Made by a program: the position numbers and the translations under genes | In this document: in pieces, positions 1-64,000 of the stretch | Position numbering within the stretch: the stretch's first letter is position 1 | Layout: each line of letters starts with the position of its first letter | Sequence record: PV261924.1 | DNA: 64,000 nt | Reading direction: 5' to 3' (one strand) | Notes under the pieces: generated by a model | Databases searched by the model: none | The model's input: only the letters and a program-made list of their open reading frames with translations | What the model was told of the DNA's origin: nothing

Positions 1-858
1 GGTCTTACGAATGATGTCAGCCCAGTCTACCAGGTGCTTACAGAAGTCTTTGTCATCACAACCAGACTCAAGAATTTTCTGTTCTGTAGCAGGAGTCGGG
101 TAAGACTGTTCAAAGGTCACACAGAAACGCTCAAGGAATGCTTCGTTGAGAACATTGGTACCAATGAACCGACCATCTTCAGAACCTTTACCCTTAGTGT
201 TGGCAGTGGCAATGACTTGGAAACCTTCGGCAGGTTTGACAAACTTACCAATCTTCTTAAGGAAGACACCCTTACCTTCGAGAATAGATTGGAGACACAG
301 GATCTTGTTAGATGCCAGGTCAACTTCATCTAGAAGTAGTACAGCTCCCCTTTCCAGAGCCTCGATGACGGGTCCGTTATGCCAAACAGTTTCACCATTA
401 ACAAGACGAAAGCCACCAATAAGATCATCCTCATCAGTCTCGATCGTAATGTTGACACGGATCAGTTCCCTCTTGAGTTGGGCACAAGCCTGTTCAACCA
501 AGAACGTTTTACCGTTTCCAGAGAGACCCGTAATGAATGAAGGGTAGAAAAGACGGGACTTAATAATTTTTTTGATATCGCTGAAGTTACCAAAAGTGAC
601 GAAGGAATCATCTTTCTGAGGAATCAGGTCTTGTTCGATTGCAGGAAGAGCAGCAGGTGCTTGATAGTTTTGTTCCAGTTTCTCTTGAACCGTCAGGTTC
701 CACTTACCACGACCAACTTTGTAGTCATTGAGTTTCTTAGTGACAGTCTGATAACTTACGTCATTCATGGCACACCATCCACGAATATCACCAGTGGTGA
801 CCTCAGGTCCGTAGGTGTCTTGAAGAGAAGCAATGATGGAAGAAGTAGTGAGTGCCAT
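1..858 (-). CDS. cobS: CobS/MoxR-like AAA+ ATPase (3' end truncated by window edge; missing from ORF track)
   Basis: Manual translation from ATG at 858: MALTTSSIIASLQDTYGPEV...; Walker A GLSGNGKT, Walker B LLLDEVD, ANTKG..GRFIGTNVLNEAFLERF; frame stays open to position 1. Confidence 0.9.
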   Translation of the reverse strand, partial: MALTTSSIIASLQDTYGPEVTTGDIRGWCAMNDVSYQTVTKKLNDYKVGRGKWNLTVQEKLEQNYQAPAALPAIEQDLIPQKDDSFVTFGNFSDIKKIIKSRLFYPSFITGLSGNGKTFLVEQACAQLKRELIRVNITIETDEDDLIGGFRLVNGETVWHNGPVIEALERGAVLLLDEVDLASNKILCLQSILEGKGVFLKKIGKFVKPAEGFQVIATANTKGKGSEDGRFIGTNVLNEAFLERFCVTFEQSYPTPATEQKILESGCDDKDFCKHLVDWADIIRKT

Positions 859-883
859 AACGTGGTGTGTGTTCAACATAGCT

Positions 884-938
884 ATAATACGACAAAACCA
901 CCCGTCTGACCGAGTGGTTGTGACAGTTGTCCGATTGG
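884..938 (-). promoter_or_regulatory. Putative early promoter: CCAAT-N5-AACTGTC box, central hairpin, -10-like TATTAT
   Basis: Aligns without gaps to 3083-3137; sits directly upstream of the AAA ATPase start. Confidence 0.7.
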
Positions 939-939
939 C

Positions 940-3060
940 TCAACTGATGATGTCAACAAACTGACTCAATACCTTTCTATTTAGAGACTTGGCGTTAAGA
1001 TTTTTAACAAAAGCAGATTTGATCTTTGCCTTGGTTGCTCCTTCTTCTACATCAAACTCAGTGTCATTATCAAGAGAAGAAGAAAGAATACCAAAGTAAG
1101 AAGTGTAACCACTGGTCTTGATTACAATCGACTTGTCCTTTTTGACCTTCTTGTAAGACTCTTCAGTCATGGTCTTATCATAACGACGACAAAACCCTTT
1201 GAAATCAGAGTTACTTGACAGACGGAAACCAATCACATTGACACCAGGATTCATTTGTTTCAAGTCCTCAAGAAGAATCTCAGTGAACTTGTAAAACTCT
1301 GAGTTAATTTGATAGGTATGTCCAGTTTTACGATTACGGATGAAATCACCCATATAACAACGACCAGAACCCATACGTTCATCATCATAGTAATGATTTG
1401 TCTTGTAGTAAGGAAGGGGATTTGCCTCACCATCAGTCAGAATTACAGTGTTAACTTTTTGAACTTTATGTTTCTGTTGGAACTGAGGAATGATTTTGTG
1501 TAGACAAACGATAGCCTCATTCAAAGGTGTGCCAGAAAGACTATATCCGTGGGGAATCATATAATCTACCCAACGAACAGTAGCATATACAATACGCCAC
1601 AGAGACTTCATCTGTTTATCAAGTTCTTTCTTATTCACATCACTGGTCAAGAAGTGAAGAAGATTGAAATCAGGGTTTACAATCATATCAAACTCTTTGA
1701 CCTCTTGAATAGGACTATCAAGATACTCTTGAAACTTAGATTCTTTCAGGTAACTGTTAGTAAAGGCATAAACATCAAAGGGAATATTGACCTTATTACA
1801 GAACATAACCAGATTGAACAACTGTTTGGTAGTTTCAAGCAAACAATCAGCCATGGAACCAGACCAATCCAGAATAAAGATTAGACCGTGGTTTTTACCA
1901 TCAGGAATGACATTCACCTTCCTGAAGAGATCTTCATTGTATTTGTAGGTATGGAGTTTAGTACAATCGAGAGTACCAGTCTTAGACGTGAATGAACGAG
2001 AGTAAGCATCGGCAGACTTCTTACACTCAAACTCCTTCACAAGATAGTTGACTTCTTTCTGTGCAGACTTCTTGTATTTTTCATACTCTTTGTCAGCAAT
2101 ATCAAAGTTTCTTGGTTCCGTCGTCCTCGTCTTTTCACAGTATGCATCGTAATACTCTTTTAGAGTCAACTGATCGATCCAAGATTCATTCAGTTCTTCA
2201 TGAATAGCTTTGTTAGATACAATAACCTTTTCAACATCAACAGATGGGACCTCAAGATAACTTGAAGATGGCATACCAGGTTTGATATCACCATTAAATT
2301 CTTCTTTACCAGACTCAAACATGTCGTCAGTATGAACTTCAAGATCGGGAGAGTTCTTATTCATACGACCCTCTGACATATCTTCAAGTTCACCAAAGTT
2401 CTCTTCATTCTCTTCTTCACGACGTTCAGCTTCTTCTTGCATCTCTTCATGAGTCATTTCCTCACCACCTGTATTAGACGGATTAGGAAGAGAAATTGCT
2501 TCAGGTTTTTTATTGTCAAAACCACCCTTCACAAACTTGAAGAGTTCTTCGGCAACCAGAACAGCATCGGCAAAGGTCTCAGTGTTTGCCATCATATCAA
2601 TGAACTTCATCTCTTCATCAGAGATAGGAACCTCAGCAAAGTTACCAATCTTGAAGTAAAGGTTGGCACGGTCAGCCAGATTGTAAGTAGAAATATCATC
2701 ATCCTCAAGACCAAAGAAATCGTCTTCTGCGAGTTCTTGATAACCTTTGTAAAAACTTTTCGCCAGACCAGGATACCGACGTTTCATCAGTTTCTCAATA
2801 CGTGCATCTTCAACCACGTTGACAAACTGTTTAGGAATACGATCTTCCCATGACCAGTCATTAGGAGTGAACAGAGCGTGTCCAACCTCATGACCCACCA
2901 ACATATCGTATACAGTGTTAGACGCCCTCTTCCACATCGGGAGGGTCAACACACGACGTTCTACATCAAACTGTGCGGTCTCCACGTTACGGTTCTCAAC
3001 CACCATGTTCTCAGTGGCTAGAAGTTTGGCAAGTTGGGATTTGATTTCGTAATTGATCAT
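940..3060 (-). CDS. CobT-like protein: N-terminal HExxH metallopeptidase plus C-terminal vWA (MIDAS) domain
   Basis: HEVGH near the N-terminus; DWSGS, GTPL and ILTDGE MIDAS elements; adjacent to the CobS-like ATPase. Confidence 0.8.
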   Translation of the reverse strand: MINYEIKSQLAKLLATENMVVENRNVETAQFDVERRVLTLPMWKRASNTVYDMLVGHEVGHALFTPNDWSWEDRIPKQFVNVVEDARIEKLMKRRYPGLAKSFYKGYQELAEDDFFGLEDDDISTYNLADRANLYFKIGNFAEVPISDEEMKFIDMMANTETFADAVLVAEELFKFVKGGFDNKKPEAISLPNPSNTGGEEMTHEEMQEEAERREEENEENFGELEDMSEGRMNKNSPDLEVHTDDMFESGKEEFNGDIKPGMPSSSYLEVPSVDVEKVIVSNKAIHEELNESWIDQLTLKEYYDAYCEKTRTTEPRNFDIADKEYEKYKKSAQKEVNYLVKEFECKKSADAYSRSFTSKTGTLDCTKLHTYKYNEDLFRKVNVIPDGKNHGLIFILDWSGSMADCLLETTKQLFNLVMFCNKVNIPFDVYAFTNSYLKESKFQEYLDSPIQEVKEFDMIVNPDFNLLHFLTSDVNKKELDKQMKSLWRIVYATVRWVDYMIPHGYSLSGTPLNEAIVCLHKIIPQFQQKHKVQKVNTVILTDGEANPLPYYKTNHYYDDERMGSGRCYMGDFIRNRKTGHTYQINSEFYKFTEILLEDLKQMNPGVNVIGFRLSSNSDFKGFCRRYDKTMTEESYKKVKKDKSIVIKTSGYTSYFGILSSSLDNDTEFDVEEGATKAKIKSAFVKNLNAKSLNRKVLSQFVDIIS

Positions 3061-3082
3061 GGTGGTCTGTCTCGATGTAGCT

Positions 3083-3137
3083 ACAATACAACGAAACCCA
3101 CCTGTTTCACGGGTAGGTCGGACAGTTTATATATTGG
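3083..3137 (-). promoter_or_regulatory. Putative early promoter: CCAAT-N5-AACTGTC box, central hairpin, -10-like TATTGT
   Basis: Same boxes and identical spacing as 884-938. Confidence 0.7.
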
Positions 3138-3147
3138 CACATGCACC

Positions 3148-3172
3148 AAACCCGACCTTTTAAGGGGTCGGG
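3148..3172. terminator. GC-rich hairpin, probable intrinsic terminator
   Basis: CCCGACC-N8-GGTCGGG just downstream of the 3201-3374 gene; U-tract on the minus strand is short (3 U). Confidence 0.5.
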
Positions 3173-3200
3173 TCTTCGGTCAGTATTCTCCGTTTAAAAA

Positions 3201-3374
3201 TTAATCTGTTGTTAGGACGTGTCTACAGAACCTCCTGGCGGAACTATCTATGATACCACATTCTGAAATGCATTGGAAGTATTCGGATACTTGATCATAT
3301 TTGTCATCAACAGTTAGTTTTTCATCCCACTCCCAGGATGCAAGTTCATTACGTGAGACAAGATTTTTCATCAT
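3201..3374 (-). CDS. Small hypothetical phage protein (57 aa)
   Basis: Start moved from 3479 to the ATG at 3374, which follows SD GGAGGTG; MMKNLVSRNELASWEWDE..., CxxxC..CxxxC-like Cys pattern. Confidence 0.7.
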   Translation of the reverse strand: MMKNLVSRNELASWEWDEKLTVDDKYDQVSEYFQCISECGIIDSSARRFCRHVLTTD

Positions 3375-3444
3375 CACCTCCAAATCACATATTATATAGA
3401 GATGTTTGTGTAACTTCACGAACATTTGTGTTATTGTTACTTTA

Positions 3445-5154
3445 TTAAATTTTTCTTGAGAAACCTTTATGTTTTTCAAACTTGACTACATTTTCAAACT
3501 TATCGTCCATACCAGTTTTGTGACTGATAACGAATATGTTTGCGTCTTTGATAGTGTATCGAATAATTTTGAGGAACTCATCCGTTCCAAAACCGTCTAG
3601 TGAACTATCGAAGACCTCATCCATAATGAGGAGATTTGTATTGACTGAGTTCTTGACCCTTGCAATTTCCCTCCAAGTGAATAGTAGTGCTAGGTCAATT
3701 CTCATTTTCTCCCCTTCACTAAATGACGGATAAGAAAAGTCTTCGTGAATGGGAGATTCTACAGTTTCGTTGAATTCTTCATCAAGTTTGAAATTAATGT
3801 AAAAGTCCATCATCTGTAGATACTTATTAACTTGTTGGTTGATAAGTGGTAGATACTTTTTGATGATCTTTGCTTTTACACCACCGTCTTTGAGCAGACT
3901 ATAGATGAAATCGTGGTAAGAAATATTGTCCTTGTGCTTTACCAGTTCATCATATGTCTTATCAAGACTATCTCGTAAGGTTTCTAACTTCTCATGCTCA
4001 GAATTTCGGTTCTCGATCTGACTGGTAACAGTTTGAATTTCTGATTCCAGTCCCCTGATCTGTCGTTGAAAACCAGAGATCTGTACATTGAAAGAAGAAA
4101 TGTCATTAAGTGTTTCTGAGATTTTAGTGGATACAGTTTTAAAATGTGATTCCCTCAGTTCTTCATCTTTAATCGCCGATTGGAGTTTTTCAAACCCTTC
4201 TCTGAGCTCTTCTGCCTTAGATTGGGAATCACTAATTCTATTTACTCTAAACAACTCCTCAATGTCCTGATTACAGGTAGGACAAACCGTATTCTCAGTA
4301 AAAAATTTATGTTCCTTGACAATACTTTGTATACGTTGAGACAGTTTACCTTTGATACTACCAAACTCCCTCAATCTATCCTGGGCATTATCAACAGTTT
4401 TCAACTCCTTTTGAAGGTACTCCAATACTTCTTCTTGTTCAAAACTCTGTTTGAAGCATCTCTCAATTTCTTGATTCAGACCCTCAATCTTATCAGTCTT
4501 CTTCTTGATAGTATCCTTACTCTGACTCTCAATCTTTTCGATAAAGTCTTTTTGCATATCGACCTTATCTTTCAAGTTCTCCTTCTTCAGTTCTAGAGTC
4601 CTGACCTCATCACGAATACCACGTATCTTACCTTTGATGACATCATTCATCGAAGAGAAGATTTTGATATCCAATAGATCTTCTACCACTTCTCTACGTG
4701 CAGAGGTGGGGAGTTGCATAAACGGAACAAAGGTAGAAGAACCCAGGATCACAATCTGTGTAAATGACTTGTAGTTCATCTTCAACACATTCTGTTCCAA
4801 CCACTTCTGTTGATCTAATGCAGATGCAGATTGATCCAACTCTTCATCATTACGATAGATCTTGAAGATGTTTGGTTTGATTCCACGTTGAATCTTCCAC
4901 TGAACAGAGTTCACGTCAAACTCAATCTCCACAAGACAAGCCTTCTCGTTTGTAGAGTTAATCAACTGTGCTTTATTGATCTTACGAAAAGACTTACCAT
5001 ACAGAACAAAAGTCAGTGCATCAAGAATGGTGGACTTACCTGCACCATTCGATCCAATGATTAATGTCGTACTTGTTTCGTTAAGATTGACTTCTGTTGG
5101 GTGGTTCCCCGTTGATAAAAAGTTTTGCCACTTAATCTTTTTGAAAACTATCAT
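3445..5154 (-). CDS. g46: Recombination endonuclease subunit gp46 (SbcC/Rad50-like)
   Basis: Walker A GSNGAGKST, zinc hook CPTC, signature FSEGE, Walker B LLIMDEVFD, coiled coils. Confidence 0.97.
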   Translation of the reverse strand: MIVFKKIKWQNFLSTGNHPTEVNLNETSTTLIIGSNGAGKSTILDALTFVLYGKSFRKINKAQLINSTNEKACLVEIEFDVNSVQWKIQRGIKPNIFKIYRNDEELDQSASALDQQKWLEQNVLKMNYKSFTQIVILGSSTFVPFMQLPTSARREVVEDLLDIKIFSSMNDVIKGKIRGIRDEVRTLELKKENLKDKVDMQKDFIEKIESQSKDTIKKKTDKIEGLNQEIERCFKQSFEQEEVLEYLQKELKTVDNAQDRLREFGSIKGKLSQRIQSIVKEHKFFTENTVCPTCNQDIEELFRVNRISDSQSKAEELREGFEKLQSAIKDEELRESHFKTVSTKISETLNDISSFNVQISGFQRQIRGLESEIQTVTSQIENRNSEHEKLETLRDSLDKTYDELVKHKDNISYHDFIYSLLKDGGVKAKIIKKYLPLINQQVNKYLQMMDFYINFKLDEEFNETVESPIHEDFSYPSFSEGEKMRIDLALLFTWREIARVKNSVNTNLLIMDEVFDSSLDGFGTDEFLKIIRYTIKDANIFVISHKTGMDDKFENVVKFEKHKGFSRKI

Positions 5155-5413
5155 ATTCAGAATCAGGGGGAATCACAATGTCGTCTGAGGTTATTACAGT
5201 ATATCTGTGATCATGCATCTCACAGGTCTTGATCATTATCTCATCATCTACTTCTAACACATTCATCTCAGGATAGTCAAGTTCTTCCAGTTGTATGGCA
5301 TACCTTTCTGCGTCGTCTTCTTCACAGAAGATATAAAGAACCTGTTCACCCTGTTCATCAACTACAGAGTAGGCACCTTCTTTTTCTTTACCAGCAACTG
5401 TAATGATGAACAT
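5132..5413 (-). CDS. Hypothetical protein between g47 and g46 (resembles DUF3110-type proteins, from recall)
   Basis: Overlaps g47 stop and g46 start; LYIFCEEDDAERYA motif. Confidence 0.7.
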   Translation of the reverse strand: MFIITVAGKEKEGAYSVVDEQGEQVLYIFCEEDDAERYAIQLEELDYPEMNVLEVDDEIMIKTCEMHDHRYTVITSDDIVIPPDSEYDSFQKD

Positions 5414-6453
5414 TATACGACCTCACACGCCTCTTGGTATATTTCTTTGATGAGAGACTGAATTACTGTTTTATTTAACTCAGTTTCAGATTCATCAATA
5501 TACCGACTCAGGATAGACATCGTATCTTCAGACTCTTCTGCTTCAAACTCCTCTGACTCATCGAGTTGGAAGTTCTCTACAATCTTCAGATCAGCAACAC
5601 CAGAGGTATAGAGTTTGTCGATGAACTTCTCAAACTTCTTAGTGTCTGTCTTCTTTCTTACGATGACCTTAACGATTTTATTCTCATACTCAGAGGTATT
5701 GAATGTCTGATGGTCAGTGTCTTCGTAGAAGATCTTGTAGAACAGTCTATGAGGATTGTTTATGGATTGATGTTCCAGGGATTCAGTATCAAAAATAGTG
5801 AAGCCTCTGGGACTTTCGACATCATTCCAGAACATTTCATAGGGATTACCAAGATAGTACACGGTCCCATTGTCGGATCGAGAGTGATAATGTCCCGAAA
5901 AGACTTTCCTGAACTTATCAAAGGCTCTTGCGTCGTGACCGTGCTCCATGATGTGGCCAGGGGTTGCGACAAACCCGTTAAGTTCGAGGTGTCCCATTGC
6001 GACTGGACACTTTGTCTTCTTGATAATGTTGTTGGTTTCTTTTTCGTTCTGTTCGTTGATCCAAGGAAGGAATAGAATGGGTAGATCACCCACAGATACT
6101 TCTGTAGGAGAAGAATAAACCTCAACATTATCATATTCTTTCAGGAGAAGATCAACAGCATTGATTTCGTTTGTGTTCTTGTAGTATGCATCATGATTAC
6201 CGACCATCAGATGCATCTTGATACCACGATCCTTGAGAGGATTAAACACAACTCTCTTGGCCCACTTCAGTGATTTGAATTCAATACCCTTTCGGCTATC
6301 AAACGCATCACCCATATGAATGACAGTATCAATACCTTCTTTGTCTATGGTTGGAAAGAAGACATCGTTGTAGAACTTTTCAAAGTAATCGTGAAAGAGT
6401 TTAGAACCTTTACGAGCGCCGTAGTGAGTATCAGTTATTATCGCTACTTTCAT
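5413..6453 (-). CDS. g47: Recombination endonuclease subunit gp47 (SbcD/Mre11-like)
   Basis: Metallophosphoesterase motifs TDTHYG, GDAFD, GNHD, GHYH. Confidence 0.97.
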   Translation of the reverse strand: MKVAIITDTHYGARKGSKLFHDYFEKFYNDVFFPTIDKEGIDTVIHMGDAFDSRKGIEFKSLKWAKRVVFNPLKDRGIKMHLMVGNHDAYYKNTNEINAVDLLLKEYDNVEVYSSPTEVSVGDLPILFLPWINEQNEKETNNIIKKTKCPVAMGHLELNGFVATPGHIMEHGHDARAFDKFRKVFSGHYHSRSDNGTVYYLGNPYEMFWNDVESPRGFTIFDTESLEHQSINNPHRLFYKIFYEDTDHQTFNTSEYENKIVKVIVRKKTDTKKFEKFIDKLYTSGVADLKIVENFQLDESEEFEAEESEDTMSILSRYIDESETELNKTVIQSLIKEIYQEACEVV

Positions 6454-6748
6454 GTGGATGTCTAGGGTTAAACTCTTCCGTGGGTTGGGATTTGGTCAGA
6501 TCTCTACGACCTTGGTTCTTGATGACAATGAATGCATCTTTGTTGTACTTACGAGTACCAATAGGTGATTGCCACTTCTTATTGTACTCTTCACCAACAT
6601 CAATACCAGAGACAGCTGTTCCACCAATCTCTACACTAATCTCGTCAAGTTCATCCCAACCAAGGGTATTGATTGCTTCCAGTATTTGAGCTTTCACTCT
6701 CAAAGGGTTGTACATAACACGTTCTTCTGGATCCAGTTTTCCAATCAT
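6431..6748 (-). CDS. Hypothetical protein between g55 and g47
   Basis: Overlaps both neighbours on the coding strand. Confidence 0.7.
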   Translation of the reverse strand: MIGKLDPEERVMYNPLRVKAQILEAINTLGWDELDEISVEIGGTAVSGIDVGEEYNKKWQSPIGTRKYNKDAFIVIKNQGRRDLTKSQPTEEFNPRHPHESSDNN

Positions 6749-7224
6749 GAATTTCTCAGTTTTTGATGCACTGCATCTTTAATACTATTATAATCAGAGT
6801 AGTTACCAATGTCAAGGTCGTTGGCATCAAAGACTTCATCGAAGTCAGTTCTTTCTAGGATCTTGTTCTTGATCTCTAACTGTTTCTTCTCTTGAGAGAT
6901 CCTTCTCAGGAATGCATAGTAGATGATCTGAGTAAAGTATGCAAAGGGGTTCTTTGACTTCTCAGGATTAAAGTTATGAATGTATCTCACACAGTTCTCA
7001 ATACCATCACAAATCATGTCATCTTTGAACATGTAGTTGACAAAGTTTGGTTTGTATGACAAGTGATTTGCAATCTTCAGAAAGCACTCACCAATGTAAC
7101 GAGGAATTTCTGGTTTGGGTTGATCATTGAGTTTTGCTTTCTCCACTCGTGCAAAGTAGTTCTCAAGTGCGTTCAGAAACTCCTTGTTATTTACATAGTG
7201 TTCTGCATTTCTGGGTTTAGGCAT
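6745..7224 (-). CDS. g55: Late-transcription sigma factor gp55
   Basis: HYVNNKEFL, YKPNF..YMFKDDMICDGIENC, NPFAYFTQIIYYAFLRRI; start moved to 7224 because the promoter lies inside the longer ORF. Confidence 0.97.
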   Translation of the reverse strand: MPKPRNAEHYVNNKEFLNALENYFARVEKAKLNDQPKPEIPRYIGECFLKIANHLSYKPNFVNYMFKDDMICDGIENCVRYIHNFNPEKSKNPFAYFTQIIYYAFLRRISQEKKQLEIKNKILERTDFDEVFDANDLDIGNYSDYNSIKDAVHQKLRNS

Positions 7225-7246
7225 AATGGTTCTTTTTGTTGTCTTT

Positions 7247-7275
7247 ATTATATCAGAGATATCAAGTGTTGACAA
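7247..7275 (-). promoter_or_regulatory. Sigma70-like promoter for g55
   Basis: TTGTCA-N17-TATAAT on the minus strand. Confidence 0.75.
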
Positions 7276-7334
7276 GGTATCAAAAGCCATATAGACTAGG
7301 CTTGTCCAGGATGATAGATAAGTTATAGGTACTA

Positions 7335-7721
7335 CTAAGAGGACTTATAAAGCTTCTCCAAGACTTCCTTAGTATCCCTTACATTCCCTAAGTAACCCAT
7401 CCTTCTATCTAACTTAGCAAAGTTACCTTGGTTTGTTTTTCTAATGTAGTCTTGATAGTTCATAATCATTTCAATGTTCTCTGATTCAGACATTGTGAGA
7501 ACATCTTCTAGATTAATTACAAATAGATCTTCATGCGAAGTCTTTAACCATGGTTCAAACTTGTAACCAGTAATTGAACCTCTTGTTTTAATTGGTTGAA
7601 CACAAATAGGATGAGAGATGAGAAGCATAGTTCTATCATCTTCATCAGATGCTGCTACCTTACAAAAGATTTCATCACCACATTTGAGTTTGATTGTTGC
7701 GTAAAAATCATCCTCTATCAT
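7335..7721 (-). CDS. Hypothetical protein, possibly Sm-like fold
   Basis: ATIKLKCGDEIFCKV...PW pattern; position between uvsW and g55. Confidence 0.7.
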   Translation of the reverse strand: MIEDDFYATIKLKCGDEIFCKVAASDEDDRTMLLISHPICVQPIKTRGSITGYKFEPWLKTSHEDLFVINLEDVLTMSESENIEMIMNYQDYIRKTNQGNFAKLDRRMGYLGNVRDTKEVLEKLYKSS

Positions 7722-7735
7722 ACAATCTCCTTTTT

Positions 7736-9202
7736 CTAGTCTTTTATGTCAATAGTATAAATGTCGTAATTGAACTGTTCTGAAACATAGATCTTCACTC
7801 TTTCAATAAAGTGATTCAATGTGTAATTCTTTCTTGATCCAATAGTAAAGTCATCTGCAATATCATAAAGTTTTGCACTAACCTTATCTTTGCCTTTACG
7901 TAGGACTCTACCAATACTTTGTAAGTTTCTTACTCTAGATTTTGATGGAGAGGCAAATATTACGTTATGAAGGTTTTTAATATTAATACCAGTACTGAAC
8001 GTTCCGTAAGATGCGACGATGATAGCGTCTTTTTCTTTTTCAGTAATCTCCCTTACTTGTTCTCTATCCTCGGCATCTACACCACCATGAATAAAAAATA
8101 CTTTACGGTCTTCACTTACCTTTTTATTTATTAAGTCAAATAAGATGGCACCATGAGCCTCCACTCTGGAATACAGCACCAGACTATTACCATCTAAATC
8201 TCTGACTAGATTCGTAATAAAATTATTCCTCTTCTCATGTGATATCAGATATTGAATCTCATCTTCATAGGTATCAAACTTCTTAGGTCTATACTTCAGA
8301 ACAAGACACTGAATATCAAGTTCAGCAAGGTGTCCTTCCTCTTGTAGTTTCTTTGTTTGAGTGACTTTATATGATGGACCAAAGAGTCCCTCTAACACCC
8401 ATTTATGGGTCTGAGAGCCGTCTAGTGTCCCCGTAAACCCGTATCTATACTTAGCATGATGTAACTTGTCCATAATGCCAATAAGAGACTTACTCTTAAA
8501 AAGGTGGGCCTCGTCACCAATGACTACATCATACTCCTCAAAGAACTTACGATCCAACTGATAGACAGATTGCCAAGTGGTAATGGTTACCTCATTTGTA
8601 TTGACTCTCTCACGTCCAGCATAAATTCTGTGACAATGATTCTCTGCATCCCAACCATATTGTTGGAAGTCCTTGAACATCTGTTCTACAAGAGATGTGG
8701 TAGGAACAACCAATAGAATCTTATTACCACGTGCAACGTGATATCTCACTACAGAGTAAATCATAAAAGATTTGCCAGAACCCGTAGGAGAGATGAGTAG
8801 TTTTCTGTTATACCTTAATGCTTCGTATACACCTTCTACCTGATAGTCACGGGGACTGATACCAGGTGATATACTTTCCATATAATCTTTAGTACCGCCT
8901 TGACTTACAAAGTCATTCACTTCAAATGGTGGACCGTAGAATTTATTATTTAAAAACTTATACGTATATCCTGCACTCTCACAGAATGCAATAATCTTAT
9001 CAAGAAGACCCACATAGATTCTCTTGGTCTTCATGTTGAATAGATGAACAAATCCATCCCAGTACTTACTCCGATACTGGGGCATGAATTTTTTATTTGG
9101 AACCTCAAAGGTGAACCTATCTCTCAGTTCATACTCGATGTGTGGTTCTGTCGTAATCTTTAGGTAAACTTCGTTTACCTTTTCTATAGTCAAATCAGCC
9201 AT
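7736..9202 (-). CDS. uvsW: UvsW SF2 helicase
   Basis: PRDYQ, SPTGSGKS, DEAH, GFTGT, LQSIGRVLR motifs. Confidence 0.97.
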   Translation of the reverse strand: MADLTIEKVNEVYLKITTEPHIEYELRDRFTFEVPNKKFMPQYRSKYWDGFVHLFNMKTKRIYVGLLDKIIAFCESAGYTYKFLNNKFYGPPFEVNDFVSQGGTKDYMESISPGISPRDYQVEGVYEALRYNRKLLISPTGSGKSFMIYSVVRYHVARGNKILLVVPTTSLVEQMFKDFQQYGWDAENHCHRIYAGRERVNTNEVTITTWQSVYQLDRKFFEEYDVVIGDEAHLFKSKSLIGIMDKLHHAKYRYGFTGTLDGSQTHKWVLEGLFGPSYKVTQTKKLQEEGHLAELDIQCLVLKYRPKKFDTYEDEIQYLISHEKRNNFITNLVRDLDGNSLVLYSRVEAHGAILFDLINKKVSEDRKVFFIHGGVDAEDREQVREITEKEKDAIIVASYGTFSTGINIKNLHNVIFASPSKSRVRNLQSIGRVLRKGKDKVSAKLYDIADDFTIGSRKNYTLNHFIERVKIYVSEQFNYDIYTIDIKD

Positions 9203-9225
9203 ACATGTAGGTTCTCACCTACAAG

Positions 9226-9233
9226 TATTTATT
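9226..9233 (-). promoter_or_regulatory. T4-type late promoter (uvsW)
   Basis: AATAAATA, 23 nt upstream of the start. Confidence 0.75.
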
Positions 9234-9417
9234 ACATATTTTCAAACTTATATTGTAAAACAATCCGATATAGAAAGTCTTTCATAAAATTTAATCTTGC
9301 TTGTTCATCAGGATGACCACCAGGCCATTTCTCATAATGAAACTTCACAGAGTTGTAGATAAGATAGACATCTTCAATATCTAAATCTAATTCTACATAA
9401 GGTCTTTCTTCTTCCAT
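9232..9417 (-). CDS. Hypothetical protein (61 aa)
   Basis: TAATG coupling to the upstream gene; WPGGHPDEQARL motif. Confidence 0.7.
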   Translation of the reverse strand: MEEERPYVELDLDIEDVYLIYNSVKFHYEKWPGGHPDEQARLNFMKDFLYRIVLQYKFENM

Positions 9418-9923
9418 TAACCTAACCCTTTCTTCAAATGATTATGAATGGTTCCCTCAGACAAACCAAAGTATTCGGCTGCCTTGGTTTGACTTTCAAA
9501 TTCAATCCCCCTATATACACACTTCTTTCTTCTGTTTTTATTACCTTTGGCTCTTTCTCTGGCATCATATCTAAATTCATCGGTTCTCTTCATACCAGAA
9601 TTTGCTTTAGATATTCTATCTTTGTGTTGTTGGCTAAGAACTCTTCCAGAGGCACCTTCACCCCCATCAGTCATATTTCTTAGAATTCCTGTACCTATAT
9701 CTTTACGACCAAAAATAGAAATCATATAAACTTCGTGTCTAAATGCGTCTTCCTCCAATTCAAAAGTTTTTAGAATTAATCTTCTATTTTCTTCAGGTAA
9801 GTTGATTTTTTTATTTTTTGAATTTATTCTTTGCGTCATTTTTTCACGAAACTTACCTTTCCCAATATAGTAAGGCGTTCCATTTTCTCTAAGATAAGCA
9901 TAGGTGTAAAAATTATTATTCAT
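9417..9923 (-). mobile_element. Free-standing GIY-YIG-like (Seg-type) homing endonuclease with NUMOD3 and C-terminal HTH
   Basis: FYTYAYLR..GTPYYIGKG, EEDAFRHE, LRNMTDGGEG, SQQHKDRISKANSG, FESQTKAAEYFGLSEGTI; visibly AT-rich. Confidence 0.8.
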
Positions 9924-10354
9924 CCTAAACCTGAAGTAAATCTCATGAACTCAATGCTGTTTTTGATTTGATAGTTTCTTTGGTGCAGCATTTTTAGAAT
10001 CTCTTCTATATATCTCAACATCACTTCGTAATACTCACACTTCAACGAAATTCCTGAGAGTCTCTCATCAGCGTCCAAATATTTTTGCATAGTGTCTTTA
10101 TCTCGGATCTTTTTGGGAAACGGATCTTTGACATAAACATCAGGGTCTGCTTTACCCGAATAGTACTCATATCTTTCGTGCCTTACATTCTTTTTTTGTT
10201 GTTCTGCTTTTTTCCTCAACAACATGAGGTTATTATAAATGTCATAATATTTTGAGTGCAGAACTGGAATGTTCAGAGACTCGGTATGTAAGTTGTCAAT
10301 GTCAATTTTAGAATCCTTTTCCCACATCTGTTGAAGTGTAGGTAGGTCAATCAT
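9920..10354 (-). CDS. uvsY: UvsY recombination mediator
   Basis: WEKDSKID.DNLHTESLNIPVLHSKY...RNYQIKNSIEFMRFTSG. Confidence 0.93.
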   Translation of the reverse strand: MIDLPTLQQMWEKDSKIDIDNLHTESLNIPVLHSKYYDIYNNLMLLRKKAEQQKKNVRHERYEYYSGKADPDVYVKDPFPKKIRDKDTMQKYLDADERLSGISLKCEYYEVMLRYIEEILKMLHQRNYQIKNSIEFMRFTSGLG

Positions 10355-10903
10355 TTAGCAACACTCAAATGCTTCTATAGTATAGTTAGAATACTTGAAG
10401 GTGACATCAGCTGTCAAGTATTCTACATCAGTTCCTGTTGCGTCAAACTGAATGTCTGACAATGTGGTAGGAAATAAGTCCTTAAACTTGACCGCAAACA
10501 CTGGTCTATTGATACCGTTCAGGATAGTGAGGGTTCCATCAGAGAACAAGTTAATCTCGCTGTTGGGTGTCTGTTTGACGGGACCAGTCTTTTGGAATGC
10601 ATAAATCTCATCAAGACTTTCAGGGAAACCAATACCTCTTAACCAGGTTTGTATCTCCATATAATTCTCAAGACCCGCATCAATCAAGAAACGAATTCTT
10701 AAGTCATTGAATTCTAAGATATCACCAGGTCTTGGAATCTGTCTCAAATATGAGGGTTGAGTTGCAACACCCATCACAAGACCAGGCACATTGATTGCAT
10801 TACCAAAGAATCCAAGTTTAGGTGCCCTGTTGACAGTGAAACTAAACCCAGTAGCCTGTAGAAAGTTTCTATCAGATATCTGGTTTGTAAGAGGTTGTGT
10901 CAT
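10355..10903 (-). CDS. g3: Tail completion / tube terminator gp3
   Basis: RNFLQATGFSF, gp19-like fold, LFPTTLSDIQFD..YLTADVTFKY; syntenic position. Confidence 0.85.
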   Translation of the reverse strand: MTQPLTNQISDRNFLQATGFSFTVNRAPKLGFFGNAINVPGLVMGVATQPSYLRQIPRPGDILEFNDLRIRFLIDAGLENYMEIQTWLRGIGFPESLDEIYAFQKTGPVKQTPNSEINLFSDGTLTILNGINRPVFAVKFKDLFPTTLSDIQFDATGTDVEYLTADVTFKYSNYTIEAFECC

Positions 10904-10904
10904 T

Positions 10905-11063
10905 TTATTCGTTTACTACAAGACCTGCATACCTGATATATTCTTCTCTGGCATCAGCTTCAGTGGTGAATTGTTTTCTTTCTGAAAACTTATCAGTCCA
11001 CTGTTCTCTACCTTTGTAATATACCTCTTTGTCACAGATCACTTTCTTTATAAAAGATGCCAT
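10905..11063 (-). CDS. Small hypothetical protein (52 aa, below ORF-track cutoff)
   Basis: Manual translation MASFIKKVICDKEVYYKGREQWTDKFSERKQFTTEADAREEYIRYAGLVVNE; late promoter upstream; stop 1 nt before the g3 start. Confidence 0.7.
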   Translation of the reverse strand: MASFIKKVICDKEVYYKGREQWTDKFSERKQFTTEADAREEYIRYAGLVVNE

Positions 11064-11085
11064 CATCCTATAAGTGGTTTATGAG

Positions 11086-11093
11086 TATTTATC
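11086..11093 (-). promoter_or_regulatory. T4-type late promoter
   Basis: GATAAATA overlapping the stop of the upstream fibre gene. Confidence 0.7.
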
Positions 11094-12540
11094 AGTTACC
11101 TTGAAGTTCTGCAACTTGAGCTTCAAGGGTTTCGATGCGCTCCATTGCTTCTTGGAGGGCTTTAACTGCTTTCATGTAAAGGATGGATGCCTTAAAACTC
11201 AACACCTCATCTCCTTCTACTAAATTGTTAGTAGTATCAGCAATTTCTTCCTCGGAAGCAGGACGACGTGTAATAAGTCCAGGACTAACGGTTTCAAGTT
11301 CCTGTGCAATCGGGCCTAAATGTAACGTACCTGCAGGATCATTTTTGTAATGGAAGTTGGTGATGCGGACGTTTTTAATGTCACTCCATTGAGAATTAGC
11401 ATCAACGATGTCCTGCTTTAAGCGTTCGTCGGAACTAATTGGACCATAACTATTAGCCGCATTTTCAACTTGTCCATTAGTTCGGACTAAAAACACAAAA
11501 GTGCCGCTGGTCGTGCTGCTTGCATCTCGTAGCCCGCCAATAAGAATGTGACTGGTGCTGGCTGCTTGAGAACTTCTAAACCCGTGACCGTCAGTTGAAC
11601 TAGTAAAGCTTAGTAGTCTTCCATTACTCATAATCCTCATCCGCTCAGTCGGGCTGTTGTCACTGTCGGCGGTGGTGGAAAATACTAGGCGGCCTGGCAT
11701 GTCATTAGCGCCAGGTGTGCCGTCTACTTCACCACGAATGCTTGCTGCCTGGACAAACTCAGTGCCGTCAGAGCCCTGGAACTCGATACCGCCAACAGCA
11801 TCTCCTGATTGCACAACAGTTGTGGAACCCACAACGGTTCCACGAGTTTTTGCAAGAGATAAAATTGAGTATCCAGTATTATTGCTATTTCTAATAATTG
11901 CCAGGTTAGCAGTGCTTGTATTTGTTCCTTCGATCAGAACTTGACTGGATTCGGTCGAGTTGAAGAAATTGCTACGCGCAGTAGCCGTACCAACCAACAG
12001 CCTGCCGCTGGTATCGATGCGCATTCTCTCAGAGGCTTTATCGTTGCCCAACCAACGATGCGAACCATCAGAGGCATATACAAGATTACTACCACCAGCT
12101 GAGACACTATCTATCCCGATCCATGCTGTGGACACGTTGGAATTTCTATTGCCAGTTAATTCAATTGCAGGTCCAAAATCTCCCGTACTAGAAGTTTCAA
12201 AACGAGCTACGGGTTGATATTGTGTGTCCGCTAAAGATGACTCAACATGAAATTCTCTATCTGGGGTAGAAACCCCTATTCCTATGCGGCCCGAGCTGTC
12301 AATACGTACACGTTCTGAAGAATTTGTATATAAACCTAACTCATTATTAGCAGGATTACCAATAGATGCCCCTGTACCAATTACTACACCTTGTCTAGCA
12401 GTAATGACACCAACAGAATCTACACTGGTGACATCTTCATAAGTGACTGTACCTGAAATGGATACAGTGTCATTTACCCCACCAATAGTAATCTTATTAC
12501 CACTTCTAGGGTTAATATTATTAGTGAGAATATTTGACAT
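11092..12540 (-). CDS. Fibre protein with C-terminal intramolecular chaperone (Peptidase_S74-like)
   Basis: Repeated ERMRIDxSGR motifs; SSDERLKQDI cleavage-type motif; HLGPIAQE; C-terminal coiled coil LYMKAVKALQEAMERIETLEAQV. Confidence 0.85.
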   Translation of the reverse strand: MSNILTNNINPRSGNKITIGGVNDTVSISGTVTYEDVTSVDSVGVITARQGVVIGTGASIGNPANNELGLYTNSSERVRIDSSGRIGIGVSTPDREFHVESSLADTQYQPVARFETSSTGDFGPAIELTGNRNSNVSTAWIGIDSVSAGGSNLVYASDGSHRWLGNDKASERMRIDTSGRLLVGTATARSNFFNSTESSQVLIEGTNTSTANLAIIRNSNNTGYSILSLAKTRGTVVGSTTVVQSGDAVGGIEFQGSDGTEFVQAASIRGEVDGTPGANDMPGRLVFSTTADSDNSPTERMRIMSNGRLLSFTSSTDGHGFRSSQAASTSHILIGGLRDASSTTSGTFVFLVRTNGQVENAANSYGPISSDERLKQDIVDANSQWSDIKNVRITNFHYKNDPAGTLHLGPIAQELETVSPGLITRRPASEEEIADTTNNLVEGDEVLSFKASILYMKAVKALQEAMERIETLEAQVAELQGN

Positions 12541-12561
12541 CGATCAAAGATACTTTTCTTC

Positions 12562-12569
12562 TATTTATC
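12562..12569 (-). promoter_or_regulatory. T4-type late promoter (S74 fibre gene)
   Basis: GATAAATA just downstream of the g23 terminator. Confidence 0.75.
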
Positions 12570-12576
12570 AACGCAT

Positions 12577-12601
12577 AAAAAAAGAGACCCTTGCGGGTCC
12601 C
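12577..12601 (-). terminator. Intrinsic terminator after g23
   Basis: GGGACCC-GCAA-GGGTCTC-T7. Confidence 0.9.
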
Positions 12602-12625
12602 TTGGTTACGATCTCTTGTGATGGA

Positions 12626-14056
12626 TCACATGAGGTTCTTAACAGCAACACGTCTGTAGTAACGGTTGGAGTTAACTCTGAGTCTGCCAAGACCTTGGTC
12701 AATACCTTCAGCGAATGGGTTAGCAACGAGACCGTAACGGGTCTTGAAGCCGATTTTTGGCTGGAAGGTGTTCTCACCGACGGCACGAACCATCTGGAGA
12801 GGAACATAAGGACAATAGAACAGACCAGCGTCATAAGGTGAAGAACCCTTATAACCGACGACATAGTACTGGTTACCACCGTTGGTTGCAGCGTTAGCAG
12901 CAGACAGGTTAGCAGAATATGGGTCGATGTAGACGCGGAACTTACCGTTGATGGTACCAGCGAAGGTGTTGCCAGTGTCGTCAACGTTCAGGTTAGCGTT
13001 GAGTGCTGGGGTGTAGTCGAGGATACCAGCCATGGTCAGTGCGGAAGCAACGTCTGCGGAACACAGAATCATGTTGCCCTTGCCACGACGAGTTCTTTGA
13101 GCAATCGCGTTAGCGTCTCTCTCGATCTGGAACAGAAGACCCTTGAACTTCTCAACAGACCAACGACCGTTGGAGTCAACGTCGAGGTCAAATACACCAG
13201 CAGTTGCAGTGTTAGAAACGGCACCTTGCTCAGCAGTCTTATAGATGGTTCTGATGACTTCGCGGTTGATTTCAGCAAGAATCTCAGTTGAGAGAATGTT
13301 TGCCAACTCAGCCTCAGCATTCAGACCATGGATTGCCTTGAGGTCTTGTGCCAGTTCCAAGGAGTACTCAGCCTTGAGTGCTCTTGACTTAGCGGTTACA
13401 GTGACTTTCTCGATCGAGAATGCCATCTGGTTGAAGTGATCGCCAGTGCCTGAACCCAGGTTCTCAGCGTCACCAGTTACCATACCCTGGCCTACGTTGT
13501 AGCCAGTGGATGATGCAGAACCAACAGGGTTCAGAACTGATGGGTTAGTACCAGACTGTGAGGTTGTACCCAGACCAGCATTAGCATCAGACATGCCTGC
13601 GGTCAGGTTGAAGCCGTCATCCTGACCAGAGAATGCGGTATCGACTTCGTTGTAGAAGGTCTCGGAACCAGACTGGTTCTCGTAGCGAGATCTCATTGCG
13701 AAGATCAGGCCAGTAGGACCGTTCATTGGCTGAACGCCTGCGAGGTCATATGCGACCAGGTTAGGCATTGCACGTCTGATCAATGAGATCAGAACAGGGT
13801 CGAAACCTGCGGTAGGACCAGCAGCTGGTGAACCAGCACCAAAACCACCAGATGCACCAGCAGCGTTAGCAGCGTTGGTTGGGGTTTCCATCAGGTTGAT
13901 ACCTGACTGGAATGCTTGCTCCTCGCGGAGGAATTTTTCTTGGTTTTCGAGCAGGACTGCGGTTACAGCTCTTCTGTGAGTATCCTTGATTGGATCAAGA
14001 CCTTCATAGTCGAGAAGTGGACTCCACTTTTCCTGCAGATGTTCGGATTGAAACAT
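12626..14056 (-). CDS. g23: Major capsid protein gp23
   Basis: FDPVLISLIRRAMPNL, VQPMNGPTGLIFAMR, KSRALKAEYSLELAQDL, FYCPYVPL. Confidence 0.99.
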   Translation of the reverse strand: MFQSEHLQEKWSPLLDYEGLDPIKDTHRRAVTAVLLENQEKFLREEQAFQSGINLMETPTNAANAAGASGGFGAGSPAAGPTAGFDPVLISLIRRAMPNLVAYDLAGVQPMNGPTGLIFAMRSRYENQSGSETFYNEVDTAFSGQDDGFNLTAGMSDANAGLGTTSQSGTNPSVLNPVGSASSTGYNVGQGMVTGDAENLGSGTGDHFNQMAFSIEKVTVTAKSRALKAEYSLELAQDLKAIHGLNAEAELANILSTEILAEINREVIRTIYKTAEQGAVSNTATAGVFDLDVDSNGRWSVEKFKGLLFQIERDANAIAQRTRRGKGNMILCSADVASALTMAGILDYTPALNANLNVDDTGNTFAGTINGKFRVYIDPYSANLSAANAATNGGNQYYVVGYKGSSPYDAGLFYCPYVPLQMVRAVGENTFQPKIGFKTRYGLVANPFAEGIDQGLGRLRVNSNRYYRRVAVKNLM

Positions 14057-14097
14057 TTGCTTTTACCTAATAGTTGTTGTTTGAATGAATGTTAAAT

Positions 14098-15159
14098 TCA
14101 CTTTTTGAATGCACCAAGTGCTCTCATGTACTGTTCCATACCTGTAGAGGTAGGAGCAGGGGTTGAATCTACACTTTCAGAGATTGTCTGAGGTGCTTCA
14201 GATTTCGCGGAAGGTGCCTTGGAGAAGTATGACTCCTTCAGGGTCTCCAGCTTTTCACGATATTCTTCTTCACTTTCAAACTCTACACTTTCAGCAAGTG
14301 AAGCGAGCTTCTCTTTCTGGGTCTCAGCAAGACCTTCAGAGACAACTGAAAGAACGATGTCTGCAGTGGACTCAGCGAGTCTCTTATTCAGACCAATGTT
14401 CTTCTCAATCTGCTCATTGAGTTTAGTCTCCATATCATCAAGTTTTTCTACCATGCTCTCAAGTACATCATATTTTTCTTCAGGGATAGTTACATAATGC
14501 TCTTCAAAAAGACCCTTCATGCCAGACAGGAAGGATTCAGTCATTTCGGTCTTGAGACCATGTTCGATAGCCAACTCATTCTCGGTCATCCACTCTTCGC
14601 AGACGTACTCAAGATATGCGTCAACTCTCTCGGTGAGCTCACCCTTAAGGGCTTGTCTCTCCTCGTCCAGACGCTCAGCGTACTGGATTTCCAGGGATTC
14701 CTGGATTTCTTTGATTTTTGAGGTTAATGCAGCTTCAAAGATGACACGTGCCTTTTCTTTGAATTCTTCGGAGAGCTCTTCACCACCGAGGAGTGCATTT
14801 ACGTCCTCTTCGATGTCAACAGTCTCTTCGGTAACTTCTTCGGATTCGGATACAATCTCTTCCTCTTCGAGGACTTCCTCTTCGGTTTCGATTTCTTCCT
14901 TAGCCATTTTCTTCATTGGATCAGCAGCTTTTGCACCCTTATTAACTACATCCTTGACAGTAGCGATCTTAGGCTCTCTGAGCTTTGCAGAATCGTTGTC
15001 AGGCTTGTAGTTCTCAGGGGTAGGACCACCGAGATCTTCGTAGGAAGTTGACAGGCCTTCGCCTGGGCTGGAAAGCTTAGGCATACCTTCAGCAGGTTTA
15101 GCGTTCGCGTTCACAGCAGTTTTAGATTGCTCCATTTCTTGTAAATCTCCACGAGACAT
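14098..15159 (-). CDS. g22: Prohead core scaffold protein gp22
   Basis: Glu-rich coiled coil, LSEEFKEKARVIFEAAL, syntenic position. Confidence 0.95.
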   Translation of the reverse strand: MSRGDLQEMEQSKTAVNANAKPAEGMPKLSSPGEGLSTSYEDLGGPTPENYKPDNDSAKLREPKIATVKDVVNKGAKAADPMKKMAKEEIETEEEVLEEEEIVSESEEVTEETVDIEEDVNALLGGEELSEEFKEKARVIFEAALTSKIKEIQESLEIQYAERLDEERQALKGELTERVDAYLEYVCEEWMTENELAIEHGLKTEMTESFLSGMKGLFEEHYVTIPEEKYDVLESMVEKLDDMETKLNEQIEKNIGLNKRLAESTADIVLSVVSEGLAETQKEKLASLAESVEFESEEEYREKLETLKESYFSKAPSAKSEAPQTISESVDSTPAPTSTGMEQYMRALGAFKK

Positions 15160-15192
15160 TTGAAGTTACTCCGATTAACCTTTTTTAATCTA

Positions 15193-15200
15193 TATTTATT
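15193..15200 (-). promoter_or_regulatory. T4-type late promoter (g22)
   Basis: AATAAATA. Confidence 0.75.
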
Positions 15201-15226
15201 TATAAATTGTATATTTCAATAACTTA

Positions 15227-15877
15227 TCAAAGATTGTTTAAAAAGTCATTGAACAAATCAAGTTTCTTCTCATCAAGTTGACCTTGAGTTACAAGAGTGT
15301 TGATCTGCTTGTAGGTTTTCTTGGCGGCCTGTTCTCTAAGGATGCCACCATCCCAAATCCACTCTTTTCCTTCCATGATACCTTCAACGAAAGCATCAGG
15401 TGCAGAAGGATCAGCAACGATATCAGCAGCAGTTGCTAACATGAAGTCGTCACCAACAATGTTTACACCTTCTCTGGTTTGTTTGAGTGACCCAATACCT
15501 CTACTAGAAACACCCAATTTAACTCCTTCTCCGATGAGTGACTTCGCAATGTTACCCATTGGTGTTGATAAGATTTTTGCCTTACCAATGAAGTTATTTC
15601 CGTCTTCTTTGAGAGAAATAATTTTGTGACTGACGCGATCAAGATTAACAGTCGGGCCGTCTGGGTGTCCGAGTTCTCCAAGAGCCCTCCCAGAATTAAT
15701 ATGGTTTTCTGTGTATCTTTGGACTTCCTTTCTCAGGCCTTCCATTTGATACATTCTGCCATTACGATTACAGATGTTACCCTGAAGGAAGATACCCTCA
15801 ATGTACATATGCTTCTTACCGCCTTTCTCCTCGACGATAAAATCAACTGACTCGATTTCTTCTCTGATTAGTTTCAT
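15227..15877 (-). CDS. g21: Prohead protease gp21
   Basis: ALGELGHP, LGVSSRGIGSL, DIVADPSAPDAFV. Confidence 0.97.
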   Translation of the reverse strand: MKLIREEIESVDFIVEEKGGKKHMYIEGIFLQGNICNRNGRMYQMEGLRKEVQRYTENHINSGRALGELGHPDGPTVNLDRVSHKIISLKEDGNNFIGKAKILSTPMGNIAKSLIGEGVKLGVSSRGIGSLKQTREGVNIVGDDFMLATAADIVADPSAPDAFVEGIMEGKEWIWDGGILREQAAKKTYKQINTLVTQGQLDEKKLDLFNDFLNNL

Positions 15878-15882
15878 TGTTC

Positions 15883-16431
15883 TCAGGATCTTTGTACTTG
15901 TTGGATAAAGGCCTTACCTGTTCCAGATTCTGTCTTGACTGCAACTTTGAAAGACTTTCTCAATGTTGCGTCAGGTGATGTAAATACATCGGTAACAGAA
16001 CTAGAGTTATAGTTAACAGTAATTCTTGTGCTGAAATAACCACCAACACCAGAAGTATTGTTGACAGCAGTAACTTCTTGATGCTCAAAGTCAAAGTTAG
16101 ACTGACCTGAGACTGTAAGTGTAACCATGTCACCTACATCAAATGGGCTTCCAGTTCCCTGTGGGAAATCAATAGTAGTTGTAGTACCAGTTGTGATACC
16201 AACAACTTTCTGTGCTGATACAGGACCAAGAGAAATTTCTGCCGTATCAAAAGTAGGTACGTAGAAATGCTCGTTGGTTGCAGTAGGGTTTCCACCATAC
16301 GTGACATAAACACCAGCAGTTTCTGCTACAATCCTTAGTGAATCGCATTGCTGTTGAATTGCACTAGATTGAGTAGAACCAGTGCCAGTGGTTAATGTAG
16401 TATTGATCCCTACGGGTCTAGAAGCTGACAT
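15883..16431 (-). CDS. Hypothetical virion protein (beta-rich, late)
   Basis: Thr/Gly-rich; own late promoter; lies in the head gene cluster. Confidence 0.75.
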   Translation of the reverse strand: MSASRPVGINTTLTTGTGSTQSSAIQQQCDSLRIVAETAGVYVTYGGNPTATNEHFYVPTFDTAEISLGPVSAQKVVGITTGTTTTIDFPQGTGSPFDVGDMVTLTVSGQSNFDFEHQEVTAVNNTSGVGGYFSTRITVNYNSSSVTDVFTSPDATLRKSFKVAVKTESGTGKAFIQQVQRS

Positions 16432-16456
16432 TATGTTTCAATAGTTCTATAATACT

Positions 16457-16464
16457 TATTTATT
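16457..16464 (-). promoter_or_regulatory. T4-type late promoter
   Basis: AATAAATA. Confidence 0.7.
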
Positions 16465-16681
16465 ATTCTTCGGTCTCTTCTTCAGCTTCACCATAAGAAG
16501 CTTCAGTTTCGATCTCTTCTTCTGCCTCAACTTCAGGTGCATCAAAGATAGATGCTGCTACGTTGGGACGGTTTGCTTCAATCTTTTCTGCACTTTTAGC
16601 AAAAAGGATATCCTTGATTTTATCACTAATTTGTGATGAAGACTCGTCGGGACTGACGAGCATATCCATAAGTTCGTCCAT
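16463..16681 (-). CDS. Small acidic prohead core protein (gp67/gp68-like position)
   Basis: Between g20 and g21; Glu-rich tail. Confidence 0.7.
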   Translation of the reverse strand: MDELMDMLVSPDESSSQISDKIKDILFAKSAEKIEANRPNVAASIFDAPEVEAEEEIETEASYGEAEEETEE

Positions 16682-16704
16682 AAAAATAATGTATCTACAA
16701 TTTG

Positions 16705-16712
16705 TATTTAGA
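16705..16712 (-). promoter_or_regulatory. T4-type late promoter
   Basis: TCTAAATA overlapping the g20 stop. Confidence 0.65.
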
Positions 16713-18390
16713 TTTCACCACCAGGAGGATTCTTAGTTGTCCCAGGAGCCTCTGGATCTTTAGGTGAAGTTGGTGCCTGCATTGGGTCAATTGGTGCACC
16801 ACCTGCAGGAGGCATACCAGGTGCTGGTGGCATACCTGTCATTGGATCAACCATAGCATTAGGATCAGGAATTACACCATTTTCAATTTCCTTCTCAATC
16901 AATTCATCCTGTTCAATAATCTCTTCATCAGTCTGACGGAGAATATTTCTTCTTACATAATCCTGTGAGTAATACTTACCAACATAAGGTTCTGCAAGAG
17001 CAGCAAGGTTCAGTCTTTCAGTAGTGAGTTCTGCATTCTTGAGTTCTGCAAAATGATTGTCATACAGGAAGTCATACTGAATATGATCCGCCATGTACTC
17101 CCAATCTTCAGGAGTGACAATATTCTTCAGAATCAATTGTGTTCTCAACATGTCACTGAACATTGCTGAGAATCTCTTTCTCATTCTACCAACAAACTTG
17201 GAGAACTTGATTTCATCTCTCAAGATTTCGGAAGAACGACCCATTGAAAAACCAGTGTCACCTTCGATTCTGGTCTCAGGAACATTCAGAGCTCTGTAGA
17301 GTTTTCTCTGGAAGTAGTTAATATCAGTAATTTCACCAAGATTTTGACCACCTGGAAGTGTAGTAATCTCAGTACCACGACCACCTTCTCTTCTAGGAAG
17401 CCAGAAGTCTTCCATCATGGACATAAACTTCTTGTCATCACGCATCTCACCAGTGTTTGCGTCATAGACCATCTTGTTTCTATAACGCATCATGACATCA
17501 CGAAGGTATTGTTCTGCCTTTACCTTAGGAAGATTGCCAACGTCAATGTAGAAAATTCTACGTTCTGGTGCTCTTGAAAGTCTGTAGATAACCAATGAAT
17601 CCTCAATCATCATTAACTGATTGAGTGGTTTGATTGCCTTATGCATCCAGGACAATGTGATTCCTTTGTTTCTATCTACCAAACCAGAAGTACAATAGGT
17701 GACAGAATCACGGGTCATCTTGATACCCTTTTGTGGATTCCCACCATAACCAGCACGGGATGTTCCCATGTCTGGTGTGTACATGAAGAACTCTTCTACC
17801 TCTGGAAAGTTAAATGCAAGATTGTTTGATGCACCAAAGTCATCTCTTGCCTGTTGAAGACTATCTTTACCCTGTTTCTTCAACTTACGGACATATCTAA
17901 TCTTAGATGCGTCAATATATCTGAGTTCTTGAATACCTTCTTGAGGATTCTTTTGGTCGATGACCTTGTTATAGTAGAGTCTTCCGTCAATATACCAGTT
18001 ACGGAAAATCTCATGTGCCTTCTTATCAAAGTCAAGAAGTTCGAGAATATAACTAAACTCTTCTCTTACAATCTTTTTGATTTTATCACTGGCATTCAGA
18101 TTGGACAGTTCAATCTTTACAGGTGAATCGTTTGTATCAGATACAATTGCTTCGTTTACAATATCTTCAATCGCACTATCACACTCTGGATAGAGTGCCA
18201 TCTGTCTATATCTTCTGATGAGATCGGTCTCATTTTTGTAGAGACCCTCAATATCTAAGTTATAACTACCAAAAAACCCACTACTAGCGAAGTTCTCAGA
18301 TCCATCTTGATTAGAGGGTGGAATCGGAGAGACTACGCCAGAAGGGGTCTTTTCGCTATCTTCAATTGAAAAACCAAATAATCTGGCCAT
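16708..18390 (-). CDS. g20: Portal vertex protein gp20
   Basis: VIYRLSRAPERRIFYIDVGNLPK, EDFWLPRREGGRGTEITTLPGG. Confidence 0.98.
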   Translation of the reverse strand: MARLFGFSIEDSEKTPSGVVSPIPPSNQDGSENFASSGFFGSYNLDIEGLYKNETDLIRRYRQMALYPECDSAIEDIVNEAIVSDTNDSPVKIELSNLNASDKIKKIVREEFSYILELLDFDKKAHEIFRNWYIDGRLYYNKVIDQKNPQEGIQELRYIDASKIRYVRKLKKQGKDSLQQARDDFGASNNLAFNFPEVEEFFMYTPDMGTSRAGYGGNPQKGIKMTRDSVTYCTSGLVDRNKGITLSWMHKAIKPLNQLMMIEDSLVIYRLSRAPERRIFYIDVGNLPKVKAEQYLRDVMMRYRNKMVYDANTGEMRDDKKFMSMMEDFWLPRREGGRGTEITTLPGGQNLGEITDINYFQRKLYRALNVPETRIEGDTGFSMGRSSEILRDEIKFSKFVGRMRKRFSAMFSDMLRTQLILKNIVTPEDWEYMADHIQYDFLYDNHFAELKNAELTTERLNLAALAEPYVGKYYSQDYVRRNILRQTDEEIIEQDELIEKEIENGVIPDPNAMVDPMTGMPPAPGMPPAGGAPIDPMQAPTSPKDPEAPGTTKNPPGGEI

Positions 18391-18419
18391 TATGATTAAA
18401 CTAGACTGTCTTGTCTAGT

Positions 18420-18427
18420 TATTTATC
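18420..18427 (-). promoter_or_regulatory. T4-type late promoter (g20)
   Basis: GATAAATA. Confidence 0.75.
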
Positions 18428-19058
18428 ACTCAATCAGAACTTCACCAGCGTTAGAACCAGTAGACTGCAGTGAGTTGCCGATAGTGAAATACTGAATATC
18501 GAATTCAACATCGAAAGTTTCGAGTTGATCACCGTCGTCATAGCTCAGTGCAATCTCACTAATTCTGGTTGGGAAGATGTCATAGAACTTATAAGTTCTC
18601 AGGACTGCTGAATTACCACCTTCATTAGTGGTGGCAAATCTCTCAGCACCTCTACCCAGTTGAGTGACATATGCATCAGTCATATAAGATGATGGGTTGG
18701 TAACACCAGTTGCATCATCCAGTTTACTGATGGTATTTGCCCATCTTTCAAACGCAGTTCTGAGTTGGAAGTCCTCATCATTGATGATTGTAACTGTCCA
18801 GGCATCAAACGTTCTGTCACCAGCAACCTTCAGATTTCTACCTCTGAAAGGAACTTGGAAAGAGCTGGTGTTTGAAGCAGGAAGTTGTGCAGCCTTACAA
18901 AGGAACTTGAAGGTTCCATTTTCTGACTGATCACCACTACCCCATGCATCAGCAATTGCTGATGGGAAGGTAGGAATCGAGACTTCGAATAGGTTGGGGC
19001 GGGCCCCTCCGCCCGCCAGTCTTGATTTAAATTGTGATAGGGTTTTTGTTTCTGCCAT
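18426..19058 (-). CDS. g19: Tail tube protein gp19
   Basis: GGGARPNLFEV, FLCKAAQLP, VAGDRTFDAWTVTIIND. Confidence 0.97.
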   Translation of the reverse strand: MAETKTLSQFKSRLAGGGARPNLFEVSIPTFPSAIADAWGSGDQSENGTFKFLCKAAQLPASNTSSFQVPFRGRNLKVAGDRTFDAWTVTIINDEDFQLRTAFERWANTISKLDDATGVTNPSSYMTDAYVTQLGRGAERFATTNEGGNSAVLRTYKFYDIFPTRISEIALSYDDGDQLETFDVEFDIQYFTIGNSLQSTGSNAGEVLIE

Positions 19059-19077
19059 TGGTAAATCCTCCTTTTAT

Positions 19078-19085
19078 TATTTACT
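19078..19085 (-). promoter_or_regulatory. T4-type late promoter (g19)
   Basis: AGTAAATA followed by SD AAGGAGG. Confidence 0.65.
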
Positions 19086-19089
19086 ATAA

Positions 19090-21519
19090 TCAAACAGTCC
19101 CTACAACTTCCTGGAAGTCAACACCAGTTCTGGTGGCAACGAATGTCAGGGTGATGTAGTTGATGGACTTGGTTGGCTTCAGGAAGATGTCAGCTCTGAA
19201 CTCATTGTTATCAATGATGTCAGGTGTGTTGTTTGTTTCGTCACAAACTACGAGGAAGTCATACAGACCTCTCTTCGCCTGAACATCTCTAAGGTATGGT
19301 TCAACAATGTTCACGAAATTAGCTCTCGTGTTGTCATCATTGAGTTCAAAGAGTTGTGAGTTAGCAGCACCCTCAAGTGCTTGTTCTACTGTAAGGAACA
19401 ATCTTCTTACGTTGATTCTGTCGAACGCAGATGAGTAAGCCAGAGCTGTCTTATCACCAAAGAGAACAATACCAGAACCCCTCTGAGAAATGATGGAGTT
19501 GATTCTTGCTCCGTAGAGCTCATCTCTTTGATTCTTCGATGGGTTATATGCCATCTTGACTGCGTTATTCAGGTTTCCTCTCTGGAGACCAGCAGGTGAG
19601 AACCATGGATAAGCTTCAATAGAAGTTCTGACACAAAGACCAGCAACGTCACCGTTAGTTGGGATGTAACGGAATTGGTTGTTGAATCTGTCGAAGGTGT
19701 ACTTATAACCTGTGTCGAAGATCGCGTAAGACGAAGATGACAATGGGCTATAGAACTGAAGTACGTTCTGTGTTTGAGTAGCAGAGCTGGTTACATTAAC
19801 AACGTTATCTCTGTGTGGGGAGATAGTTGCAATACAATCCTTTCTACCTTCTGCAAGAGAAATCAGATAGTTAGCTTTTGCTTGTGACTGACTTTCGACT
19901 GCAAGACCTGGACCCATGAGGAGGTAGTCAACGGCAATCTCATCCTTATCAGCAAACAGTTGGTAACCATTTACCAAGTCAGAAAGGTCAGCACTCATAC
20001 CCTTGTTAGCACTGTAGTCAACACCACCCAAGAGTGTGTAACTTACATTACCGATAGAGGAGAACTTAGTAGCTAAAGCTTCCTGACCCCAGAGACCTTC
20101 GGATACGGTATATGGAGTGAAGTTAGTAGAGAACCCAGATGCAGTTGGAAGTGTATTCCAATAAGTATCTTCAGCTTGTGATGGGTTATAACCAGCAAAG
20201 ATGAAGTTGGAGTTCAGTGCGATGTAATCCTTATAGTAGGTCTTAGTTGGATTGTCGCCATCCGCGACTGCGTCTTGTGCTTTAGACAGAGATGTGAAGG
20301 TCTCAAGGATGTTACCCTGAACACCAGTTACGTCTCCAGTGTCATCAACAACAACGACGTGAATACCATCATTCTTACCACCTCTAGAGGTGACATACTG
20401 GTTATCAACAGGTCTCTCTGCAACGTTTCTCCAGTAAACTGTTGAGTTGGTAAGACCCAGTGTCTGTTCACCGTACCAATCCTTAACTGCGCCAGCGGTA
20501 ACTGTACCACTTGCCGTTCCCGAATTGTTGGTAACATTAAGAATGTCAGCTTCAACGAATGATGCTGCTTGGTTGTACTGTTGATAAGTAACAGGAGTAA
20601 CTGTACCAGCGGTAGAAACCAGGTTCTGGAAGGTAACTGCTGTACCTACAGTTGGGAGTGAAGCTGCAATACCAGCAGACAATGTGACTGAAGTGTCAGC
20701 AACGAAACCAGTAATTTTGATTGAACCACTACCAGGAGCCAAGAAATAATTGCCAGTTGTAATACCTGATGTGCTGTTTACACTAACGATTGTAGTACCA
20801 GCAGCTCCAGTTGCAGAAGTAGTTGTAACACCGATAGTCAGATAATCTTCGGAGGTTGGGAATACTCTCTCAAGAACTCTAACTTCGATTGTGCTGTTAC
20901 CGTTCTGTGCGTCAGTGTTAACACCTGTGATGATACCCTTGAGGTGACCAGAGAAAGAATTAACTGCACCAGCTTCAGGGATTGATATGCTGTTTCTAGC
21001 AGCAGATACACCGTAACCAACAACCAGGTTTGATGCACCAGGGTTAGTAGTAGCAACACTGACGATTTGGTCAGACTTGTTATCGATGGTACAAACCTTC
21101 AGGCTGTTAGCCCATGTACCAGGGTTTCTTGATGCCCAGTAGTAACTTGTGTCACTTCTATGATTGAGTTCATAGTCATCAACGTTTTCGATAATAAGAC
21201 CAGTTGTTGATGCTGCACCAACACCTGCATTACCGTTGTTCAGACTTGTGCCAGATACTCTGACAACTTTGAGGATTCCACCATAAGAGAGGAATGAATT
21301 ACCTGTCATCCAGTACTCATACTGTCTGTCAGTGCCAATTGGCTGACCAAAAGTATCCAGGAATTGTTGTTGTGTCTCAATGGTAATTGGTTCGTTTACA
21401 GGTCCGATTGGGAATGGACCAGCAATTGCACCAATGTTGTCAAGAACGTTCTCAGCTCTTCCAACAGTTAAGTCAACTTCCCTGACTAATACTCCTGGAG
21501 ATAATTGAGGAGTAGCCAT
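19090..21519 (-). CDS. g18: Tail sheath protein gp18
   Basis: LSPGVLVREVDLT, PWFSPAG..RG, FDRINVRRLF, FLKPTKSINYITLTF. Confidence 0.98.
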   Translation of the reverse strand: MATPQLSPGVLVREVDLTVGRAENVLDNIGAIAGPFPIGPVNEPITIETQQQFLDTFGQPIGTDRQYEYWMTGNSFLSYGGILKVVRVSGTSLNNGNAGVGAASTTGLIIENVDDYELNHRSDTSYYWASRNPGTWANSLKVCTIDNKSDQIVSVATTNPGASNLVVGYGVSAARNSISIPEAGAVNSFSGHLKGIITGVNTDAQNGNSTIEVRVLERVFPTSEDYLTIGVTTTSATGAAGTTIVSVNSTSGITTGNYFLAPGSGSIKITGFVADTSVTLSAGIAASLPTVGTAVTFQNLVSTAGTVTPVTYQQYNQAASFVEADILNVTNNSGTASGTVTAGAVKDWYGEQTLGLTNSTVYWRNVAERPVDNQYVTSRGGKNDGIHVVVVDDTGDVTGVQGNILETFTSLSKAQDAVADGDNPTKTYYKDYIALNSNFIFAGYNPSQAEDTYWNTLPTASGFSTNFTPYTVSEGLWGQEALATKFSSIGNVSYTLLGGVDYSANKGMSADLSDLVNGYQLFADKDEIAVDYLLMGPGLAVESQSQAKANYLISLAEGRKDCIATISPHRDNVVNVTSSATQTQNVLQFYSPLSSSSYAIFDTGYKYTFDRFNNQFRYIPTNGDVAGLCVRTSIEAYPWFSPAGLQRGNLNNAVKMAYNPSKNQRDELYGARINSIISQRGSGIVLFGDKTALAYSSAFDRINVRRLFLTVEQALEGAANSQLFELNDDNTRANFVNIVEPYLRDVQAKRGLYDFLVVCDETNNTPDIIDNNEFRADIFLKPTKSINYITLTFVATRTGVDFQEVVGTV

Positions 21520-21556
21520 GTTTTCTCTCTCCTATGGGTCTCAGTTTAACTACTAA

Positions 21557-21564
21557 TATTTAGA
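21557..21564 (-). promoter_or_regulatory. T4-type late promoter (g18)
   Basis: TCTAAATA. Confidence 0.7.
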
Positions 21565-21600
21565 AATTTGACTGTTTTGAGAGGGTAAACATGACGTAAA

Positions 21601-21831
21601 CTACCAATCTGGATATTCCCACCGAGACTTTGGACACTTATCCTTCTTTCTCTCTTTGACACCTTCAATAAAACACTCTTTACAGATATAAGAATACGAC
21701 GATGGGACTGCTCCTCTATCCTTCCTTGTTCTATAAAAACCATCCACAAGGTTCTTGACTTCGCCACAACTCTTACACTTTCTATCAGTCAGAAAGAGAT
21801 GATTGAGTTCTAGTTGTTCGTCAAGGTTCAT
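21601..21831 (-). CDS. Small zinc-ribbon protein
   Basis: CKSC...CKEC; TAATG-coupled to g17. Confidence 0.75.
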   Translation of the reverse strand: MNLDEQLELNHLFLTDRKCKSCGEVKNLVDGFYRTRKDRGAVPSSYSYICKECFIEGVKERKKDKCPKSRWEYPDW

Positions 21832-23498
21832 TAGTAATTAGTCCAAAGTGTCCATCCACCAGCATTGGTACCATACTCATCATATGGACTTGCTGTAGAC
21901 CACCTATCACCATCTGTGTCAACGAAAGACCCTTCATCGAGACCATCATTCATAAAACCAAATGGTGCCATGTCTTGTTCAATCTGGTTCTTCTGTTCTT
22001 CATATAATCTCTTTCTAACATCCTGGTCAGTCAACTCTTTGAAGTAGTCCTGAGCAACTAACCATGCATAGATAACCAGACACATTGCAAGGTCATCATT
22101 ACAACCTTCTTCTGCCTCGAATGAGTTTCCTTTAGAGATAAAGGTTGTCAGTTCTGAGATAATCTCATAGTCATTGAATATGAGTTTATTCTCCTCAATC
22201 ATTGTCTTGAGGTTAAGTGCACCAACCTTTTTGACAGTCTTTGACATCTTGACACCAAGTTGGGTTTTTGTACCAGAGAAACCCTGACCAACAACCTGAC
22301 CTGCTCTACCTCTCATTGCACACATGAGTAAGTTCTGATATTCTAAGTCGTACTGAAGAATTGACGCAATCTGGTCTCCGATATCATTGACCTCACAGAG
22401 AATGAATGCATTGTTATATGACTTTGCAATCTCCCAAATAATGTTGGGAAACAACATCGGTTTGATGGTATTATTACGATACTTTGCTACTATCTTATGG
22501 GGAAAAGTTGTGATATCAGCGACGATAAATGCAGAGTAGTCTTCTCCAACACCTCTAGCGACATCAACAGTAACCACATAGTCATGGTCTGATTTTGGTT
22601 CTTCATGGACATCTAATCCAGCACTCTGTTTGATTGGGTTATCGTATACAAGAGTTTTCAGTTTACTGGGTGCAATCAGTGTATCGACAGAACCAAGGAA
22701 CTCACACTCAAACTCAATTTTGAATTGTTGTTCAGACGTGTTCTTAATAGTCTGTTCTTTCCAGACTTCGTCCCTTCCAGGGACTTCAGACCAATGAACG
22801 TCTGTTGGTATATATTCATTCTTACCTTTTTCGGCATCATGCCACATACGGTAGAAATGATTCATACCGTGTGGGGTAGAGACGATAATTACTTTCGTTG
22901 ATTTACCAGAAGTAATAGTAGGATAAACAGAGGCAAAGAAGGCATCTGCAATATGGTTTGGAACGAACGCAAATTCGTCGAGGAAGAGAATGTTAAACGA
23001 CATGCCTCGGACAGCACTTGCAGACGTAGAAGCAGCCAGTATCTTTGAGCCATTTTCTAATTCAATGTTACCTTTGTTCCATACAAGAATACCTTGTTGC
23101 ATCCATTTAGGAAGGTTCTCATATGCTGTTGCTAGTCTACCTAACAATTCACGAGCTGTCGTGGCTTTGTTTGCTAGGATACCAATATTAACACTATCGT
23201 TGAAAATAGCATAATGTAAAAGATAAGATACACAAGTAGTGGACTTACCTGTCTGTCGTGGCATTTTACAGATGTTAAATCTGTTGTTGTGGAAGTTGTT
23301 GATAAGTTTTTCTTGGAATTCATAAGTCTTAAATGGTTGAAGACCATGGTCCAAGGTCACAATCTGTACATAGTTTTGTGCAAAGTAAACTGGGTCTTCC
23401 TTACACTTAATGTATTCCTCAATCTGTTCTTTAGTAAACTCAATTGGGGTATTCGCCTTCTTGAGAAGAGGATTACCCAAATATACATCATTACTCAT
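21831..23498 (-). CDS. g17: Terminase large subunit gp17
   Basis: PRQTGKST, LFLDEFAF, STPHG, VDVARG, NDDLAM. Confidence 0.98.
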   Translation of the reverse strand: MSNDVYLGNPLLKKANTPIEFTKEQIEEYIKCKEDPVYFAQNYVQIVTLDHGLQPFKTYEFQEKLINNFHNNRFNICKMPRQTGKSTTCVSYLLHYAIFNDSVNIGILANKATTARELLGRLATAYENLPKWMQQGILVWNKGNIELENGSKILAASTSASAVRGMSFNILFLDEFAFVPNHIADAFFASVYPTITSGKSTKVIIVSTPHGMNHFYRMWHDAEKGKNEYIPTDVHWSEVPGRDEVWKEQTIKNTSEQQFKIEFECEFLGSVDTLIAPSKLKTLVYDNPIKQSAGLDVHEEPKSDHDYVVTVDVARGVGEDYSAFIVADITTFPHKIVAKYRNNTIKPMLFPNIIWEIAKSYNNAFILCEVNDIGDQIASILQYDLEYQNLLMCAMRGRAGQVVGQGFSGTKTQLGVKMSKTVKKVGALNLKTMIEENKLIFNDYEIISELTTFISKGNSFEAEEGCNDDLAMCLVIYAWLVAQDYFKELTDQDVRKRLYEEQKNQIEQDMAPFGFMNDGLDEGSFVDTDGDRWSTASPYDEYGTNAGGWTLWTNY

Positions 23499-23504
23499 AA
23501 AAAA

Positions 23505-25064
23505 TCAATCCTCAATAAAAGTAACAGCACATTCTGCCCTTTGTAGGTTAGAATCAGAAGAAATTGCCATTGTAAGTGTTCTTTGTGGTGGTAAAACAAT
23601 TCTTAGTGACTCAAGATCAATTGTTTCTGGAGCACCGTTTGTGACACAAAATACTGCTATTGGTTCTCCACCAATAATTTGAGCATCAGATCTTGAATAT
23701 GATGATGCATTTCCAAGAGGTTCATAATCAAGAGGATTGTCAGTTGGAGCATCAAGATATAAGTATAGAAAACAAGGTGCTGTTGATGATGCTGTTGTTA
23801 GAGCACTTACTTTTTTGATTAAGAGTTCTCTCTGATTAATTTTATTATTGTCAATCAAACCACTCTTTAAACTTAAAAGATGGTATTTTATGTTAGTGGT
23901 ATTCATTCCACCAGTCTTTGATCTAAAGGCAGCGATTGGATTAGTTGTTGTATTCACAAGACCTTCAATCGCACCCATCATAGATGCGCCAGATACTGTT
24001 ACACCAGTACCAGTATTGCCATCTAATTCAGCAGCTACATAACCAATTTTGAGTGATGGATTATCTAAGTGGACATTATTATTTTGGTTAGTATAATGAA
24101 TATGATGGACAGGCATAATATCGCCAGTTTGTTGATTCTCAACAGCTAGTCTTATTTCACCAACACCCAACCAACGATAATTAATTTGATATACATTTAA
24201 CTTTGTTGGATCTATTTTCATATTAGATGGATTTGTACTTCCACCAACACCAGTTAAAGTATCGTGATTCCAATCTTCTTGGTATGTCCATTCATTTGTT
24301 TGATTTACTCCTACCTGAGAGGTTGATCCTGTTGCTACAAGATCACCATCACTTACGATTGAAAATGTTCCTGATAATGGACCAACAGTTGTAGATAAGA
24401 AATCTAGATATCCATTTTTACGATCAACTATCCATCCATTATATGTGTGTGTTCCAATACCAGTTGCATTTTGAGTTGATGTTCCTGCACCAATACTAAC
24501 AGTGGTTGCAATTCCAGCAAGTGTTACTGTAATATTTTCTGTACCACTCGCTGGTGTTGTGATGAGAAATCTGTGAATATGTGCCTTACCACCATTCGCT
24601 CTTAAAAAACCAAACTTTCCTTCAGTGCTGTATCCGACCTGAAGTGCTTGTTCTTGAGAGAAGAAACCTGCTCTTTGTGTATACCCTGTTGCAATACCAG
24701 AAAACTGTGCTGTAAATCTTCCAAGAGCACCTTGTCCTGGACGATATCTTACTGCTCTTTTAGAACGAATAACACCATACCCATAAGCACCAGTTCCACT
24801 TTCAACTTGCATGAGAGTTGAAGAAGTGGTTATACCAGTCCCATTTGTAAATAATTCAAACCTATCTGAGTTTAAACCATATATGGCATCAAGTTGAAAT
24901 ATTGGATAAATTTGAGAGACAATTTGTTCTCCAAATGCACCACTTCCACTTGCAGTTCCACCACAGTTATCAATGTTGCCGTATCTGTCGGCACACATGT
25001 ATACTTCAAATAAACTTCTTTCTTGGTTTAGATAATCTTGATTAATCTTATTCCACTGAGCCAT
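23505..25064 (-). CDS. Hypothetical, probably virion-associated beta-rich protein (519 aa)
   Basis: Long ORF in the late island; Thr/Gly-rich beta-strand pattern. Confidence 0.7.
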   Translation of the reverse strand: MAQWNKINQDYLNQERSLFEVYMCADRYGNIDNCGGTASGSGAFGEQIVSQIYPIFQLDAIYGLNSDRFELFTNGTGITTSSTLMQVESGTGAYGYGVIRSKRAVRYRPGQGALGRFTAQFSGIATGYTQRAGFFSQEQALQVGYSTEGKFGFLRANGGKAHIHRFLITTPASGTENITVTLAGIATTVSIGAGTSTQNATGIGTHTYNGWIVDRKNGYLDFLSTTVGPLSGTFSIVSDGDLVATGSTSQVGVNQTNEWTYQEDWNHDTLTGVGGSTNPSNMKIDPTKLNVYQINYRWLGVGEIRLAVENQQTGDIMPVHHIHYTNQNNNVHLDNPSLKIGYVAAELDGNTGTGVTVSGASMMGAIEGLVNTTTNPIAAFRSKTGGMNTTNIKYHLLSLKSGLIDNNKINQRELLIKKVSALTTASSTAPCFLYLYLDAPTDNPLDYEPLGNASSYSRSDAQIIGGEPIAVFCVTNGAPETIDLESLRIVLPPQRTLTMAISSDSNLQRAECAVTFIED

Positions 25065-25067
25065 AAT

Positions 25068-25385
25068 TTATACCCAATCTAATTTTGCTGGATGATACCT
25101 TTTATCGTCTTTAATCTTTATTGATTTATCAGAGTTTTCTCTCACATAAATCTGTTGAACAATTGCACCAGGATACTCATCTTGAAGAAACTCTGCAAGT
25201 TGATTTCTTGATGGAATACCATTTTCAGTAACCATAGAAATTCTATGAATACTACCTTGATACATTACATCTGCAGAAAACTCTTCACCTACACTTTGAG
25301 TGTTTGAATCGGAACCATTTACGATAAGTGTGTCAACATGTTGAATATTGACACTTTCTTGAAGAAAATCTTGAAAACTTTTCAT
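25068..25385 (-). CDS. Hypothetical protein with MKSFQDFLQE N-terminus (possible head-targeting/cleavage signal)
   Basis: N-terminal F..FLQE pattern resembling T4-type capsid-targeted proteins. Confidence 0.65.
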   Translation of the reverse strand: MKSFQDFLQESVNIQHVDTLIVNGSDSNTQSVGEEFSADVMYQGSIHRISMVTENGIPSRNQLAEFLQDEYPGAIVQQIYVRENSDKSIKIKDDKRYHPAKLDWV

Positions 25386-25386
25386 A

Positions 25387-26670
25387 TCAACAGTTCCATG
25401 CTCTAAGGGACTTATTGATTCTGCTATCGGGATCGTTAGCAGTTTTGGAAGAAGTCAATTTCTTCTTCATACCTTTCATTCTTGCACAGAAAGATGCTCT
25501 TCTCTTATTACCAACTTTCTTTGATGGTGCTTTTAAATCAGAGCCAGGGTTATCTCTCTCGTAGGACTTACGACCCTTCTCATTTAATCCTCCCTCTTTG
25601 TTTTGTCCCTCTTTACGAGTCCAGGCTGCTCCTTCCGAGACTTCCATAGAACCATCATCATTAGTGCTTACTTCTTTAGCATTCTCATCCCAGTAGGAAC
25701 CACCATATGTACAGTCAGATCTAGTTTCCAACTTCTTACACTTTGGACAATACTTTAACTCACTCCCTTCTTTTACACCAACATTCAGAACTGCATCTGT
25801 AGGTTGGAATGTTGTAAGGTCAAATCTTTGAACCATACAACCTGGATAGACTTTTGCAAGTGCATCCTGAACTTCATTTCTTGATGGTTTCTTCACTTCA
25901 GGGAAGAAGAGCTTCATCATCATATACTTACCTCTCCAGGTAAATGCTACAGCATAAACATTGCCAGTCTGTGCTGGAACTCTGGTTGACTCCTCAATGG
26001 CATCTTTGAGTGGAAGTTCACCTTTGAGTTTTGCAATAACTTGTTCTCTCACACTTCCCTTTGGTACACAGTTAGGGACCATACGGTTACCCTTTTTCTT
26101 CATACCTCTTTGTTCGTGGGTTTTCCAACAAGCTTCATCAACAACTTCTACTTCAATACCATTCTTTCTCATGGCATCGATTTGGAGTTCTGTGAACTCA
26201 GGGAGTGCCAAGAACTCTTCTTTCTTGGTTGAACTACCCCAGTTTTTAGCACCCTTCTTGCGACACTTTACCAATGCCCCAGAAGCATATGCAGAAGGCC
26301 ATACGGAATAACGTGACTTGACCTTATGGTAACAAGCATCTTTCTTGCCCGAACCCTTACCCTTCTTATCCTCTTCGTTAAAGGTTTCTTCTTTCATTTT
26401 CTTCTTAGGTTTGTCGGTTGAAACGTAAGTTGGTTTTGCAGCACCACTCTTTTGTTGTTGATTGGGGTCTGCAGCCTTCTTTCTTCTTTGAGCAGATTTT
26501 CTTTCTGCAGGAGTCATACTCGCTCTTTTAGATGAAGAAACACACTTTGGTGTACCCTCACCAGGTTCATCACTTGCACAGGTACCACCTGTCACAACAT
26601 TAACCCAACCACTTTTACCATCTTTAGATTTGGATCCTTTGAACCACTTGTGGAGATTACCTTCCTGCAT
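25387..26670 (-). CDS. Modular basic, Cys-paired protein; last module resembles DUF6321 (from recall)
   Basis: ATG at 26670 (the track's 26679 is TTG); late promoter upstream; AWTRKEG..GGLNEKGRKSY..SFCARM. Confidence 0.8.
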   Translation of the reverse strand: MQEGNLHKWFKGSKSKDGKSGWVNVVTGGTCASDEPGEGTPKCVSSSKRASMTPAERKSAQRRKKAADPNQQQKSGAAKPTYVSTDKPKKKMKEETFNEEDKKGKGSGKKDACYHKVKSRYSVWPSAYASGALVKCRKKGAKNWGSSTKKEEFLALPEFTELQIDAMRKNGIEVEVVDEACWKTHEQRGMKKKGNRMVPNCVPKGSVREQVIAKLKGELPLKDAIEESTRVPAQTGNVYAVAFTWRGKYMMMKLFFPEVKKPSRNEVQDALAKVYPGCMVQRFDLTTFQPTDAVLNVGVKEGSELKYCPKCKKLETRSDCTYGGSYWDENAKEVSTNDDGSMEVSEGAAWTRKEGQNKEGGLNEKGRKSYERDNPGSDLKAPSKKVGNKRRASFCARMKGMKKKLTSSKTANDPDSRINKSLRAWNC

Positions 26671-26689
26671 TTTGATCAAAGATTTTAAT

Positions 26690-26697
26690 TATTTATC
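26690..26697 (-). promoter_or_regulatory. T4-type late promoter
   Basis: GATAAATA. Confidence 0.7.
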
Positions 26698-27643
26698 AGA
26701 TACCGATTGATGTATAGGTATTCAGTTCGAATGCTAATGATTTCCATTCAGAACCAAGATACATCTGTACTTTGTTCTCGGTCGTATTAAAAATCAATGC
26801 ACCTTGAGTTACAGTTAATGCATCTCTCTCGGACGTTGTTAGTGTTGGTGGATAGAACTGTGAAGATGCAGTAATGATTCCTGAGACAGTGGTGTTTGAT
26901 GACACATTTTCAGTACCACCTGCACCAGCAGAAATACCAGTTAAATTAGAACCATCACCATAATATGTGTCTGCATATACATTTGCAAACCTAGTACTAT
27001 TTGTTCCTATATCTACAGTACTATCAGAATTTGCTAAGATATTTCCAGTAAATGTTGAACTTCCATTTACTGTAAGACTTGTACCATTTAAGAGTTGAAG
27101 ACTATCACTTCTGAATCTTGCAGAAATATTTTGTGACCCACCTTTAATGTGAGCAAATTCAATGATACCATCTTCGGTTCCATTACTGGCATCTAAGATC
27201 TTACCAGTAATCTTAGCGTAATTTCTTTCTACACCAGTATCACTTTCACCAGCAAACTTAATCTGTCCCAGATAATCTCCATCATCTGGGGAAGCACTAT
27301 TCCTATAAAGTTTGAATTCTGGTGCAGCGGAGCTTCCTGTGTCTGTAGAGACAATAGTAACGTTGGATGTTATGTTACCATTAAAATTTACGTTGTTATT
27401 AAACGTTGTGATGCCAGATATGTTTATTCTTCCATCATAACTGATACCAGTTGCACCATAATTTTCAACCCATGGGTTGACGACAGATACTGTGGTTCCA
27501 ATACCAATACCACCAGTATCGACTTTTAAAAATAATTTACCATCATAAGTATTAAGTGCTAATTCACCCGTCTCCAGATTCGAGAGTGCAGGAATCTTTC
27601 CCGCTACAGATGAGCGCTTAAACTTTACCTTTGGAGCCGCCAT
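26696..27643 (-). CDS. Fibre-like structural protein with Mtd_N-like N-terminal anchor
   Basis: KFKRS....P....ETGELALNTYDGKLF; YGDGSNLTG; C-terminal LTTSERDAL..GALIFNTT. Confidence 0.7.
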   Translation of the reverse strand: MAAPKVKFKRSSVAGKIPALSNLETGELALNTYDGKLFLKVDTGGIGIGTTVSVVNPWVENYGATGISYDGRINISGITTFNNNVNFNGNITSNVTIVSTDTGSSAAPEFKLYRNSASPDDGDYLGQIKFAGESDTGVERNYAKITGKILDASNGTEDGIIEFAHIKGGSQNISARFRSDSLQLLNGTSLTVNGSSTFTGNILANSDSTVDIGTNSTRFANVYADTYYGDGSNLTGISAGAGGTENVSSNTTVSGIITASSQFYPPTLTTSERDALTVTQGALIFNTTENKVQMYLGSEWKSLAFELNTYTSIGI

Positions 27644-27689
27644 TATAACACCTGGTATATACCGTAAAACACTTATATAAGTGTATTAA

Positions 27690-27697
27690 TATTTATT
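27690..27697 (-). promoter_or_regulatory. T4-type late promoter
   Basis: AATAAATA. Confidence 0.7.
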
Positions 27698-27929
27698 CGA
27701 ACGTTCCACCGTCACCCGCGGTCTTCTTTGTTCTAGTTGTCTTGGGTTTTTGGTCCACAGACTTTAAAGATTCTATCTGTGCTTCTTGTTCCCTCACCTT
27801 TGTTGTCAACGCTTCAACCAAATCAGTCAACTGTCTAATTTTTGCATTAGTTGCAATTGATTGAGTGAACAAATCATTAGAAGTAGTTTGATATGATGAG
27901 ATCAAATACTTTATATCATTTTCATTCAT
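27693..27929 (-). CDS. Small coiled-coil hypothetical protein (78 aa)
   Basis: Heptad pattern; ends GDGGTFE. Confidence 0.7.
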   Translation of the reverse strand: MNENDIKYLISSYQTTSNDLFTQSIATNAKIRQLTDLVEALTTKVREQEAQIESLKSVDQKPKTTRTKKTAGDGGTFE

Positions 27930-27930
27930 A

Positions 27931-27955
27931 GAAAAAGAGGGTATTGCTACCCTCT
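27931..27955 (-). terminator. Intrinsic terminator after the 589-aa fibre gene
   Basis: AGAGGGTA-GCAA-TACCCTCT-TTTTC. Confidence 0.8.
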
Positions 27956-27963
27956 TATTTATT
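27956..27963 (-). promoter_or_regulatory. T4-type late promoter abutting the terminator stem
   Basis: AATAAATA. Confidence 0.7.
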
Positions 27964-27977
27964 TTGTTATCTTAGGT

Positions 27978-29747
27978 TCAGAATGTACCACCGTCGATGG
28001 TTGCGTTCTCAATCAGAACCTCACCACTCGAACACTTGATAACTTCCTGAACTCCACTACATCCACCGATGTGGAGAGAACCTACTTCAAGTGCACCAGC
28101 TGCATTTGAAGTCAGAACACCTGAAGATTCAGATACATCGGAAGAAACAACGATTCTTGAAGTCGAGTCATCCCAATATACAGCAGCCTTCTTAGCAGAA
28201 GACGTGAAGTAGTTGAAGATAACACCGATATCCTTATCGAGGTCAGAAGATGGTGCAGAACCATCAACCATACCCAGTTCCAAGAGTTGGTCTTCAATGG
28301 TTGTTTGTGATGTATTAACCTGAGTGGTTGAACCATTGACAATCAGGTTACCCTGAACTGTAAGGTTTTGGTTACAAGCAACAGCACCAGTTGAATTGGT
28401 GATTGTAATTGCGGTAGTACCATCATTGGCCTGAAGATTAGTAGCCTTTACAGTTGGAGTTGTAAGTGAAGTTGTGACTGTAACTGCATCGGGGAGTCCG
28501 ACAGTAAGAGTCTGTCCAGAAGCAGAAGTCTCAATCTCATTTGCGGTACCAGAAATAGTCAGAGATTGGGAGTCGAGGTCAACAGCACCAGTTCCAGAAT
28601 CACCAGCAAGGTCAAGATCTTGTGCAGTAATGTTTGTATCAACGTAGTCTTTTACTGCAGCAGATGTTGGGATGGTAGTATCATTGTCATTAGATGCGAT
28701 ACCCTCAGACTCAATAACAATTGCAGCTGCTGCAAAGTCAGCTACAGCCAAATTGGTAATTGAGTTACCAGTACCATCAGCATCAAAAGTCTTATTGGTT
28801 AAGGTATCAGATGATGATGCCGTGATGAAAGCAGATGTTGCATTACTATAATTTGCAAGATCATTATCAACTACAAAGTCATATTCTCCATTCGTATCAT
28901 CATATGAAACAGTGATACGAGTTTGTGTACCAGCTGTAATTGCAGCACCAACAATATCCTCAATTCTTTCTGCTTGAAGTGTTACTGCACCTGAAGTAAC
29001 TGAGAAGTCAGTTGCATCGAAAGAAGCAACACCCTTATTTGAAGTTGATGCATCTTCACCTGCAACCGTGATAGTAGCACCAGAGTGAGTAACATCAACT
29101 CCTTCACCACCAAGGATTGAGAATCCGTGGGATGTTGCAGTCGTGATACCACTATCAGTCGTCACATACTTGACAACGTTGTCAGTTAATGAAACGGCAC
29201 CGCTAGAGACACTGAAATCATTACTGTTGAAAGAAGCAACACCCTTGTTTGAAGTAGATGCATCTTCTGCAGAAATAGTTACTGTGTCATTAGTAATAGC
29301 AGTATCAATGCCTTCACCACCTGTGAAAGTCAGAGTACCACCAGTGCTAAATGTGTCAGATCCACTATCACCAGTGATTGTGAAATCGGATGCAGCTGGA
29401 GCAGCAAATGACAGTCCACCATTACCATCACTGGTAAGTAAGTCTCCGTTATTGCCATCATCTGCTGGCATTGTCAGAGTATAACTTGCTGCCAGAGAAT
29501 CTGGTGATTTAATGGTTACTGAGTTAGTACCATTGTTTGTGCCTTCGACAAGCTTTACACCACTACCAGTGGATGCAGTACCTACTGACCAATATCTACC
29601 AGAACCAACGAATTGGTTCAATGCAGTAGTAGAATTTACACCAACATACAAATCATATGAATCGGTTGTAAAACCAGGCTCACCCGCACGAAGGGCAGGG
29701 AGGTTGGCTAATACACCTCTCTTAAACTGAATTACTGGTGCTGCCAC
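27978..29747 (-). CDS. Fibre-like virion protein (589 aa)
   Basis: GTG start after SD AGGAGG; APVIQFKRG..GEPGFTTD anchor; internal 70-aa repeat; ends TIDGGTF. Confidence 0.8.
   Translation of the reverse strand: MAAPVIQFKRGVLANLPALRAGEPGFTTDSYDLYVGVNSTTALNQFVGSGRYWSVGTASTGSGVKLVEGTNNGTNSVTIKSPDSLAASYTLTMPADDGNNGDLLTSDGNGGLSFAAPAASDFTITGDSGSDTFSTGGTLTFTGGEGIDTAITNDTVTISAEDASTSNKGVASFNSNDFSVSSGAVSLTDNVVKYVTTDSGITTATSHGFSILGGEGVDVTHSGATITVAGEDASTSNKGVASFDATDFSVTSGAVTLQAERIEDIVGAAITAGTQTRITVSYDDTNGEYDFVVDNDLANYSNATSAFITASSSDTLTNKTFDADGTGNSITNLAVADFAAAAIVIESEGIASNDNDTTIPTSAAVKDYVDTNITAQDLDLAGDSGTGAVDLDSQSLTISGTANEIETSASGQTLTVGLPDAVTVTTSLTTPTVKATNLQANDGTTAITITNSTGAVACNQNLTVQGNLIVNGSTTQVNTSQTTIEDQLLELGMVDGSAPSSDLDKDIGVIFNYFTSSAKKAAVYWDDSTSRIVVSSDVSESSGVLTSNAAGALEVGSLHIGGCSGVQEVIKCSSGEVLIENATIDGGTF
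29020..29267. repeat. Intragenic direct repeat, cores 29020-29057 and 29230-29267 (38 bp, 2 mismatches, 210-nt offset)
   Basis: Both copies encode EDASTSNKGVASF. Confidence 0.85.
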
Positions 29748-29791
29748 GAGCTACCCTCCTTCTTCGTATAAAGATACACTTTTTATATTAT

Positions 29792-29799
29792 TATTTAGA
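29792..29799 (-). promoter_or_regulatory. T4-type late promoter
   Basis: TCTAAATA. Confidence 0.65.
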
Positions 29800-29800
29800 T

Positions 29801-30040
29801 TTAGAAAGACCCACCGTCATATGATCTTGTGGTGATTTTATCCACCTCAAGGAGGGATTCAACTTGATCTATAAAAGAATCTTCTAAATCATTATCTTCA
29901 GCTGCTGATATTAAAATAGGTGAATTATTGATAATATCCCTCAATCTAAATCTTCCTGCTGCTGCATCGTATTGAAGTACTGCAGGAATAGTCTTATCCT
30001 CTGGATTTAAATCATCAGTATCGATTACTCTTAATGGCAT
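29801..30040 (-). CDS. Small acidic hypothetical protein, paralog of 30040-30363
   Basis: AAEDNDLEDSFI...YDGGSF. Confidence 0.75.
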   Translation of the reverse strand: MPLRVIDTDDLNPEDKTIPAVLQYDAAAGRFRLRDIINNSPILISAAEDNDLEDSFIDQVESLLEVDKITTRSYDGGSF

Positions 30041-30363
30041 CAGAAGCCACCTCCATCAATATCTCCACCCTCAATATTTCCAAGGTTTATTTCATCTTCA
30101 AGTTCTCTTATAAATGAATCCGCAATGTCACCATCTTCGGCTGCTCTTTCAAGTAAGACATCTGCTGTAGTCAATTCAAACTTCTTAGTTATATTATTAA
30201 AGGTAACAAATAGACCATCTTTTGTATCATCAAGAACACCAAAACTGGTATCACCCATATCACCAAGAGTGGTGGGTTGTCTTACGTTTTTAACTAAAGT
30301 TTTGGTTGTTTGTTTTTTAGAGATACTTTTGGCACCAGAGGCACCTTTTCTTACAGTTGCCAT
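30040..30363 (-). CDS. Small hypothetical protein, paralog of 29801-30040
   Basis: AAEDGDIADSFI...IDGGGF. Confidence 0.75.
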   Translation of the reverse strand: MATVRKGASGAKSISKKQTTKTLVKNVRQPTTLGDMGDTSFGVLDDTKDGLFVTFNNITKKFELTTADVLLERAAEDGDIADSFIRELEDEINLGNIEGGDIDGGGF

Positions 30364-30698
30364 TAGGTTGAAATACCAGCGGTTACCATAGCAGACCCCT
30401 CTACCATTCTTGAAACCGAACCACTACCAGATGTCAATACTACATCATAATAATATCTACCTGGTTTCAGATTTACGGTTTTGCCTGCTGTCATTGCAAT
30501 TGAAACTTCACCAGTCAGTCCAACAATAGAGACAGAAAATGATTCGGATGATGGTGAACCTGGATACTTTTTAATTTTAGATACACCAGAGAATCCACTC
30601 AAATTAGAAGCACTTCCATCAGATTCAGTAGAAGTAAAACTTTCACTGAAGTCTGTGCCTTGAGCAATGACTATGTTGACAACAGGAGTAGCGGCCAT
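30363..30698 (-). CDS. Small structural adaptor (BppU_N-like Ig domain)
   Basis: NIVIAQGTDF...LKPGRYYYDVVL...RMVEGSAMVTAGIS. Confidence 0.65.
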   Translation of the reverse strand: MAATPVVNIVIAQGTDFSESFTSTESDGSASNLSGFSGVSKIKKYPGSPSSESFSVSIVGLTGEVSIAMTAGKTVNLKPGRYYYDVVLTSGSGSVSRMVEGSAMVTAGIST

Positions 30699-30709
30699 CT
30701 CTTATTTTT

Positions 30710-31138
30710 TTAACTATTTAGATCTTTGTTGACGTTTTTCAACATTTTTTGCAAATCTGCTGTACTGCCAACAAAAAGTGCATTATTAGTTACAGAAGTA
30801 GGTCCCTTCTTATCTTCCTCATTTACATCTTTAAGTTTTTTCTGTAAATCCATCAATTTATCAGTTGCGTCAGAGACATTCTTAATCAACTGACCTGCAA
30901 CTTCATATGCACGAGGCATTTCACTCTCTTGAGCAAGTTCTAAGATACCATTGATTGCTTCTTGTCCTTTTTCAATGATCGAATATAAATTACCCCTAGT
31001 ATACTCGTAGTCTTTACGGATATCTTCGTTGGAGTTTTCAAATTTTGTGATTTGTCTTTCGACATCATCCTTCTTTTCTGTCTTAACTTCAATCGGTTCG
31101 ACATCAAATGTTTCGTTGAGCTTTTCATACTTATCCAT
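30710..31138 (-). CDS. g16: Terminase small subunit gp16
   Basis: DYEYTRGNL, ESEMPRAYEVAGQLIK, NNALFVGSTADLQKML. Confidence 0.95.
   Translation of the reverse strand: MDKYEKLNETFDVEPIEVKTEKKDDVERQITKFENSNEDIRKDYEYTRGNLYSIIEKGQEAINGILELAQESEMPRAYEVAGQLIKNVSDATDKLMDLQKKLKDVNEEDKKGPTSVTNNALFVGSTADLQKMLKNVNKDLNS
30715..30722 (-). promoter_or_regulatory. T4-type late promoter
   Basis: TCTAAATA. Confidence 0.65.
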
Positions 31139-31147
31139 GGGTTAACC

Positions 31148-32146
31148 TCAGAAGACATTACCATCAAACCCGAAATCGTCTCCAAGTTCTATCTGTACAT
31201 TGTCATTGTTATTAATAGTGTACACCTTGGAACCAAGAACGTGGTTCTGAAGAGGAGACTTATCTTCAGCTCTCCTTACCACCAACTTATTGTCTGCTAC
31301 GGTCTCAACATACATCTCTTCTTGGTCAATATAGATGTAAGAACCTTCTGGAATTGCTGAACCATTTTCAACATCAATCACAGTTTCATTCATATCAACA
31401 TTTTCAGCAAGTAATGTTGCTACTACACCATCATAATCTTTGATAGCTCTTGGTGTGACCTGATAAGTAACATCTCTCTCATACTTATTGGACTTGGATC
31501 CAGCAATGTATCCAACAGTAACCTTCTTAATGATATCGTTAGAGACATCCTTCAGAGGACCGAAGACATAGGTCTTTGCAGTAAATGTGAAAGTATAGAG
31601 TAGAGCTCTTCTTGTATCAAAGTTACCTTCATACTCATCAGTCATGTCAATGTTGTCAAGTACAACGGGGACATTCATAACTTCTTTGAAGTTACCTAAA
31701 AACTTGATAGGGAGAGTATAACCAGGTTGGAAATATGGAACAATCTGTTCAACAATTTGAAGCATATCATCATTCAGTTTTGTATAAACTGAAAGAGTGA
31801 TTGTCATATTATATGGTACTGGGAGATATGACTTCCTTTCTTCTGTACCATCAGCTGATGTTACAACAAACTGCTGTGTTTGAGTAGACTTTCTTGACGG
31901 ATCGTATGCGAGATTCGTAAATTCAAATGACATCCTGGGAAGTGTCATTTGAACTGGATGATTCAAATCAGGATTCTGTTTCAGTCTTGCCAAAAACTTC
32001 TGAGTTGGTCCATAAGCAAGAGGAACTTTGATAATACTCTGAGTATCATCATTCTCATCCTTATGTTTGATTTGAATACCATTAAAAAGGGAACCAAATC
32101 CAATAATTACGGATCTAAAGATCTCGTTGTAAAAATACTCAAACAT
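31148..32146 (-). CDS. g15: Tail sheath stabilizer / terminator gp15 with C-terminal extra domain
   Basis: YFYNEIFR, KVPLAYGPTQKFL, LPRMSFE, LQIVEQIVPYFQP. Confidence 0.95.
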   Translation of the reverse strand: MFEYFYNEIFRSVIIGFGSLFNGIQIKHKDENDDTQSIIKVPLAYGPTQKFLARLKQNPDLNHPVQMTLPRMSFEFTNLAYDPSRKSTQTQQFVVTSADGTEERKSYLPVPYNMTITLSVYTKLNDDMLQIVEQIVPYFQPGYTLPIKFLGNFKEVMNVPVVLDNIDMTDEYEGNFDTRRALLYTFTFTAKTYVFGPLKDVSNDIIKKVTVGYIAGSKSNKYERDVTYQVTPRAIKDYDGVVATLLAENVDMNETVIDVENGSAIPEGSYIYIDQEEMYVETVADNKLVVRRAEDKSPLQNHVLGSKVYTINNNDNVQIELGDDFGFDGNVF

Positions 32147-32167
32147 TATTTTGAAGCACTATACCTT

Positions 32168-32175
32168 TATTTAGG
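32168..32175 (-). promoter_or_regulatory. T4-type late promoter (g15)
   Basis: CCTAAATA. Confidence 0.65.
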
Positions 32176-33640
32176 GCATACCGAATGGATTACTTGATGA
32201 GAAGTCTATAATTACATCTGCTTCGGACTCAATTGTATCATTATCAGCATAAGGTGTGACTAAATCATCGGTATTATAACCACCAATCACGTACTTTGCA
32301 CCCGACTCTTGACCTGTTAATACTTCACCAATCTGGAAGTATCCATCAACAATACTGACTTCCATAATATCATTGACACCATCCCATTCCTTGACTCTTG
32401 CTGTTGTACTTGAGATAGAACCAGTTACAACTTCGTTAAAGATAAATGTTCCACCAATAGACACTACATTAGATACTGCAGGACCAGATAATGTGACGAT
32501 TGGGGTAGAATCATAACCCTCACCACCATCAATTACATATACTGCAGTTACGATACCAGATGCACTGATCGTCGATACACCAACTGCCTGTCTAGACGGA
32601 CGTGGGAATGCAGAATCAAATGTATAAGAGGTAGAATCGAATGTGTAGAATGAGGAATCCCAAAGAGGATAAGCACCTGAGGTATTACCAATAGTAACAG
32701 TTGGTGCTGCTGAATAACCAGACCCACCATCTGTAACTCTAATGGATTGAATAGAACCTGCTGTAGAGATACCTGTTGTTGCTGCAAATCCAGTACCACC
32801 ACCTCCATATACGGTAATCATAGGTGGTTCTGTATAACCACAACCAGCATTGGTTATCAGAATTGTTGGGATAACACCAGACTTACCCTTACAACCTGGA
32901 TACTCATAGGATACTGACGCAATGCCTGTTGCAGTTACACCACCTGGAGGAGCTGAAGAGAAACCTACAACTGGTTGGGCAGTATATCCTCTACCCATAT
33001 TAGAGATTGTAATCTCATTGACTGCACCAGATGCACACCAATCCGCTTCTGCAGTTGCAGTAGAACCGACACCAATCAGGTTGAGTGTTTGAATATAACC
33101 AATTTGTGCGATCTCATCATCAATGGTGTCAACACCTGTGTCGATAACTTCGTCTTCATATCTGAAGAGTTCACATCTCAATTCATAGACATATGTCTTC
33201 TTGAGTTGGTAGAAAGGTTGTTCATGTTCAACGAACTTGATCTCGAATAATCTATCCCCCAATGGGAAATAAATCAAATCACCTTCCTTTGGTCTGGAGG
33301 TCAATTCCATATTAGGAAGACCTTCAGTCAATGGTGCAATATAGTTCTCAAATCTCTCTTTTGAGATAATTAATTGAAGATCATCTCTATTTTCAATACC
33401 AAATTTTGACAGGATAGACCCCTGTCCAGTATATCCTTCGTAGTTATCAATGTATGCTTCTAAAGGATATGCATTCTTGAATTCAGATTCAATGACCTCA
33501 TGAATAATTGTATTTGTCGTGGCATATGTTCTTGGAAGATAATATACTTCCACACCATACATCTGCAACTGTTCGTTGACAAGACTCTGGATTAGGTTTT
33601 GTTCGGATCTTGTACCGTTAAGAAAGAAGGGATTTAACAT
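32171..33640 (-). CDS. g14: Neck protein gp14 with internal Gly/Thr-rich repeat insertion
   Basis: NPFF, YGVEVYYLPR, RPKEGDLIYFP, FSSSNPFG. Confidence 0.95.
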   Translation of the reverse strand: MLNPFFLNGTRSEQNLIQSLVNEQLQMYGVEVYYLPRTYATTNTIIHEVIESEFKNAYPLEAYIDNYEGYTGQGSILSKFGIENRDDLQLIISKERFENYIAPLTEGLPNMELTSRPKEGDLIYFPLGDRLFEIKFVEHEQPFYQLKKTYVYELRCELFRYEDEVIDTGVDTIDDEIAQIGYIQTLNLIGVGSTATAEADWCASGAVNEITISNMGRGYTAQPVVGFSSAPPGGVTATGIASVSYEYPGCKGKSGVIPTILITNAGCGYTEPPMITVYGGGGTGFAATTGISTAGSIQSIRVTDGGSGYSAAPTVTIGNTSGAYPLWDSSFYTFDSTSYTFDSAFPRPSRQAVGVSTISASGIVTAVYVIDGGEGYDSTPIVTLSGPAVSNVVSIGGTFIFNEVVTGSISSTTARVKEWDGVNDIMEVSIVDGYFQIGEVLTGQESGAKYVIGGYNTDDLVTPYADNDTIESEADVIIDFSSSNPFGMP

Positions 33641-33646
33641 GTGTCA

Positions 33647-34519
33647 TCACCCGATCATATCAAGAGGTGGTAACTCATATGTACTCATCATTCTTTCCTG
33701 AATCCTATCTAATTCTGCTTGTGCATCATCATATAGTTGTCTACCATTGAACTCAATACCACCAGGAAGTTTTACACCCTGGAATTTAATTAAGTTCTGA
33801 CCCCACTGTCTCTTAATCAGTGCAGTCAGATATGGTTTAATGAATGAATCGTTGTAAATTCTTGCATAATCATTAGGATCATTCATTGCCCAACAATCAA
33901 GAATTAAAAACTCACCAGCATTAAGATCACTGTAATCAACATCGATATATAATCGATCAGTTCTTTGATTGAATCGAATCTGTTTATGTGTGTTTAGAAT
34001 AAAGTTAATTGTCTCAAGGTAACCCATTGTCATTGAGTATGACAACAGATCAAAACCACCAGCACCCCAACCATTCAATCCGATAAAATCATTCAACATA
34101 TACTGGTATCTTACGTTGAACATACCAGCACCCATTCCTGCAGGATATTGGTAGATCTTATTAACACCAATAATTGATGGAGGAATCTGAATGTAATTAC
34201 TGTTCTGATAATAAGTGAACGTGGTTGCAGTACCAGCAACACTCGCAGATGCTGTTATTGATGTGATACCAGTGGTTCCATTTTCATTCTGAGGTGCACC
34301 AGGTGGTCTTGCTCTACCTCTCTTGATATCCTCCTCGGTAAGTTCGTACTTCAAATAAACCTTAGTGACACCATCAAAGTGTCTCTCCTGGAAATACTGA
34401 ATGGCATCATCTACAAGATCTTCAATTTGTTCATCTGCAACGTTGATCTCCAATACTGGAGCACCCAATTGTCTTAAACAATAATCAATCAGTTCTTGTC
34501 TAGTACTAGGCTGTGCCAT
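33647..34519 (-). CDS. g13: Neck protein gp13
   Basis: LRQLGAPVLEINV, KRQWGQNLIKFQGVKLPGG. Confidence 0.95.
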   Translation of the reverse strand: MAQPSTRQELIDYCLRQLGAPVLEINVADEQIEDLVDDAIQYFQERHFDGVTKVYLKYELTEEDIKRGRARPPGAPQNENGTTGITSITASASVAGTATTFTYYQNSNYIQIPPSIIGVNKIYQYPAGMGAGMFNVRYQYMLNDFIGLNGWGAGGFDLLSYSMTMGYLETINFILNTHKQIRFNQRTDRLYIDVDYSDLNAGEFLILDCWAMNDPNDYARIYNDSFIKPYLTALIKRQWGQNLIKFQGVKLPGGIEFNGRQLYDDAQAELDRIQERMMSTYELPPLDMIG

Positions 34520-34543
34520 CTATAATGAGACCTACTTATATGT

Positions 34544-34777
34544 CTATTTATTTAATAAATCGGTGATAGTATTAAGCATATTCTTAATATCTGTCACGTC
34601 AGTTTTTAAATTACTTACCTCAGACTGAAGAGAGTCAAATTTCTTTTTATCCTCTCTCAGTTTTTCTCGATTTCTCACATAGGTTTCATAATCAATGTTG
34701 TTTGTGTTAACAATGGCCCCAGAATGGATGTCTCTATAATATCCATCCATTCCATCAACGGGAATCATATTGTCCAT
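34544..34777 (-). CDS. Small coiled-coil hypothetical protein (77 aa)
   Basis: YRDIHSGAIVNTN plus heptads; fills the gap before g13. Confidence 0.75.
   Translation of the reverse strand: MDNMIPVDGMDGYYRDIHSGAIVNTNNIDYETYVRNREKLREDKKKFDSLQSEVSNLKTDVTDIKNMLNTITDLLNK
34545..34552 (-). promoter_or_regulatory. T4-type late promoter (g13)
   Basis: AATAAATA. Confidence 0.7.
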
Positions 34778-34778
34778 A

Positions 34779-37700
34779 TTATGCGAATGAAAGTACTCTC
34801 AGGTTTCTGATCATTGGTACAGTAGACTGATCTGTCGAAGTACCAATGATCTTAATTCTAAATGTCTTGAATGGTTTTACTTCATCAATAGTAAACTTGT
34901 ACTCTTTATATTGATCTTGAGTTGGTTCTGGAACATAAGCATCAACCTTAGGAACTCTCTTATCGGGAGTACCATTGTTTGATGAAATGTCAAGAATAGC
35001 ACCGTTAATATCAATATTCTTATAACCAGGGAAAGGAACAAAGATTGTCTCTTCTACTGGTACATCTTGATTAAGTGCATAGAATACTCTAATATCACTG
35101 TAGTTTGATACGTAACCATCAAGTAGAACTTGTAATGATGATGCTGGATTCTCAAGAGTTACATTCTTAGATACATATGTGAATCTGTTAGGATCATCTT
35201 CAGTACCATTAACTCTAAAGTCAGCAACATAATCTGTAACGGGGCGACTGATTCTGTTCATTGTATAAACAACAGATGCATTATCCAGGTCAATGACAGG
35301 ACTGATTCTAGAGTTTCCAGACAGTAAAGTGAATTGCATTTCGAATGACTTATTACCAGCAAAGGTATCACCATTCAACAGATTACTTTCGTTTTGTGCC
35401 GAAGCAACCATTCTTTGACCATCAAAATAGTTCTTATCAAAGATTGTGACTTGTTTATATCCCTTGTCGAGATATGACTCCTGATTGCCAGATACACTCG
35501 AAGCAGAAATCGTTCTAACTTGTGAGATGAGGTTTGTGCCTTGTGGTGTAATAGTGGTAACCTTAGGAGTAATCAAGTTATATGGTAAGTTGTAAGTACC
35601 CTTGACCAATGGTCCGCCTGCAAGTTTGTTTTCCTTGAAGTAGAGTGGTGGAAATCCTGCAGCATTAGCAGGTGCTCTATTCGTACCATTTGCATTCATC
35701 TGAACCTTGACATAATAGTAGTCAAGTCCAATAGGTGCTTCATCTAATTCACTTGAAACTACATTTGCAAGTAGATGTGAAGTATTGATTCTTCTAAGAG
35801 ATACACCATTCAACTCATACTTGTAGATAAGTTCACCAGAGGAGTGTGTTGCGATGGTTGTATTATCAATACCTCTTGTAACACCAGTCAGAGTTCTACC
35901 ATTTACACCAGTGTAAGAAATAATCTCATCACCAATCTTCACATAACCTGGGTTGGTACCACCTACACCAAGATTTTCAAAGGTTTCAAAGTCTGTCGCC
36001 AAACCTTCGATTGTGATGAAGGTTGTGGTGTCAAAACCATATTCTTGTGAAAGAGTATTAGGAACAAGATCACTTCTAACGTCAGAGATTGTTACTCTGT
36101 TTACGTTAGAGTAGAGACCATGATTTCTCTGGAATACTCTGATGTAGTTACCCTGTTCAGTAACATTGATAGGCGATACAGGAATAACATTTCCACCAAC
36201 ATCATTAAGTTCAGTTGTAAATCCAACACTATTTTCATAATAAAGTGGGTATGCAGAGTTGGTTGTAAAGTTACCCTGTACGTTATCAAGTACAAGTGTG
36301 TTATTACCGAGAAGTTCGTTGACAGAAAGTTGAATACCAGAACCTAGATTGACACTTCCAACTTGTACAGGTGTCAATACATCACCAACAACATAACCAG
36401 TACCACCTGCTCTAACTACTGCTTCAGTTGCAACACCATTTTCAATTGTAATATCAGCGGTGGCGTTCACACCCTTACCAGTAACAGCAGTAAGTGCTAC
36501 ACCAGTGTAGGTGAAAGTTGCTGAAGAAGGTGTGTATCCAACACCAGCATTTGTAATCGTAAAGTTAGAAGTTACAGATCCTGCGAATGCAACCAGAGTA
36601 CCTTGTGCTCCATTACCCAACTGTTTGACAGTTCTACCGACAACGAGACCACTATCACTTACAGTTGTTCCAAGACCAACTCTGATTTCTCTTGAGTTGA
36701 CTGTCAAACCATTAGGATCGATCTGTGCAAGATCTGATGGAAGTTCTGGGTTGTAGAATGAAACAGAACCCTGTGACTTGAAGTTTGCCACATAAAGATT
36801 GAACTTAAGATCCTCATACTGAGAAGGTGTCCACACAGAAGCATTCTGAGACTTAAAGAGAGAACCAAGAAGTGGTTGCTCGGTAACCAGAATCTGACCT
36901 GCTTCTTGTCCCAATGTTGTTACATCAGCCTCACCAAGTCTACTAATCCAAACTCTGTATTCTGTAGAATGTGAGAGAAGAACCATTGCGTATTCTTTCT
37001 CAGGGTTCAGATAAACTGGAGCATCAAGTGTAATAGTTGTTGCTACAGTACCATCATCACTGAGGTTTACATCTTTAGGATCTACACTCTTGAATGAGAA
37101 AGGAAGAACTTTGTCGGTTGGGGTACCAAGATTAGTCTCTCTAATTTCGAAGAGAACAGGAATATTTTCATCCTTAGTTACAAAGAACAAATCAACTTTA
37201 GTGATGAATACCCCAGTTGGATCATCAACTAAGAACGTTTGTGCAAGTGGGTCAATGCGTGGTGGAATGACACGTACAGATGTAGTAGATGTGGATTGTG
37301 TATCGGTGTTTGTATCTGTAATTGTAATCGTATTTGATGTTGCTGTATCTCCGATATTTCTTCTCTGAGTTAGATCAGCTCTTCTTACTGTTGCATTTCT
37401 AACAGAGAGAGTTGTTTCTTGAGTCGTATCAACATCACCTTGTGAATAGAAGATTGATTCACCAGCAGTTGATACAAGTCCTTCAATTGTACTGTTAGTT
37501 CTACTACTGGTGAGTCTGAAACTTGATCTACCAGTTTCAAAGATTGGGTTTGCGGGATTGTTAGGACTTGGGACAAAGTATGATGCTTGGAGTGTACCCA
37601 CTCTATCAGTAATAAGTCTTACATTAGAAACCCTAGCCTGTGCACCACTAGATGCTCCAGTCAGGATCATTGATCTAGAAATCCATCCACTAAATTGTGG

Positions 37701-40700
37701 GAAGTCTTGTGACTGAAGACTAAATGTATCAATGTTCAGAATCGTTGATGATGCAGAGTAGATAGCTGGAATTGAAATATCCCTATTGTATGGATTACTA
37801 TCATATACATCTGTTGGACTATTGAATGGTCCATACTTATGGTTGGTTGTGGCAACTCTAAAGTCAATCGTAGGGATTGTAGAACCATTGGTGACCTGAG
37901 AACCACCATCATCCATTCTACCTCTTACTGTCTCACCAACGACAAATGTTCCATGAATCATCTCAATTTCAATGAGTTTTGGTGTCACATAGTTGTTAAC
38001 ATCAACATCATCAAAGAATGAATAGACTCTTGTAAATGGTTTGAATGATGTTGCAGTTACATCAATATTACGAGATCTCATAAAGTTGATGATCTCTCTT
38101 CTTACAACTCTACTACCAAGAGATTCTGTATCAATTCTCTCATTAACAAAGAACTGTCTTCCAGTTCTATTCTGTGAAAGATTGACAGACGTTGTTGCTC
38201 TTATATTATTGTCTGTAGTTGTTGTATTTGTTCTCTGAGTTGTTGTATTTGTAGTTCTTACTTGACCCGTTCTTCTTGAACCTTGAGTATTAGTATTGGA
38301 TGTTTGTCTTGTTGTAGAACTTGTCTGAGTTGATTGATTGTTTGACAATGAGGTGTTTACATCTACACCAACAGTCTGCCAAGAATTCCAAATAACAGGA
38401 GAAACACCTGCTCTTGAACCATCTCTTCTTGTTCTAATATCTGCACCCAGAGCTTCAGCAACACCTCTGAACGAACCCTCCATCATTACATCATTGACTT
38501 CAAGTTCGTTTACATCAATCCAAACGTCAACTTCGGGAGTAAGTTCAATATTACCTTGCCAGAACTGAACCAGATATGGAGTTACATTTTCAGCTCTTGT
38601 TGCAAATGGTTGTTGTAACCAAGTTTCATCAGTATAATCAAGAGTCAGGATTCTACCACTCTTCTTGACATTTGCACCAACAACTTCTGCAAAGTTTGAA
38701 TCTTGATTTGCGTCAGATGTAGTACCAATACCAGTTACTGCAGTTGTTCCCAGTTGAAGATTGAGTGCAGTAGTGTAGTGAGATGGTCTAAGAACACCTC
38801 TCTCAGTGTCAATACTGTTTCTGATACCAATACTTGTATCTTGAGGTTCAAGAGTTGTGAAGTTATCTACAAAGATACCAGACTTGAATCTGTTGTTTCC
38901 ATTTGCGTCTTCAACGAAGAGATTGAGTGTATTCGTCTCAAGTTGATTTAATGAAGTATAATACTCAAGATTCTTGATTCTCTGTTCAAGTTTAGAGATA
39001 TCACTCATTTGATATCTCTTATGTTCAATAAACTTAATTTCAGCGTCTGTAGTGTCGAAAAGATATGCTGGGAGGAATACATTAGCAATATTCATCACAC
39101 CACTCAGACTATCTGGAAGTCTAGGATCATCGTCTGGTGCACCTTCAAGAACACTAAGAATACCTTCTTTATCGATGAAGACTCTATCTGCTCTTGGTAA
39201 GTAATAGTCATATGTCACCGTCAGTGACTCGTCAGAAGCAATGATGTGACTTGATGATTGGAGATTACCATTCTGACCATCAGCAAAGTTTCTACCATCA
39301 AACTCAAATGGTGACCTTACATTTTCAGCAACCACATAATCAGTGAGTCGTGGTCTTACATCAATAATATCAGATACTCTTACATCTTGGACTCCTCCAA
39401 TTTCTGTTCCATAATTATACCCAACATAAGAGTTGATAGTTGTAATATCACCCTCGTCTGCATTATCATAAGAAGATGATGCAAAGTATACACGAAGTTT
39501 TCTAGCAGGAATCTGTGCTTCTCCTCTTCTCTCAATTCTAGAGTAATCGTAGAATGTTCCTCTTTGACCATTGAAGAATTTAAAGTCAGTAGTAACTTCT
39601 TTAGAACCCAGTTTTACATTTGATGAGACACCATTAACTGTTGAAGACTCAAAACTAATTACTTCTGAATTCTGGAATGTTGTGTCATTCAAATATGTGA
39701 AGTAAATCGCAGTATCATCAAGTTTCTGGAGATAAATTGCTTTTGCACCACTGGTTTGACCTGTGAGAATTTCTCCAATAATCAGGTCATTTGTCGTAGC
39801 AGTAATACCATCAAGTTGTGATAATGTCATGTTAGGACATACTGGATCAGAATTGTCATCTGACTCAAAGATGCCGTAGATCTTATAGACATCAACAGTA
39901 TTCAGTGAGATTACTTCATCCTGAACTCTTGTACCATAAGGATAGTTACCAGTTGTTAAACCATCATCTAATGTAGTTGAACCAATACCAGATGCAGCCC
40001 TACTAGACTTATTGATAATCAAATCTTGGGACACGTTCTTCAGTTTTGTTTTTGAAGTAACGTCAGTCTTTCTGATTGTAGTAATCAGTTTGGTATTGGT
40101 ATCATTAGAACCAAGACCATTGATTTGAAGTGACTTTGAACCATTCGTAAATTCAAATCTATCTTCAGTCAGAACTTCAGTAGAACCATCAGATCTAATC
40201 AGAGTATATCTCTCCTCATCAAATGGTAAGAATACTTCCTTATCCTCAGTATTAATGATAGGAGTAGAATTATTAGTAATGGAAGTTGTATATTGTCTTC
40301 TAATTACTAATTCAGACCCAATAAGATTTACTGATGAGATATTGGTCTTAGGGAAAGCACTGTAAAGAGTGTCATTATTGGCCAAATTACCTGAACCAGG
40401 ACCACCAACCCCTTTGGTGGAGAGGAGTTCAAAGTTCTGAATAGTCTCTACACTGGTTGGAAGAGCACCATTACAAATACCAGAAACAGTAGTTACGGCT
40501 TCAACAGTAATATTAGTCTGACCAACACCTGTTACTCTTGCAAAACTTGCTACATCTAAAGTTGGTCTAGAATATCTTACAATATTACCAACAGTAACGA
40601 TGCCAACGAACGAAAAACCAGGATCTGCAGGAATTGAAATCAGTGATGTGCTACCAGATTCTGCAGAAATATTTGCTGAACCAAAATTACGAACTCGTGA

Positions 40701-42398
40701 CTGAATAGTATCTCCAGTAAAGGTTGCAGCAGTTCCAACTACACCAAATACTGACTTAACATCAGATAATGAGAAATTTTTATCACTTGTAACAAATCTT
40801 GCATCATCCAATATCCCATTGAAGAGAAGTCTCTCCCCTTTATGGAATTCACCTTCAACATTATAAGCAGTTAGTGCAGTACCTGCTGTTACATTATGCT
40901 TAAGATAACCCTTTGCACCACTTGACTCACCCTTGATAAAGGTTGACGTGGTAAGTGTGATTGGTTCGTTGAGTGTGATGTCAGTATATGTCTGAACATC
41001 AAATAATGATAAATCCCATGTATTCAAGTTGGGGAATGCAGTATCATACGAACCACCTTCTAAAACAAAGTCATATACTCTTGCAATACCAATTTCTTTA
41101 CCTGAGGAGGTCAATGAATTAACACCAACTCTCTGATCTCTCAAACTCAGAGTCAAAGATGTATTAATACCAATTGTTGCAGATCCACTAACTCTGTTTA
41201 AGTTGAGAGTTGGTCCAAAACCGAAATTAACTGCTTGATCTTCAATAGTTCTTGTAGTTCTTGGCTTTCTAAAGTCAATTAAAGTAGGAGCAATGGTTTC
41301 TACCTCATATCCCCTTACATAAGCCTTACCAGGAGAGATTTTGTAGATACCAAGGTCGTCACTAGGAACATTACCAGATTGAGTGACTTGAGTCGAATTA
41401 TAGATACCTCTATTTCCTTCATTGTTGTTAAGACTATTCTTAACTGAAGTTACAAACTCTTTTACGTAATAATCGCCAGATTCATCAAAAGTTCTACGTG
41501 CAAATTCGTCACCTAAGAAGTTATAATCAGTATTTTTGTTAATAAGACGTAAAACACCGTCTTTTACTTCCGATAATTGAACAAAATTCGACTCATCAAA
41601 ACTATCAAGTGGCTTTTTCGACAAAGTTGTCGAAATTTTCAATCTATCGGCACCAGGAGCCGTAAAATTGTTAAATCCTTGGGCATTATCATTAAGTGAA
41701 GGGTCAACATCAGAAGAAACGATCTCTTCAACAACATCTAAACCTACTCGATAGGATGGGACATTAGAATATTGGTCAAGAATCAGTGTTTGGGCACTAA
41801 CATTGACAAAATACCCTCTCAGAAAGTAAACACCCTGAGATAAATTGAATGATGAACCAATAATTGCTGCATTTTGTGGAATTGTTGTTGCAAAACCTTC
41901 ACCAGCAGAAATAAAGGTAGATGCATAAGTGATATTCTTACTAGTAAGGAGAACTTCACTGTCTAAAAACGTACTTACATCCTCATCAGAGTTTGCAGAA
42001 TTCTCATAGTTCAAATAAAGGGTATATGTGCCTCTTTCGGACTCTTCGTCTGTGATATATGTGACAACTTTTGCGGTTACGCCAGATGTTGCACCAGTAA
42101 TTGTGGTACCAACAATTTGATCGAGATAAATGCCAACAGGAACACCCAAGAATTCGGGCTCAATCTGTACACCATAAAAATTCTGAATATATGTCAGATC
42201 ACCAGGAATTACTTTTGCACCTTCTTTGAAGAAGTGGTTACCCATCTCTTCAACTTGGTTTTGCAGAATAGACTGCAGACCAGTCAGTTCTCTTGCTTGA
42301 ACAGGAAAACCAGGTTTGAATAGAACCTTATAATAATTCGACTGGGGATCAAAGTCGTCAAAATATGGGGCGACATTGAGATTAGTTTCCTGTGGCAT
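34779..42398 (-). CDS. Large virion structural protein (VrlC-like / DUF4815-type)
   Basis: MPQETNLNVAPYFDDF, VQARELTGLQSILQNQ, TAPGADRLKI, DPLAQTF. Confidence 0.85.
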   Translation of the reverse strand: MPQETNLNVAPYFDDFDPQSNYYKVLFKPGFPVQARELTGLQSILQNQVEEMGNHFFKEGAKVIPGDLTYIQNFYGVQIEPEFLGVPVGIYLDQIVGTTITGATSGVTAKVVTYITDEESERGTYTLYLNYENSANSDEDVSTFLDSEVLLTSKNITYASTFISAGEGFATTIPQNAAIIGSSFNLSQGVYFLRGYFVNVSAQTLILDQYSNVPSYRVGLDVVEEIVSSDVDPSLNDNAQGFNNFTAPGADRLKISTTLSKKPLDSFDESNFVQLSEVKDGVLRLINKNTDYNFLGDEFARRTFDESGDYYVKEFVTSVKNSLNNNEGNRGIYNSTQVTQSGNVPSDDLGIYKISPGKAYVRGYEVETIAPTLIDFRKPRTTRTIEDQAVNFGFGPTLNLNRVSGSATIGINTSLTLSLRDQRVGVNSLTSSGKEIGIARVYDFVLEGGSYDTAFPNLNTWDLSLFDVQTYTDITLNEPITLTTSTFIKGESSGAKGYLKHNVTAGTALTAYNVEGEFHKGERLLFNGILDDARFVTSDKNFSLSDVKSVFGVVGTAATFTGDTIQSRVRNFGSANISAESGSTSLISIPADPGFSFVGIVTVGNIVRYSRPTLDVASFARVTGVGQTNITVEAVTTVSGICNGALPTSVETIQNFELLSTKGVGGPGSGNLANNDTLYSAFPKTNISSVNLIGSELVIRRQYTTSITNNSTPIINTEDKEVFLPFDEERYTLIRSDGSTEVLTEDRFEFTNGSKSLQINGLGSNDTNTKLITTIRKTDVTSKTKLKNVSQDLIINKSSRAASGIGSTTLDDGLTTGNYPYGTRVQDEVISLNTVDVYKIYGIFESDDNSDPVCPNMTLSQLDGITATTNDLIIGEILTGQTSGAKAIYLQKLDDTAIYFTYLNDTTFQNSEVISFESSTVNGVSSNVKLGSKEVTTDFKFFNGQRGTFYDYSRIERRGEAQIPARKLRVYFASSSYDNADEGDITTINSYVGYNYGTEIGGVQDVRVSDIIDVRPRLTDYVVAENVRSPFEFDGRNFADGQNGNLQSSSHIIASDESLTVTYDYYLPRADRVFIDKEGILSVLEGAPDDDPRLPDSLSGVMNIANVFLPAYLFDTTDAEIKFIEHKRYQMSDISKLEQRIKNLEYYTSLNQLETNTLNLFVEDANGNNRFKSGIFVDNFTTLEPQDTSIGIRNSIDTERGVLRPSHYTTALNLQLGTTAVTGIGTTSDANQDSNFAEVVGANVKKSGRILTLDYTDETWLQQPFATRAENVTPYLVQFWQGNIELTPEVDVWIDVNELEVNDVMMEGSFRGVAEALGADIRTRRDGSRAGVSPVIWNSWQTVGVDVNTSLSNNQSTQTSSTTRQTSNTNTQGSRRTGQVRTTNTTTQRTNTTTTDNNIRATTSVNLSQNRTGRQFFVNERIDTESLGSRVVRREIINFMRSRNIDVTATSFKPFTRVYSFFDDVDVNNYVTPKLIEIEMIHGTFVVGETVRGRMDDGGSQVTNGSTIPTIDFRVATTNHKYGPFNSPTDVYDSNPYNRDISIPAIYSASSTILNIDTFSLQSQDFPQFSGWISRSMILTGASSGAQARVSNVRLITDRVGTLQASYFVPSPNNPANPIFETGRSSFRLTSSRTNSTIEGLVSTAGESIFYSQGDVDTTQETTLSVRNATVRRADLTQRRNIGDTATSNTITITDTNTDTQSTSTTSVRVIPPRIDPLAQTFLVDDPTGVFITKVDLFFVTKDENIPVLFEIRETNLGTPTDKVLPFSFKSVDPKDVNLSDDGTVATTITLDAPVYLNPEKEYAMVLLSHSTEYRVWISRLGEADVTTLGQEAGQILVTEQPLLGSLFKSQNASVWTPSQYEDLKFNLYVANFKSQGSVSFYNPELPSDLAQIDPNGLTVNSREIRVGLGTTVSDSGLVVGRTVKQLGNGAQGTLVAFAGSVTSNFTITNAGVGYTPSSATFTYTGVALTAVTGKGVNATADITIENGVATEAVVRAGGTGYVVGDVLTPVQVGSVNLGSGIQLSVNELLGNNTLVLDNVQGNFTTNSAYPLYYENSVGFTTELNDVGGNVIPVSPINVTEQGNYIRVFQRNHGLYSNVNRVTISDVRSDLVPNTLSQEYGFDTTTFITIEGLATDFETFENLGVGGTNPGYVKIGDEIISYTGVNGRTLTGVTRGIDNTTIATHSSGELIYKYELNGVSLRRINTSHLLANVVSSELDEAPIGLDYYYVKVQMNANGTNRAPANAAGFPPLYFKENKLAGGPLVKGTYNLPYNLITPKVTTITPQGTNLISQVRTISASSVSGNQESYLDKGYKQVTIFDKNYFDGQRMVASAQNESNLLNGDTFAGNKSFEMQFTLLSGNSRISPVIDLDNASVVYTMNRISRPVTDYVADFRVNGTEDDPNRFTYVSKNVTLENPASSLQVLLDGYVSNYSDIRVFYALNQDVPVEETIFVPFPGYKNIDINGAILDISSNNGTPDKRVPKVDAYVPEPTQDQYKEYKFTIDEVKPFKTFRIKIIGTSTDQSTVPMIRNLRVLSFA

Positions 42399-42403
42399 AT
42401 CTC

Positions 42404-43963
42404 TTAGAATTGCAAGATAACTTTAACGTCTTCTTTCTGTGAAGATGATCTGGTGACTGATGGCCTATTATCAACATAAATGATGTCACCAGAGTACTTT
42501 TGAGACTCTGGATTTGAAATTCCACTATTGAATTCCTGACCCAGATAGTAGGTACGACTATTTATTGTCGTAGATACACCTGAAAAGTTTTGGTCAATAT
42601 TGAGTGTGTTACCTGAAGTTGGTGAGATTTGGATACTACCACCTGTTGTAGGTGATGATGTAAACTTCAATTGTTCAAAACCATATACAGGAACAACGTT
42701 CTGAGTGCCATCAGTATTGAATCCTGCAGTCCTTCTGTCCTGCCAATACTTCAAAATACCAGTCTGTTGGTCATAAGAAACAACTCTACCGATGGCTGTT
42801 GAACCTAAACCAACGGTTTGTGTAACAAAACTGTCTGCGGTAAAGACTGCTTCACTGTAACCAGTACCAACAAGCTTCAATGCATAGAGTGCACTGGCTT
42901 TATCTTTGGTCAAATTGGTTGTTGAGTTGTAATTTGTTGGATTTTTGACGATTCCAACCTGTGCAAACTGGTTTCCAGTGATAAAATCGGGATTTTGGGT
43001 GTCATTTTCAAATCTAGCATAAGAAAGTACGTTATAAGCACCCAATTCACGATAAATATCGGCACCATGACCACCTGGAGGAGGAATAATTACGTTAAAA
43101 ACGGGTGCGACACTGCCATTTGGGACACCACCATTCTCTAAATCGAGAGTTCCGAAGGAATATCCACTTCCTCCTCTTGAAATTGTCACAGATTCGACTT
43201 TTGAGTCGTTATTGATGACAACTGTAGCCTCTGCACCACGTCCATCGCCTAAAATTGGCACTCTTGTGTAGGTAACATTGGCAGTTCCGATGCCAACTCC
43301 ACGATTTCTGATGGTAACAACCTTTAATTGACCACTTGTGCCTGCATTTTCTCTTACAGCAGAGTAAGAACTGTTGGTTTCCCAGTCAGTTGGGACTGCA
43401 ATATAGTTTGTTGAGTCAAATTTGATGATTTGATTCGGCTTAATCGTATAAAGATACTTCCAAATATAACCATCACCACTGCTTCCAGCCTCTCTTGGCT
43501 CCAAATCTGTGAAATTTGGCTCGTCAAGAGAAGGACCACCTCTAAAACTATTCTCTGGATTAGCGTTATTGAACAGACAGATATAAACTTTATACTCACT
43601 ATTCATTACATAATAGTTGGAGTCGTAAATGTCATACGATCCAGATGGTTGAGATGGGTTATCTCTATCAATATCATTCCTCCACATGTCATATGTGGTA
43701 CCAGATTGCCAGGTAATTTTCCTTATAACCTGGCTTACATCACCCGAATTAATCTTTTTAAGGGCCAACATGGTGTCCCAGTAATAGTTGGAGTCATCCA
43801 AACTATCTTTTGGGGCAGGTGGATTCGAGTTCCAATCACTCTGAAACTCAGGAGCATCTGGTAGACCAATCCACGCATAGTAAGAATTAGAAGAATCTTG
43901 TACAGAATCGACAAAATTCTTCGCATTCAAGATACGCAGTTGATCAGTAATTATCGCAGCCAT
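42404..43963 (-). CDS. g8: Baseplate wedge subunit gp8
   Basis: MAAIITDQLRILNAKNF, YYVMNSEYKVYICL, DGYIWKYLYTI, SGDIIYVDNR. Confidence 0.9.
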   Translation of the reverse strand: MAAIITDQLRILNAKNFVDSVQDSSNSYYAWIGLPDAPEFQSDWNSNPPAPKDSLDDSNYYWDTMLALKKINSGDVSQVIRKITWQSGTTYDMWRNDIDRDNPSQPSGSYDIYDSNYYVMNSEYKVYICLFNNANPENSFRGGPSLDEPNFTDLEPREAGSSGDGYIWKYLYTIKPNQIIKFDSTNYIAVPTDWETNSSYSAVRENAGTSGQLKVVTIRNRGVGIGTANVTYTRVPILGDGRGAEATVVINNDSKVESVTISRGGSGYSFGTLDLENGGVPNGSVAPVFNVIIPPPGGHGADIYRELGAYNVLSYARFENDTQNPDFITGNQFAQVGIVKNPTNYNSTTNLTKDKASALYALKLVGTGYSEAVFTADSFVTQTVGLGSTAIGRVVSYDQQTGILKYWQDRRTAGFNTDGTQNVVPVYGFEQLKFTSSPTTGGSIQISPTSGNTLNIDQNFSGVSTTINSRTYYLGQEFNSGISNPESQKYSGDIIYVDNRPSVTRSSSQKEDVKVILQF

Positions 43964-43982
43964 GTTTAGAGGACTTTTTTCT

Positions 43983-43990
43983 TATTTATT
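43983..43990 (-). promoter_or_regulatory. T4-type late promoter (g8)
   Basis: AATAAATA. Confidence 0.7.
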
Positions 43991-45320
43991 ATGATAATGT
44001 GAGACTTGTGGAACCGATACCAGCAACTGTAAATGTTAGAGTAGTTCCAGAGAACGTAATCTGAACACCTTGAGTAGATGCCGCACTTACAAATCCACCA
44101 ATTGCAGTAACAATACCAGTGTTATACTGATTAGTTGCCGTAACAACACCTAATGTCGATACACCAGTAACTACTAATGAATCTGCATTTATATTTGCAG
44201 TGTTTGCAACACCAGTGTAACTAATTGTCGAAATACCAGAATTTGTGGTAACACTTATATTGGATCCAGCAGAGATAAGTGTAGTAATTCCTGTTACATT
44301 AGAAGCATCAGCACCAGTCAGAGTGGTGACTACACCAGTCATTCCTGAACCATCAGCACCAGTCAGAGTGGTTACAACACCAGTCATTCCTGAACCATCA
44401 GCACCAGTCAGAGTGGTTACAACACCAGTCAGGTTCGATCCATCACCATAATATGTTGCACCAGTTACGATTCCAAGAGTAGAAATACCAGATACTTTGA
44501 AATAACCTAATACATCAGCACCACCATGTTTTGTTTCAAATCTCTTATTGTTGTTATAATACAGCTCAACACCATAGTTTCCGTCAACGTTAGTTGACAT
44601 TACTTGTGTTGTTCCAGCACCACTAGTAAAGTTTTGGGTATCTGCCTTAATATTTAAAGCACCTGTATTAGCTCTAATGACATTCCCATCAGAGTCATTA
44701 TGGAAGATAGTAAATTCTGATTGTTCTCCTAAGATAAATTGTTTGTCATCAGTCATCAATAAAGATGAACCAAGACTTACAGTACCCGTAAGTGTGGATA
44801 CTCCTGAAACATTAATACTTCCTGCAGAATGACCTGCACCAACAAACATTGATCCGAAAGTACCAACACCCGTGATATTAATATTTCTACCTGTTACTTC
44901 ATCATAGACAATATCATCAGACACATAAAGATCACCACCAACATACAAATCACCACCAGTGGTAGTAATACCGCCTTGACTTGCAAGTGTTGTGATACCA
45001 GAAGTAAGAAGTGTAGTTACGGTAGTTACACCTAACGTTGTAATACCAGCTACCTTTAGATTTCTAGAGATATCTACATCCGTCGTCGCAATGGAGACTG
45101 GAGTAGGTGCAGAAATTTCAACGTATCCTGTTGTTGTATTTACAGCAACATTTGTTCCTGCAGTGATGGTGGTTACAACACCTGTAGCAAGTGATGAACC
45201 GTCACCAATGAGATTATAGATCTCACTAAAGTTACTGTTGATTTTAATACCACCAGAAACTAGTGAATCACCTGTCCCATCATTAGGAGCTGAGCCAGTG
45301 TTAATACCTTGGTATGCCAT
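43989..45320 (-). CDS. Baseplate-anchored fibre with T4 gp9/gp10-like N-terminal domain
   Basis: INTGSAPNDGTGDSL..GGIKINSNFSEIY; Thr/Gly-rich shaft. Confidence 0.8.
   Translation of the reverse strand: MAYQGINTGSAPNDGTGDSLVSGGIKINSNFSEIYNLIGDGSSLATGVVTTITAGTNVAVNTTTGYVEISAPTPVSIATTDVDISRNLKVAGITTLGVTTVTTLLTSGITTLASQGGITTTGGDLYVGGDLYVSDDIVYDEVTGRNINITGVGTFGSMFVGAGHSAGSINVSGVSTLTGTVSLGSSLLMTDDKQFILGEQSEFTIFHNDSDGNVIRANTGALNIKADTQNFTSGAGTTQVMSTNVDGNYGVELYYNNNKRFETKHGGADVLGYFKVSGISTLGIVTGATYYGDGSNLTGVVTTLTGADGSGMTGVVTTLTGADGSGMTGVVTTLTGADASNVTGITTLISAGSNISVTTNSGISTISYTGVANTANINADSLVVTGVSTLGVVTATNQYNTGIVTAIGGFVSAASTQGVQITFSGTTLTFTVAGIGSTSLTLS
44306..44430. repeat. 45-bp in-frame tandem repeat, about 2.8 copies
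   Basis: CATCAGCACCAGTCAGAGTGGTTACAACACCAGTCATTCCTGAAC at 44306, 44351 and 44396; encodes GVVTTLTGADGSGMT. Confidence 0.95.
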
Positions 45321-45346
45321 CTACTGTAGGATCCTTTTCTATGTTT

Positions 45347-45354
45347 TATTTATT
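45347..45354 (-). promoter_or_regulatory. T4-type late promoter
   Basis: AATAAATA. Confidence 0.7.
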
Positions 45355-48300
45355 TTAAGTTTGATAGTTATTAAACTTCAAAGGTCTGAATCTCTGAACC
45401 AATGGTGAGCTAGTAATACCTGTGTATGAATTAGGTGTAAACTCAAGTGCATCTGTGGTTGCTCTATTCAAGAATTGAATCTTACCCCATGTGTATTCAC
45501 CGAGATTTCTCCCTCTTATGAAACCAGCTACCGTGGTACCAAATCCAACGTTTGCAACCTCAACTCTTCTAATTGCAGTTGTTCCAAGACCAACTGAGGT
45601 CAGATCAACTGTGGAATTATAAGCAGCAGATACCTGATAGATATTGTCACTTGTGCTTGTAGACAGACCAAAGTTTGAAAGATTGACCACAAAATAATCA
45701 CCAGTATTGAGTTGACTGATAGTAACTGCGGTACCTACAATATTGGGATCTCTCATGTAAGAATTCTCTGGAATATAAAGTTCAAGTGTTCCAAGAGCAC
45801 CTGTGGACTGTGCATATCCAACAATCTGTCCAAGATCACCAAAGTAAGAACTGACACCAATTTGTTCTCTTCTAACGGAAGGTTGTTGAATAAGAACACT
45901 AGGTGCCTGAGTGTATCCTGTTCCTGCATTAGAGACAGAAATAGATACCACTCCATCACCAGTTACTGATGCAATACCTGTTGCTCGGGTTCCATTAGGA
46001 TTATCTGGTAAAGATACTGATACTGAAGGAGTTGTTAGATAAGAATAACCGGCACCAACATTACTTACGGTAAATGATGTGATTATTCCACCATAATCAT
46101 TATCTACAACATATCCTGATGCTCCTGCTAGACTTGGATCGTCTTGTGCTGGTGTATTACCATCTTGGAATATGCTTCTAATAGTAACAAGTGATGGTTT
46201 ACTAATGACTGGAGCAATGTATGTGTTATGGAATGCATAACCTAATGGGTTATTTGCTTGAATACCTGCTTGGGTACGCATTGAATCACTCCACTCTGGA
46301 GAAAGACTTCCATTTTCCCACAAACTTGTGTATTCAAACATACAGAAGTTTAGTAAGTATAAGTATTCTTTAGCCGCTACTTCAAACGCATCTGCATCTG
46401 TTTTCCAAGTATTTCCACCATATCCTGATGAATCCCAAAAACCTCCGTCATATGCTTCTTCCATTGCTGCATATAAATCACCTGTCTGCCAATCAGATGC
46501 CAAGTAACTGTATAGTTTTATAGTATCTGCAGGTAAACCATGCATGTGTAGTGTATGGAATACGTGCTCAATAACTTCTTGTGCGTCTTGATCACCATCA
46601 CCATATCCACTACCAGTTGAGTTCAAGTACCACACCATGTCATTTTGAACAGTGGTGTCAAATAAGTTAGTTAAGTTCCAATCAATAATACCTTGGTCAG
46701 TTAGGAAGTTTGGAGTATAGTCTGCTCCTGCACCTCTTGCTACTCTTTGAATAGTTGGTTTACCTGCGTGGTAAGTTCCCGAGTCACCACTCAATGTTTT
46801 GATCAAGTTTCTTTGGGATGTTTCATTAATACCTGCACCATTTACATCTGTAAACAGTTCAACCATACGAGCAACTTTTTCTACCCATACATCTGGAACT
46901 GCTATTTGTCCGCCAGTTGTACCTGCAGATACAATTCTTACACCATTAACTGTGACTTCACGTTTGAATAAATCACTACCGTCACCAACAAGATTAATAA
47001 TTGGACCATTGTTATATTCTGGATCTACACCACTACCAGTAGATGCAGTAGCAATTGCAGATGCAATTGGTGATTGATCAATAATAACAATTCTATCTTG
47101 ATAATCTAAGAGTGAAGTTTCATTTGTAGAATTGAAGAATGGTCTTACAGTGTCTGTATAAGCAACAGCACTTGAGGTTCCAACATAAGATGTCAGATAT
47201 GCTGCAGGATAAATTGATGGTTCATACTCAACTCTATCCTTAGTTACAAAGTCACCATTGATAGTGATATCGTCAGTTTGCTTACACCATGTAAGCGGTC
47301 TTACAAGTGCTTGATTTGTAGTAATACCAGGACCATCGTAAGGGAATGTTCTTACAGTATCAAGAGTTGTAATACCAACCACAGTTCTTGGTTCTTGATA
47401 TAAACCAAATCCTTGACCCTTAGAAGAATCATTCTTAAGTTGTAAACTATCACCTACCTTGACAGTTTCAAGAATATCAACCAAAACTACGTCTACATCA
47501 GGTGTACCTTTGTAGAAGATGATCTTTGATGTGTCACCCTTTTTGGGAGCCTCTGTAAATTCAATGATAGAACCACCATTAAACTTATACGACTGATTTG
47601 GTACCTGAAGAATGTCATTGATGGTAACAATCAGACATTGTGCAATGTTGATGTCGGAACCATCTGCGGTTTCAATAGCAAATCCAGCACCAGCGATAGT
47701 GAGTGGGAATCTCTTCTCTACACCATCGAACAAGGTATCGAGTTTATCAAATACATCGAGTTCACCGACCGTAAATCCATTGAATGTGTCACGATAGGTA
47801 GTTGAAACCGTGAGTTGGAATTCATCATATGTGTAACTTGTATCAGTCTGGATACCAGTTGTACCACCAATAGAGAGTCTTAATACCTCTCCATCACCAT
47901 AACCAAATCCACCACTTACAATATCAAAGTTAACAACACTTGAACCCTGACCAACTGTGATGTCTACACGAGCACCTGTACCCATTCCAGTTTGACCGTC
48001 CGCATAGACCAGAGGAATATTTGAATAGGGAAGAGGTGCATCAATTACGATAAGAGGAGGGTTATTCTGATCAAGGTTTGCTCCAAAGTAACTGGTTGTG
48101 ATTGCAACAACTTGTCCATTCTGAACGGTTGCTGTACCGATGTTCACAACTGTTGTGATGCCAGTTGAAGAAACTGCATAACCAACATTGACTGTTTGAA
48201 CACCAACTCTATATCCAGATCCAGGATTACCAATTTCAACAGATGTAATCGTACCACCACCAGATACAAAACATGATGCACCAGCAGATATCAATGGTTG

Positions 48301-51300
48301 ATATCCAAGACCTGGAGTAGACGCCACAGAGATGATTGTTCCACCTCTTGGAATCGTTGCCATATTAGGATCAGATTCTGAAGATACACTGTCACCGAGA
48401 TAGGTGATACTTGTAATACCTGCGGTTTCTAGGAGTGTGAAGTCACCAGTGGTATTTTGAGCTCCCTGTGGTTCTTGTAAAATGTTAGAGTTAAGAATAA
48501 TTGCCTGATTAGTTGCAAAACCAGTTACATTATTACCATTTTGTACAAGTGAGAAGAACTTAGTTTGACCATTGAACTGACTTTGAATATTGTCAAAAGT
48601 GTAATTGGTGCTGTAAGTATCAACAGAATCATCAGTGATACCACTTCTCATAAATGTTCTACCTTGGAAAGTAGAATAAGTTGTGATACCAGACCAGTCA
48701 ATATTATCAGGACCTTGTGTAGTAGTGCTGAGTGGAGTTGCGCCGAATGGAGCTTCTACAAAGTGAAGTGTGTTATCGACAATATTGTAATTACCACCAA
48801 GAAGTTCAACGGATGTTCCGATGTTGTGTGTGGCAACACCAGTACCCATTTGACCTCTCAGAACTCTGAATTTGTTTGTTGCTCCAACACCAACGTCTTG
48901 AAGTAACATAATCTCACTATCAATCTTGATAATGTCATTTGCCTTGAATGATTGAATACCAACAACATCAAAGTCAACATCAAATACGACGTTTTGATCA
49001 AGTCTTGTAGATACATTGACTTCAGTTACAGGTGCCTGAATCATGTTATCAACAGCAACAAGAGCTCTAGCATTCTGGTTAGTTGCAGTCAACTTATGGA
49101 ATGTACCAACACCAACAGAAGTCAGATCAAGTGCAATTGGTGATCCAGCAAGTGCATCAGTTGCACTCTTTGCAAATCCAACAGACTTATTACTGTATTT
49201 GATGATGTAGAGTTCAGATGGTAACTTGTCTGTTGACACACCTGAAACAGTTGTCGTTGCAATACCGATAGCATTGGCAGTAGACAACTGTGAGTTCTCA
49301 TAACTATAATTTACCTTTTCACCAGTGACAAAGAAGTGATCTGGAATTGTTACCTGATTTGTTGACAGATTTACAATCGAGGAATCGTTACCAAGGAATG
49401 CTCTCTGGAAGATTGGGAGAGTATTATGTTTGAGGTTGAATGCTCTCTTCTTATCAAATTCAGTACCAGTATATGTTCCATAATCAGAGAACAGAATGTT
49501 ATTTTGTAAAGCACTGATTGACGCAATACCAACAATATTGTTAAAGTTCTTCAGACCAATACCGAAGGTTCTAACAGCTACATCAATACTTGGATTTGGT
49601 GTAAACACCAGACTTACTGAGGTACCTGATGTAACAGCACCAACTGTTCCTAAACCAGAGTTAGTACCAATACGTCCATACTTAACAATGTTTTGGTTAT
49701 TGGAGTCAAGAACATGACACTCAAACATCTCATATTCATTATTGGTGGTGTCATGGACAGTCACCATGAAGTATTCACCAGCAAATGGATCTTCATATGC
49801 TGCAATCTCATTTGCAACTGGAGAACCAGAAGCAGAGATTGACTTATAATATGATGAAAGGTTTGTAACACTCATCTCAGTAGTGTTAACACCTACTGCT
49901 GTAATATTAGTTTCAATAGAAATGATATTGGCAGTAACTGCTGTTCCTACAGTCGGTACAATGTTAACATCAATAAATCCTCCACTAATATTTGCTGTGT
50001 ATGTACCAAACCCAGATGAAATACCCTCAGTAGAATCCACATCTCCATATTGAAGAAGTTGTACATTTGTACCATCATGTAATACATTCAATTCAGTGTA
50101 GAAGTAGTTGTCTTCGGCATCTTCCAGTTGAACATGAAGTTTTGCAGATCTACTTACTGTTGGAACTTTTACCAGAGTGGTAGTTGTCGAAACTGGTACA
50201 GTTACTGATGATGATGCAATAGAAACAATGTCACCAACTTGAGTTGAACCAACACTAGTCAGACTTTCAACACCACTAAATGTGAAGTATGAAATATCAT
50301 AGTTGTTATATTCAAACAGGTTGGGGAAGAATGTAAGACCCCACTCACTGGTACCAGCACCGATGTAATCAAACGAACCCAGTGATTTACCCGTGTCGAT
50401 AGTACCGTATTGATTCACATAACCTGTTGTACCATCTTGAAGAACAGTTACTACACCGAACTGTTTTCTACTTCTCAGTTCTCTGTCCTGAACCAAAGTA
50501 AAGAACTTGTTCCATGCATACTTATTATCAAAGAAATCAACGATGGAATACTTTGTTTCTCTTGGATTACTATTAAACTCACCACTAAAGTCATCAATCT
50601 TAAGAACTCTGTTACCTCTTGATTCAAAGTAATCTACGAGAATTTTGTTTTCAAATACAATCTCATTAGAGATGGTTTTACCACCATTAATATCAAGAGT
50701 TAATTCAGTAGCACCATCAAAGTCAGGGAAACAATTAAGCATTCCCTCCCCGATCAGATCAACAACGGTTTCAATCTGGAAATCAACTGCTGAAGCAATA
50801 CCAGCAGCATTGTTGTCAATAACGAGATCAGCAAACTTCTCAAAACCTGCAGTGTGGTTCAGTGAACTAACTGCATCATCCCATGTCTCATATGGAACTC
50901 TTGATTTGAGTGAATATGAAAAGTTCTGATAATATTCGTTGTTTGGAATGACTTGAAGATTGTCGTTCAGGAATCCAGAATTGGTCTGCCATCCATCTAC
51001 GAACGTTGCACCAACACCAAGTCTGATAGTCGAATCAAAATCAATATTACTGATAATGTTTGCTTTGTTTCCAGATGATTGGGACTCTAAAATTGTGCCA
51101 ACTTCAAAATCGTCTTCAGACGAAACAAATAAATAACCACTTGTGGCATCAAATCTTTCAACCCTACCAACATAGCCAATATTAGTAACTCTTTCTCCCT
51201 CAAAGAAGTTTGTTGTGACGAGTTTTGAATCAAATATTGGGAAGAATGACTCAGGCGTTACAGAACCAGAAATGGAACTTGTAACTTGACCAGGGAATTC

Positions 51301-54300
51301 GCCTGGTGCAAGATAATCAGTCAGATTGTATTCAATATACGCATTTGCACCACCAATTTGACTATCGAGTGCAGTTACCTCAAACAACGAATAGTTATAA
51401 TCTTCAGAGTTGTAACCTCTACCAGTAGTATTGAAACCAATTGCAACGTTCTCAACAATTACCTTCTCACCAACTTTAAATGGCCAATCTTTTACTTCAC
51501 TAAACTGTTTGGAGAAGGTAAGTCTGACAATCTTGTTGGTCGAGTTATAAGATACAGAACTTATGCTGAAACCATTTGTATTTTGAGTGGGAATAAATGT
51601 TGGTGGAACATTATTCAGTGATTTAGTGTTTTCGATAATATTGACTTCATTGTCACCAAGTTCATAATCAAGTTCGATATCAGTGATAACTTGATTAGTA
51701 AATCCATCAATAACAATAAGATCAGGTGCCTGGCTGTAGTTGACACCACCAGATGAAATACCGATTGATTCAAAAGAACCAAGAGGATCTACTCTCAATA
51801 CCTGTGGTAAATTACCTACAACATTAAGAGTCTTATCGGATGGATAACCAAAACCAATGTAGTTGAATTTAGTTCCTAGAACACTACCAATGGTGGTAGA
51901 GGATGGTTGAATTAGTGCACCTGTACCATTCTTACTCGTAACTGAAGAGAAACCTGGGAGAGACTTATACCCTACGCCTTTGTTGAGTGCATTGATCTTG
52001 TTGATTGGCCCATTTGCAGTCAATGATGAAGTATCATACTTCATAGTTGCATTGGTGGTACCATATGAGACTACAGTGTCGTAGTCAAAAGGAATATTAT
52101 ATTCAAAAGTATCTGATGTAACACCAACTACATTATAAATTCCATCAAATTTGTTTTTAGTAAGATTAATACTATTGTTATTGATAACAGTATCATCTTT
52201 AAACAATCTCAACTTGACTGGAGGAATAATATCCAAATTGTCGGGACTGAATCCGTAGTAGAGATTATTTGGAATGTTATCACTCATAAACAGAGTGAGA
52301 TTTGCAGTAGTATCTACACCAACCACACCAGACTTTGTAACCTCAAAGTTTCTATCAGTTCTTGTTGTCCAGAACTCATTGACTTCTTGTGAGTCACTAT
52401 AGATGAACATATCAAATGCAGAATAAGTAATACCCTTATCAACAAATGAAAGTGATGTATCAGATAAATCAAACTTGATGTATTGATTCTTTTGTGCCCT
52501 TACTCCAGGGTTGATTTTGGAAAGGGTTCCCGTGGTGGCAGAACCAACATTCACAAAAGTAGGATTCTCACTCGATAGTTCTGACAGATATTCAACTAGT
52601 TTAATCTTATTATTCATATAAGAGTAAACATAATACATCCCAGATGCGGTCAAATTCTCTGATGGATCACCAGAAGTATAGATAACTTTATCACCTGTAA
52701 AATACTTGTTCTCAGGAACGATGAATGTATTGTTATTGGTATTGATGCCAGCCGGTTCAATAGTGTCAGGATCAAACACAATTCTTCTATTGAAGTCATC
52801 ATATTTGACTTGAATTGTGGTTGTGGTTGTTGGATTGACATCAATAGTAATGATGTCACCTCTCTTCATACCATGAGTTTGTGCGGTAGATACCGTGACA
52901 ACGTTTTTTGAGACTCTACCTTTAATTACAGATGTTATGTTGGTATTGAAGCTATGGTAACTTCCAAGACCTACAGCGGATTCGAAGTATAATAACCCAC
53001 CCTTCTCGGTGTTAATACCAACATATTGACCAACAGAGTTCACACCAACTCTTTGAGTTGCGATACCAATAATATCTTTGGATAATGGAACTGCAAAGAT
53101 ATTTCTGGTCTCATCAAGATTAAATGTAGGTGTACTTGTAATACCACTCCAACACGCAATAGATGTTCCACCATTGGTATAATAAGTCATTGGAGTGTTT
53201 AATGACAACTTATGATCTGGGAGATAGATCTGTTGTTGATCAACTCTGACCTGTGTTAAACCAACACCTGGATTTGAGAATGTAATTGTAGTCGCAGTAC
53301 CTACAGTTGATGTACCTACACCAACTGCCTCGTTTGGAGTAAAGTATAACTGTTTATTAATTGTAAGATTTCTCTGAGTATTGATACCTGTTGAGAGGAA
53401 TCTGAGTTTTCTAGGATCATCTCTAACAATAGTACCTGCAGAGTGGGCAACTGCAAGTGTTCCATCAACACCTCTAAGAACTCTGACTCTACCAGATTTT
53501 TCATCAATGTTGAGAACTTTTAATTTTTCTCTTTCAATTCTGAGAATATCATTTGCTCTAATCGAATCCTCACCGAAAGGACCATTCATATAAACGTAGG
53601 TCACAATACCAGTGACAGTATCAGTTCCTATTCCTAGTGATACATACCATCTTTCACTTGATACACCGACCGAATACGACCCAGCGAATCCTTTGTAGTA
53701 TGAAGATAACCCATCAATGAAAATTGTATCTAATGGTAAGAAGTTGTGTGGAGCTGAAGTAATACCAACAAACCCATTAGCACTTCCTGTACTTGTAAAC
53801 TCCACATTTTCATAAGATGTAGTGGCAAGACTTACACTGTTTACATTCTTACCCTTAAGTTGAGATACTCTAAAGTTTGCATTTCTACCGCCAGTATTAG
53901 TTGAATTGAGTTCAACCCTATCACCAATCTTGTATCCATCACCTGGATCCAAAATAGCCATACCATCAACACTACCTGATGATGTTGCAGTAATGTCTAA
54001 AGACTGATTTCTAAGTTTGTCTGAATTGTAAATGTAATCATATTGACTATTTCCGCCATTTGTGAAATAGTTCTTAGTATTTCTAAACCACCCATCTCCC
54101 ACAATATTGTAATGAGTTTGATTAGACGCTGACTTGAAGTTGAATGGAATTGGTAAGGAATTATAATCGTTTCCAATTACATATGGGAACAATGGTCTTC
54201 TGTAGTTATTAAATGGACCAGAAGAATCTACAGTATCAGAGATAGTACAGAAGTATGCATATACACCGTTTGGATAATCTGGTGTTACACAGAAACGACC

Positions 54301-57300
54301 ATTGTGTTCATCAAGATCACCGTCACCAGCATAGATATAGTCATCTACAAAGAATCCGTTAGGGAATGCATTGTATGAAGGTCTATTGACAGGAGTATTC
54401 TTGAGTTTGTAACTTGTAACCATTCTACGAATGTTACCAGTTCCATCGATATTATCGAAACCGTATGGACCATAGATTGGATTACCATCGTACGCCCAAC
54501 CTACGATTGGTGAGTGATACAAACTATCAATTTCTTCTCCACCAACACTTAAAGTTAAGTCAAAAATACCATATTTGATATTGTCCTCCCCAAAACCATT
54601 TAATGAGTTTAGTGACTCTCTTAATGGTCTAGGTGCATAAACTGCTGCATACTGAAGTGACTTGTTTGAAATGTTCTCCTCAATAATGCAGTCATCATCT
54701 TTAAAGTTGGAAAAGTTTCTTTCAAATAGGTTGATATTCCATCCTCTAATATTTGCCTGAGTTTTTGCACCAGATCCAGCAGGTATTACATCAATTGTGG
54801 TCTTACCAGTAACATATCCTGCACCACCTTTTTGAACATAGACACTTTCTATCTCACCATTATTAATGATTGGCACTAAGATTGCAAAATTACCTGTCTC
54901 ACTTACAATGTTGAGATCAGGTGGTGCATTGTAACCAGAACCACCTGAGTTTACAATAACCTCAACAATCTTACCATTGTTGATAATTGGTGTTAGTTTT
55001 GCTTTTGAACCAGACTCAAAGGTGATTTCGGGTTGTCTTCTAAAATCAACAATAGTTGATGCACCATAACCAACACCACCATTGGTCAAGTCAATACTTA
55101 AGATCTCTCCTCTAAAGACAGGTTGTAGTTTTGCTTCATAAAGAAGAATATTACCGATGAATGGATCATCACTAATCAACCAGTTTGCATCAGCACTAAC
55201 CAAAACATAGTATGGATTTGTGATCTCTGCTTCAGTATCAGTCCATGCAAGTACTGATACAGGAGTGATAATATTCTCTTCAATTGGTGATTCAATAATA
55301 TAAAGTTCTTGGAAGTCCTCGACAAAGGTCTTATCGAACGATGCTGCTGCACCTTCTACTTCAACAGTGATTGGTGGATAGTTAAATGAACCTACGCCCT
55401 GTTTTGTGAAGTTAATACAGATTCCTCTATCATAATAATAGTCTCTTTCTACAGATCCAGTACCAACTTCTGTCAGTGCAAATGCATCATCATTAATCTT
55501 TTTAACAAAATAATCTTTATCTTCACTCAGACCCTCAACTCTTGGAGTTCCTCTTGTATATCTTACAACTTCTTTCGATTTATAACCGTGATTTAAAATT
55601 TCAACTCTATCTGATACTGTATTGATACCAACTGTTGAAATAGTTCTCTTTTTGTTTTCGTAACCTACACCAGGATTAGTAACTACAACACTTGATACAA
55701 CCTGCTTAAGTTCTTTTGCAACAAGATATTGCACACCATCACCATAACCTGCTAAATCAACAGTGTTGATACCTGCAAATACATCTCCTTTTGTGGTATG
55801 AAGTTGAATACTCTTTTGGCCAGTTACAAATACAAAATACTCACCACCAGTATTCAGTCCAACAATACCAGATGTATTTCTTGGTTCATAGATTACACTT
55901 TCACCATCTAAGAATTTGTGATCGGTCTCAAATGTAATCTCATTTGTTGTGAGATTTACATCACTTGGGAAATTGGCGACGAAAGAATTTTCAAGTTTGA
56001 TTGAAGTCATTCTTGGTTCTGCCTGTGCACCAGAACCATTACCACCCTTGATTGTAATCGTTGGTGGTGCATAATAACCCATACCAGGGTCAGTAACATC
56101 AAGCTTTACAAGTTGACCTTTTACGTTAGCAACACCTGTTGCACCAGTTCCTACCTCATCGACAATCTTTACTACTGGTGGATTGATAATATCGTATCCA
56201 GTTCCACCACTTGTCATAGTGAAGTCAAGAATATCACCATAATAAACACTACTGGATGACTTATAGTTTAACAACTCAAGACCATTAACAAAAATACCTG
56301 TATATCCTGAAGTTGTTTTCTCTATTCTCTTTCTATTAGTAGGACTTAGAATCTTTCTGTAGATACCCTGTGGTTGAATCGTTTTACCATAAAAATCAAG
56401 GTAACTTAAAGAAGCATTTACTACAGACCCATTAAATGTAATATATGATTCTCTTGTAAGGTCTGCATTACTTCTTGCAAGTTTGATTTCACTTTCATTT
56501 ACTCTGTAGACAAAGTAAGAACCAGTGGTAACTCCATCAAAACCATTACCTGCAGATTGGAAATATACTGAGTCACCTGTGTAGAAACCGTGATCGGGTA
56601 ATGATGTTGGGTTAGTTGGTAATGGTAAAATGTCGGTGCTCAGTAATGATGCAGAGAAAGTTACTTTCTTATCGTAAGTATTTGTCTCAATGTCATTATA
56701 TTTTGGTAATGAGTTAGATGATATAAGAACATCACCATTAAACTTTGCATATGTATTCTGTACATTGGCAACAAAATTCTTGATATAAGAATGACTTGTA
56801 GACGAACCCTTGAGTAATTGATTCTCAAGATAGAATGTACCTGAAAGATTGATCTGTTGTCCGAACCTTACATTAATCTCATTCTCTGATACAATTCTAG
56901 TGACTGTTCCGAGGTTTGATACAGTGCCATCTTCGTTTTCATATCTGAGTTCATACCCCTCTTGGAAGAAGTGATCATTATAAAGTTTAAAGTTATATAC
57001 GAATGCATCAGCATCAATTACAGAACTTTCAGCAATTTTAAATTTTGTTTGGACGTTAAGGACATAGTTATTTGCTTTCTTTCCAGGTGCCTCATATCCA
57101 AATGATTTAATCTCAATAGTGTCATTCTTTTTGAAGTAATATGTTGGATCGTTCTGTACAAAATCCTTCAGGGTAGATGTAAATCTAACCCTGATTTCTT
57201 GTGAGGTATCAATACCAACATAGGCATATGAGAAAGAATCTAACTTAACGTCAGACTTCTTATTCAATGAATTGGTCAGACCAGATACGTTAAAGAACTG

Positions 57301-58368
57301 GTTTGTGGTCTTTCCACTATATGCAACACCAATCGCATTACCATCAACATCATTGACGACTAATTTACCATATTCAGGAAAGTCAACGGTTGAATCAACA
57401 TCAAGAACCGTTGAACCAAAACTTACAGAGGTAAGGAGTTTTGTAAGGGGGTTAGGTTCAAACTCACCAAAAATAGAACCTGTTACGTCAGTATCTCTTG
57501 CAAATCCAGCATCAATACTAATCTGATAGAATTGATAATCATCATAAGGAATCTGTTGTACATTAGTTACAGATCCTCTTGCATTCGTTCTCTTTTGGAA
57601 GATTGTAAGGTTCTGAAGATCTAATGGATCACCCTGAAGTTTCTCAACTACAAAGTCTTGAGTTACTCTATAGTTTGCATTAGAGGGAGTCAGAAGGAAC
57701 TGTGATGGTTTGAGAATCTCTACATCTTCACCATACAGTGCTCTAAACAAGATTTCAAAGGACTGATCAGTACCCTTTGAAGAATAAAAACTATCTGAGT
57801 TGTAGATAAAGTTTTTGGAGTTTAATCCACTATAAAAGTTGCGATCAGCAAAACCAGGAGTAAACTGTCCCTTAATCTTCTTAAAGAACTGTTTGAGGAA
57901 AAGAACGTTCAGGTTGACAACTTCTGTTCCAAGTAAATGAGTATCTGCTTCAGTCTGAGAGAATGTTAATTCATCTGGTGCACCTGTGGTGACATAGGTG
58001 GTGATACCACTGAATCCTCTTCTACAGTTCTGAAACTCAGTGTCAGTCTTTGTTTCGTAGAATATAATTTCATTATCAATCTGAATGATACCGTTAGTCT
58101 CAGAGAAACCTTCTGTCGATACTACAGTAACAAATCTATCATTATAATCTAAAATTTCGGCAAGAGTCGTTGATTCGACAATATCGTATAATTCTTCTAC
58201 CTTTACATACTGGTCAATATTGTTGATGATATCAACAGGACCACTTTGGTATTCTTGTGATACGTAATACTGCTCTAAAAAATCCGATAGGAGAGGAAAG
58301 TCTTCTCTAACGTATCTGGGAAGTTGACTAGCTACAATTTCCTGGAATTTGACTCTATCTACTGCCAT
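45355..58368 (-). CDS. g7: Giant baseplate wedge initiator gp7-like protein (4337 aa)
   Basis: Follows g6; QLPRYVREDFP, KGTDQSFEILFRALYG, YYQNFSYSLKS..HTAGF; many GxGY beta repeats. Confidence 0.85.
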   Translation of the reverse strand: MAVDRVKFQEIVASQLPRYVREDFPLLSDFLEQYYVSQEYQSGPVDIINNIDQYVKVEELYDIVESTTLAEILDYNDRFVTVVSTEGFSETNGIIQIDNEIIFYETKTDTEFQNCRRGFSGITTYVTTGAPDELTFSQTEADTHLLGTEVVNLNVLFLKQFFKKIKGQFTPGFADRNFYSGLNSKNFIYNSDSFYSSKGTDQSFEILFRALYGEDVEILKPSQFLLTPSNANYRVTQDFVVEKLQGDPLDLQNLTIFQKRTNARGSVTNVQQIPYDDYQFYQISIDAGFARDTDVTGSIFGEFEPNPLTKLLTSVSFGSTVLDVDSTVDFPEYGKLVVNDVDGNAIGVAYSGKTTNQFFNVSGLTNSLNKKSDVKLDSFSYAYVGIDTSQEIRVRFTSTLKDFVQNDPTYYFKKNDTIEIKSFGYEAPGKKANNYVLNVQTKFKIAESSVIDADAFVYNFKLYNDHFFQEGYELRYENEDGTVSNLGTVTRIVSENEINVRFGQQINLSGTFYLENQLLKGSSTSHSYIKNFVANVQNTYAKFNGDVLISSNSLPKYNDIETNTYDKKVTFSASLLSTDILPLPTNPTSLPDHGFYTGDSVYFQSAGNGFDGVTTGSYFVYRVNESEIKLARSNADLTRESYITFNGSVVNASLSYLDFYGKTIQPQGIYRKILSPTNRKRIEKTTSGYTGIFVNGLELLNYKSSSSVYYGDILDFTMTSGGTGYDIINPPVVKIVDEVGTGATGVANVKGQLVKLDVTDPGMGYYAPPTITIKGGNGSGAQAEPRMTSIKLENSFVANFPSDVNLTTNEITFETDHKFLDGESVIYEPRNTSGIVGLNTGGEYFVFVTGQKSIQLHTTKGDVFAGINTVDLAGYGDGVQYLVAKELKQVVSSVVVTNPGVGYENKKRTISTVGINTVSDRVEILNHGYKSKEVVRYTRGTPRVEGLSEDKDYFVKKINDDAFALTEVGTGSVERDYYYDRGICINFTKQGVGSFNYPPITVEVEGAAASFDKTFVEDFQELYIIESPIEENIITPVSVLAWTDTEAEITNPYYVLVSADANWLISDDPFIGNILLYEAKLQPVFRGEILSIDLTNGGVGYGASTIVDFRRQPEITFESGSKAKLTPIINNGKIVEVIVNSGGSGYNAPPDLNIVSETGNFAILVPIINNGEIESVYVQKGGAGYVTGKTTIDVIPAGSGAKTQANIRGWNINLFERNFSNFKDDDCIIEENISNKSLQYAAVYAPRPLRESLNSLNGFGEDNIKYGIFDLTLSVGGEEIDSLYHSPIVGWAYDGNPIYGPYGFDNIDGTGNIRRMVTSYKLKNTPVNRPSYNAFPNGFFVDDYIYAGDGDLDEHNGRFCVTPDYPNGVYAYFCTISDTVDSSGPFNNYRRPLFPYVIGNDYNSLPIPFNFKSASNQTHYNIVGDGWFRNTKNYFTNGGNSQYDYIYNSDKLRNQSLDITATSSGSVDGMAILDPGDGYKIGDRVELNSTNTGGRNANFRVSQLKGKNVNSVSLATTSYENVEFTSTGSANGFVGITSAPHNFLPLDTIFIDGLSSYYKGFAGSYSVGVSSERWYVSLGIGTDTVTGIVTYVYMNGPFGEDSIRANDILRIEREKLKVLNIDEKSGRVRVLRGVDGTLAVAHSAGTIVRDDPRKLRFLSTGINTQRNLTINKQLYFTPNEAVGVGTSTVGTATTITFSNPGVGLTQVRVDQQQIYLPDHKLSLNTPMTYYTNGGTSIACWSGITSTPTFNLDETRNIFAVPLSKDIIGIATQRVGVNSVGQYVGINTEKGGLLYFESAVGLGSYHSFNTNITSVIKGRVSKNVVTVSTAQTHGMKRGDIITIDVNPTTTTTIQVKYDDFNRRIVFDPDTIEPAGINTNNNTFIVPENKYFTGDKVIYTSGDPSENLTASGMYYVYSYMNNKIKLVEYLSELSSENPTFVNVGSATTGTLSKINPGVRAQKNQYIKFDLSDTSLSFVDKGITYSAFDMFIYSDSQEVNEFWTTRTDRNFEVTKSGVVGVDTTANLTLFMSDNIPNNLYYGFSPDNLDIIPPVKLRLFKDDTVINNNSINLTKNKFDGIYNVVGVTSDTFEYNIPFDYDTVVSYGTTNATMKYDTSSLTANGPINKINALNKGVGYKSLPGFSSVTSKNGTGALIQPSSTTIGSVLGTKFNYIGFGYPSDKTLNVVGNLPQVLRVDPLGSFESIGISSGGVNYSQAPDLIVIDGFTNQVITDIELDYELGDNEVNIIENTKSLNNVPPTFIPTQNTNGFSISSVSYNSTNKIVRLTFSKQFSEVKDWPFKVGEKVIVENVAIGFNTTGRGYNSEDYNYSLFEVTALDSQIGGANAYIEYNLTDYLAPGEFPGQVTSSISGSVTPESFFPIFDSKLVTTNFFEGERVTNIGYVGRVERFDATSGYLFVSSEDDFEVGTILESQSSGNKANIISNIDFDSTIRLGVGATFVDGWQTNSGFLNDNLQVIPNNEYYQNFSYSLKSRVPYETWDDAVSSLNHTAGFEKFADLVIDNNAAGIASAVDFQIETVVDLIGEGMLNCFPDFDGATELTLDINGGKTISNEIVFENKILVDYFESRGNRVLKIDDFSGEFNSNPRETKYSIVDFFDNKYAWNKFFTLVQDRELRSRKQFGVVTVLQDGTTGYVNQYGTIDTGKSLGSFDYIGAGTSEWGLTFFPNLFEYNNYDISYFTFSGVESLTSVGSTQVGDIVSIASSSVTVPVSTTTTLVKVPTVSRSAKLHVQLEDAEDNYFYTELNVLHDGTNVQLLQYGDVDSTEGISSGFGTYTANISGGFIDVNIVPTVGTAVTANIISIETNITAVGVNTTEMSVTNLSSYYKSISASGSPVANEIAAYEDPFAGEYFMVTVHDTTNNEYEMFECHVLDSNNQNIVKYGRIGTNSGLGTVGAVTSGTSVSLVFTPNPSIDVAVRTFGIGLKNFNNIVGIASISALQNNILFSDYGTYTGTEFDKKRAFNLKHNTLPIFQRAFLGNDSSIVNLSTNQVTIPDHFFVTGEKVNYSYENSQLSTANAIGIATTTVSGVSTDKLPSELYIIKYSNKSVGFAKSATDALAGSPIALDLTSVGVGTFHKLTATNQNARALVAVDNMIQAPVTEVNVSTRLDQNVVFDVDFDVVGIQSFKANDIIKIDSEIMLLQDVGVGATNKFRVLRGQMGTGVATHNIGTSVELLGGNYNIVDNTLHFVEAPFGATPLSTTTQGPDNIDWSGITTYSTFQGRTFMRSGITDDSVDTYSTNYTFDNIQSQFNGQTKFFSLVQNGNNVTGFATNQAIILNSNILQEPQGAQNTTGDFTLLETAGITSITYLGDSVSSESDPNMATIPRGGTIISVASTPGLGYQPLISAGASCFVSGGGTITSVEIGNPGSGYRVGVQTVNVGYAVSSTGITTVVNIGTATVQNGQVVAITTSYFGANLDQNNPPLIVIDAPLPYSNIPLVYADGQTGMGTGARVDITVGQGSSVVNFDIVSGGFGYGDGEVLRLSIGGTTGIQTDTSYTYDEFQLTVSTTYRDTFNGFTVGELDVFDKLDTLFDGVEKRFPLTIAGAGFAIETADGSDINIAQCLIVTINDILQVPNQSYKFNGGSIIEFTEAPKKGDTSKIIFYKGTPDVDVVLVDILETVKVGDSLQLKNDSSKGQGFGLYQEPRTVVGITTLDTVRTFPYDGPGITTNQALVRPLTWCKQTDDITINGDFVTKDRVEYEPSIYPAAYLTSYVGTSSAVAYTDTVRPFFNSTNETSLLDYQDRIVIIDQSPIASAIATASTGSGVDPEYNNGPIINLVGDGSDLFKREVTVNGVRIVSAGTTGGQIAVPDVWVEKVARMVELFTDVNGAGINETSQRNLIKTLSGDSGTYHAGKPTIQRVARGAGADYTPNFLTDQGIIDWNLTNLFDTTVQNDMVWYLNSTGSGYGDGDQDAQEVIEHVFHTLHMHGLPADTIKLYSYLASDWQTGDLYAAMEEAYDGGFWDSSGYGGNTWKTDADAFEVAAKEYLYLLNFCMFEYTSLWENGSLSPEWSDSMRTQAGIQANNPLGYAFHNTYIAPVISKPSLVTIRSIFQDGNTPAQDDPSLAGASGYVVDNDYGGIITSFTVSNVGAGYSYLTTPSVSVSLPDNPNGTRATGIASVTGDGVVSISVSNAGTGYTQAPSVLIQQPSVRREQIGVSSYFGDLGQIVGYAQSTGALGTLELYIPENSYMRDPNIVGTAVTISQLNTGDYFVVNLSNFGLSTSTSDNIYQVSAAYNSTVDLTSVGLGTTAIRRVEVANVGFGTTVAGFIRGRNLGEYTWGKIQFLNRATTDALEFTPNSYTGITSSPLVQRFRPLKFNNYQT

Positions 58369-58379
58369 TTGTTTTTCTA

Positions 58380-60422
58380 TTAGTAGGATGCTCTGCTAAC
58401 GATTGCGGTACCAAGTGGTTGTCGGGGAGTTGTGGTCAGAAGTGCCTGTTCTTGTTCAGGGGTTTCGACAGTAGTAATTGGTGTACCTCTTACTAATGCG
58501 TTTGATCCATAACTTGATGAAACAATGTAGTTTGTTCCTGATACATCATTTCCAGAGGAAATGTTGTCAGCAATAACATCGACTGTTGTATTATTTACAT
58601 CCAATTGTAGATAGAGATCTTGGAGACCAATCACATCATTAGAGTATGGAGTTGCCGATACCTCTACCAATGGTGTATTTCTATTTACGATGGTAGAAAT
58701 GATGTTAATTGGGTTGAGTTTGATTTCTCCCTTCTTGTAATCAATAGTACCTACGTTCTGTTTTACAATAATTGGTTCAGTAGGTGAATTAAGTTTGAAG
58801 AGGAATACCGTACCTTTCTCAAGGTCACCTGTGGGTTTATCACCAAGGTAAACCGTACCACTAATACCACTGACAGTGAAACCAGATGATTTGATATTGT
58901 AACCAACTAGGTTTCCATCGAAGACTGCACTATGACCATGATTCTTCACATGGAAACGATTACCGAAGCATAATTCGTACTCAGCAAACTTATTAGGAGA
59001 AGCAACCATATCTCTTCTCATATTCACATTTGTGATGTTAGAAGTTACAGACTGATGGCTACTATCAATAACCTTTTGGAACTTGGAATATTTGAAACGA
59101 GCACCAAACTGATTAAGTTCTGATGAATCAGCGTAAGCAGTCAAGTTCTGTAATACTACATTCTGAACGAATGATGCATTAGGTGCAAGGTTTGTATTGT
59201 AGTATGTCTCACAATCTGCTTCAACATACAGATACTTCAGGTCAATGATCTCTGCTCGAATACCAGCAACTGAGTAACTTTTGATTCTCTGTTGAAGGTT
59301 TTGTTTGATTCCACTTGATAAGAAGACACCATTATATGGTTTGACACTGATGAACACCTTACCAAACTGTGGTGGGCTCAGATCCTCACCACCAAATGCT
59401 GATACTGATTCAGCTTCTGGGTAGATCTGTGGAATTAATGCTTCATAATCAGCAGCAGTGACTGCTCTGTTCTGTGATGCGTAAATCTGCGGTGCATACT
59501 TCTTAATCGATTCAACAGATTCAATTGATTTACCACCTGTTGATTGTAAGACCGTTTCAATAATCGATACACCAGAACTAATTCCTGCACCGTTATTATC
59601 GTTTAGGTTACCAATAAATTGAAAGTTTGCAATGTTGTTTCCACTAGCTCCATTACTTGTGATATAACTTGCTTCAATATAATTCTTATCTTCAAGTTTG
59701 ACACCAAAGACACCATCACCAAATAGTAATTCATATCTTTCTTGTGAAATCTCTTGAAGGAAATAAGCTCTGGTTGACTTAGTTACATCAAACAGACTTG
59801 TAAACAATTCAAACTGTCTTGTTACAGTTGAACTCTGGGTGTCTCTTACAACGACATTCAAGAGATCAGTATCAATACCTGAGTTAGGAAGAATAAACTT
59901 CTGAAGTTTATTACTACCATCTACCGTAAAAGTTTGTTTAATGTATGTTCCTTCGTAGATATTAATATTTCTAAATGATGCAGTACCAGTTGAATCTACT
60001 GGAACAGTAATATCATTTGGAATTGAGAATATAAAATTTCGACTCTTATTGACACCAGTTGATCTAGATGTCATGACTGCACCAGCCTTAAGTGTGACTG
60101 ATACTGCGGTTGTATTACTTACGTCTACATCAAAAGATACTTGGGCGGTTGATGCTTTTCTTGATCTAGGTACATACCCAATATTCCTCGCGAGAGACAC
60201 CACGTTCTCCCTCAACGTGGCGCTATCGATGAATACCTCATTAGATACCATATTGGCATTATATGAGGTGATATACGTATTATATGCTAACGTATCGATG
60301 ATTGTGCTTAGATTCGATCCTTCAAAGTCGTAATCAGTGAAGTTTGAGTTCGAACGAAGATAGTCCTTGATAGACTCTTTGATCTGATCAAAATCTAAGT
60401 TGCTAAAATTAACTAGAGGCAT
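58380..60422 (-). CDS. g6: Baseplate wedge subunit gp6
   Basis: LDFDQIK, FTDYDFEGS, SATLRENVVSLARNIGYVP, QNRAVTAADY. Confidence 0.95.
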   Translation of the reverse strand: MPLVNFSNLDFDQIKESIKDYLRSNSNFTDYDFEGSNLSTIIDTLAYNTYITSYNANMVSNEVFIDSATLRENVVSLARNIGYVPRSRKASTAQVSFDVDVSNTTAVSVTLKAGAVMTSRSTGVNKSRNFIFSIPNDITVPVDSTGTASFRNINIYEGTYIKQTFTVDGSNKLQKFILPNSGIDTDLLNVVVRDTQSSTVTRQFELFTSLFDVTKSTRAYFLQEISQERYELLFGDGVFGVKLEDKNYIEASYITSNGASGNNIANFQFIGNLNDNNGAGISSGVSIIETVLQSTGGKSIESVESIKKYAPQIYASQNRAVTAADYEALIPQIYPEAESVSAFGGEDLSPPQFGKVFISVKPYNGVFLSSGIKQNLQQRIKSYSVAGIRAEIIDLKYLYVEADCETYYNTNLAPNASFVQNVVLQNLTAYADSSELNQFGARFKYSKFQKVIDSSHQSVTSNITNVNMRRDMVASPNKFAEYELCFGNRFHVKNHGHSAVFDGNLVGYNIKSSGFTVSGISGTVYLGDKPTGDLEKGTVFLFKLNSPTEPIIVKQNVGTIDYKKGEIKLNPINIISTIVNRNTPLVEVSATPYSNDVIGLQDLYLQLDVNNTTVDVIADNISSGNDVSGTNYIVSSSYGSNALVRGTPITTVETPEQEQALLTTTPRQPLGTAIVSRASY

Positions 60423-60824
60423 TTACCTAGTGGGTTGTAATGCAAATGATAATTGTTGTGGTGCTACGTCAATACCAATGATGTCATACCGAATGACTAC
60501 ATCGAAGGCATTATTGTCAAAGTTAGGGTTAACTTCAACTTCTCTCAATCGAACTCTTGGTTCAAAGTTATTAATCGTGTTCTCAATCTCAGATCGAATA
60601 GAACTTGCTGTCAAGAAGTCTAAGTTTTCAAATAATAAGTTGGTGACATTTGATCCAATTGTTGGTTCAAATGGTTTCTCACCAGGAATGGTAAAGACTA
60701 AATTACGAATTGAACGAGCAATAGCATTCTCGTTTCTCAGGATAATCACATCAGAATTGATCGGATTAACCTGAAAAGTAGCACTTACGTCTTTAAAAGC
60801 TTTACTTATCCTTTGGACAGGCAC
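60423..60824 (-). CDS. g25: Baseplate wedge subunit gp25
   Basis: NENAIARSIRNLVFT.PGEKPFEP.IGS, NFEPRV. Confidence 0.95.
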   Translation of the reverse strand: MPVQRISKAFKDVSATFQVNPINSDVIILRNENAIARSIRNLVFTIPGEKPFEPTIGSNVTNLLFENLDFLTASSIRSEIENTINNFEPRVRLREVEVNPNFDNNAFDVVIRYDIIGIDVAPQQLSFALQPTR

Positions 60825-60850
60825 TTAATTAATATACAACAATTCTCAGT

Positions 60851-60858
60851 TATTTATA
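60851..60858 (-). promoter_or_regulatory. T4-type late promoter opening the baseplate operon
   Basis: Perfect TATAAATA. Confidence 0.85.
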
Positions 60859-60874
60859 GGGGTATCCCGACAAA

Positions 60875-61030
60875 TCACTCAGTTAAAATTTGACTATTAT
60901 CTTCATTCTCCCAGAAGTCTTTCCAGTCCACCTCAGATGCTTCATAGAAACCATCTTGACGGACTTTCTTCTGATTCTTTGGTGTCTTCTGATCGTGATT
61001 GATCTCTCTCAAAAAGTTCTTGTTGTCCAT
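60875..61030 (-). CDS. Small hypothetical protein (51 aa, below ORF-track cutoff)
   Basis: Manual translation MDNKNFLREINHDQKTPKNQKKVRQDGFYEASEVDWKDFWENEDNSQILTE. Confidence 0.65.
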   Translation of the reverse strand: MDNKNFLREINHDQKTPKNQKKVRQDGFYEASEVDWKDFWENEDNSQILTE

Positions 61031-61043
61031 ATAAGTCTTTTAC

Positions 61044-61670
61044 TTATATATCCTTCACCTCGTACATATAATGATCAGAGGTTTCAATCTTCCTTTTGTT
61101 CTCTACACTATAGACTGTAGTATCAATCTCAAATCCAGGATTCTTTTCAATACGATTAAATGTCCAGGCATTATCATACCAAATGATTCGATTGTTAGGA
61201 TAGGCGTAATAGTTACCAGTCTCTACTTTAAACAGGTGTGCACACTTATGTTCAGGTGTTTCTGAATAGTTGAGATCAGGTACACCTTTATTCTCCCAGG
61301 ACCAATCTAAGGTGAACATATAATCACCCAATACCTTCTTACCATCAGGACGAATCAATTGTGCTTCAAGACCAGCAAGTCGATGTCGTCTTTGTACATC
61401 AATATAAGGACTGAAGCAATCCCAATACATGATCTGCTCTAAGGGTTCTATCTCGGCCTCTGGGTCCCAACAAAATGCATGTAGGGGTCTCCGTGTCCAA
61501 TTGACACCATTCTCCAGAAACGCTTCAAATAGAGGCACACGTTTCTCAATACTTGCCACACTATGAACATCGGCCTTAGTGACCTCTCCATGTCCTTTCT
61601 TGTGGTTATACAGAAACTCATTACGAATGTAACAAGACCAATCAGGTAAACTGTGATTTAAGTAAGCCAA
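61044..61670 (-). CDS. Hypothetical protein (208 aa)
   Basis: TTG start after SD AGGAGAAAGGA; GNYYAYPNNRIIW motif. Confidence 0.8.
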   Translation of the reverse strand: MAYLNHSLPDWSCYIRNEFLYNHKKGHGEVTKADVHSVASIEKRVPLFEAFLENGVNWTRRPLHAFCWDPEAEIEPLEQIMYWDCFSPYIDVQRRHRLAGLEAQLIRPDGKKVLGDYMFTLDWSWENKGVPDLNYSETPEHKCAHLFKVETGNYYAYPNNRIIWYDNAWTFNRIEKNPGFEIDTTVYSVENKRKIETSDHYMYEVKDI

Positions 61671-62032
61671 TTCCTTTCTCCTGGAAAATAATAATCAGTG
61701 AGTTCTTCGTCCTTAAGTATATCACGAACTGCATACAGTTTACCTGTACTTCGTTCATATGCTACATTCGGTTCATGTGAATGATTGATGTAATACTGTT
61801 GACCTAACCGTTGTAGATCATCATCAATCCAATAACCATTACCATCATAATAAGTCATCTTCTCTAGATACTCTCTTATTTCAGATGATATCTGCCATTC
61901 ACATATTTGAACACACTTCTTAGGTTCAAAGATAATAGTATCTTTTGGAATATCCACTAAAGAAAAAACACCCACCCCGTCACAGACTTTACTGGGAGCG
62001 AGATAGGTGTAAACAGTTAGATTATAACTCAA
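61658..62032 (-). CDS. SET-domain protein, putative lysine methyltransferase
   Basis: DGVGVF (motif I), YINHSHEPN (motif III), AVRDI.KDEELTDYY (motif IV); TTG start overlaps the upstream TGA. Confidence 0.85.
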   Translation of the reverse strand: MSYNLTVYTYLAPSKVCDGVGVFSLVDIPKDTIIFEPKKCVQICEWQISSEIREYLEKMTYYDGNGYWIDDDLQRLGQQYYINHSHEPNVAYERSTGKLYAVRDILKDEELTDYYFPGERNWLT

Positions 62033-62175
62033 CGTCCTTGACCACGATAACGCTTCTTCTTACCGTTTCGAGAGGAAGCTGACAACTTAGTGTGCTTACC
62101 ACTACCTTGACGTGATTTCTTTGGAGTTGACTCGATCATTGTTTGACCAGTCAGTGAACGTTTAAACTTTGCCAT
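62029..62175 (-). CDS. Small Lys/Arg-rich protein (48 aa, below ORF-track cutoff)
   Basis: MAKFKRSLTGQTMIESTPKKSRQGSGKHTKLSASSRNGKKKRYRGQGR; SD GGAGG. Confidence 0.85.
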   Translation of the reverse strand: MAKFKRSLTGQTMIESTPKKSRQGSGKHTKLSASSRNGKKKRYRGQGR

Positions 62176-62183
62176 AATACCTC

Positions 62184-62750
62184 CTAATATGGTTCAAAAT
62201 AATTTAAAACTTCATCAATGTGAAACACATAGCACGGAGCTGTTGTGTATCCATAGTATAACATCTTTTGTATCCTATGGGAACCATCCATTGATCTATA
62301 TCTCTTTCCAGTAATCGTAGTAGTACCATCTAATAAGATACCTGGATATGTAATATCTGCTTCAATGACTCTACTACCACCACAACATGGACAATATAAT
62401 GTATCTGAGGTAGCTCCATATTTCTCTTCCTGATACCATTGAATATCAGAAATCGGAACATCCAGTAGTCTATCTGAATTACGCATCCAATTCAATCTTC
62501 TTAATCGAATCCAATACCCTTCACCTACCTCTGGAATATACCAATTGGTTTCGGACTTGAATCCAGACTTATCATAATGTTGAAAACTATCACCCTCAAA
62601 GTAATGAGAAAATAATAACTCATCATACCATCCATCATAACCATATAACTTTAATTCATTGTCTCGATAATCATCAATACAATAAATGTTACCAGGTATC
62701 AGTTCTGGATACTGTGAGAAACCATCATACAATACAAGTAATCCTTTCAT
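62184..62750 (-). CDS. Hypothetical protein with C-terminal ParB/Sulfiredoxin-like motif
   Basis: ADITYPGILL...YRSMDGSHRIQKM; start moved to 62750 because 62753-62774 is a terminator. Confidence 0.6.
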   Translation of the reverse strand: MKGLLVLYDGFSQYPELIPGNIYCIDDYRDNELKLYGYDGWYDELLFSHYFEGDSFQHYDKSGFKSETNWYIPEVGEGYWIRLRRLNWMRNSDRLLDVPISDIQWYQEEKYGATSDTLYCPCCGGSRVIEADITYPGILLDGTTTITGKRYRSMDGSHRIQKMLYYGYTTAPCYVFHIDEVLNYFEPY

Positions 62751-62752
62751 AT

Positions 62753-62774
62753 AAAAAAGGGGGTCGAAACCCCC
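62753..62774 (-). terminator. Intrinsic terminator after the glycosyltransferase-like gene
   Basis: GGGGGT-TTCG-ACCCCC-T6 (UUCG loop). Confidence 0.9.
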
Positions 62775-62779
62775 ATACA

Positions 62780-63559
62780 TCAGATCACCCGAGTCTTCTC
62801 ATGACCCACTCGAATACGTGGATCACACCAGATATCATATCCAGCTTCAATTGCATCAAGACAGAATGAAACGTCTTCACCACACATATCTTGAACTGCA
62901 CCACTTTCAAACACTTGCATCTTTGGTGCAAACCAAGGATACTTCATCTTCTCATTCTCAAAGACACCATTCTGAATCAGAACCCAACCGAATCCAGTAT
63001 AGTCAACAGTAAATGGCTTCTTACGCTTACTGATACCATCAACCATCTCATGATTCATCACACCACCATTATTCCTGAAGTCATCTTCCTCCAACCAATG
63101 CGCAACAGAGGTTGTCCGCCCGTCCTCAGTCGAATACCAACCGGCAACGATTTCCTTCTCCTCACCTTCAGAGTTTAAAGCTAGGTCGCACAGCTGCCAG
63201 AACTTCTCAGTGTTAAAAATAATATCAGAATCAATCCACAACTGATAATCATAGTTCAACTTACCATCCCAAGGAATCTGGTCAGGCCCTCTCAACACAT
63301 TGGCGCCGAGACACTTACAACGTGCGAAGTTCACCATAGACGAGTAATCCTGACTGATCTGAATACTCATCTGGTTCTGTACAAGGTCAAAACATAACTG
63401 TACAAAATTCTTCATGAATGCATATGAACATCCACGTCCTGGAAGACAAAAAACAATTGCCTTCCCTCTCATCCGTTCTTTAATCGCTTCATAGTCCCAC
63501 TCAGGACCTTTATCTTTCTTCTTTGGTTCTGAAGCTTTTACTGTAAAACCTTTAGCCAT
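62780..63559 (-). CDS. GT-A fold glycosyltransferase-like protein
   Basis: IVFCLPG, NFARC, LWIDSDIIF (DxD), YTGFGWVLI..GVF, GEDVSFC, VGHEK; start moved to MAKGF because the -10 box lies just upstream. Confidence 0.75.
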   Translation of the reverse strand: MAKGFTVKASEPKKKDKGPEWDYEAIKERMRGKAIVFCLPGRGCSYAFMKNFVQLCFDLVQNQMSIQISQDYSSMVNFARCKCLGANVLRGPDQIPWDGKLNYDYQLWIDSDIIFNTEKFWQLCDLALNSEGEEKEIVAGWYSTEDGRTTSVAHWLEEDDFRNNGGVMNHEMVDGISKRKKPFTVDYTGFGWVLIQNGVFENEKMKYPWFAPKMQVFESGAVQDMCGEDVSFCLDAIEAGYDIWCDPRIRVGHEKTRVI

Positions 63560-63588
63560 GAATTTGAAATCACTCCATTTCAATTTTT

Positions 63589-63617
63589 ATTATACCAAGT
63601 ATGTAGTCCTCTGTCAA
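63589..63617 (-). promoter_or_regulatory. Consensus sigma70 (early) promoter
   Basis: TTGACA-N17-TATAAT, perfect match. Confidence 0.9.
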
Positions 63618-63639
63618 TCACTGAGGGTATCGGTAAACC

Positions 63640-63852
63640 CTACTGTGACGTGTCTGACAAATTACTGATATCCACTCCTTCTTGTAGTACATTCACTACC
63701 TCATATGAGAGATCCTCAGCTTGATAGTCAGTCTTCACTAGGCCGACCAGGTTCTTTAAAGTCTCCCAACTACTCCGAAAATTCTCTTCAGACAAACTAT
63801 GTAATACACACTCGTCCTTTAAGTATATGTGGTAGATTTTTGTAGAACTCAT
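63640..63852 (-). CDS. Hypothetical protein (70 aa)
   Basis: KIYHIYLKDECVLHSLSEENF; coding-strand ORF. Confidence 0.7.
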   Translation of the reverse strand: MSSTKIYHIYLKDECVLHSLSEENFRSSWETLKNLVGLVKTDYQAEDLSYEVVNVLQEGVDISNLSDTSQ

Positions 63853-64000
63853 AGATGCGCCGACCTTCTCAGGATTTTTTTTATATATGGAATTTTTTTT
63901 TATATATGCAATATCTTAAGGCCGTTTGGGGACCTTTGTAGGTTAGACTTGCTGCAATTTCTTTTAAGGGGGGGGGCAAGAAACCATCGATAACCAACCA

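What the first reader, a model, noticed from the sequence alone, without database searches (positions are those of the whole stretch)
46093..47040. About 315-aa putative metal-binding (zincin-like) domain inserted in frame near the C-terminus of baseplate gp7
Seen: the Thr/Gly/Val-rich beta-repeat sequence of gp7 breaks at ...IASAIATASTGSG. It is followed by a globular, aromatic-rich, helix-like block and resumes at ...DNDY/GGIITSFTVSNVGAGY, as if one repeat unit had been split. The block contains QEVIEHVFHTLHMHG (about 46540-46580) and a downstream FEVAAKEYLY. Established: zincins use HExxH plus a distal Glu; here the order is E-H-x-x-H-x-x-H with a distal E. Inference: a mobile metal-binding or hydrolytic domain displayed on the baseplate, possibly acting on host surface layers (S-layer, exopolysaccharide, envelope protein).
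Basis: partly seen in the sequence, partly recalled or inferred. Interest (0 to 1): 0.75.

Follow-up and report, generated by a model that had tools for sequence, protein, structure and literature searches.

The report
Mobile unknown domain in cyanophage baseplate
A 316-residue stretch near the end of a marine cyanophage's giant baseplate protein is a self-contained domain of an unnamed family, borrowed from surface proteins of marine bacteria and traded as an in-frame cassette among phage tail genes; it has an invariant Glu/His site but is not a recognisable zinc protease, and what it does is still unknown.

Summary
The 4337-aa gp7-position protein (window 45355-58368, minus strand) carries an intact in-frame block at aa 3777-4092, with every quoted motif. 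The near-identical phage S-B05 lacks exactly this block. The same roughly 951-nt cassette, 86-90% identical in DNA, sits inside a different baseplate protein in Syn33, S-RIM2 and S-RIM12, and one S-RIM12 isolate lacks it at the same boundaries. In uncultured viral contigs, copies 75-93% identical lie in at least 22 different flank contexts. The block belongs to an unnamed domain family: no Pfam, NCBIfam, PHROG or PDB sequence hit. Marine bacteria carry it as lipoproteins or RTX-type secreted proteins, sometimes fused to subtilases. Nine residues are 100% conserved in 327 copies: Q, E-H-x-x-H-T, E-Y and E-W. AlphaFold models are very confident (pLDDT 96 and 94), yet Foldseek finds no significant match in PDB or BFVD. 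The "mobile displayed domain" reading is strongly supported. "Zincin" is not: there is no HExxH and no fold or profile match, only weak non-significant resemblances. A metal-dependent hydrolytic or binding site remains the best guess. I rate it a new variant of a known kind, the accessory-domain cassette in phage tail proteins.

The parts
45355..58368 (-). Host gene: giant gp7-position baseplate protein, 4337 aa, intact ORF
   Evidence: ORF list; PHROG 2885 'baseplate wedge subunit', E=0; GenBank label 'baseplate wedge initiator' in S-B43, RN05-S and RB11-B at 100% identity
46093..47040 (-).
   Evidence: Translation; absent from S-B05 gp7
46085..47038 (-). DNA cassette: limits of nucleotide homology to the Syn33 (90%) and S-RIM2 (86%) copies, which lie in a different gene
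   Evidence: blastn. The same limits (L002 2992-3944) are the deletion limits in S-RIM12 isolate KX349325
46102..47028 (-). Domain core shared with all family members (block residues 5-313), from the conserved D-P-E-Y start to the G-Y-V-V-D end
   Evidence: phmmer/HMM envelopes; junction listing in 60 contexts; AF2 pLDDT >=90 for 298 of 316 residues
46537..46596 (-). 20-residue helix (block 149-168) carrying the conserved polar stripe E155, E158, H159, H162, T163, H165
   Evidence: DSSP of the AF2 model; helical-wheel angles all within a 120-degree arc except T163
46552..46578 (-). Core motif E-x-x-E-H-x-x-H-T (block 155-163). E158, H159, H162 and T163 are 100% conserved in 327 copies
   Evidence: Column shares
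46744..46749 (-). Q98-R99: Q invariant, R 70-100% across the identity bins
46363..46368 (-).
46291..46299 (-). P248-E249-W250: E and W invariant
45500..45994 (-). Tract just downstream of the block that diverges from S-B05 (77-92% nt) in otherwise ~100% identical genomes; a likely recombination tract that came with the block
   Evidence: Sliding identity
45355..46092 (-). gp7 C-terminal 245 aa, resuming the ...G.GY... beta-repeat units
   Evidence: Translation; 83.7% aa identity to S-B05

Best explanation
The block is a discrete, horizontally mobile, in-frame domain cassette of about 951 nt. It encodes a member of an unnamed extracellular domain family of roughly 300 aa, with a mixed alpha/beta fold and no detectable counterpart in the PDB. 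Marine bacteria place this domain on their surface as lipoproteins, or secrete it with RTX/DUF4214 tails, sometimes fused to subtilase, matrixin-like or lipase domains. Phages appear to have captured it once; the nearest cellular relatives are lipoproteins of marine Acidimicrobiia/Actinomarinales. They have since moved it among many positions in baseplate and tail-fibre proteins. In the S-B43 lineage it sits, joined by a Gly/Ser linker, at the start of a beta-repeat unit 245 aa before the end of the gp7-position protein. Shown: presence/absence polymorphism in two different host genes with the same boundaries, at least 22 flank contexts, purifying selection, and retention of every family-invariant residue. 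Inferred: the domain hangs from the periphery of the baseplate as an accessory module that meets the host envelope. Its invariant site (E158-H159-x-x-H162-T163 on one helix face, plus E225-Y226, E249-W250 and Q98) would then be a metal-dependent hydrolytic or ligand-binding centre acting on a cell-surface polymer. Its chemistry would resemble a zincin (two His, a Glu, a base, a Tyr) without being a zincin family member.
For: Insertion: S-B05 gp7 is 99.7% identical up to aa 3776, lacks the block, and resumes at aa 4093. Second host gene: in Syn33, S-RIM2 and S-RIM12 the block lies in the 1721-aa PHROG-708 protein between gp9 and gp8. There it is nested in a split YHYH domain. It is absent from that protein in all other cyanophages and in S-RIM12 isolate KX349325, with the same boundaries. 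Mobility: 329 stretches in IMG/VR; the best 80 (75-93% aa identity) fall into at least 22 N-flank and 25 C-flank clusters. Between Syn33 and S-RIM2, dS of the block is 0.26 against 0.96 and 1.15 in its flanks. Function retained: dN/dS is 0.19-0.22, and nine residues are 100% conserved in 327 distinct copies. Family: 215 clusters at 50% identity. There is no Pfam, NCBIfam, PHROG or PDB sequence hit, and every source name is 'hypothetical'. Extracellular: lipobox signal peptides, RTX, dockerin, He_PIG and cadherin partners, and Peptidase_S8, M10 and Lipase_3 fusions. Fold: pLDDT 95.8 with pTM 0.94 and pLDDT 93.6 with pTM 0.90 for two members 31% identical, with the same order of elements. No Foldseek hit reaches E<=1e-3. 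Single phage clade sister to actinobacterial lipoproteins: NJ tree.
Against: No activity, ligand or metal is shown. The spatial clustering of the invariant residues could not be measured because no coordinates were available. Position on the assembled baseplate is unknown. Fusion to several unrelated hydrolases and to tail fibres is also what a non-catalytic binding module would show. E155 and H165 are not universal. The NJ tree has no support values. Some 'bacterial' MAG contigs could be mis-binned phage DNA, though L015 lies on a 1.02-Mb contig.
Confidence: 0.6

Rival explanations
1. The block is a true, highly divergent zincin/gluzincin metallopeptidase. The 149-168 helix would be the active-site helix and a Glu on a following helix the third zinc ligand. 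It would cleave a host envelope protein during adsorption.
For: Two invariant His, three invariant Glu and an invariant Tyr. The order of elements is beta-hairpin, helices, strands, a long motif helix, then helices carrying E195 and E225, which from my own knowledge resembles zincin topology. The highest-TM Foldseek hits, none of them significant, repeatedly include zinc metallopeptidase-type entries: 8cgp_B (TMq 0.21), mimivirus R519 (0.25), a Siphoviridae 'metalloprotease' (0.17) and 4fxq_A (0.24, prob 0.21).
Against: There is no HExxH or HxxEH. The motif is E-H-x-x-H, with the His residues at i and i+3. No peptidase Pfam or NCBIfam profile hits any of 48 members, nor any of 15 members at E<=10. 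Profile against PDB sequences: 0 hits at E<=10. All structural hits have E>=0.44 and TM<=0.30.
Confidence: 0.2
2. The block is a non-catalytic adhesion or receptor-binding module, possibly metal-mediated. It would give the baseplate an extra contact with a host or particle surface ligand, and its conserved residues would form a binding pocket.
For: It is fused to many unrelated catalytic domains (S8, M10-like, Lipase_3) and to tail-fibre, gp9-like and gp7-like proteins, as binding modules typically are. Presence/absence varies between very close phage strains, as host-recognition modules do.
Against: Many bacterial members are lipoproteins in which this is the only large domain. An invariant set of E, H, H, E, E, Y, Q and W is richer in catalytic-type residues than most lectin sites. 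At roughly 300 aa it is large for a binding module.
Confidence: 0.3
3. The block is a constant structural part of gp7 that merely looks different in composition.
For: None beyond its being in frame.
Against: It is absent from S-B05 gp7, which is 99.7% identical upstream. It is also absent from all other phage records that match the gp7 flanks: 85 records hold the block, and only 3 of them hold it in gp7.
Confidence: 0.01
4. The block is an intein or other selfish insertion that is removed from the protein or has no function for the phage.
For: It is an in-frame insertion with sharp ends and a patchy distribution.
Against: There is no Hint, intein or endonuclease profile hit. The block has a single, non-conserved Cys, and its ends (TGSGVDPEY... 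and ...GYVVDNDY) lack the nucleophile and the terminal His-Asn that inteins need (own knowledge). The same domain is a free-standing secreted protein in bacteria. dN/dS is 0.2. There is no extra synonymous-site conservation at the ends.
Confidence: 0.02
5. The block is a metal-capturing or metal-mimicking surface domain, for example for iron, in the sense of the 'Ferrojan horse' idea (own knowledge). It would not be an enzyme.
For: An invariant His/Glu cluster; an exclusively marine distribution; surface lipoproteins in bacteria.
Against: There is no link to transport genes in the neighbourhoods examined, and no similarity to known metal-binding folds.
Confidence: 0.05

Closest known systems
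Accessory domains inserted in phage tail and baseplate proteins. Examples are the carbohydrate-binding modules in lactococcal phage baseplate proteins (title of PMC4742702, listed) and the Ig-like domains on phage structural proteins (own knowledge).
   Same: An optional, in-frame, self-folding module is added to a conserved structural protein. It is present or absent between close relatives, shared among different tail proteins, and presumed to touch the cell surface.
   Different: The domain here belongs to no named family and has no detectable PDB fold match. It is about 300 aa with an invariant Glu/His site. It is inserted inside other domains (a beta-repeat unit, a YHYH domain) with identical boundaries in at least 20 contexts.
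Zincin / gluzincin metallopeptidases (thermolysin-like, M1, M60/enhancin type)
   Same: Two His on one helix with an adjacent Glu, further invariant Glu and Tyr downstream, and a beta-sheet-plus-helices order of elements. Weak, non-significant Foldseek resemblances.
   Different: The motif is E-H-x-x-H rather than HExxH, with His spacing of 3 rather than 4. There is no profile, sequence or significant structure match. Metal binding is untested.
Pfam YHYH (PF14240) domains of the same baseplate proteins
   Same: Another extracellular module of marine bacteria that recurs in cyanophage giant structural proteins: gp7 aa 1280-1377 and Syn33_094.
   Different: It is an unrelated sequence. In Syn33-type proteins it is the host domain into which the block is inserted, not a relative of the block.
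Secreted RTX/DUF4214 proteins and surface lipoproteins of marine bacteria. Examples are Prochlorococcus MIT 1012 (L075 5926-7677), Flavobacteriaceae lipoproteins with Flg_new_2, and the Njordibacter 326-343-aa protein.
   Same: They carry the same domain with all invariant residues at 30-68% identity.
   Different: They are cellular, free-standing or terminal domains. None has a known function, so they give a location (extracellular) but no activity.

Membership tests
Zincin metallopeptidases (clan MA, gluzincins) | HExxH (or inverted HxxEH) on the active-site helix | tested here: not met
   A pattern search of the block finds neither. E-H-x-x-H occurs once, at block residue 158. E158, H159 and H162 are invariant.
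Zincin metallopeptidases (clan MA, gluzincins) | Third metal ligand (Glu/His/Asp) on a helix downstream of the motif helix | tested here: inconclusive
   The candidates are E195 (93-100%) in helix 188-198 and E225 (100%) in helix 216-234. Their distance to the His pair could not be measured because no coordinates were available.
Zincin metallopeptidases (clan MA, gluzincins) | Match to a peptidase family profile | tested here: not met
   Pfam finds no family for the block or for the domain part of 48 members, and none for 15 members at E<=10. NCBIfam finds none. PHROGs finds none for the block alone.
Zincin metallopeptidases (clan MA, gluzincins) | Zincin fold recognisable by structure comparison | tested here: not met
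   Foldseek of two confident models gives best E values of 0.45 and 0.54 against PDB and 0.44 against BFVD, with TMq <=0.30. Metallopeptidase-type entries recur among the highest TM values, but none is significant.
Zincin metallopeptidases (clan MA, gluzincins) | Bound zinc and peptidase activity | not testable with these tools
   Needs a solved structure with metal identification.
Accessory-domain cassette of phage tail/baseplate proteins | Present or absent between close relatives, with collinear flanks and the frame kept | tested here: met
   S-B43 type against S-B05. S-RIM12 against isolate KX349325, a net difference of 951 nt.
Accessory-domain cassette of phage tail/baseplate proteins | Same domain in different structural proteins and positions | tested here: met
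   gp7-type protein (window); the PHROG-708 protein of Syn33 and S-RIM2; tail-fibre-like (PHROG 9729) and gp9-like (PHROG 677) proteins. At least 22 N-flank and 25 C-flank clusters.
Accessory-domain cassette of phage tail/baseplate proteins | Independent folding unit under purifying selection | tested here: met
   pLDDT 95.8 and pTM 0.94 for the block alone; free-standing bacterial homologues; dN/dS 0.19-0.22.
Accessory-domain cassette of phage tail/baseplate proteins | Exposed on the virion and contacting the host | not testable with these tools
   Needs virion proteomics or cryo-EM of existing isolates.
Inteins / homing elements | Hint-domain blocks, an N-terminal Cys/Ser nucleophile, a C-terminal His-Asn plus nucleophile, and often an endonuclease | tested here: not met
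   There are no such Pfam hits. The ends of the block are TGSGVDPEY... and ...GYVVDNDY, and its single Cys is not conserved.
T4 gp7 (host protein label) | Sequence similarity to T4 gp7, which is present in solved baseplate structures | tested here: not met
   phmmer of the 4337-aa protein against PDB sequences gives 0 hits at E<=0.01. The label rests on synteny, PHROG 2885 and the GenBank annotation.

The most novel reading that the evidence does not exclude
The domain is a new fold of extracellular metallo-enzyme with a permuted E-H-x-x-H / E-Y / E-W catalytic centre, widespread on marine bacterial surfaces. Phages captured it once, and it now spreads as an in-frame cassette through cyanophage baseplate and tail-fibre genes. 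There it would act on a picocyanobacterial envelope polymer, and its gain or loss would help distinguish otherwise near-identical phage strains.
Probability: 0.3. Interest if true: 0.8.

Novelty: new variant of a known kind. Interest (0 to 1): 0.62.

Why it matters
Giant baseplate and tail proteins of marine T4-like cyanophages are the least understood part of the virions that turn over a large share of ocean picocyanobacteria. This finding identifies one of their building blocks as a cleanly bounded, recently traded module. It gives the module's exact boundaries and its invariant site. It gives the module's cellular relatives, which include secreted Prochlorococcus proteins and abundant Flavobacteriaceae lipoproteins. 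It also shows that two very confident structure models have no counterpart in the PDB. That defines a new domain family worth a name and a structure. It also supplies a natural pair of almost identical phages, S-B43 type and S-B05, that differ essentially by this module. Finally, it documents domain insertion inside other domains as a route by which phage host-contact proteins evolve.

Tried and rejected
- **Family and sequence searches.** Pfam, NCBIfam and PHROGs on the block alone and on up to 48 homologues, also at E<=10, returned nothing for the domain itself. phmmer and a profile against PDB sequences returned nothing.
- **Structure searches.** Foldseek of two models against PDB, and of one against BFVD, gave no hit at E<=1e-3.
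- **Gene neighbourhoods.** In 80 bacterial loci, neighbours are conserved only within taxa. The exceptions are a weak cross-phylum recurrence of a DUF2237-like small gene and Peptidase_S8 genes nearby in two contexts. Neither gives a functional assignment.
- **Site-specific mobility.** There is no excess synonymous conservation at the cassette ends. The 7-nt repeat TGTAGAT at both ends in the window is not shared by Syn33, so I treat it as chance or microhomology.
- **Intein reading.** Rejected.
- **Literature.** No paper in the library mentions an E-H-x-x-H enzyme motif or this insertion.
- **Residue distances.** Distances between the conserved residues could not be measured, because model coordinates are not exposed to scripts.
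- One search failed on a frame error of mine. One search failed because alignment A1 was too diverse for pattern design.
Full report
**1. Where we are.**
The window is almost identical to Synechococcus phages S-B43, RN05-S and RB11-B (Kyanoviridae; host Synechococcus sp. MW02). The finding lies in a 4337-aa ORF on the minus strand, 45355-58368. Reading downstream, the genes are a gp6-like gene (58380-60422), this ORF, a gp9-like gene (43989-45320), a gp8-like gene (42404-43963) and a 2539-aa gene annotated 'virulence associated protein' in S-B05. PHROG 2885 ('baseplate wedge subunit') matches the ORF with E=0, and GenBank calls it 'baseplate wedge initiator'. No PDB sequence matches it, so 'gp7' is a label by position and annotation.

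**2.
The block is aa 3777-4092 (nt 46093-47040), and the His-rich motif is at nt 46537-46581.

**3. It is an insertion.**
- S-B05 infects the same host and is about 100% identical over the rest of the compared 30 kb. Its gp7 is 99.7% identical up to aa 3776, has three residues where the block is, and resumes at aa 4093.
- Right next to the block, on its downstream side, identity to S-B05 falls to 77-92% for about 500 nt and then recovers to 98-100%. A second patch of 94-96% lies at 44250-45000. This looks like a recombination tract that came with the block.
- Of 176 phage records that match the gp7 C-terminal 781 aa, 85 contain the block, and only three of those (the S-B43 group) have it in gp7.
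- In S-B05 the site is the first strand of a ...G.GY... repeat unit. In the window that strand is replaced by a Gly/Ser linker, the block and 'NDY'.

**4. The same cassette sits in a different gene.**
- In Syn33, S-RIM2 and S-RIM12 the block is 84-91% identical in protein and 86-90% in DNA. It lies in the middle (aa 720-1041) of a 1721-aa PHROG-708 'baseplate wedge subunit' between gp9 and gp8. The window has no such gene there.
- In that protein the block is nested in a YHYH domain. The two halves of the domain are contiguous in gp7 (aa 1285-1407) but 460 aa apart in Syn33_094.
- All other cyanophages lack the block in this protein. So does one S-RIM12 isolate, KX349325, which differs from Syn33 by the loss of L002 2992-3944. 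Those are the same limits as the homology to the window.
- Between Syn33 and S-RIM2, synonymous divergence is 0.26 in the block against 0.96 and 1.15 in the flanks. The cassette is therefore younger than its host genes.

**5. Many more contexts.**
IMG/VR holds 329 stretches that encode relatives. The 80 best are 75-93% identical and fall into at least 22 N-flank and 25 C-flank clusters. None shares the window's context. The domain ends are the same everywhere, D-P-E-Y-N-N-G... at the start and ...S-G-Y-V-V-D at the end, while the neighbouring residues differ. Metagenomic proteins place the domain in tail-fibre-like, gp9-like and gp7-like proteins. Synonymous sites are no more conserved at the ends than inside. 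The sharp boundaries therefore reflect selection for an intact fold, not a DNA recombination site.

**6. The family.**
- An exhaustive HMMER scan of 1.84 billion representatives finds 215 clusters.
- No Pfam, NCBIfam or PHROG model and no PDB sequence covers the domain. All source names are 'hypothetical'.
- Cellular members are marine: Flavobacteriaceae, Opitutales, Acidimicrobiia/Actinomarinales, Rhodobacterales, several Gammaproteobacteria, SAR324 and Prochlorococcus.
- They are lipoproteins of about 400-480 aa with the domain at the C-terminus. Alternatively they start with the domain and continue with RTX, DUF4214 or dockerin. Some are fused to Peptidase_S8, a matrixin-like domain, Lipase_3, He_PIG or cadherin repeats.
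- A Peptidase_S8 gene lies nearby in two unrelated loci.
- In a neighbour-joining tree the phage-borne copies form one clade, sister to Acidimicrobiia/Actinomarinales lipoproteins at 64-68% identity. One of these lies on a 1.02-Mb contig. Prochlorococcus copies are the most distant, at about 30%.

**7. The site.**
- In 327 distinct full-length copies, Q98, E158, H159, H162, T163, E225, Y226, E249 and W250 are 100% conserved in every identity class.
- K55, Y108, D134, A196, Y207 and G267 are at least 97% conserved in every class, and N264 at least 95%.
- E155 and H165 are lost in the most divergent group. H167 is essentially confined to the phage clade and its closest relatives, and H271 has no match among the 57 distant homologues checked.
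- The block retains all of these residues, and dN/dS against the Syn33 and S-RIM2 copies is 0.19-0.22.

**8. The fold.**
- AlphaFold2 with a 48-sequence alignment gives pLDDT 95.8 and pTM 0.94. The model has a beta-hairpin, helices, two further strands, a 20-residue helix (149-168) carrying the motif, and then helices carrying E195 and E225/Y226.
- A 31%-identical free-standing homologue gives pLDDT 93.6 and pTM 0.90, with the same order of elements.
- On an ideal helix, E155, E158, H159, H162 and H165 fall within a 120-degree arc.
- Foldseek finds nothing significant: PDB best E 0.45 and 0.54, BFVD best E 0.44, TMq at most 0.30.
- Among these non-significant hits, the highest TM values repeatedly belong to zinc-metallopeptidase-type entries. 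I treat this as a lead only.

**9. Interpretation.**
Shown: an intact, selected, self-folding, extracellular-type domain that moves as an in-frame cassette among phage baseplate and tail genes. Inferred: it is displayed at the baseplate periphery, and its invariant Glu/His/Tyr centre binds a metal and hydrolyses or grips a cell-surface polymer. It may work like a zincin, but it fails the tested membership criteria (motif, profiles, fold search). A non-catalytic binding role is a serious rival. The constant-structural-part and intein readings are excluded.

**10. Novelty.**
Accessory-domain insertion in phage tail proteins is a known kind of event. What is new here is a domain with no name and no fold match, precise boundaries in at least 20 contexts, and nesting inside other domains. 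I rate it a new variant of a known kind.

Noticed in passing
window 54238-54531 (-), gp7 aa 1280-1377: A YHYH domain (PF14240, E=2.5e-26) lies inside the giant gp7-position protein. It is the only Pfam hit in 4337 aa.
   Followed up: partly
L002 (Syn33) 835-6000, aa 517-554 and 1042-1083: In the Syn33/S-RIM2/S-RIM12 protein the block, plus about 165 further residues, is nested between the two halves of a YHYH domain. This is a domain-in-domain insertion.
   Followed up: yes
window 45500-45994 and 44250-45000: Against S-B05 these are the only stretches in the 41000-51000 interval profiled that fall below ~98% nt identity (77-96%). They flank the block downstream and reach into the gp9-like gene, which suggests a recombination tract from an unsampled donor.
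   Followed up: partly
L004/L005 4852-6807 and L008 4393-7797; proteins P0037, P0215, P0300: The domain recurs near a Peptidase_S8 (subtilase) gene or fused to one, in unrelated bacteria and in phage-like proteins. The reason is unknown.
   Followed up: partly
L075 5926-7677 (Prochlorococcus marinus MIT 1012) and L074, L076-L080, L084: Prochlorococcus genomes encode proteins of 489-583 aa that start with this domain (about 30% identity). In the MIT 1012 copy (583 aa) it is followed by an RTX repeat and DUF4214, and the gene lies next to a 1430-aa surface protein that also ends in DUF4214.
   Followed up: partly
L042, L045, L046, L058 (Flavobacteriaceae) and L068 (Njordibacter): A small gene of about 126-129 aa (DUF2237 in Njordibacter) lies next to the domain gene in two phyla. 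It is the only neighbour shared across taxa.
   Followed up: no
L166 and proteins P0009, P0010, P0017, P0049: Some viral or metagenomic proteins seem to carry two copies of the domain in tandem. In L166 the C-flank starts again with the D-P-E-Y-N-N start of the domain.
   Followed up: no
L072 (Paracoccaceae MAG) 4952-6197: One bacterial homologue is split over three consecutive ORFs (two breaks). It is probably a pseudogene or an assembly error.
   Followed up: no
window 47009-47068 and 46040-46115: In the window the cassette is bounded on both sides by the 7-nt direct repeat TGTAGAT (Val-Asp codons). The repeat is not conserved in Syn33, so it is probably chance or microhomology.
   Followed up: partly

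Follow-up and report, generated by a model that had tools for sequence, protein, structure and literature searches.

A SET-domain methyltransferase gene found in the genome of a cyanophage raises the question of which protein the enzyme modifies, the cyanobacterial hosts (Synechococcus) being, to our knowledge, devoid of histones. The original prediction held that the 124-residue SET protein and a 48-residue basic protein encoded immediately upstream, hereafter basic48, form an enzyme-substrate pair, or else that the SET protein acts on host proteins. The locus resides in a window of 64,000 nucleotides (the whole stretch of DNA analysed) that derives from a T4-like cyanomyovirus belonging to the S-B05/RN05-S group; its sequence in this region matches Synechococcus phage RN05-S (PV261924.1) at 100% identity and is 99.5-99.7% identical to phages S-B05, S-B43, and RB11-B, all of them T4-like cyanomyoviruses with Synechococcus sp. 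MW02 as the isolation host. The genes are all transcribed from the minus strand, in the order glycosyltransferase-like, 198-residue protein, basic48, SET, PurM-like, 51-residue protein, gp25, and gp6 (Table 1), and neither Rfam nor tRNA scanning gave a match anywhere in the window.

Table 1. Features of the SET locus, listed in the direction of transcription
Feature	Position	Strand	Evidence or remark
sigma-70-type promoter	63589..63617	-	just upstream of the glycosyltransferase-like gene; 12/12 consensus matches plus extended TG
glycosyltransferase-like gene, 267 aa	62780..63583	-	phrog_1574, E 7e-119; weak glycosyltransferase PHROG match
198-aa hypothetical gene	62184..62780	-	phrog_35149, E 1.5e-14; no Pfam match
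basic48, 48-aa basic protein gene	62029..62175	-	phrog_516, full length
TTGA, SET start codon overlapping basic48 stop	62029..62032	-	sequence
SET-domain gene, 124 aa, TTG start	61658..62032	-	Pfam PF00856
13-nt overlap, SET end / PurM-like TTG start	61658..61670	-	sequence
PurM-like gene, 208 aa	61044..61670	-	phrog_3704, E 2e-52
51-aa acidic hypothetical gene	60875..61030	-	last gene ahead of the late promoter
T4-type late promoter motif TATAAATA	60851..60858	-	26 nt upstream of gp25
gp25 baseplate wedge gene	60423..60824	-	Pfam PF04965, E 3.5e-15; downstream limit of the variable slot
gp6 baseplate gene	58380..60422	-	

The 124-residue open reading frame encodes a SET domain, matching Pfam PF00856 with an E-value of 3.2e-13 and 50.5 bits (cutoff 22.4) over profile positions 1-104 of 105; this is the single Pfam match of the protein, without a pre-SET or post-SET domain. 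The motifs by which the gene was first recognized are all found, including (i) GVGVF at residues 19-23, (ii) YINHSHEPN at residues 81-89, and (iii) RDILKDEELTDYY at residues 103-115. Alignment of 39 relatives discloses the invariant residues G19, G21, Y80, Y81, N83, N89, E110, L111, and Y115, with H84 kept in at least 90% of them, and the GxG SAM-binding motif, the NH(S/C)xxPN motif, and the ELxxxY motif carrying the catalytic tyrosine are all present. A profile search of the PDB with the SET family matched the SET domains of KMT2C/KMT2D (E 9e-6), Y115 aligning with the last tyrosine of the KMT2D catalytic motif, the catalytic tyrosine column. The AF2 model (pLDDT 79.1, pTM 0.65) retrieved 104 PDB matches at E ≤ 0.001 with Foldseek, the best 50 of the 104 being SET or PR domains; the best E-value for SET domains is ~9e-6, with TM-scores of only 0.43-0.50 and high rmsd. 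At the motif level, both the SAM-binding site and the catalytic tyrosine, on which the original prediction depends, are present. As read from its sequence, the protein is a core-only SET domain with every motif for SAM binding and lysine methyl transfer.

The possibility that the gene is an inactive or decaying passenger is consistent with its dispensability in most relatives and with its TTG start lacking a Shine-Dalgarno sequence; nevertheless, full-length SET open reading frames extend from 100% down to ~30% identity with the catalytic motifs invariant, and the 168 clusters at 90% identity in the public protein collection include no truncated series that we could see, so that decay is highly improbable. 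Judged on this sequence evidence, the gene is real and the predicted methyltransferase is probably active. The family, for which over 1,200 representatives were counted at E ≤ 0.001, is widespread in marine phage sequence, yet it is unstudied: a literature search brought up no published characterization of a SET-domain enzyme from a bacteriophage.

Comparison with known SET enzymes highlights a shared catalytic core and important differences in architecture and context. Chlorovirus vSET (PDB code 3kma) is a minimal viral SET that methylates histone H3K27, in a host that has histones. Both vSET and the cyanophage protein are virus-encoded SET cores of ~120 residues without pre-SET or post-SET domains, and vSET ranks 11th among the Foldseek matches of the SET model (E 2.9e-5, TM-score 0.50/0.59); however, the two share 19% identity in the structural alignment, vSET is absent from the PDB sequence-profile matches at E ≤ 0.01, and the cyanophage gene is tied to a PurM-like gene in phages of Synechococcus. 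Membership in a vSET-like group of histone methyltransferases was rejected, the likeness being a fold match only, at 19% identity and with hosts in which we know of no histones. The KMT2C/KMT2D (MLL3/4) domains give the best profile and fold matches (E 9e-6 and 1e-5, respectively), with the GxG, NHS..PN, and EL..Y motifs aligned, whereas the cyanophage protein lacks the post-SET zinc region, the partner-binding region, and the WRAD-type partners, and the TM-scores are 0.45-0.5. Plant Rubisco LSMT comprises a SET core with an inserted region (split SET) and a C-terminal substrate-binding lobe. The suggestion that the phage enzyme might resemble the SET-type enzymes acting on Rubisco fails on architecture: the likeness lies in the SET catalytic core and a presumed non-histone substrate, but the 124-residue protein has a single Pfam match, the SET domain, with no insert and no C-terminal substrate-binding lobe, and LSMT-type membership was rejected.

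The composition of basic48 is as first described (9 K, 6 R, 1 E, 0 D, 7 S, 6 G, and 4 T), with a pI of 12.0, and the protein matches phrog_516 over its full length (E 3e-24). When 95 unique DNA versions of the gene are compared, codon positions 1, 2, and 3 show entropies of 0.68, 0.53, and 1.44 bits, respectively; variation thus falls mostly at third codon positions, which argues that basic48 is a real gene under purifying selection. The label 'histone-tail-like' holds for the composition but not for similarity to histones, since basic48 has no match in Pfam (E < 0.1), NCBIfam, or the PDB (33-sequence profile, E ≤ 10); homology to histones or nucleoid proteins was rejected because all of these searches were empty. 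A tblastn search located basic48 in 447 phage records, all of them Synechococcus or Prochlorococcus phages or marine isolates, and SET in 7 phage records representing three lineages. A further 25 matches carry 'cellular' genome labels, comprising MAG contigs with scattered taxonomic labels and one 188-kb isolate-assembly contig, and wherever flanks are present these contigs display the order glycosyltransferase-like, basic48, (PurM-like), gp25; they were read as mis-binned phage DNA, a cellular origin was rejected, and no cellular homologue of basic48 was found. Hence basic48 is a conserved, phage-only core gene, and SET is rare by comparison. The glycosyltransferase-like gene is syntenic upstream of basic48 in most relatives' loci, and a copy of the 198-residue gene between the two was seen only in the S-B05/RN05-S group, the search having covered loci L001-L033 with a sole match in L001, the record of this phage itself. 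A literature search on basic48 and on genes of S-B05 and Sf-CH1b retrieved nothing relevant.

The overlap that first linked the two genes is confirmed in the sequence, the TTG start of SET and the TGA stop of basic48 sharing the tetranucleotide TTGA. No in-frame ATG precedes the GxG motif in the SET frame, and in relatives the corresponding start codon is ATG, generating the junctions ATGA, TGAATG, and TAATG; both points make the TTG start credible. The ATG of basic48 is preceded, at a distance of 7 nt, by the Shine-Dalgarno sequence AGGAGG; the sole purine-rich stretch before the SET TTG is 2 nt away from it and lies within conserved C-terminal codons of basic48. SET thus has no usable Shine-Dalgarno sequence and is probably translated by reinitiation. 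A second overlap, unmentioned in the original prediction, connects the SET stop to the next gene (Table 1).

An enzyme-substrate pair, in which SET, coupled and made at a low level, would methylate lysines of basic48 and so tune its nucleic-acid binding, draws on several of these features. The junction between the two genes is tight, at -4 to +2 nt in 32 of the 36 close SET loci, and basic48 likewise precedes SET in a more distant cyanomyovirus clade (L160 and L161) and, with a gap, in L038. Moreover, basic48 is strongly basic and carries the invariant lysines K19, K30, and K41. Prokaryotic SET proteins are known to methylate small basic DNA-binding proteins, as in cpnSET-Hc1 and Go1-SET-MC1-alpha (PMC3980110), in which a small SET acts on a lysine-rich DNA-binding protein in an organism that has no histones, a precedent for this idea; basic48, however, shows no detected likeness to Hc1 or MC1, and genomics does not tie SET to it. 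The three lysines are invariant in both SET-containing and SET-less phages, and no lysine position is specific to the former (20 SET-containing versus 78 SET-less unique basic48 sequences). More generally, the conservation of basic48 is just as strong in the phages that lack SET, and these form the large majority, as the record counts above illustrate. Recurrence of SET beside the basic gene across phages, on which the original prediction turns, is borne out within the close loci but does not extend to all contexts: among the 36 close SET loci, of which L020 could not be judged for basic48, SET and the PurM-like gene are kept with basic48 absent from the locus in L013 and L019, and another gene separates basic48 from SET in L021.

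The genomic place itself offers a different account of the overlap. The slot between basic48 and the late promoter of gp25 is a variable-gene hot-spot. Among 98 unique loci without SET, basic48 is followed by the PurM-like gene in 40, by gp25 in 24, and by another gene in 31, a plant-type ferredoxin being among these others; in phage P-SSM4, an 'HN' gene and then denV follow basic48. Of the 74 SET-less cases in which the neighbour is not gp25, 31 have a downstream start codon that overlaps or directly adjoins the stop of basic48 (ATGA, GTGA, TTGA, or TAATG), and the TTGA overlap is therefore a property of the place rather than the mark of a dedicated pair; in a phage hot-spot, a start-stop overlap is weak evidence of a functional pair. 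The gp46-gp25 region of T4-like cyanophages is a published variable-gene hot-spot (PMC3037559) and corresponds to the same genomic place, which here holds petF, denV, HN-like, PurM-like, and other accessory genes across phages; the literature search found no description of SET as cargo of this hot-spot. Open reading frames of 95 residues after basic48, SET-like at their beginning, were considered as SET remnants and rejected, being petF ferredoxins. Taken with the excess of basic48 over SET in the phage records and the SET loci that have no basic48, these overlaps leave the dedicated pairing improbable, and the original prediction is supported in part.

Within the slot, SET is optional: relatives either carry it, with basic48 upstream and the PurM-like gene downstream, or lack it cleanly between these two genes. 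When the PurM-like protein of the window served as the search seed, 78 loci could be assessed (PurM-like 87-98% identical); of these, 27 have SET immediately upstream of the PurM-like gene and 51 do not, and in 43 of these 51 SET-less loci the PurM-like start lies within 30 nt of the basic48 stop. The PurM-like start codon is TTG in 33 of 35 SET-containing loci and ATG in 35 of 35 SET-less loci.

The neighbour that accompanies SET most faithfully is the PurM-like gene. It follows SET in 36 of 36 close loci (SET identity 48-100%), with an identical 13-nt overlap in 35 of them, although many loci are near-duplicates and the counts do not represent independent events. Distant SET clades, 30-41% identical and with the catalytic motifs all kept, preserve the association, the PurM-like gene adjoining SET or lying one gene away in 14 of 14 assessable loci, in either order. 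The arrangements comprise (i) the PurM-like gene, 57-68% identical, immediately upstream of SET (L039, L040, L041, L125, L126, L127, L156, and L157); (ii) the PurM-like gene immediately downstream (L128, L158, and L159), or downstream after one gene (L129); and (iii) the order basic48, SET, PurM-like, gp25 (L160 and L161). The flanking genes of L039/L156, L128, and L158 differ from one another and from those of the cyanomyovirus slot, including glycosyltransferases and tail-fibre-like genes; HSP20, peptidase, and DNA polymerase B; and AdoMet decarboxylase across these sets, and no basic48 was found within 4-5 kb of SET in such contexts, which also counts against basic48 as the substrate. Two genes that stay adjacent although their order is inverted and their surroundings differ are usually functionally linked, and the comparative evidence from gene order points to the PurM-like gene as the partner of SET.

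The link is one-sided, about two thirds of the close PurM-like genes being without SET. An apparent rule that the close PurM-like subtype always occurs with SET (39/39) was discarded as an ascertainment artefact, the loci seeded with the PurM-like protein having given 27 with and 51 without. Within cyanomyoviruses, the adjacency could reflect one old insertion spread by recombination through two conserved flanks.

The product of the PurM-like gene is labelled PurM or ferredoxin in the records. No AIRS/PurM domain was found at E ≤ 10 in Pfam searches with 31 members and a divergent subtype, NCBIfam gave no match, and PDB sequences yielded nothing better than E 0.39; identity as PurM/AIR synthetase was rejected, the AIRS N-terminal and C-terminal domains both being missing. 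The PHROG label 'ferredoxin' probably derives from petF genes in the same slot. Across the same locus pairs, its conservation greatly exceeds that of SET (~67% versus ~32% identity), with D122, E137, E140, H141, K142, and R161 invariant and with unusually conserved aromatic residues, W83 and Y117 across both subtypes and further tryptophans and tyrosines within the close subtype. The AF2 model is all-beta and weak (pLDDT 66.8); the top PDB fold matches of this low-confidence model are nearly all tandem Tudor, Spindlin, and Agenet domains, at E 0.03-0.4 and TM-scores of ~0.2. Profile comparison detected no internal repeat in the protein, and all matches from a viral structure library were phage proteins that have not been characterised. 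A tandem Tudor methyl-lysine reader, as hinted by the model, is to be taken as a lead only. Six lysines of the PurM-like protein are conserved in both SET-containing and SET-less groups, none being specific to the former, and R94 and H96 co-vary with the presence of SET, a pattern that probably reflects shared ancestry.

The promoters that bound the unit suggest when SET is expressed. The sigma-70-type promoter ahead of the glycosyltransferase-like gene comprises TTGACA, a 17-nt spacer, and TG-TATAAT, read from 63617 to 63589, and the same exact pattern precedes the homologous gene in many relatives; the late motif TATAAATA occurs just twice in the window. Early promoters of cyanomyoviruses resemble sigma-70 sites, and the late promoter is NATAAATA (PMC2984593). 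The upstream site is likely the early promoter of the unit with basic48, SET, and PurM-like, and the putative late motif marks the boundary between this early-type unit and the baseplate genes. From the sigma-70 promoter and the late promoter before gp25, we infer that a single early transcript, apart from the late baseplate operon, covers basic48, SET, and PurM-like, and the promoter pattern suggests early expression of the SET unit. A terminator-like hairpin at 62759-62774 (-) might interrupt or attenuate this transcription unit.

Early expression is also what would be expected if SET acted on its own in host takeover, methylating one or more host proteins soon after infection begins, its neighbours being bystanders and the PurM-like DNA serving as a recombination anchor. 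Several observations are in keeping with such an enzyme, including the early-type promoter and the position in the early small-gene region (PMC3037559), the patchy presence and absence of SET in near-identical backgrounds, typical of accessory host-interaction genes, and a second, unrelated short SET of 98 residues (L080) that occupies the same slot without a PurM-like gene. In addition, a PurM-like gene 87-98% identical across loci is a good recombination substrate. However, hitch-hiking in one syntenic slot is disfavoured because the adjacency persists in inverted order and between different flanks (L039, L125, L128, L156, and L158). We consider the bystander account unlikely, though still a serious competitor.

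The reading that we prefer, and to which we give about an even chance of being correct, is that SET is an optional gene of the hot-spot, linked to the PurM-like gene, the substrate being the PurM-like protein or a host protein targeted by both, with the TTGA overlap explained as gene packing. In this scenario, one early polycistronic mRNA, transcribed by the host RNA polymerase, would carry basic48, SET, and PurM-like. The strong Shine-Dalgarno sequence of basic48 would support its abundant synthesis, and SET, with a TTG start and no usable Shine-Dalgarno sequence, followed by the PurM-like gene, with its TTG inside the SET stop region, would be made at lower levels by termination-reinitiation. 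SET would then methylate one or more lysines of the PurM-like protein itself or of a host protein on which both act, basic48 being a possible but less likely substrate. Identifying the target of SET would reveal whether lysine methylation of proteins is a means by which phages take over cyanobacteria.

A more elaborate version of the PurM-like link would assemble the three proteins into a lysine-methylation module of marine myoviruses, in which SET is the writer, the PurM-like protein is a substrate, adaptor, or Tudor-like reader, and basic48 is a histone-like nucleic-acid coat that is modified. We regard this version as very improbable; if true, it would represent a chromatin-style writer/reader system in bacteriophage infection.

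The locus also bears on the annotation of cyanophage genomes. The gene labelled 'PurM' is very abundant and lacks a PurM domain, and ecological surveys in which cyanophage purM is scored as a gene of purine synthesis (e.g., PMC9983427) should check the family if they rely on that label. The GenBank records annotate basic48 as a hypothetical protein, and the related record SynMITS9220M01 omits basic48 and annotates only a fragment of SET.

The PurM-like gene, the constant neighbour of the SET-domain methyltransferase gene (SET), is very abundant in marine phages, with a conservation of 65-98%, and carries neither a PurM (AIRS) domain nor any other known domain; which family was actually counted in surveys of cyanophage purM needs checking. 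Comparison of the PurM-like proteins from loci with and without SET discloses a single strong co-variation with SET presence, located at residues 94 and 96 (window region 61383-61391). Among 35 unique SET-containing loci, these positions are occupied by R94 (35/35) and H96 (32/35), whereas the 35 loci lacking SET mostly display K94 (28/35) and A, S or N at position 96, a pattern that probably reflects shared ancestry. In addition, methyl-lysine readers of the tandem Tudor, Spindlin or Agenet type account for nearly all of the top PDB fold matches of a low-confidence model of the PurM-like protein, with E values of 0.03-0.4 and TM scores of about 0.2; given the adjacent SET gene these matches are suggestive, but they fall short of significance.

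Features discussed, with coordinates in the window unless a locus is named
Feature	Coordinates	Strand	Remarks
PurM-like gene	61044-61670	(-)	labelled 'PurM protein'; in related records 'ferredoxin' or 'phosphoribosylaminoimidazole synthetase'
198-aa gene	62184-62780	(-)	phrog_35149; CPCCGG motif; inserted between glycosyltransferase-like gene and basic48
Terminator-like hairpin	62759-62774	(-)	GC-rich stem, then T-run
Sigma-70 promoter	63589-63617	(-)	perfect consensus with extended TG, 5' of glycosyltransferase-like gene
Shorter SET gene, 98 aa	L080:3469-3765		differs from the window SET; motifs more canonical
basic48 homologue and SET ORF	L003:3370-3504 and 3501-3872		Synechococcus phage SynMITS9220M01

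The slot between basic48, which encodes a conserved 48-aa basic protein, and gp25 accommodates a second type of SET gene in another cyanophage contig (L080), where the 98-aa SET follows an 87-aa membrane-like ORF and the PurM-like gene is absent from the slot; this shorter SET looks like an independent acquisition. The TTGA overlap between basic48 and SET is also found in SynMITS9220M01, whose GenBank record leaves the basic48 homologue unannotated and presents the 123-aa SET ORF only as a 64-aa fragment.

Upstream of basic48, the promoter pattern preceding the glycosyltransferase-like gene recurs as an exact copy at the equivalent site in many related phage contigs. The hairpin, at which transcription of the unit may be attenuated, lies directly past the glycosyltransferase-like stop codon, within the opening codons of the 198-aa ORF; this ORF may in fact begin at its second Met. 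The 198-aa gene is seen at this junction solely in loci of the window phage's own group, with no match in the related loci searched with it (L002-L033), in which the glycosyltransferase-like gene and basic48 stand near each other or are separated by other sequence. Across the whole 64 kb window (1-64000), neither tRNA genes nor Rfam families at the gathering threshold were detected.

Finally, basic48 is present in contigs (L131-L155) from MAGs with assignments that include Archaea, Flavobacteria, Pelagibacter and Chlamydiae, as well as in a 188-kb contig of the Nonlabens xiamenensis 1Q3 isolate assembly. Most of these contigs preserve the cyanomyovirus gene order around basic48, and the set as a whole resembles phage DNA that ended up in cellular genomes through binning or assembly.
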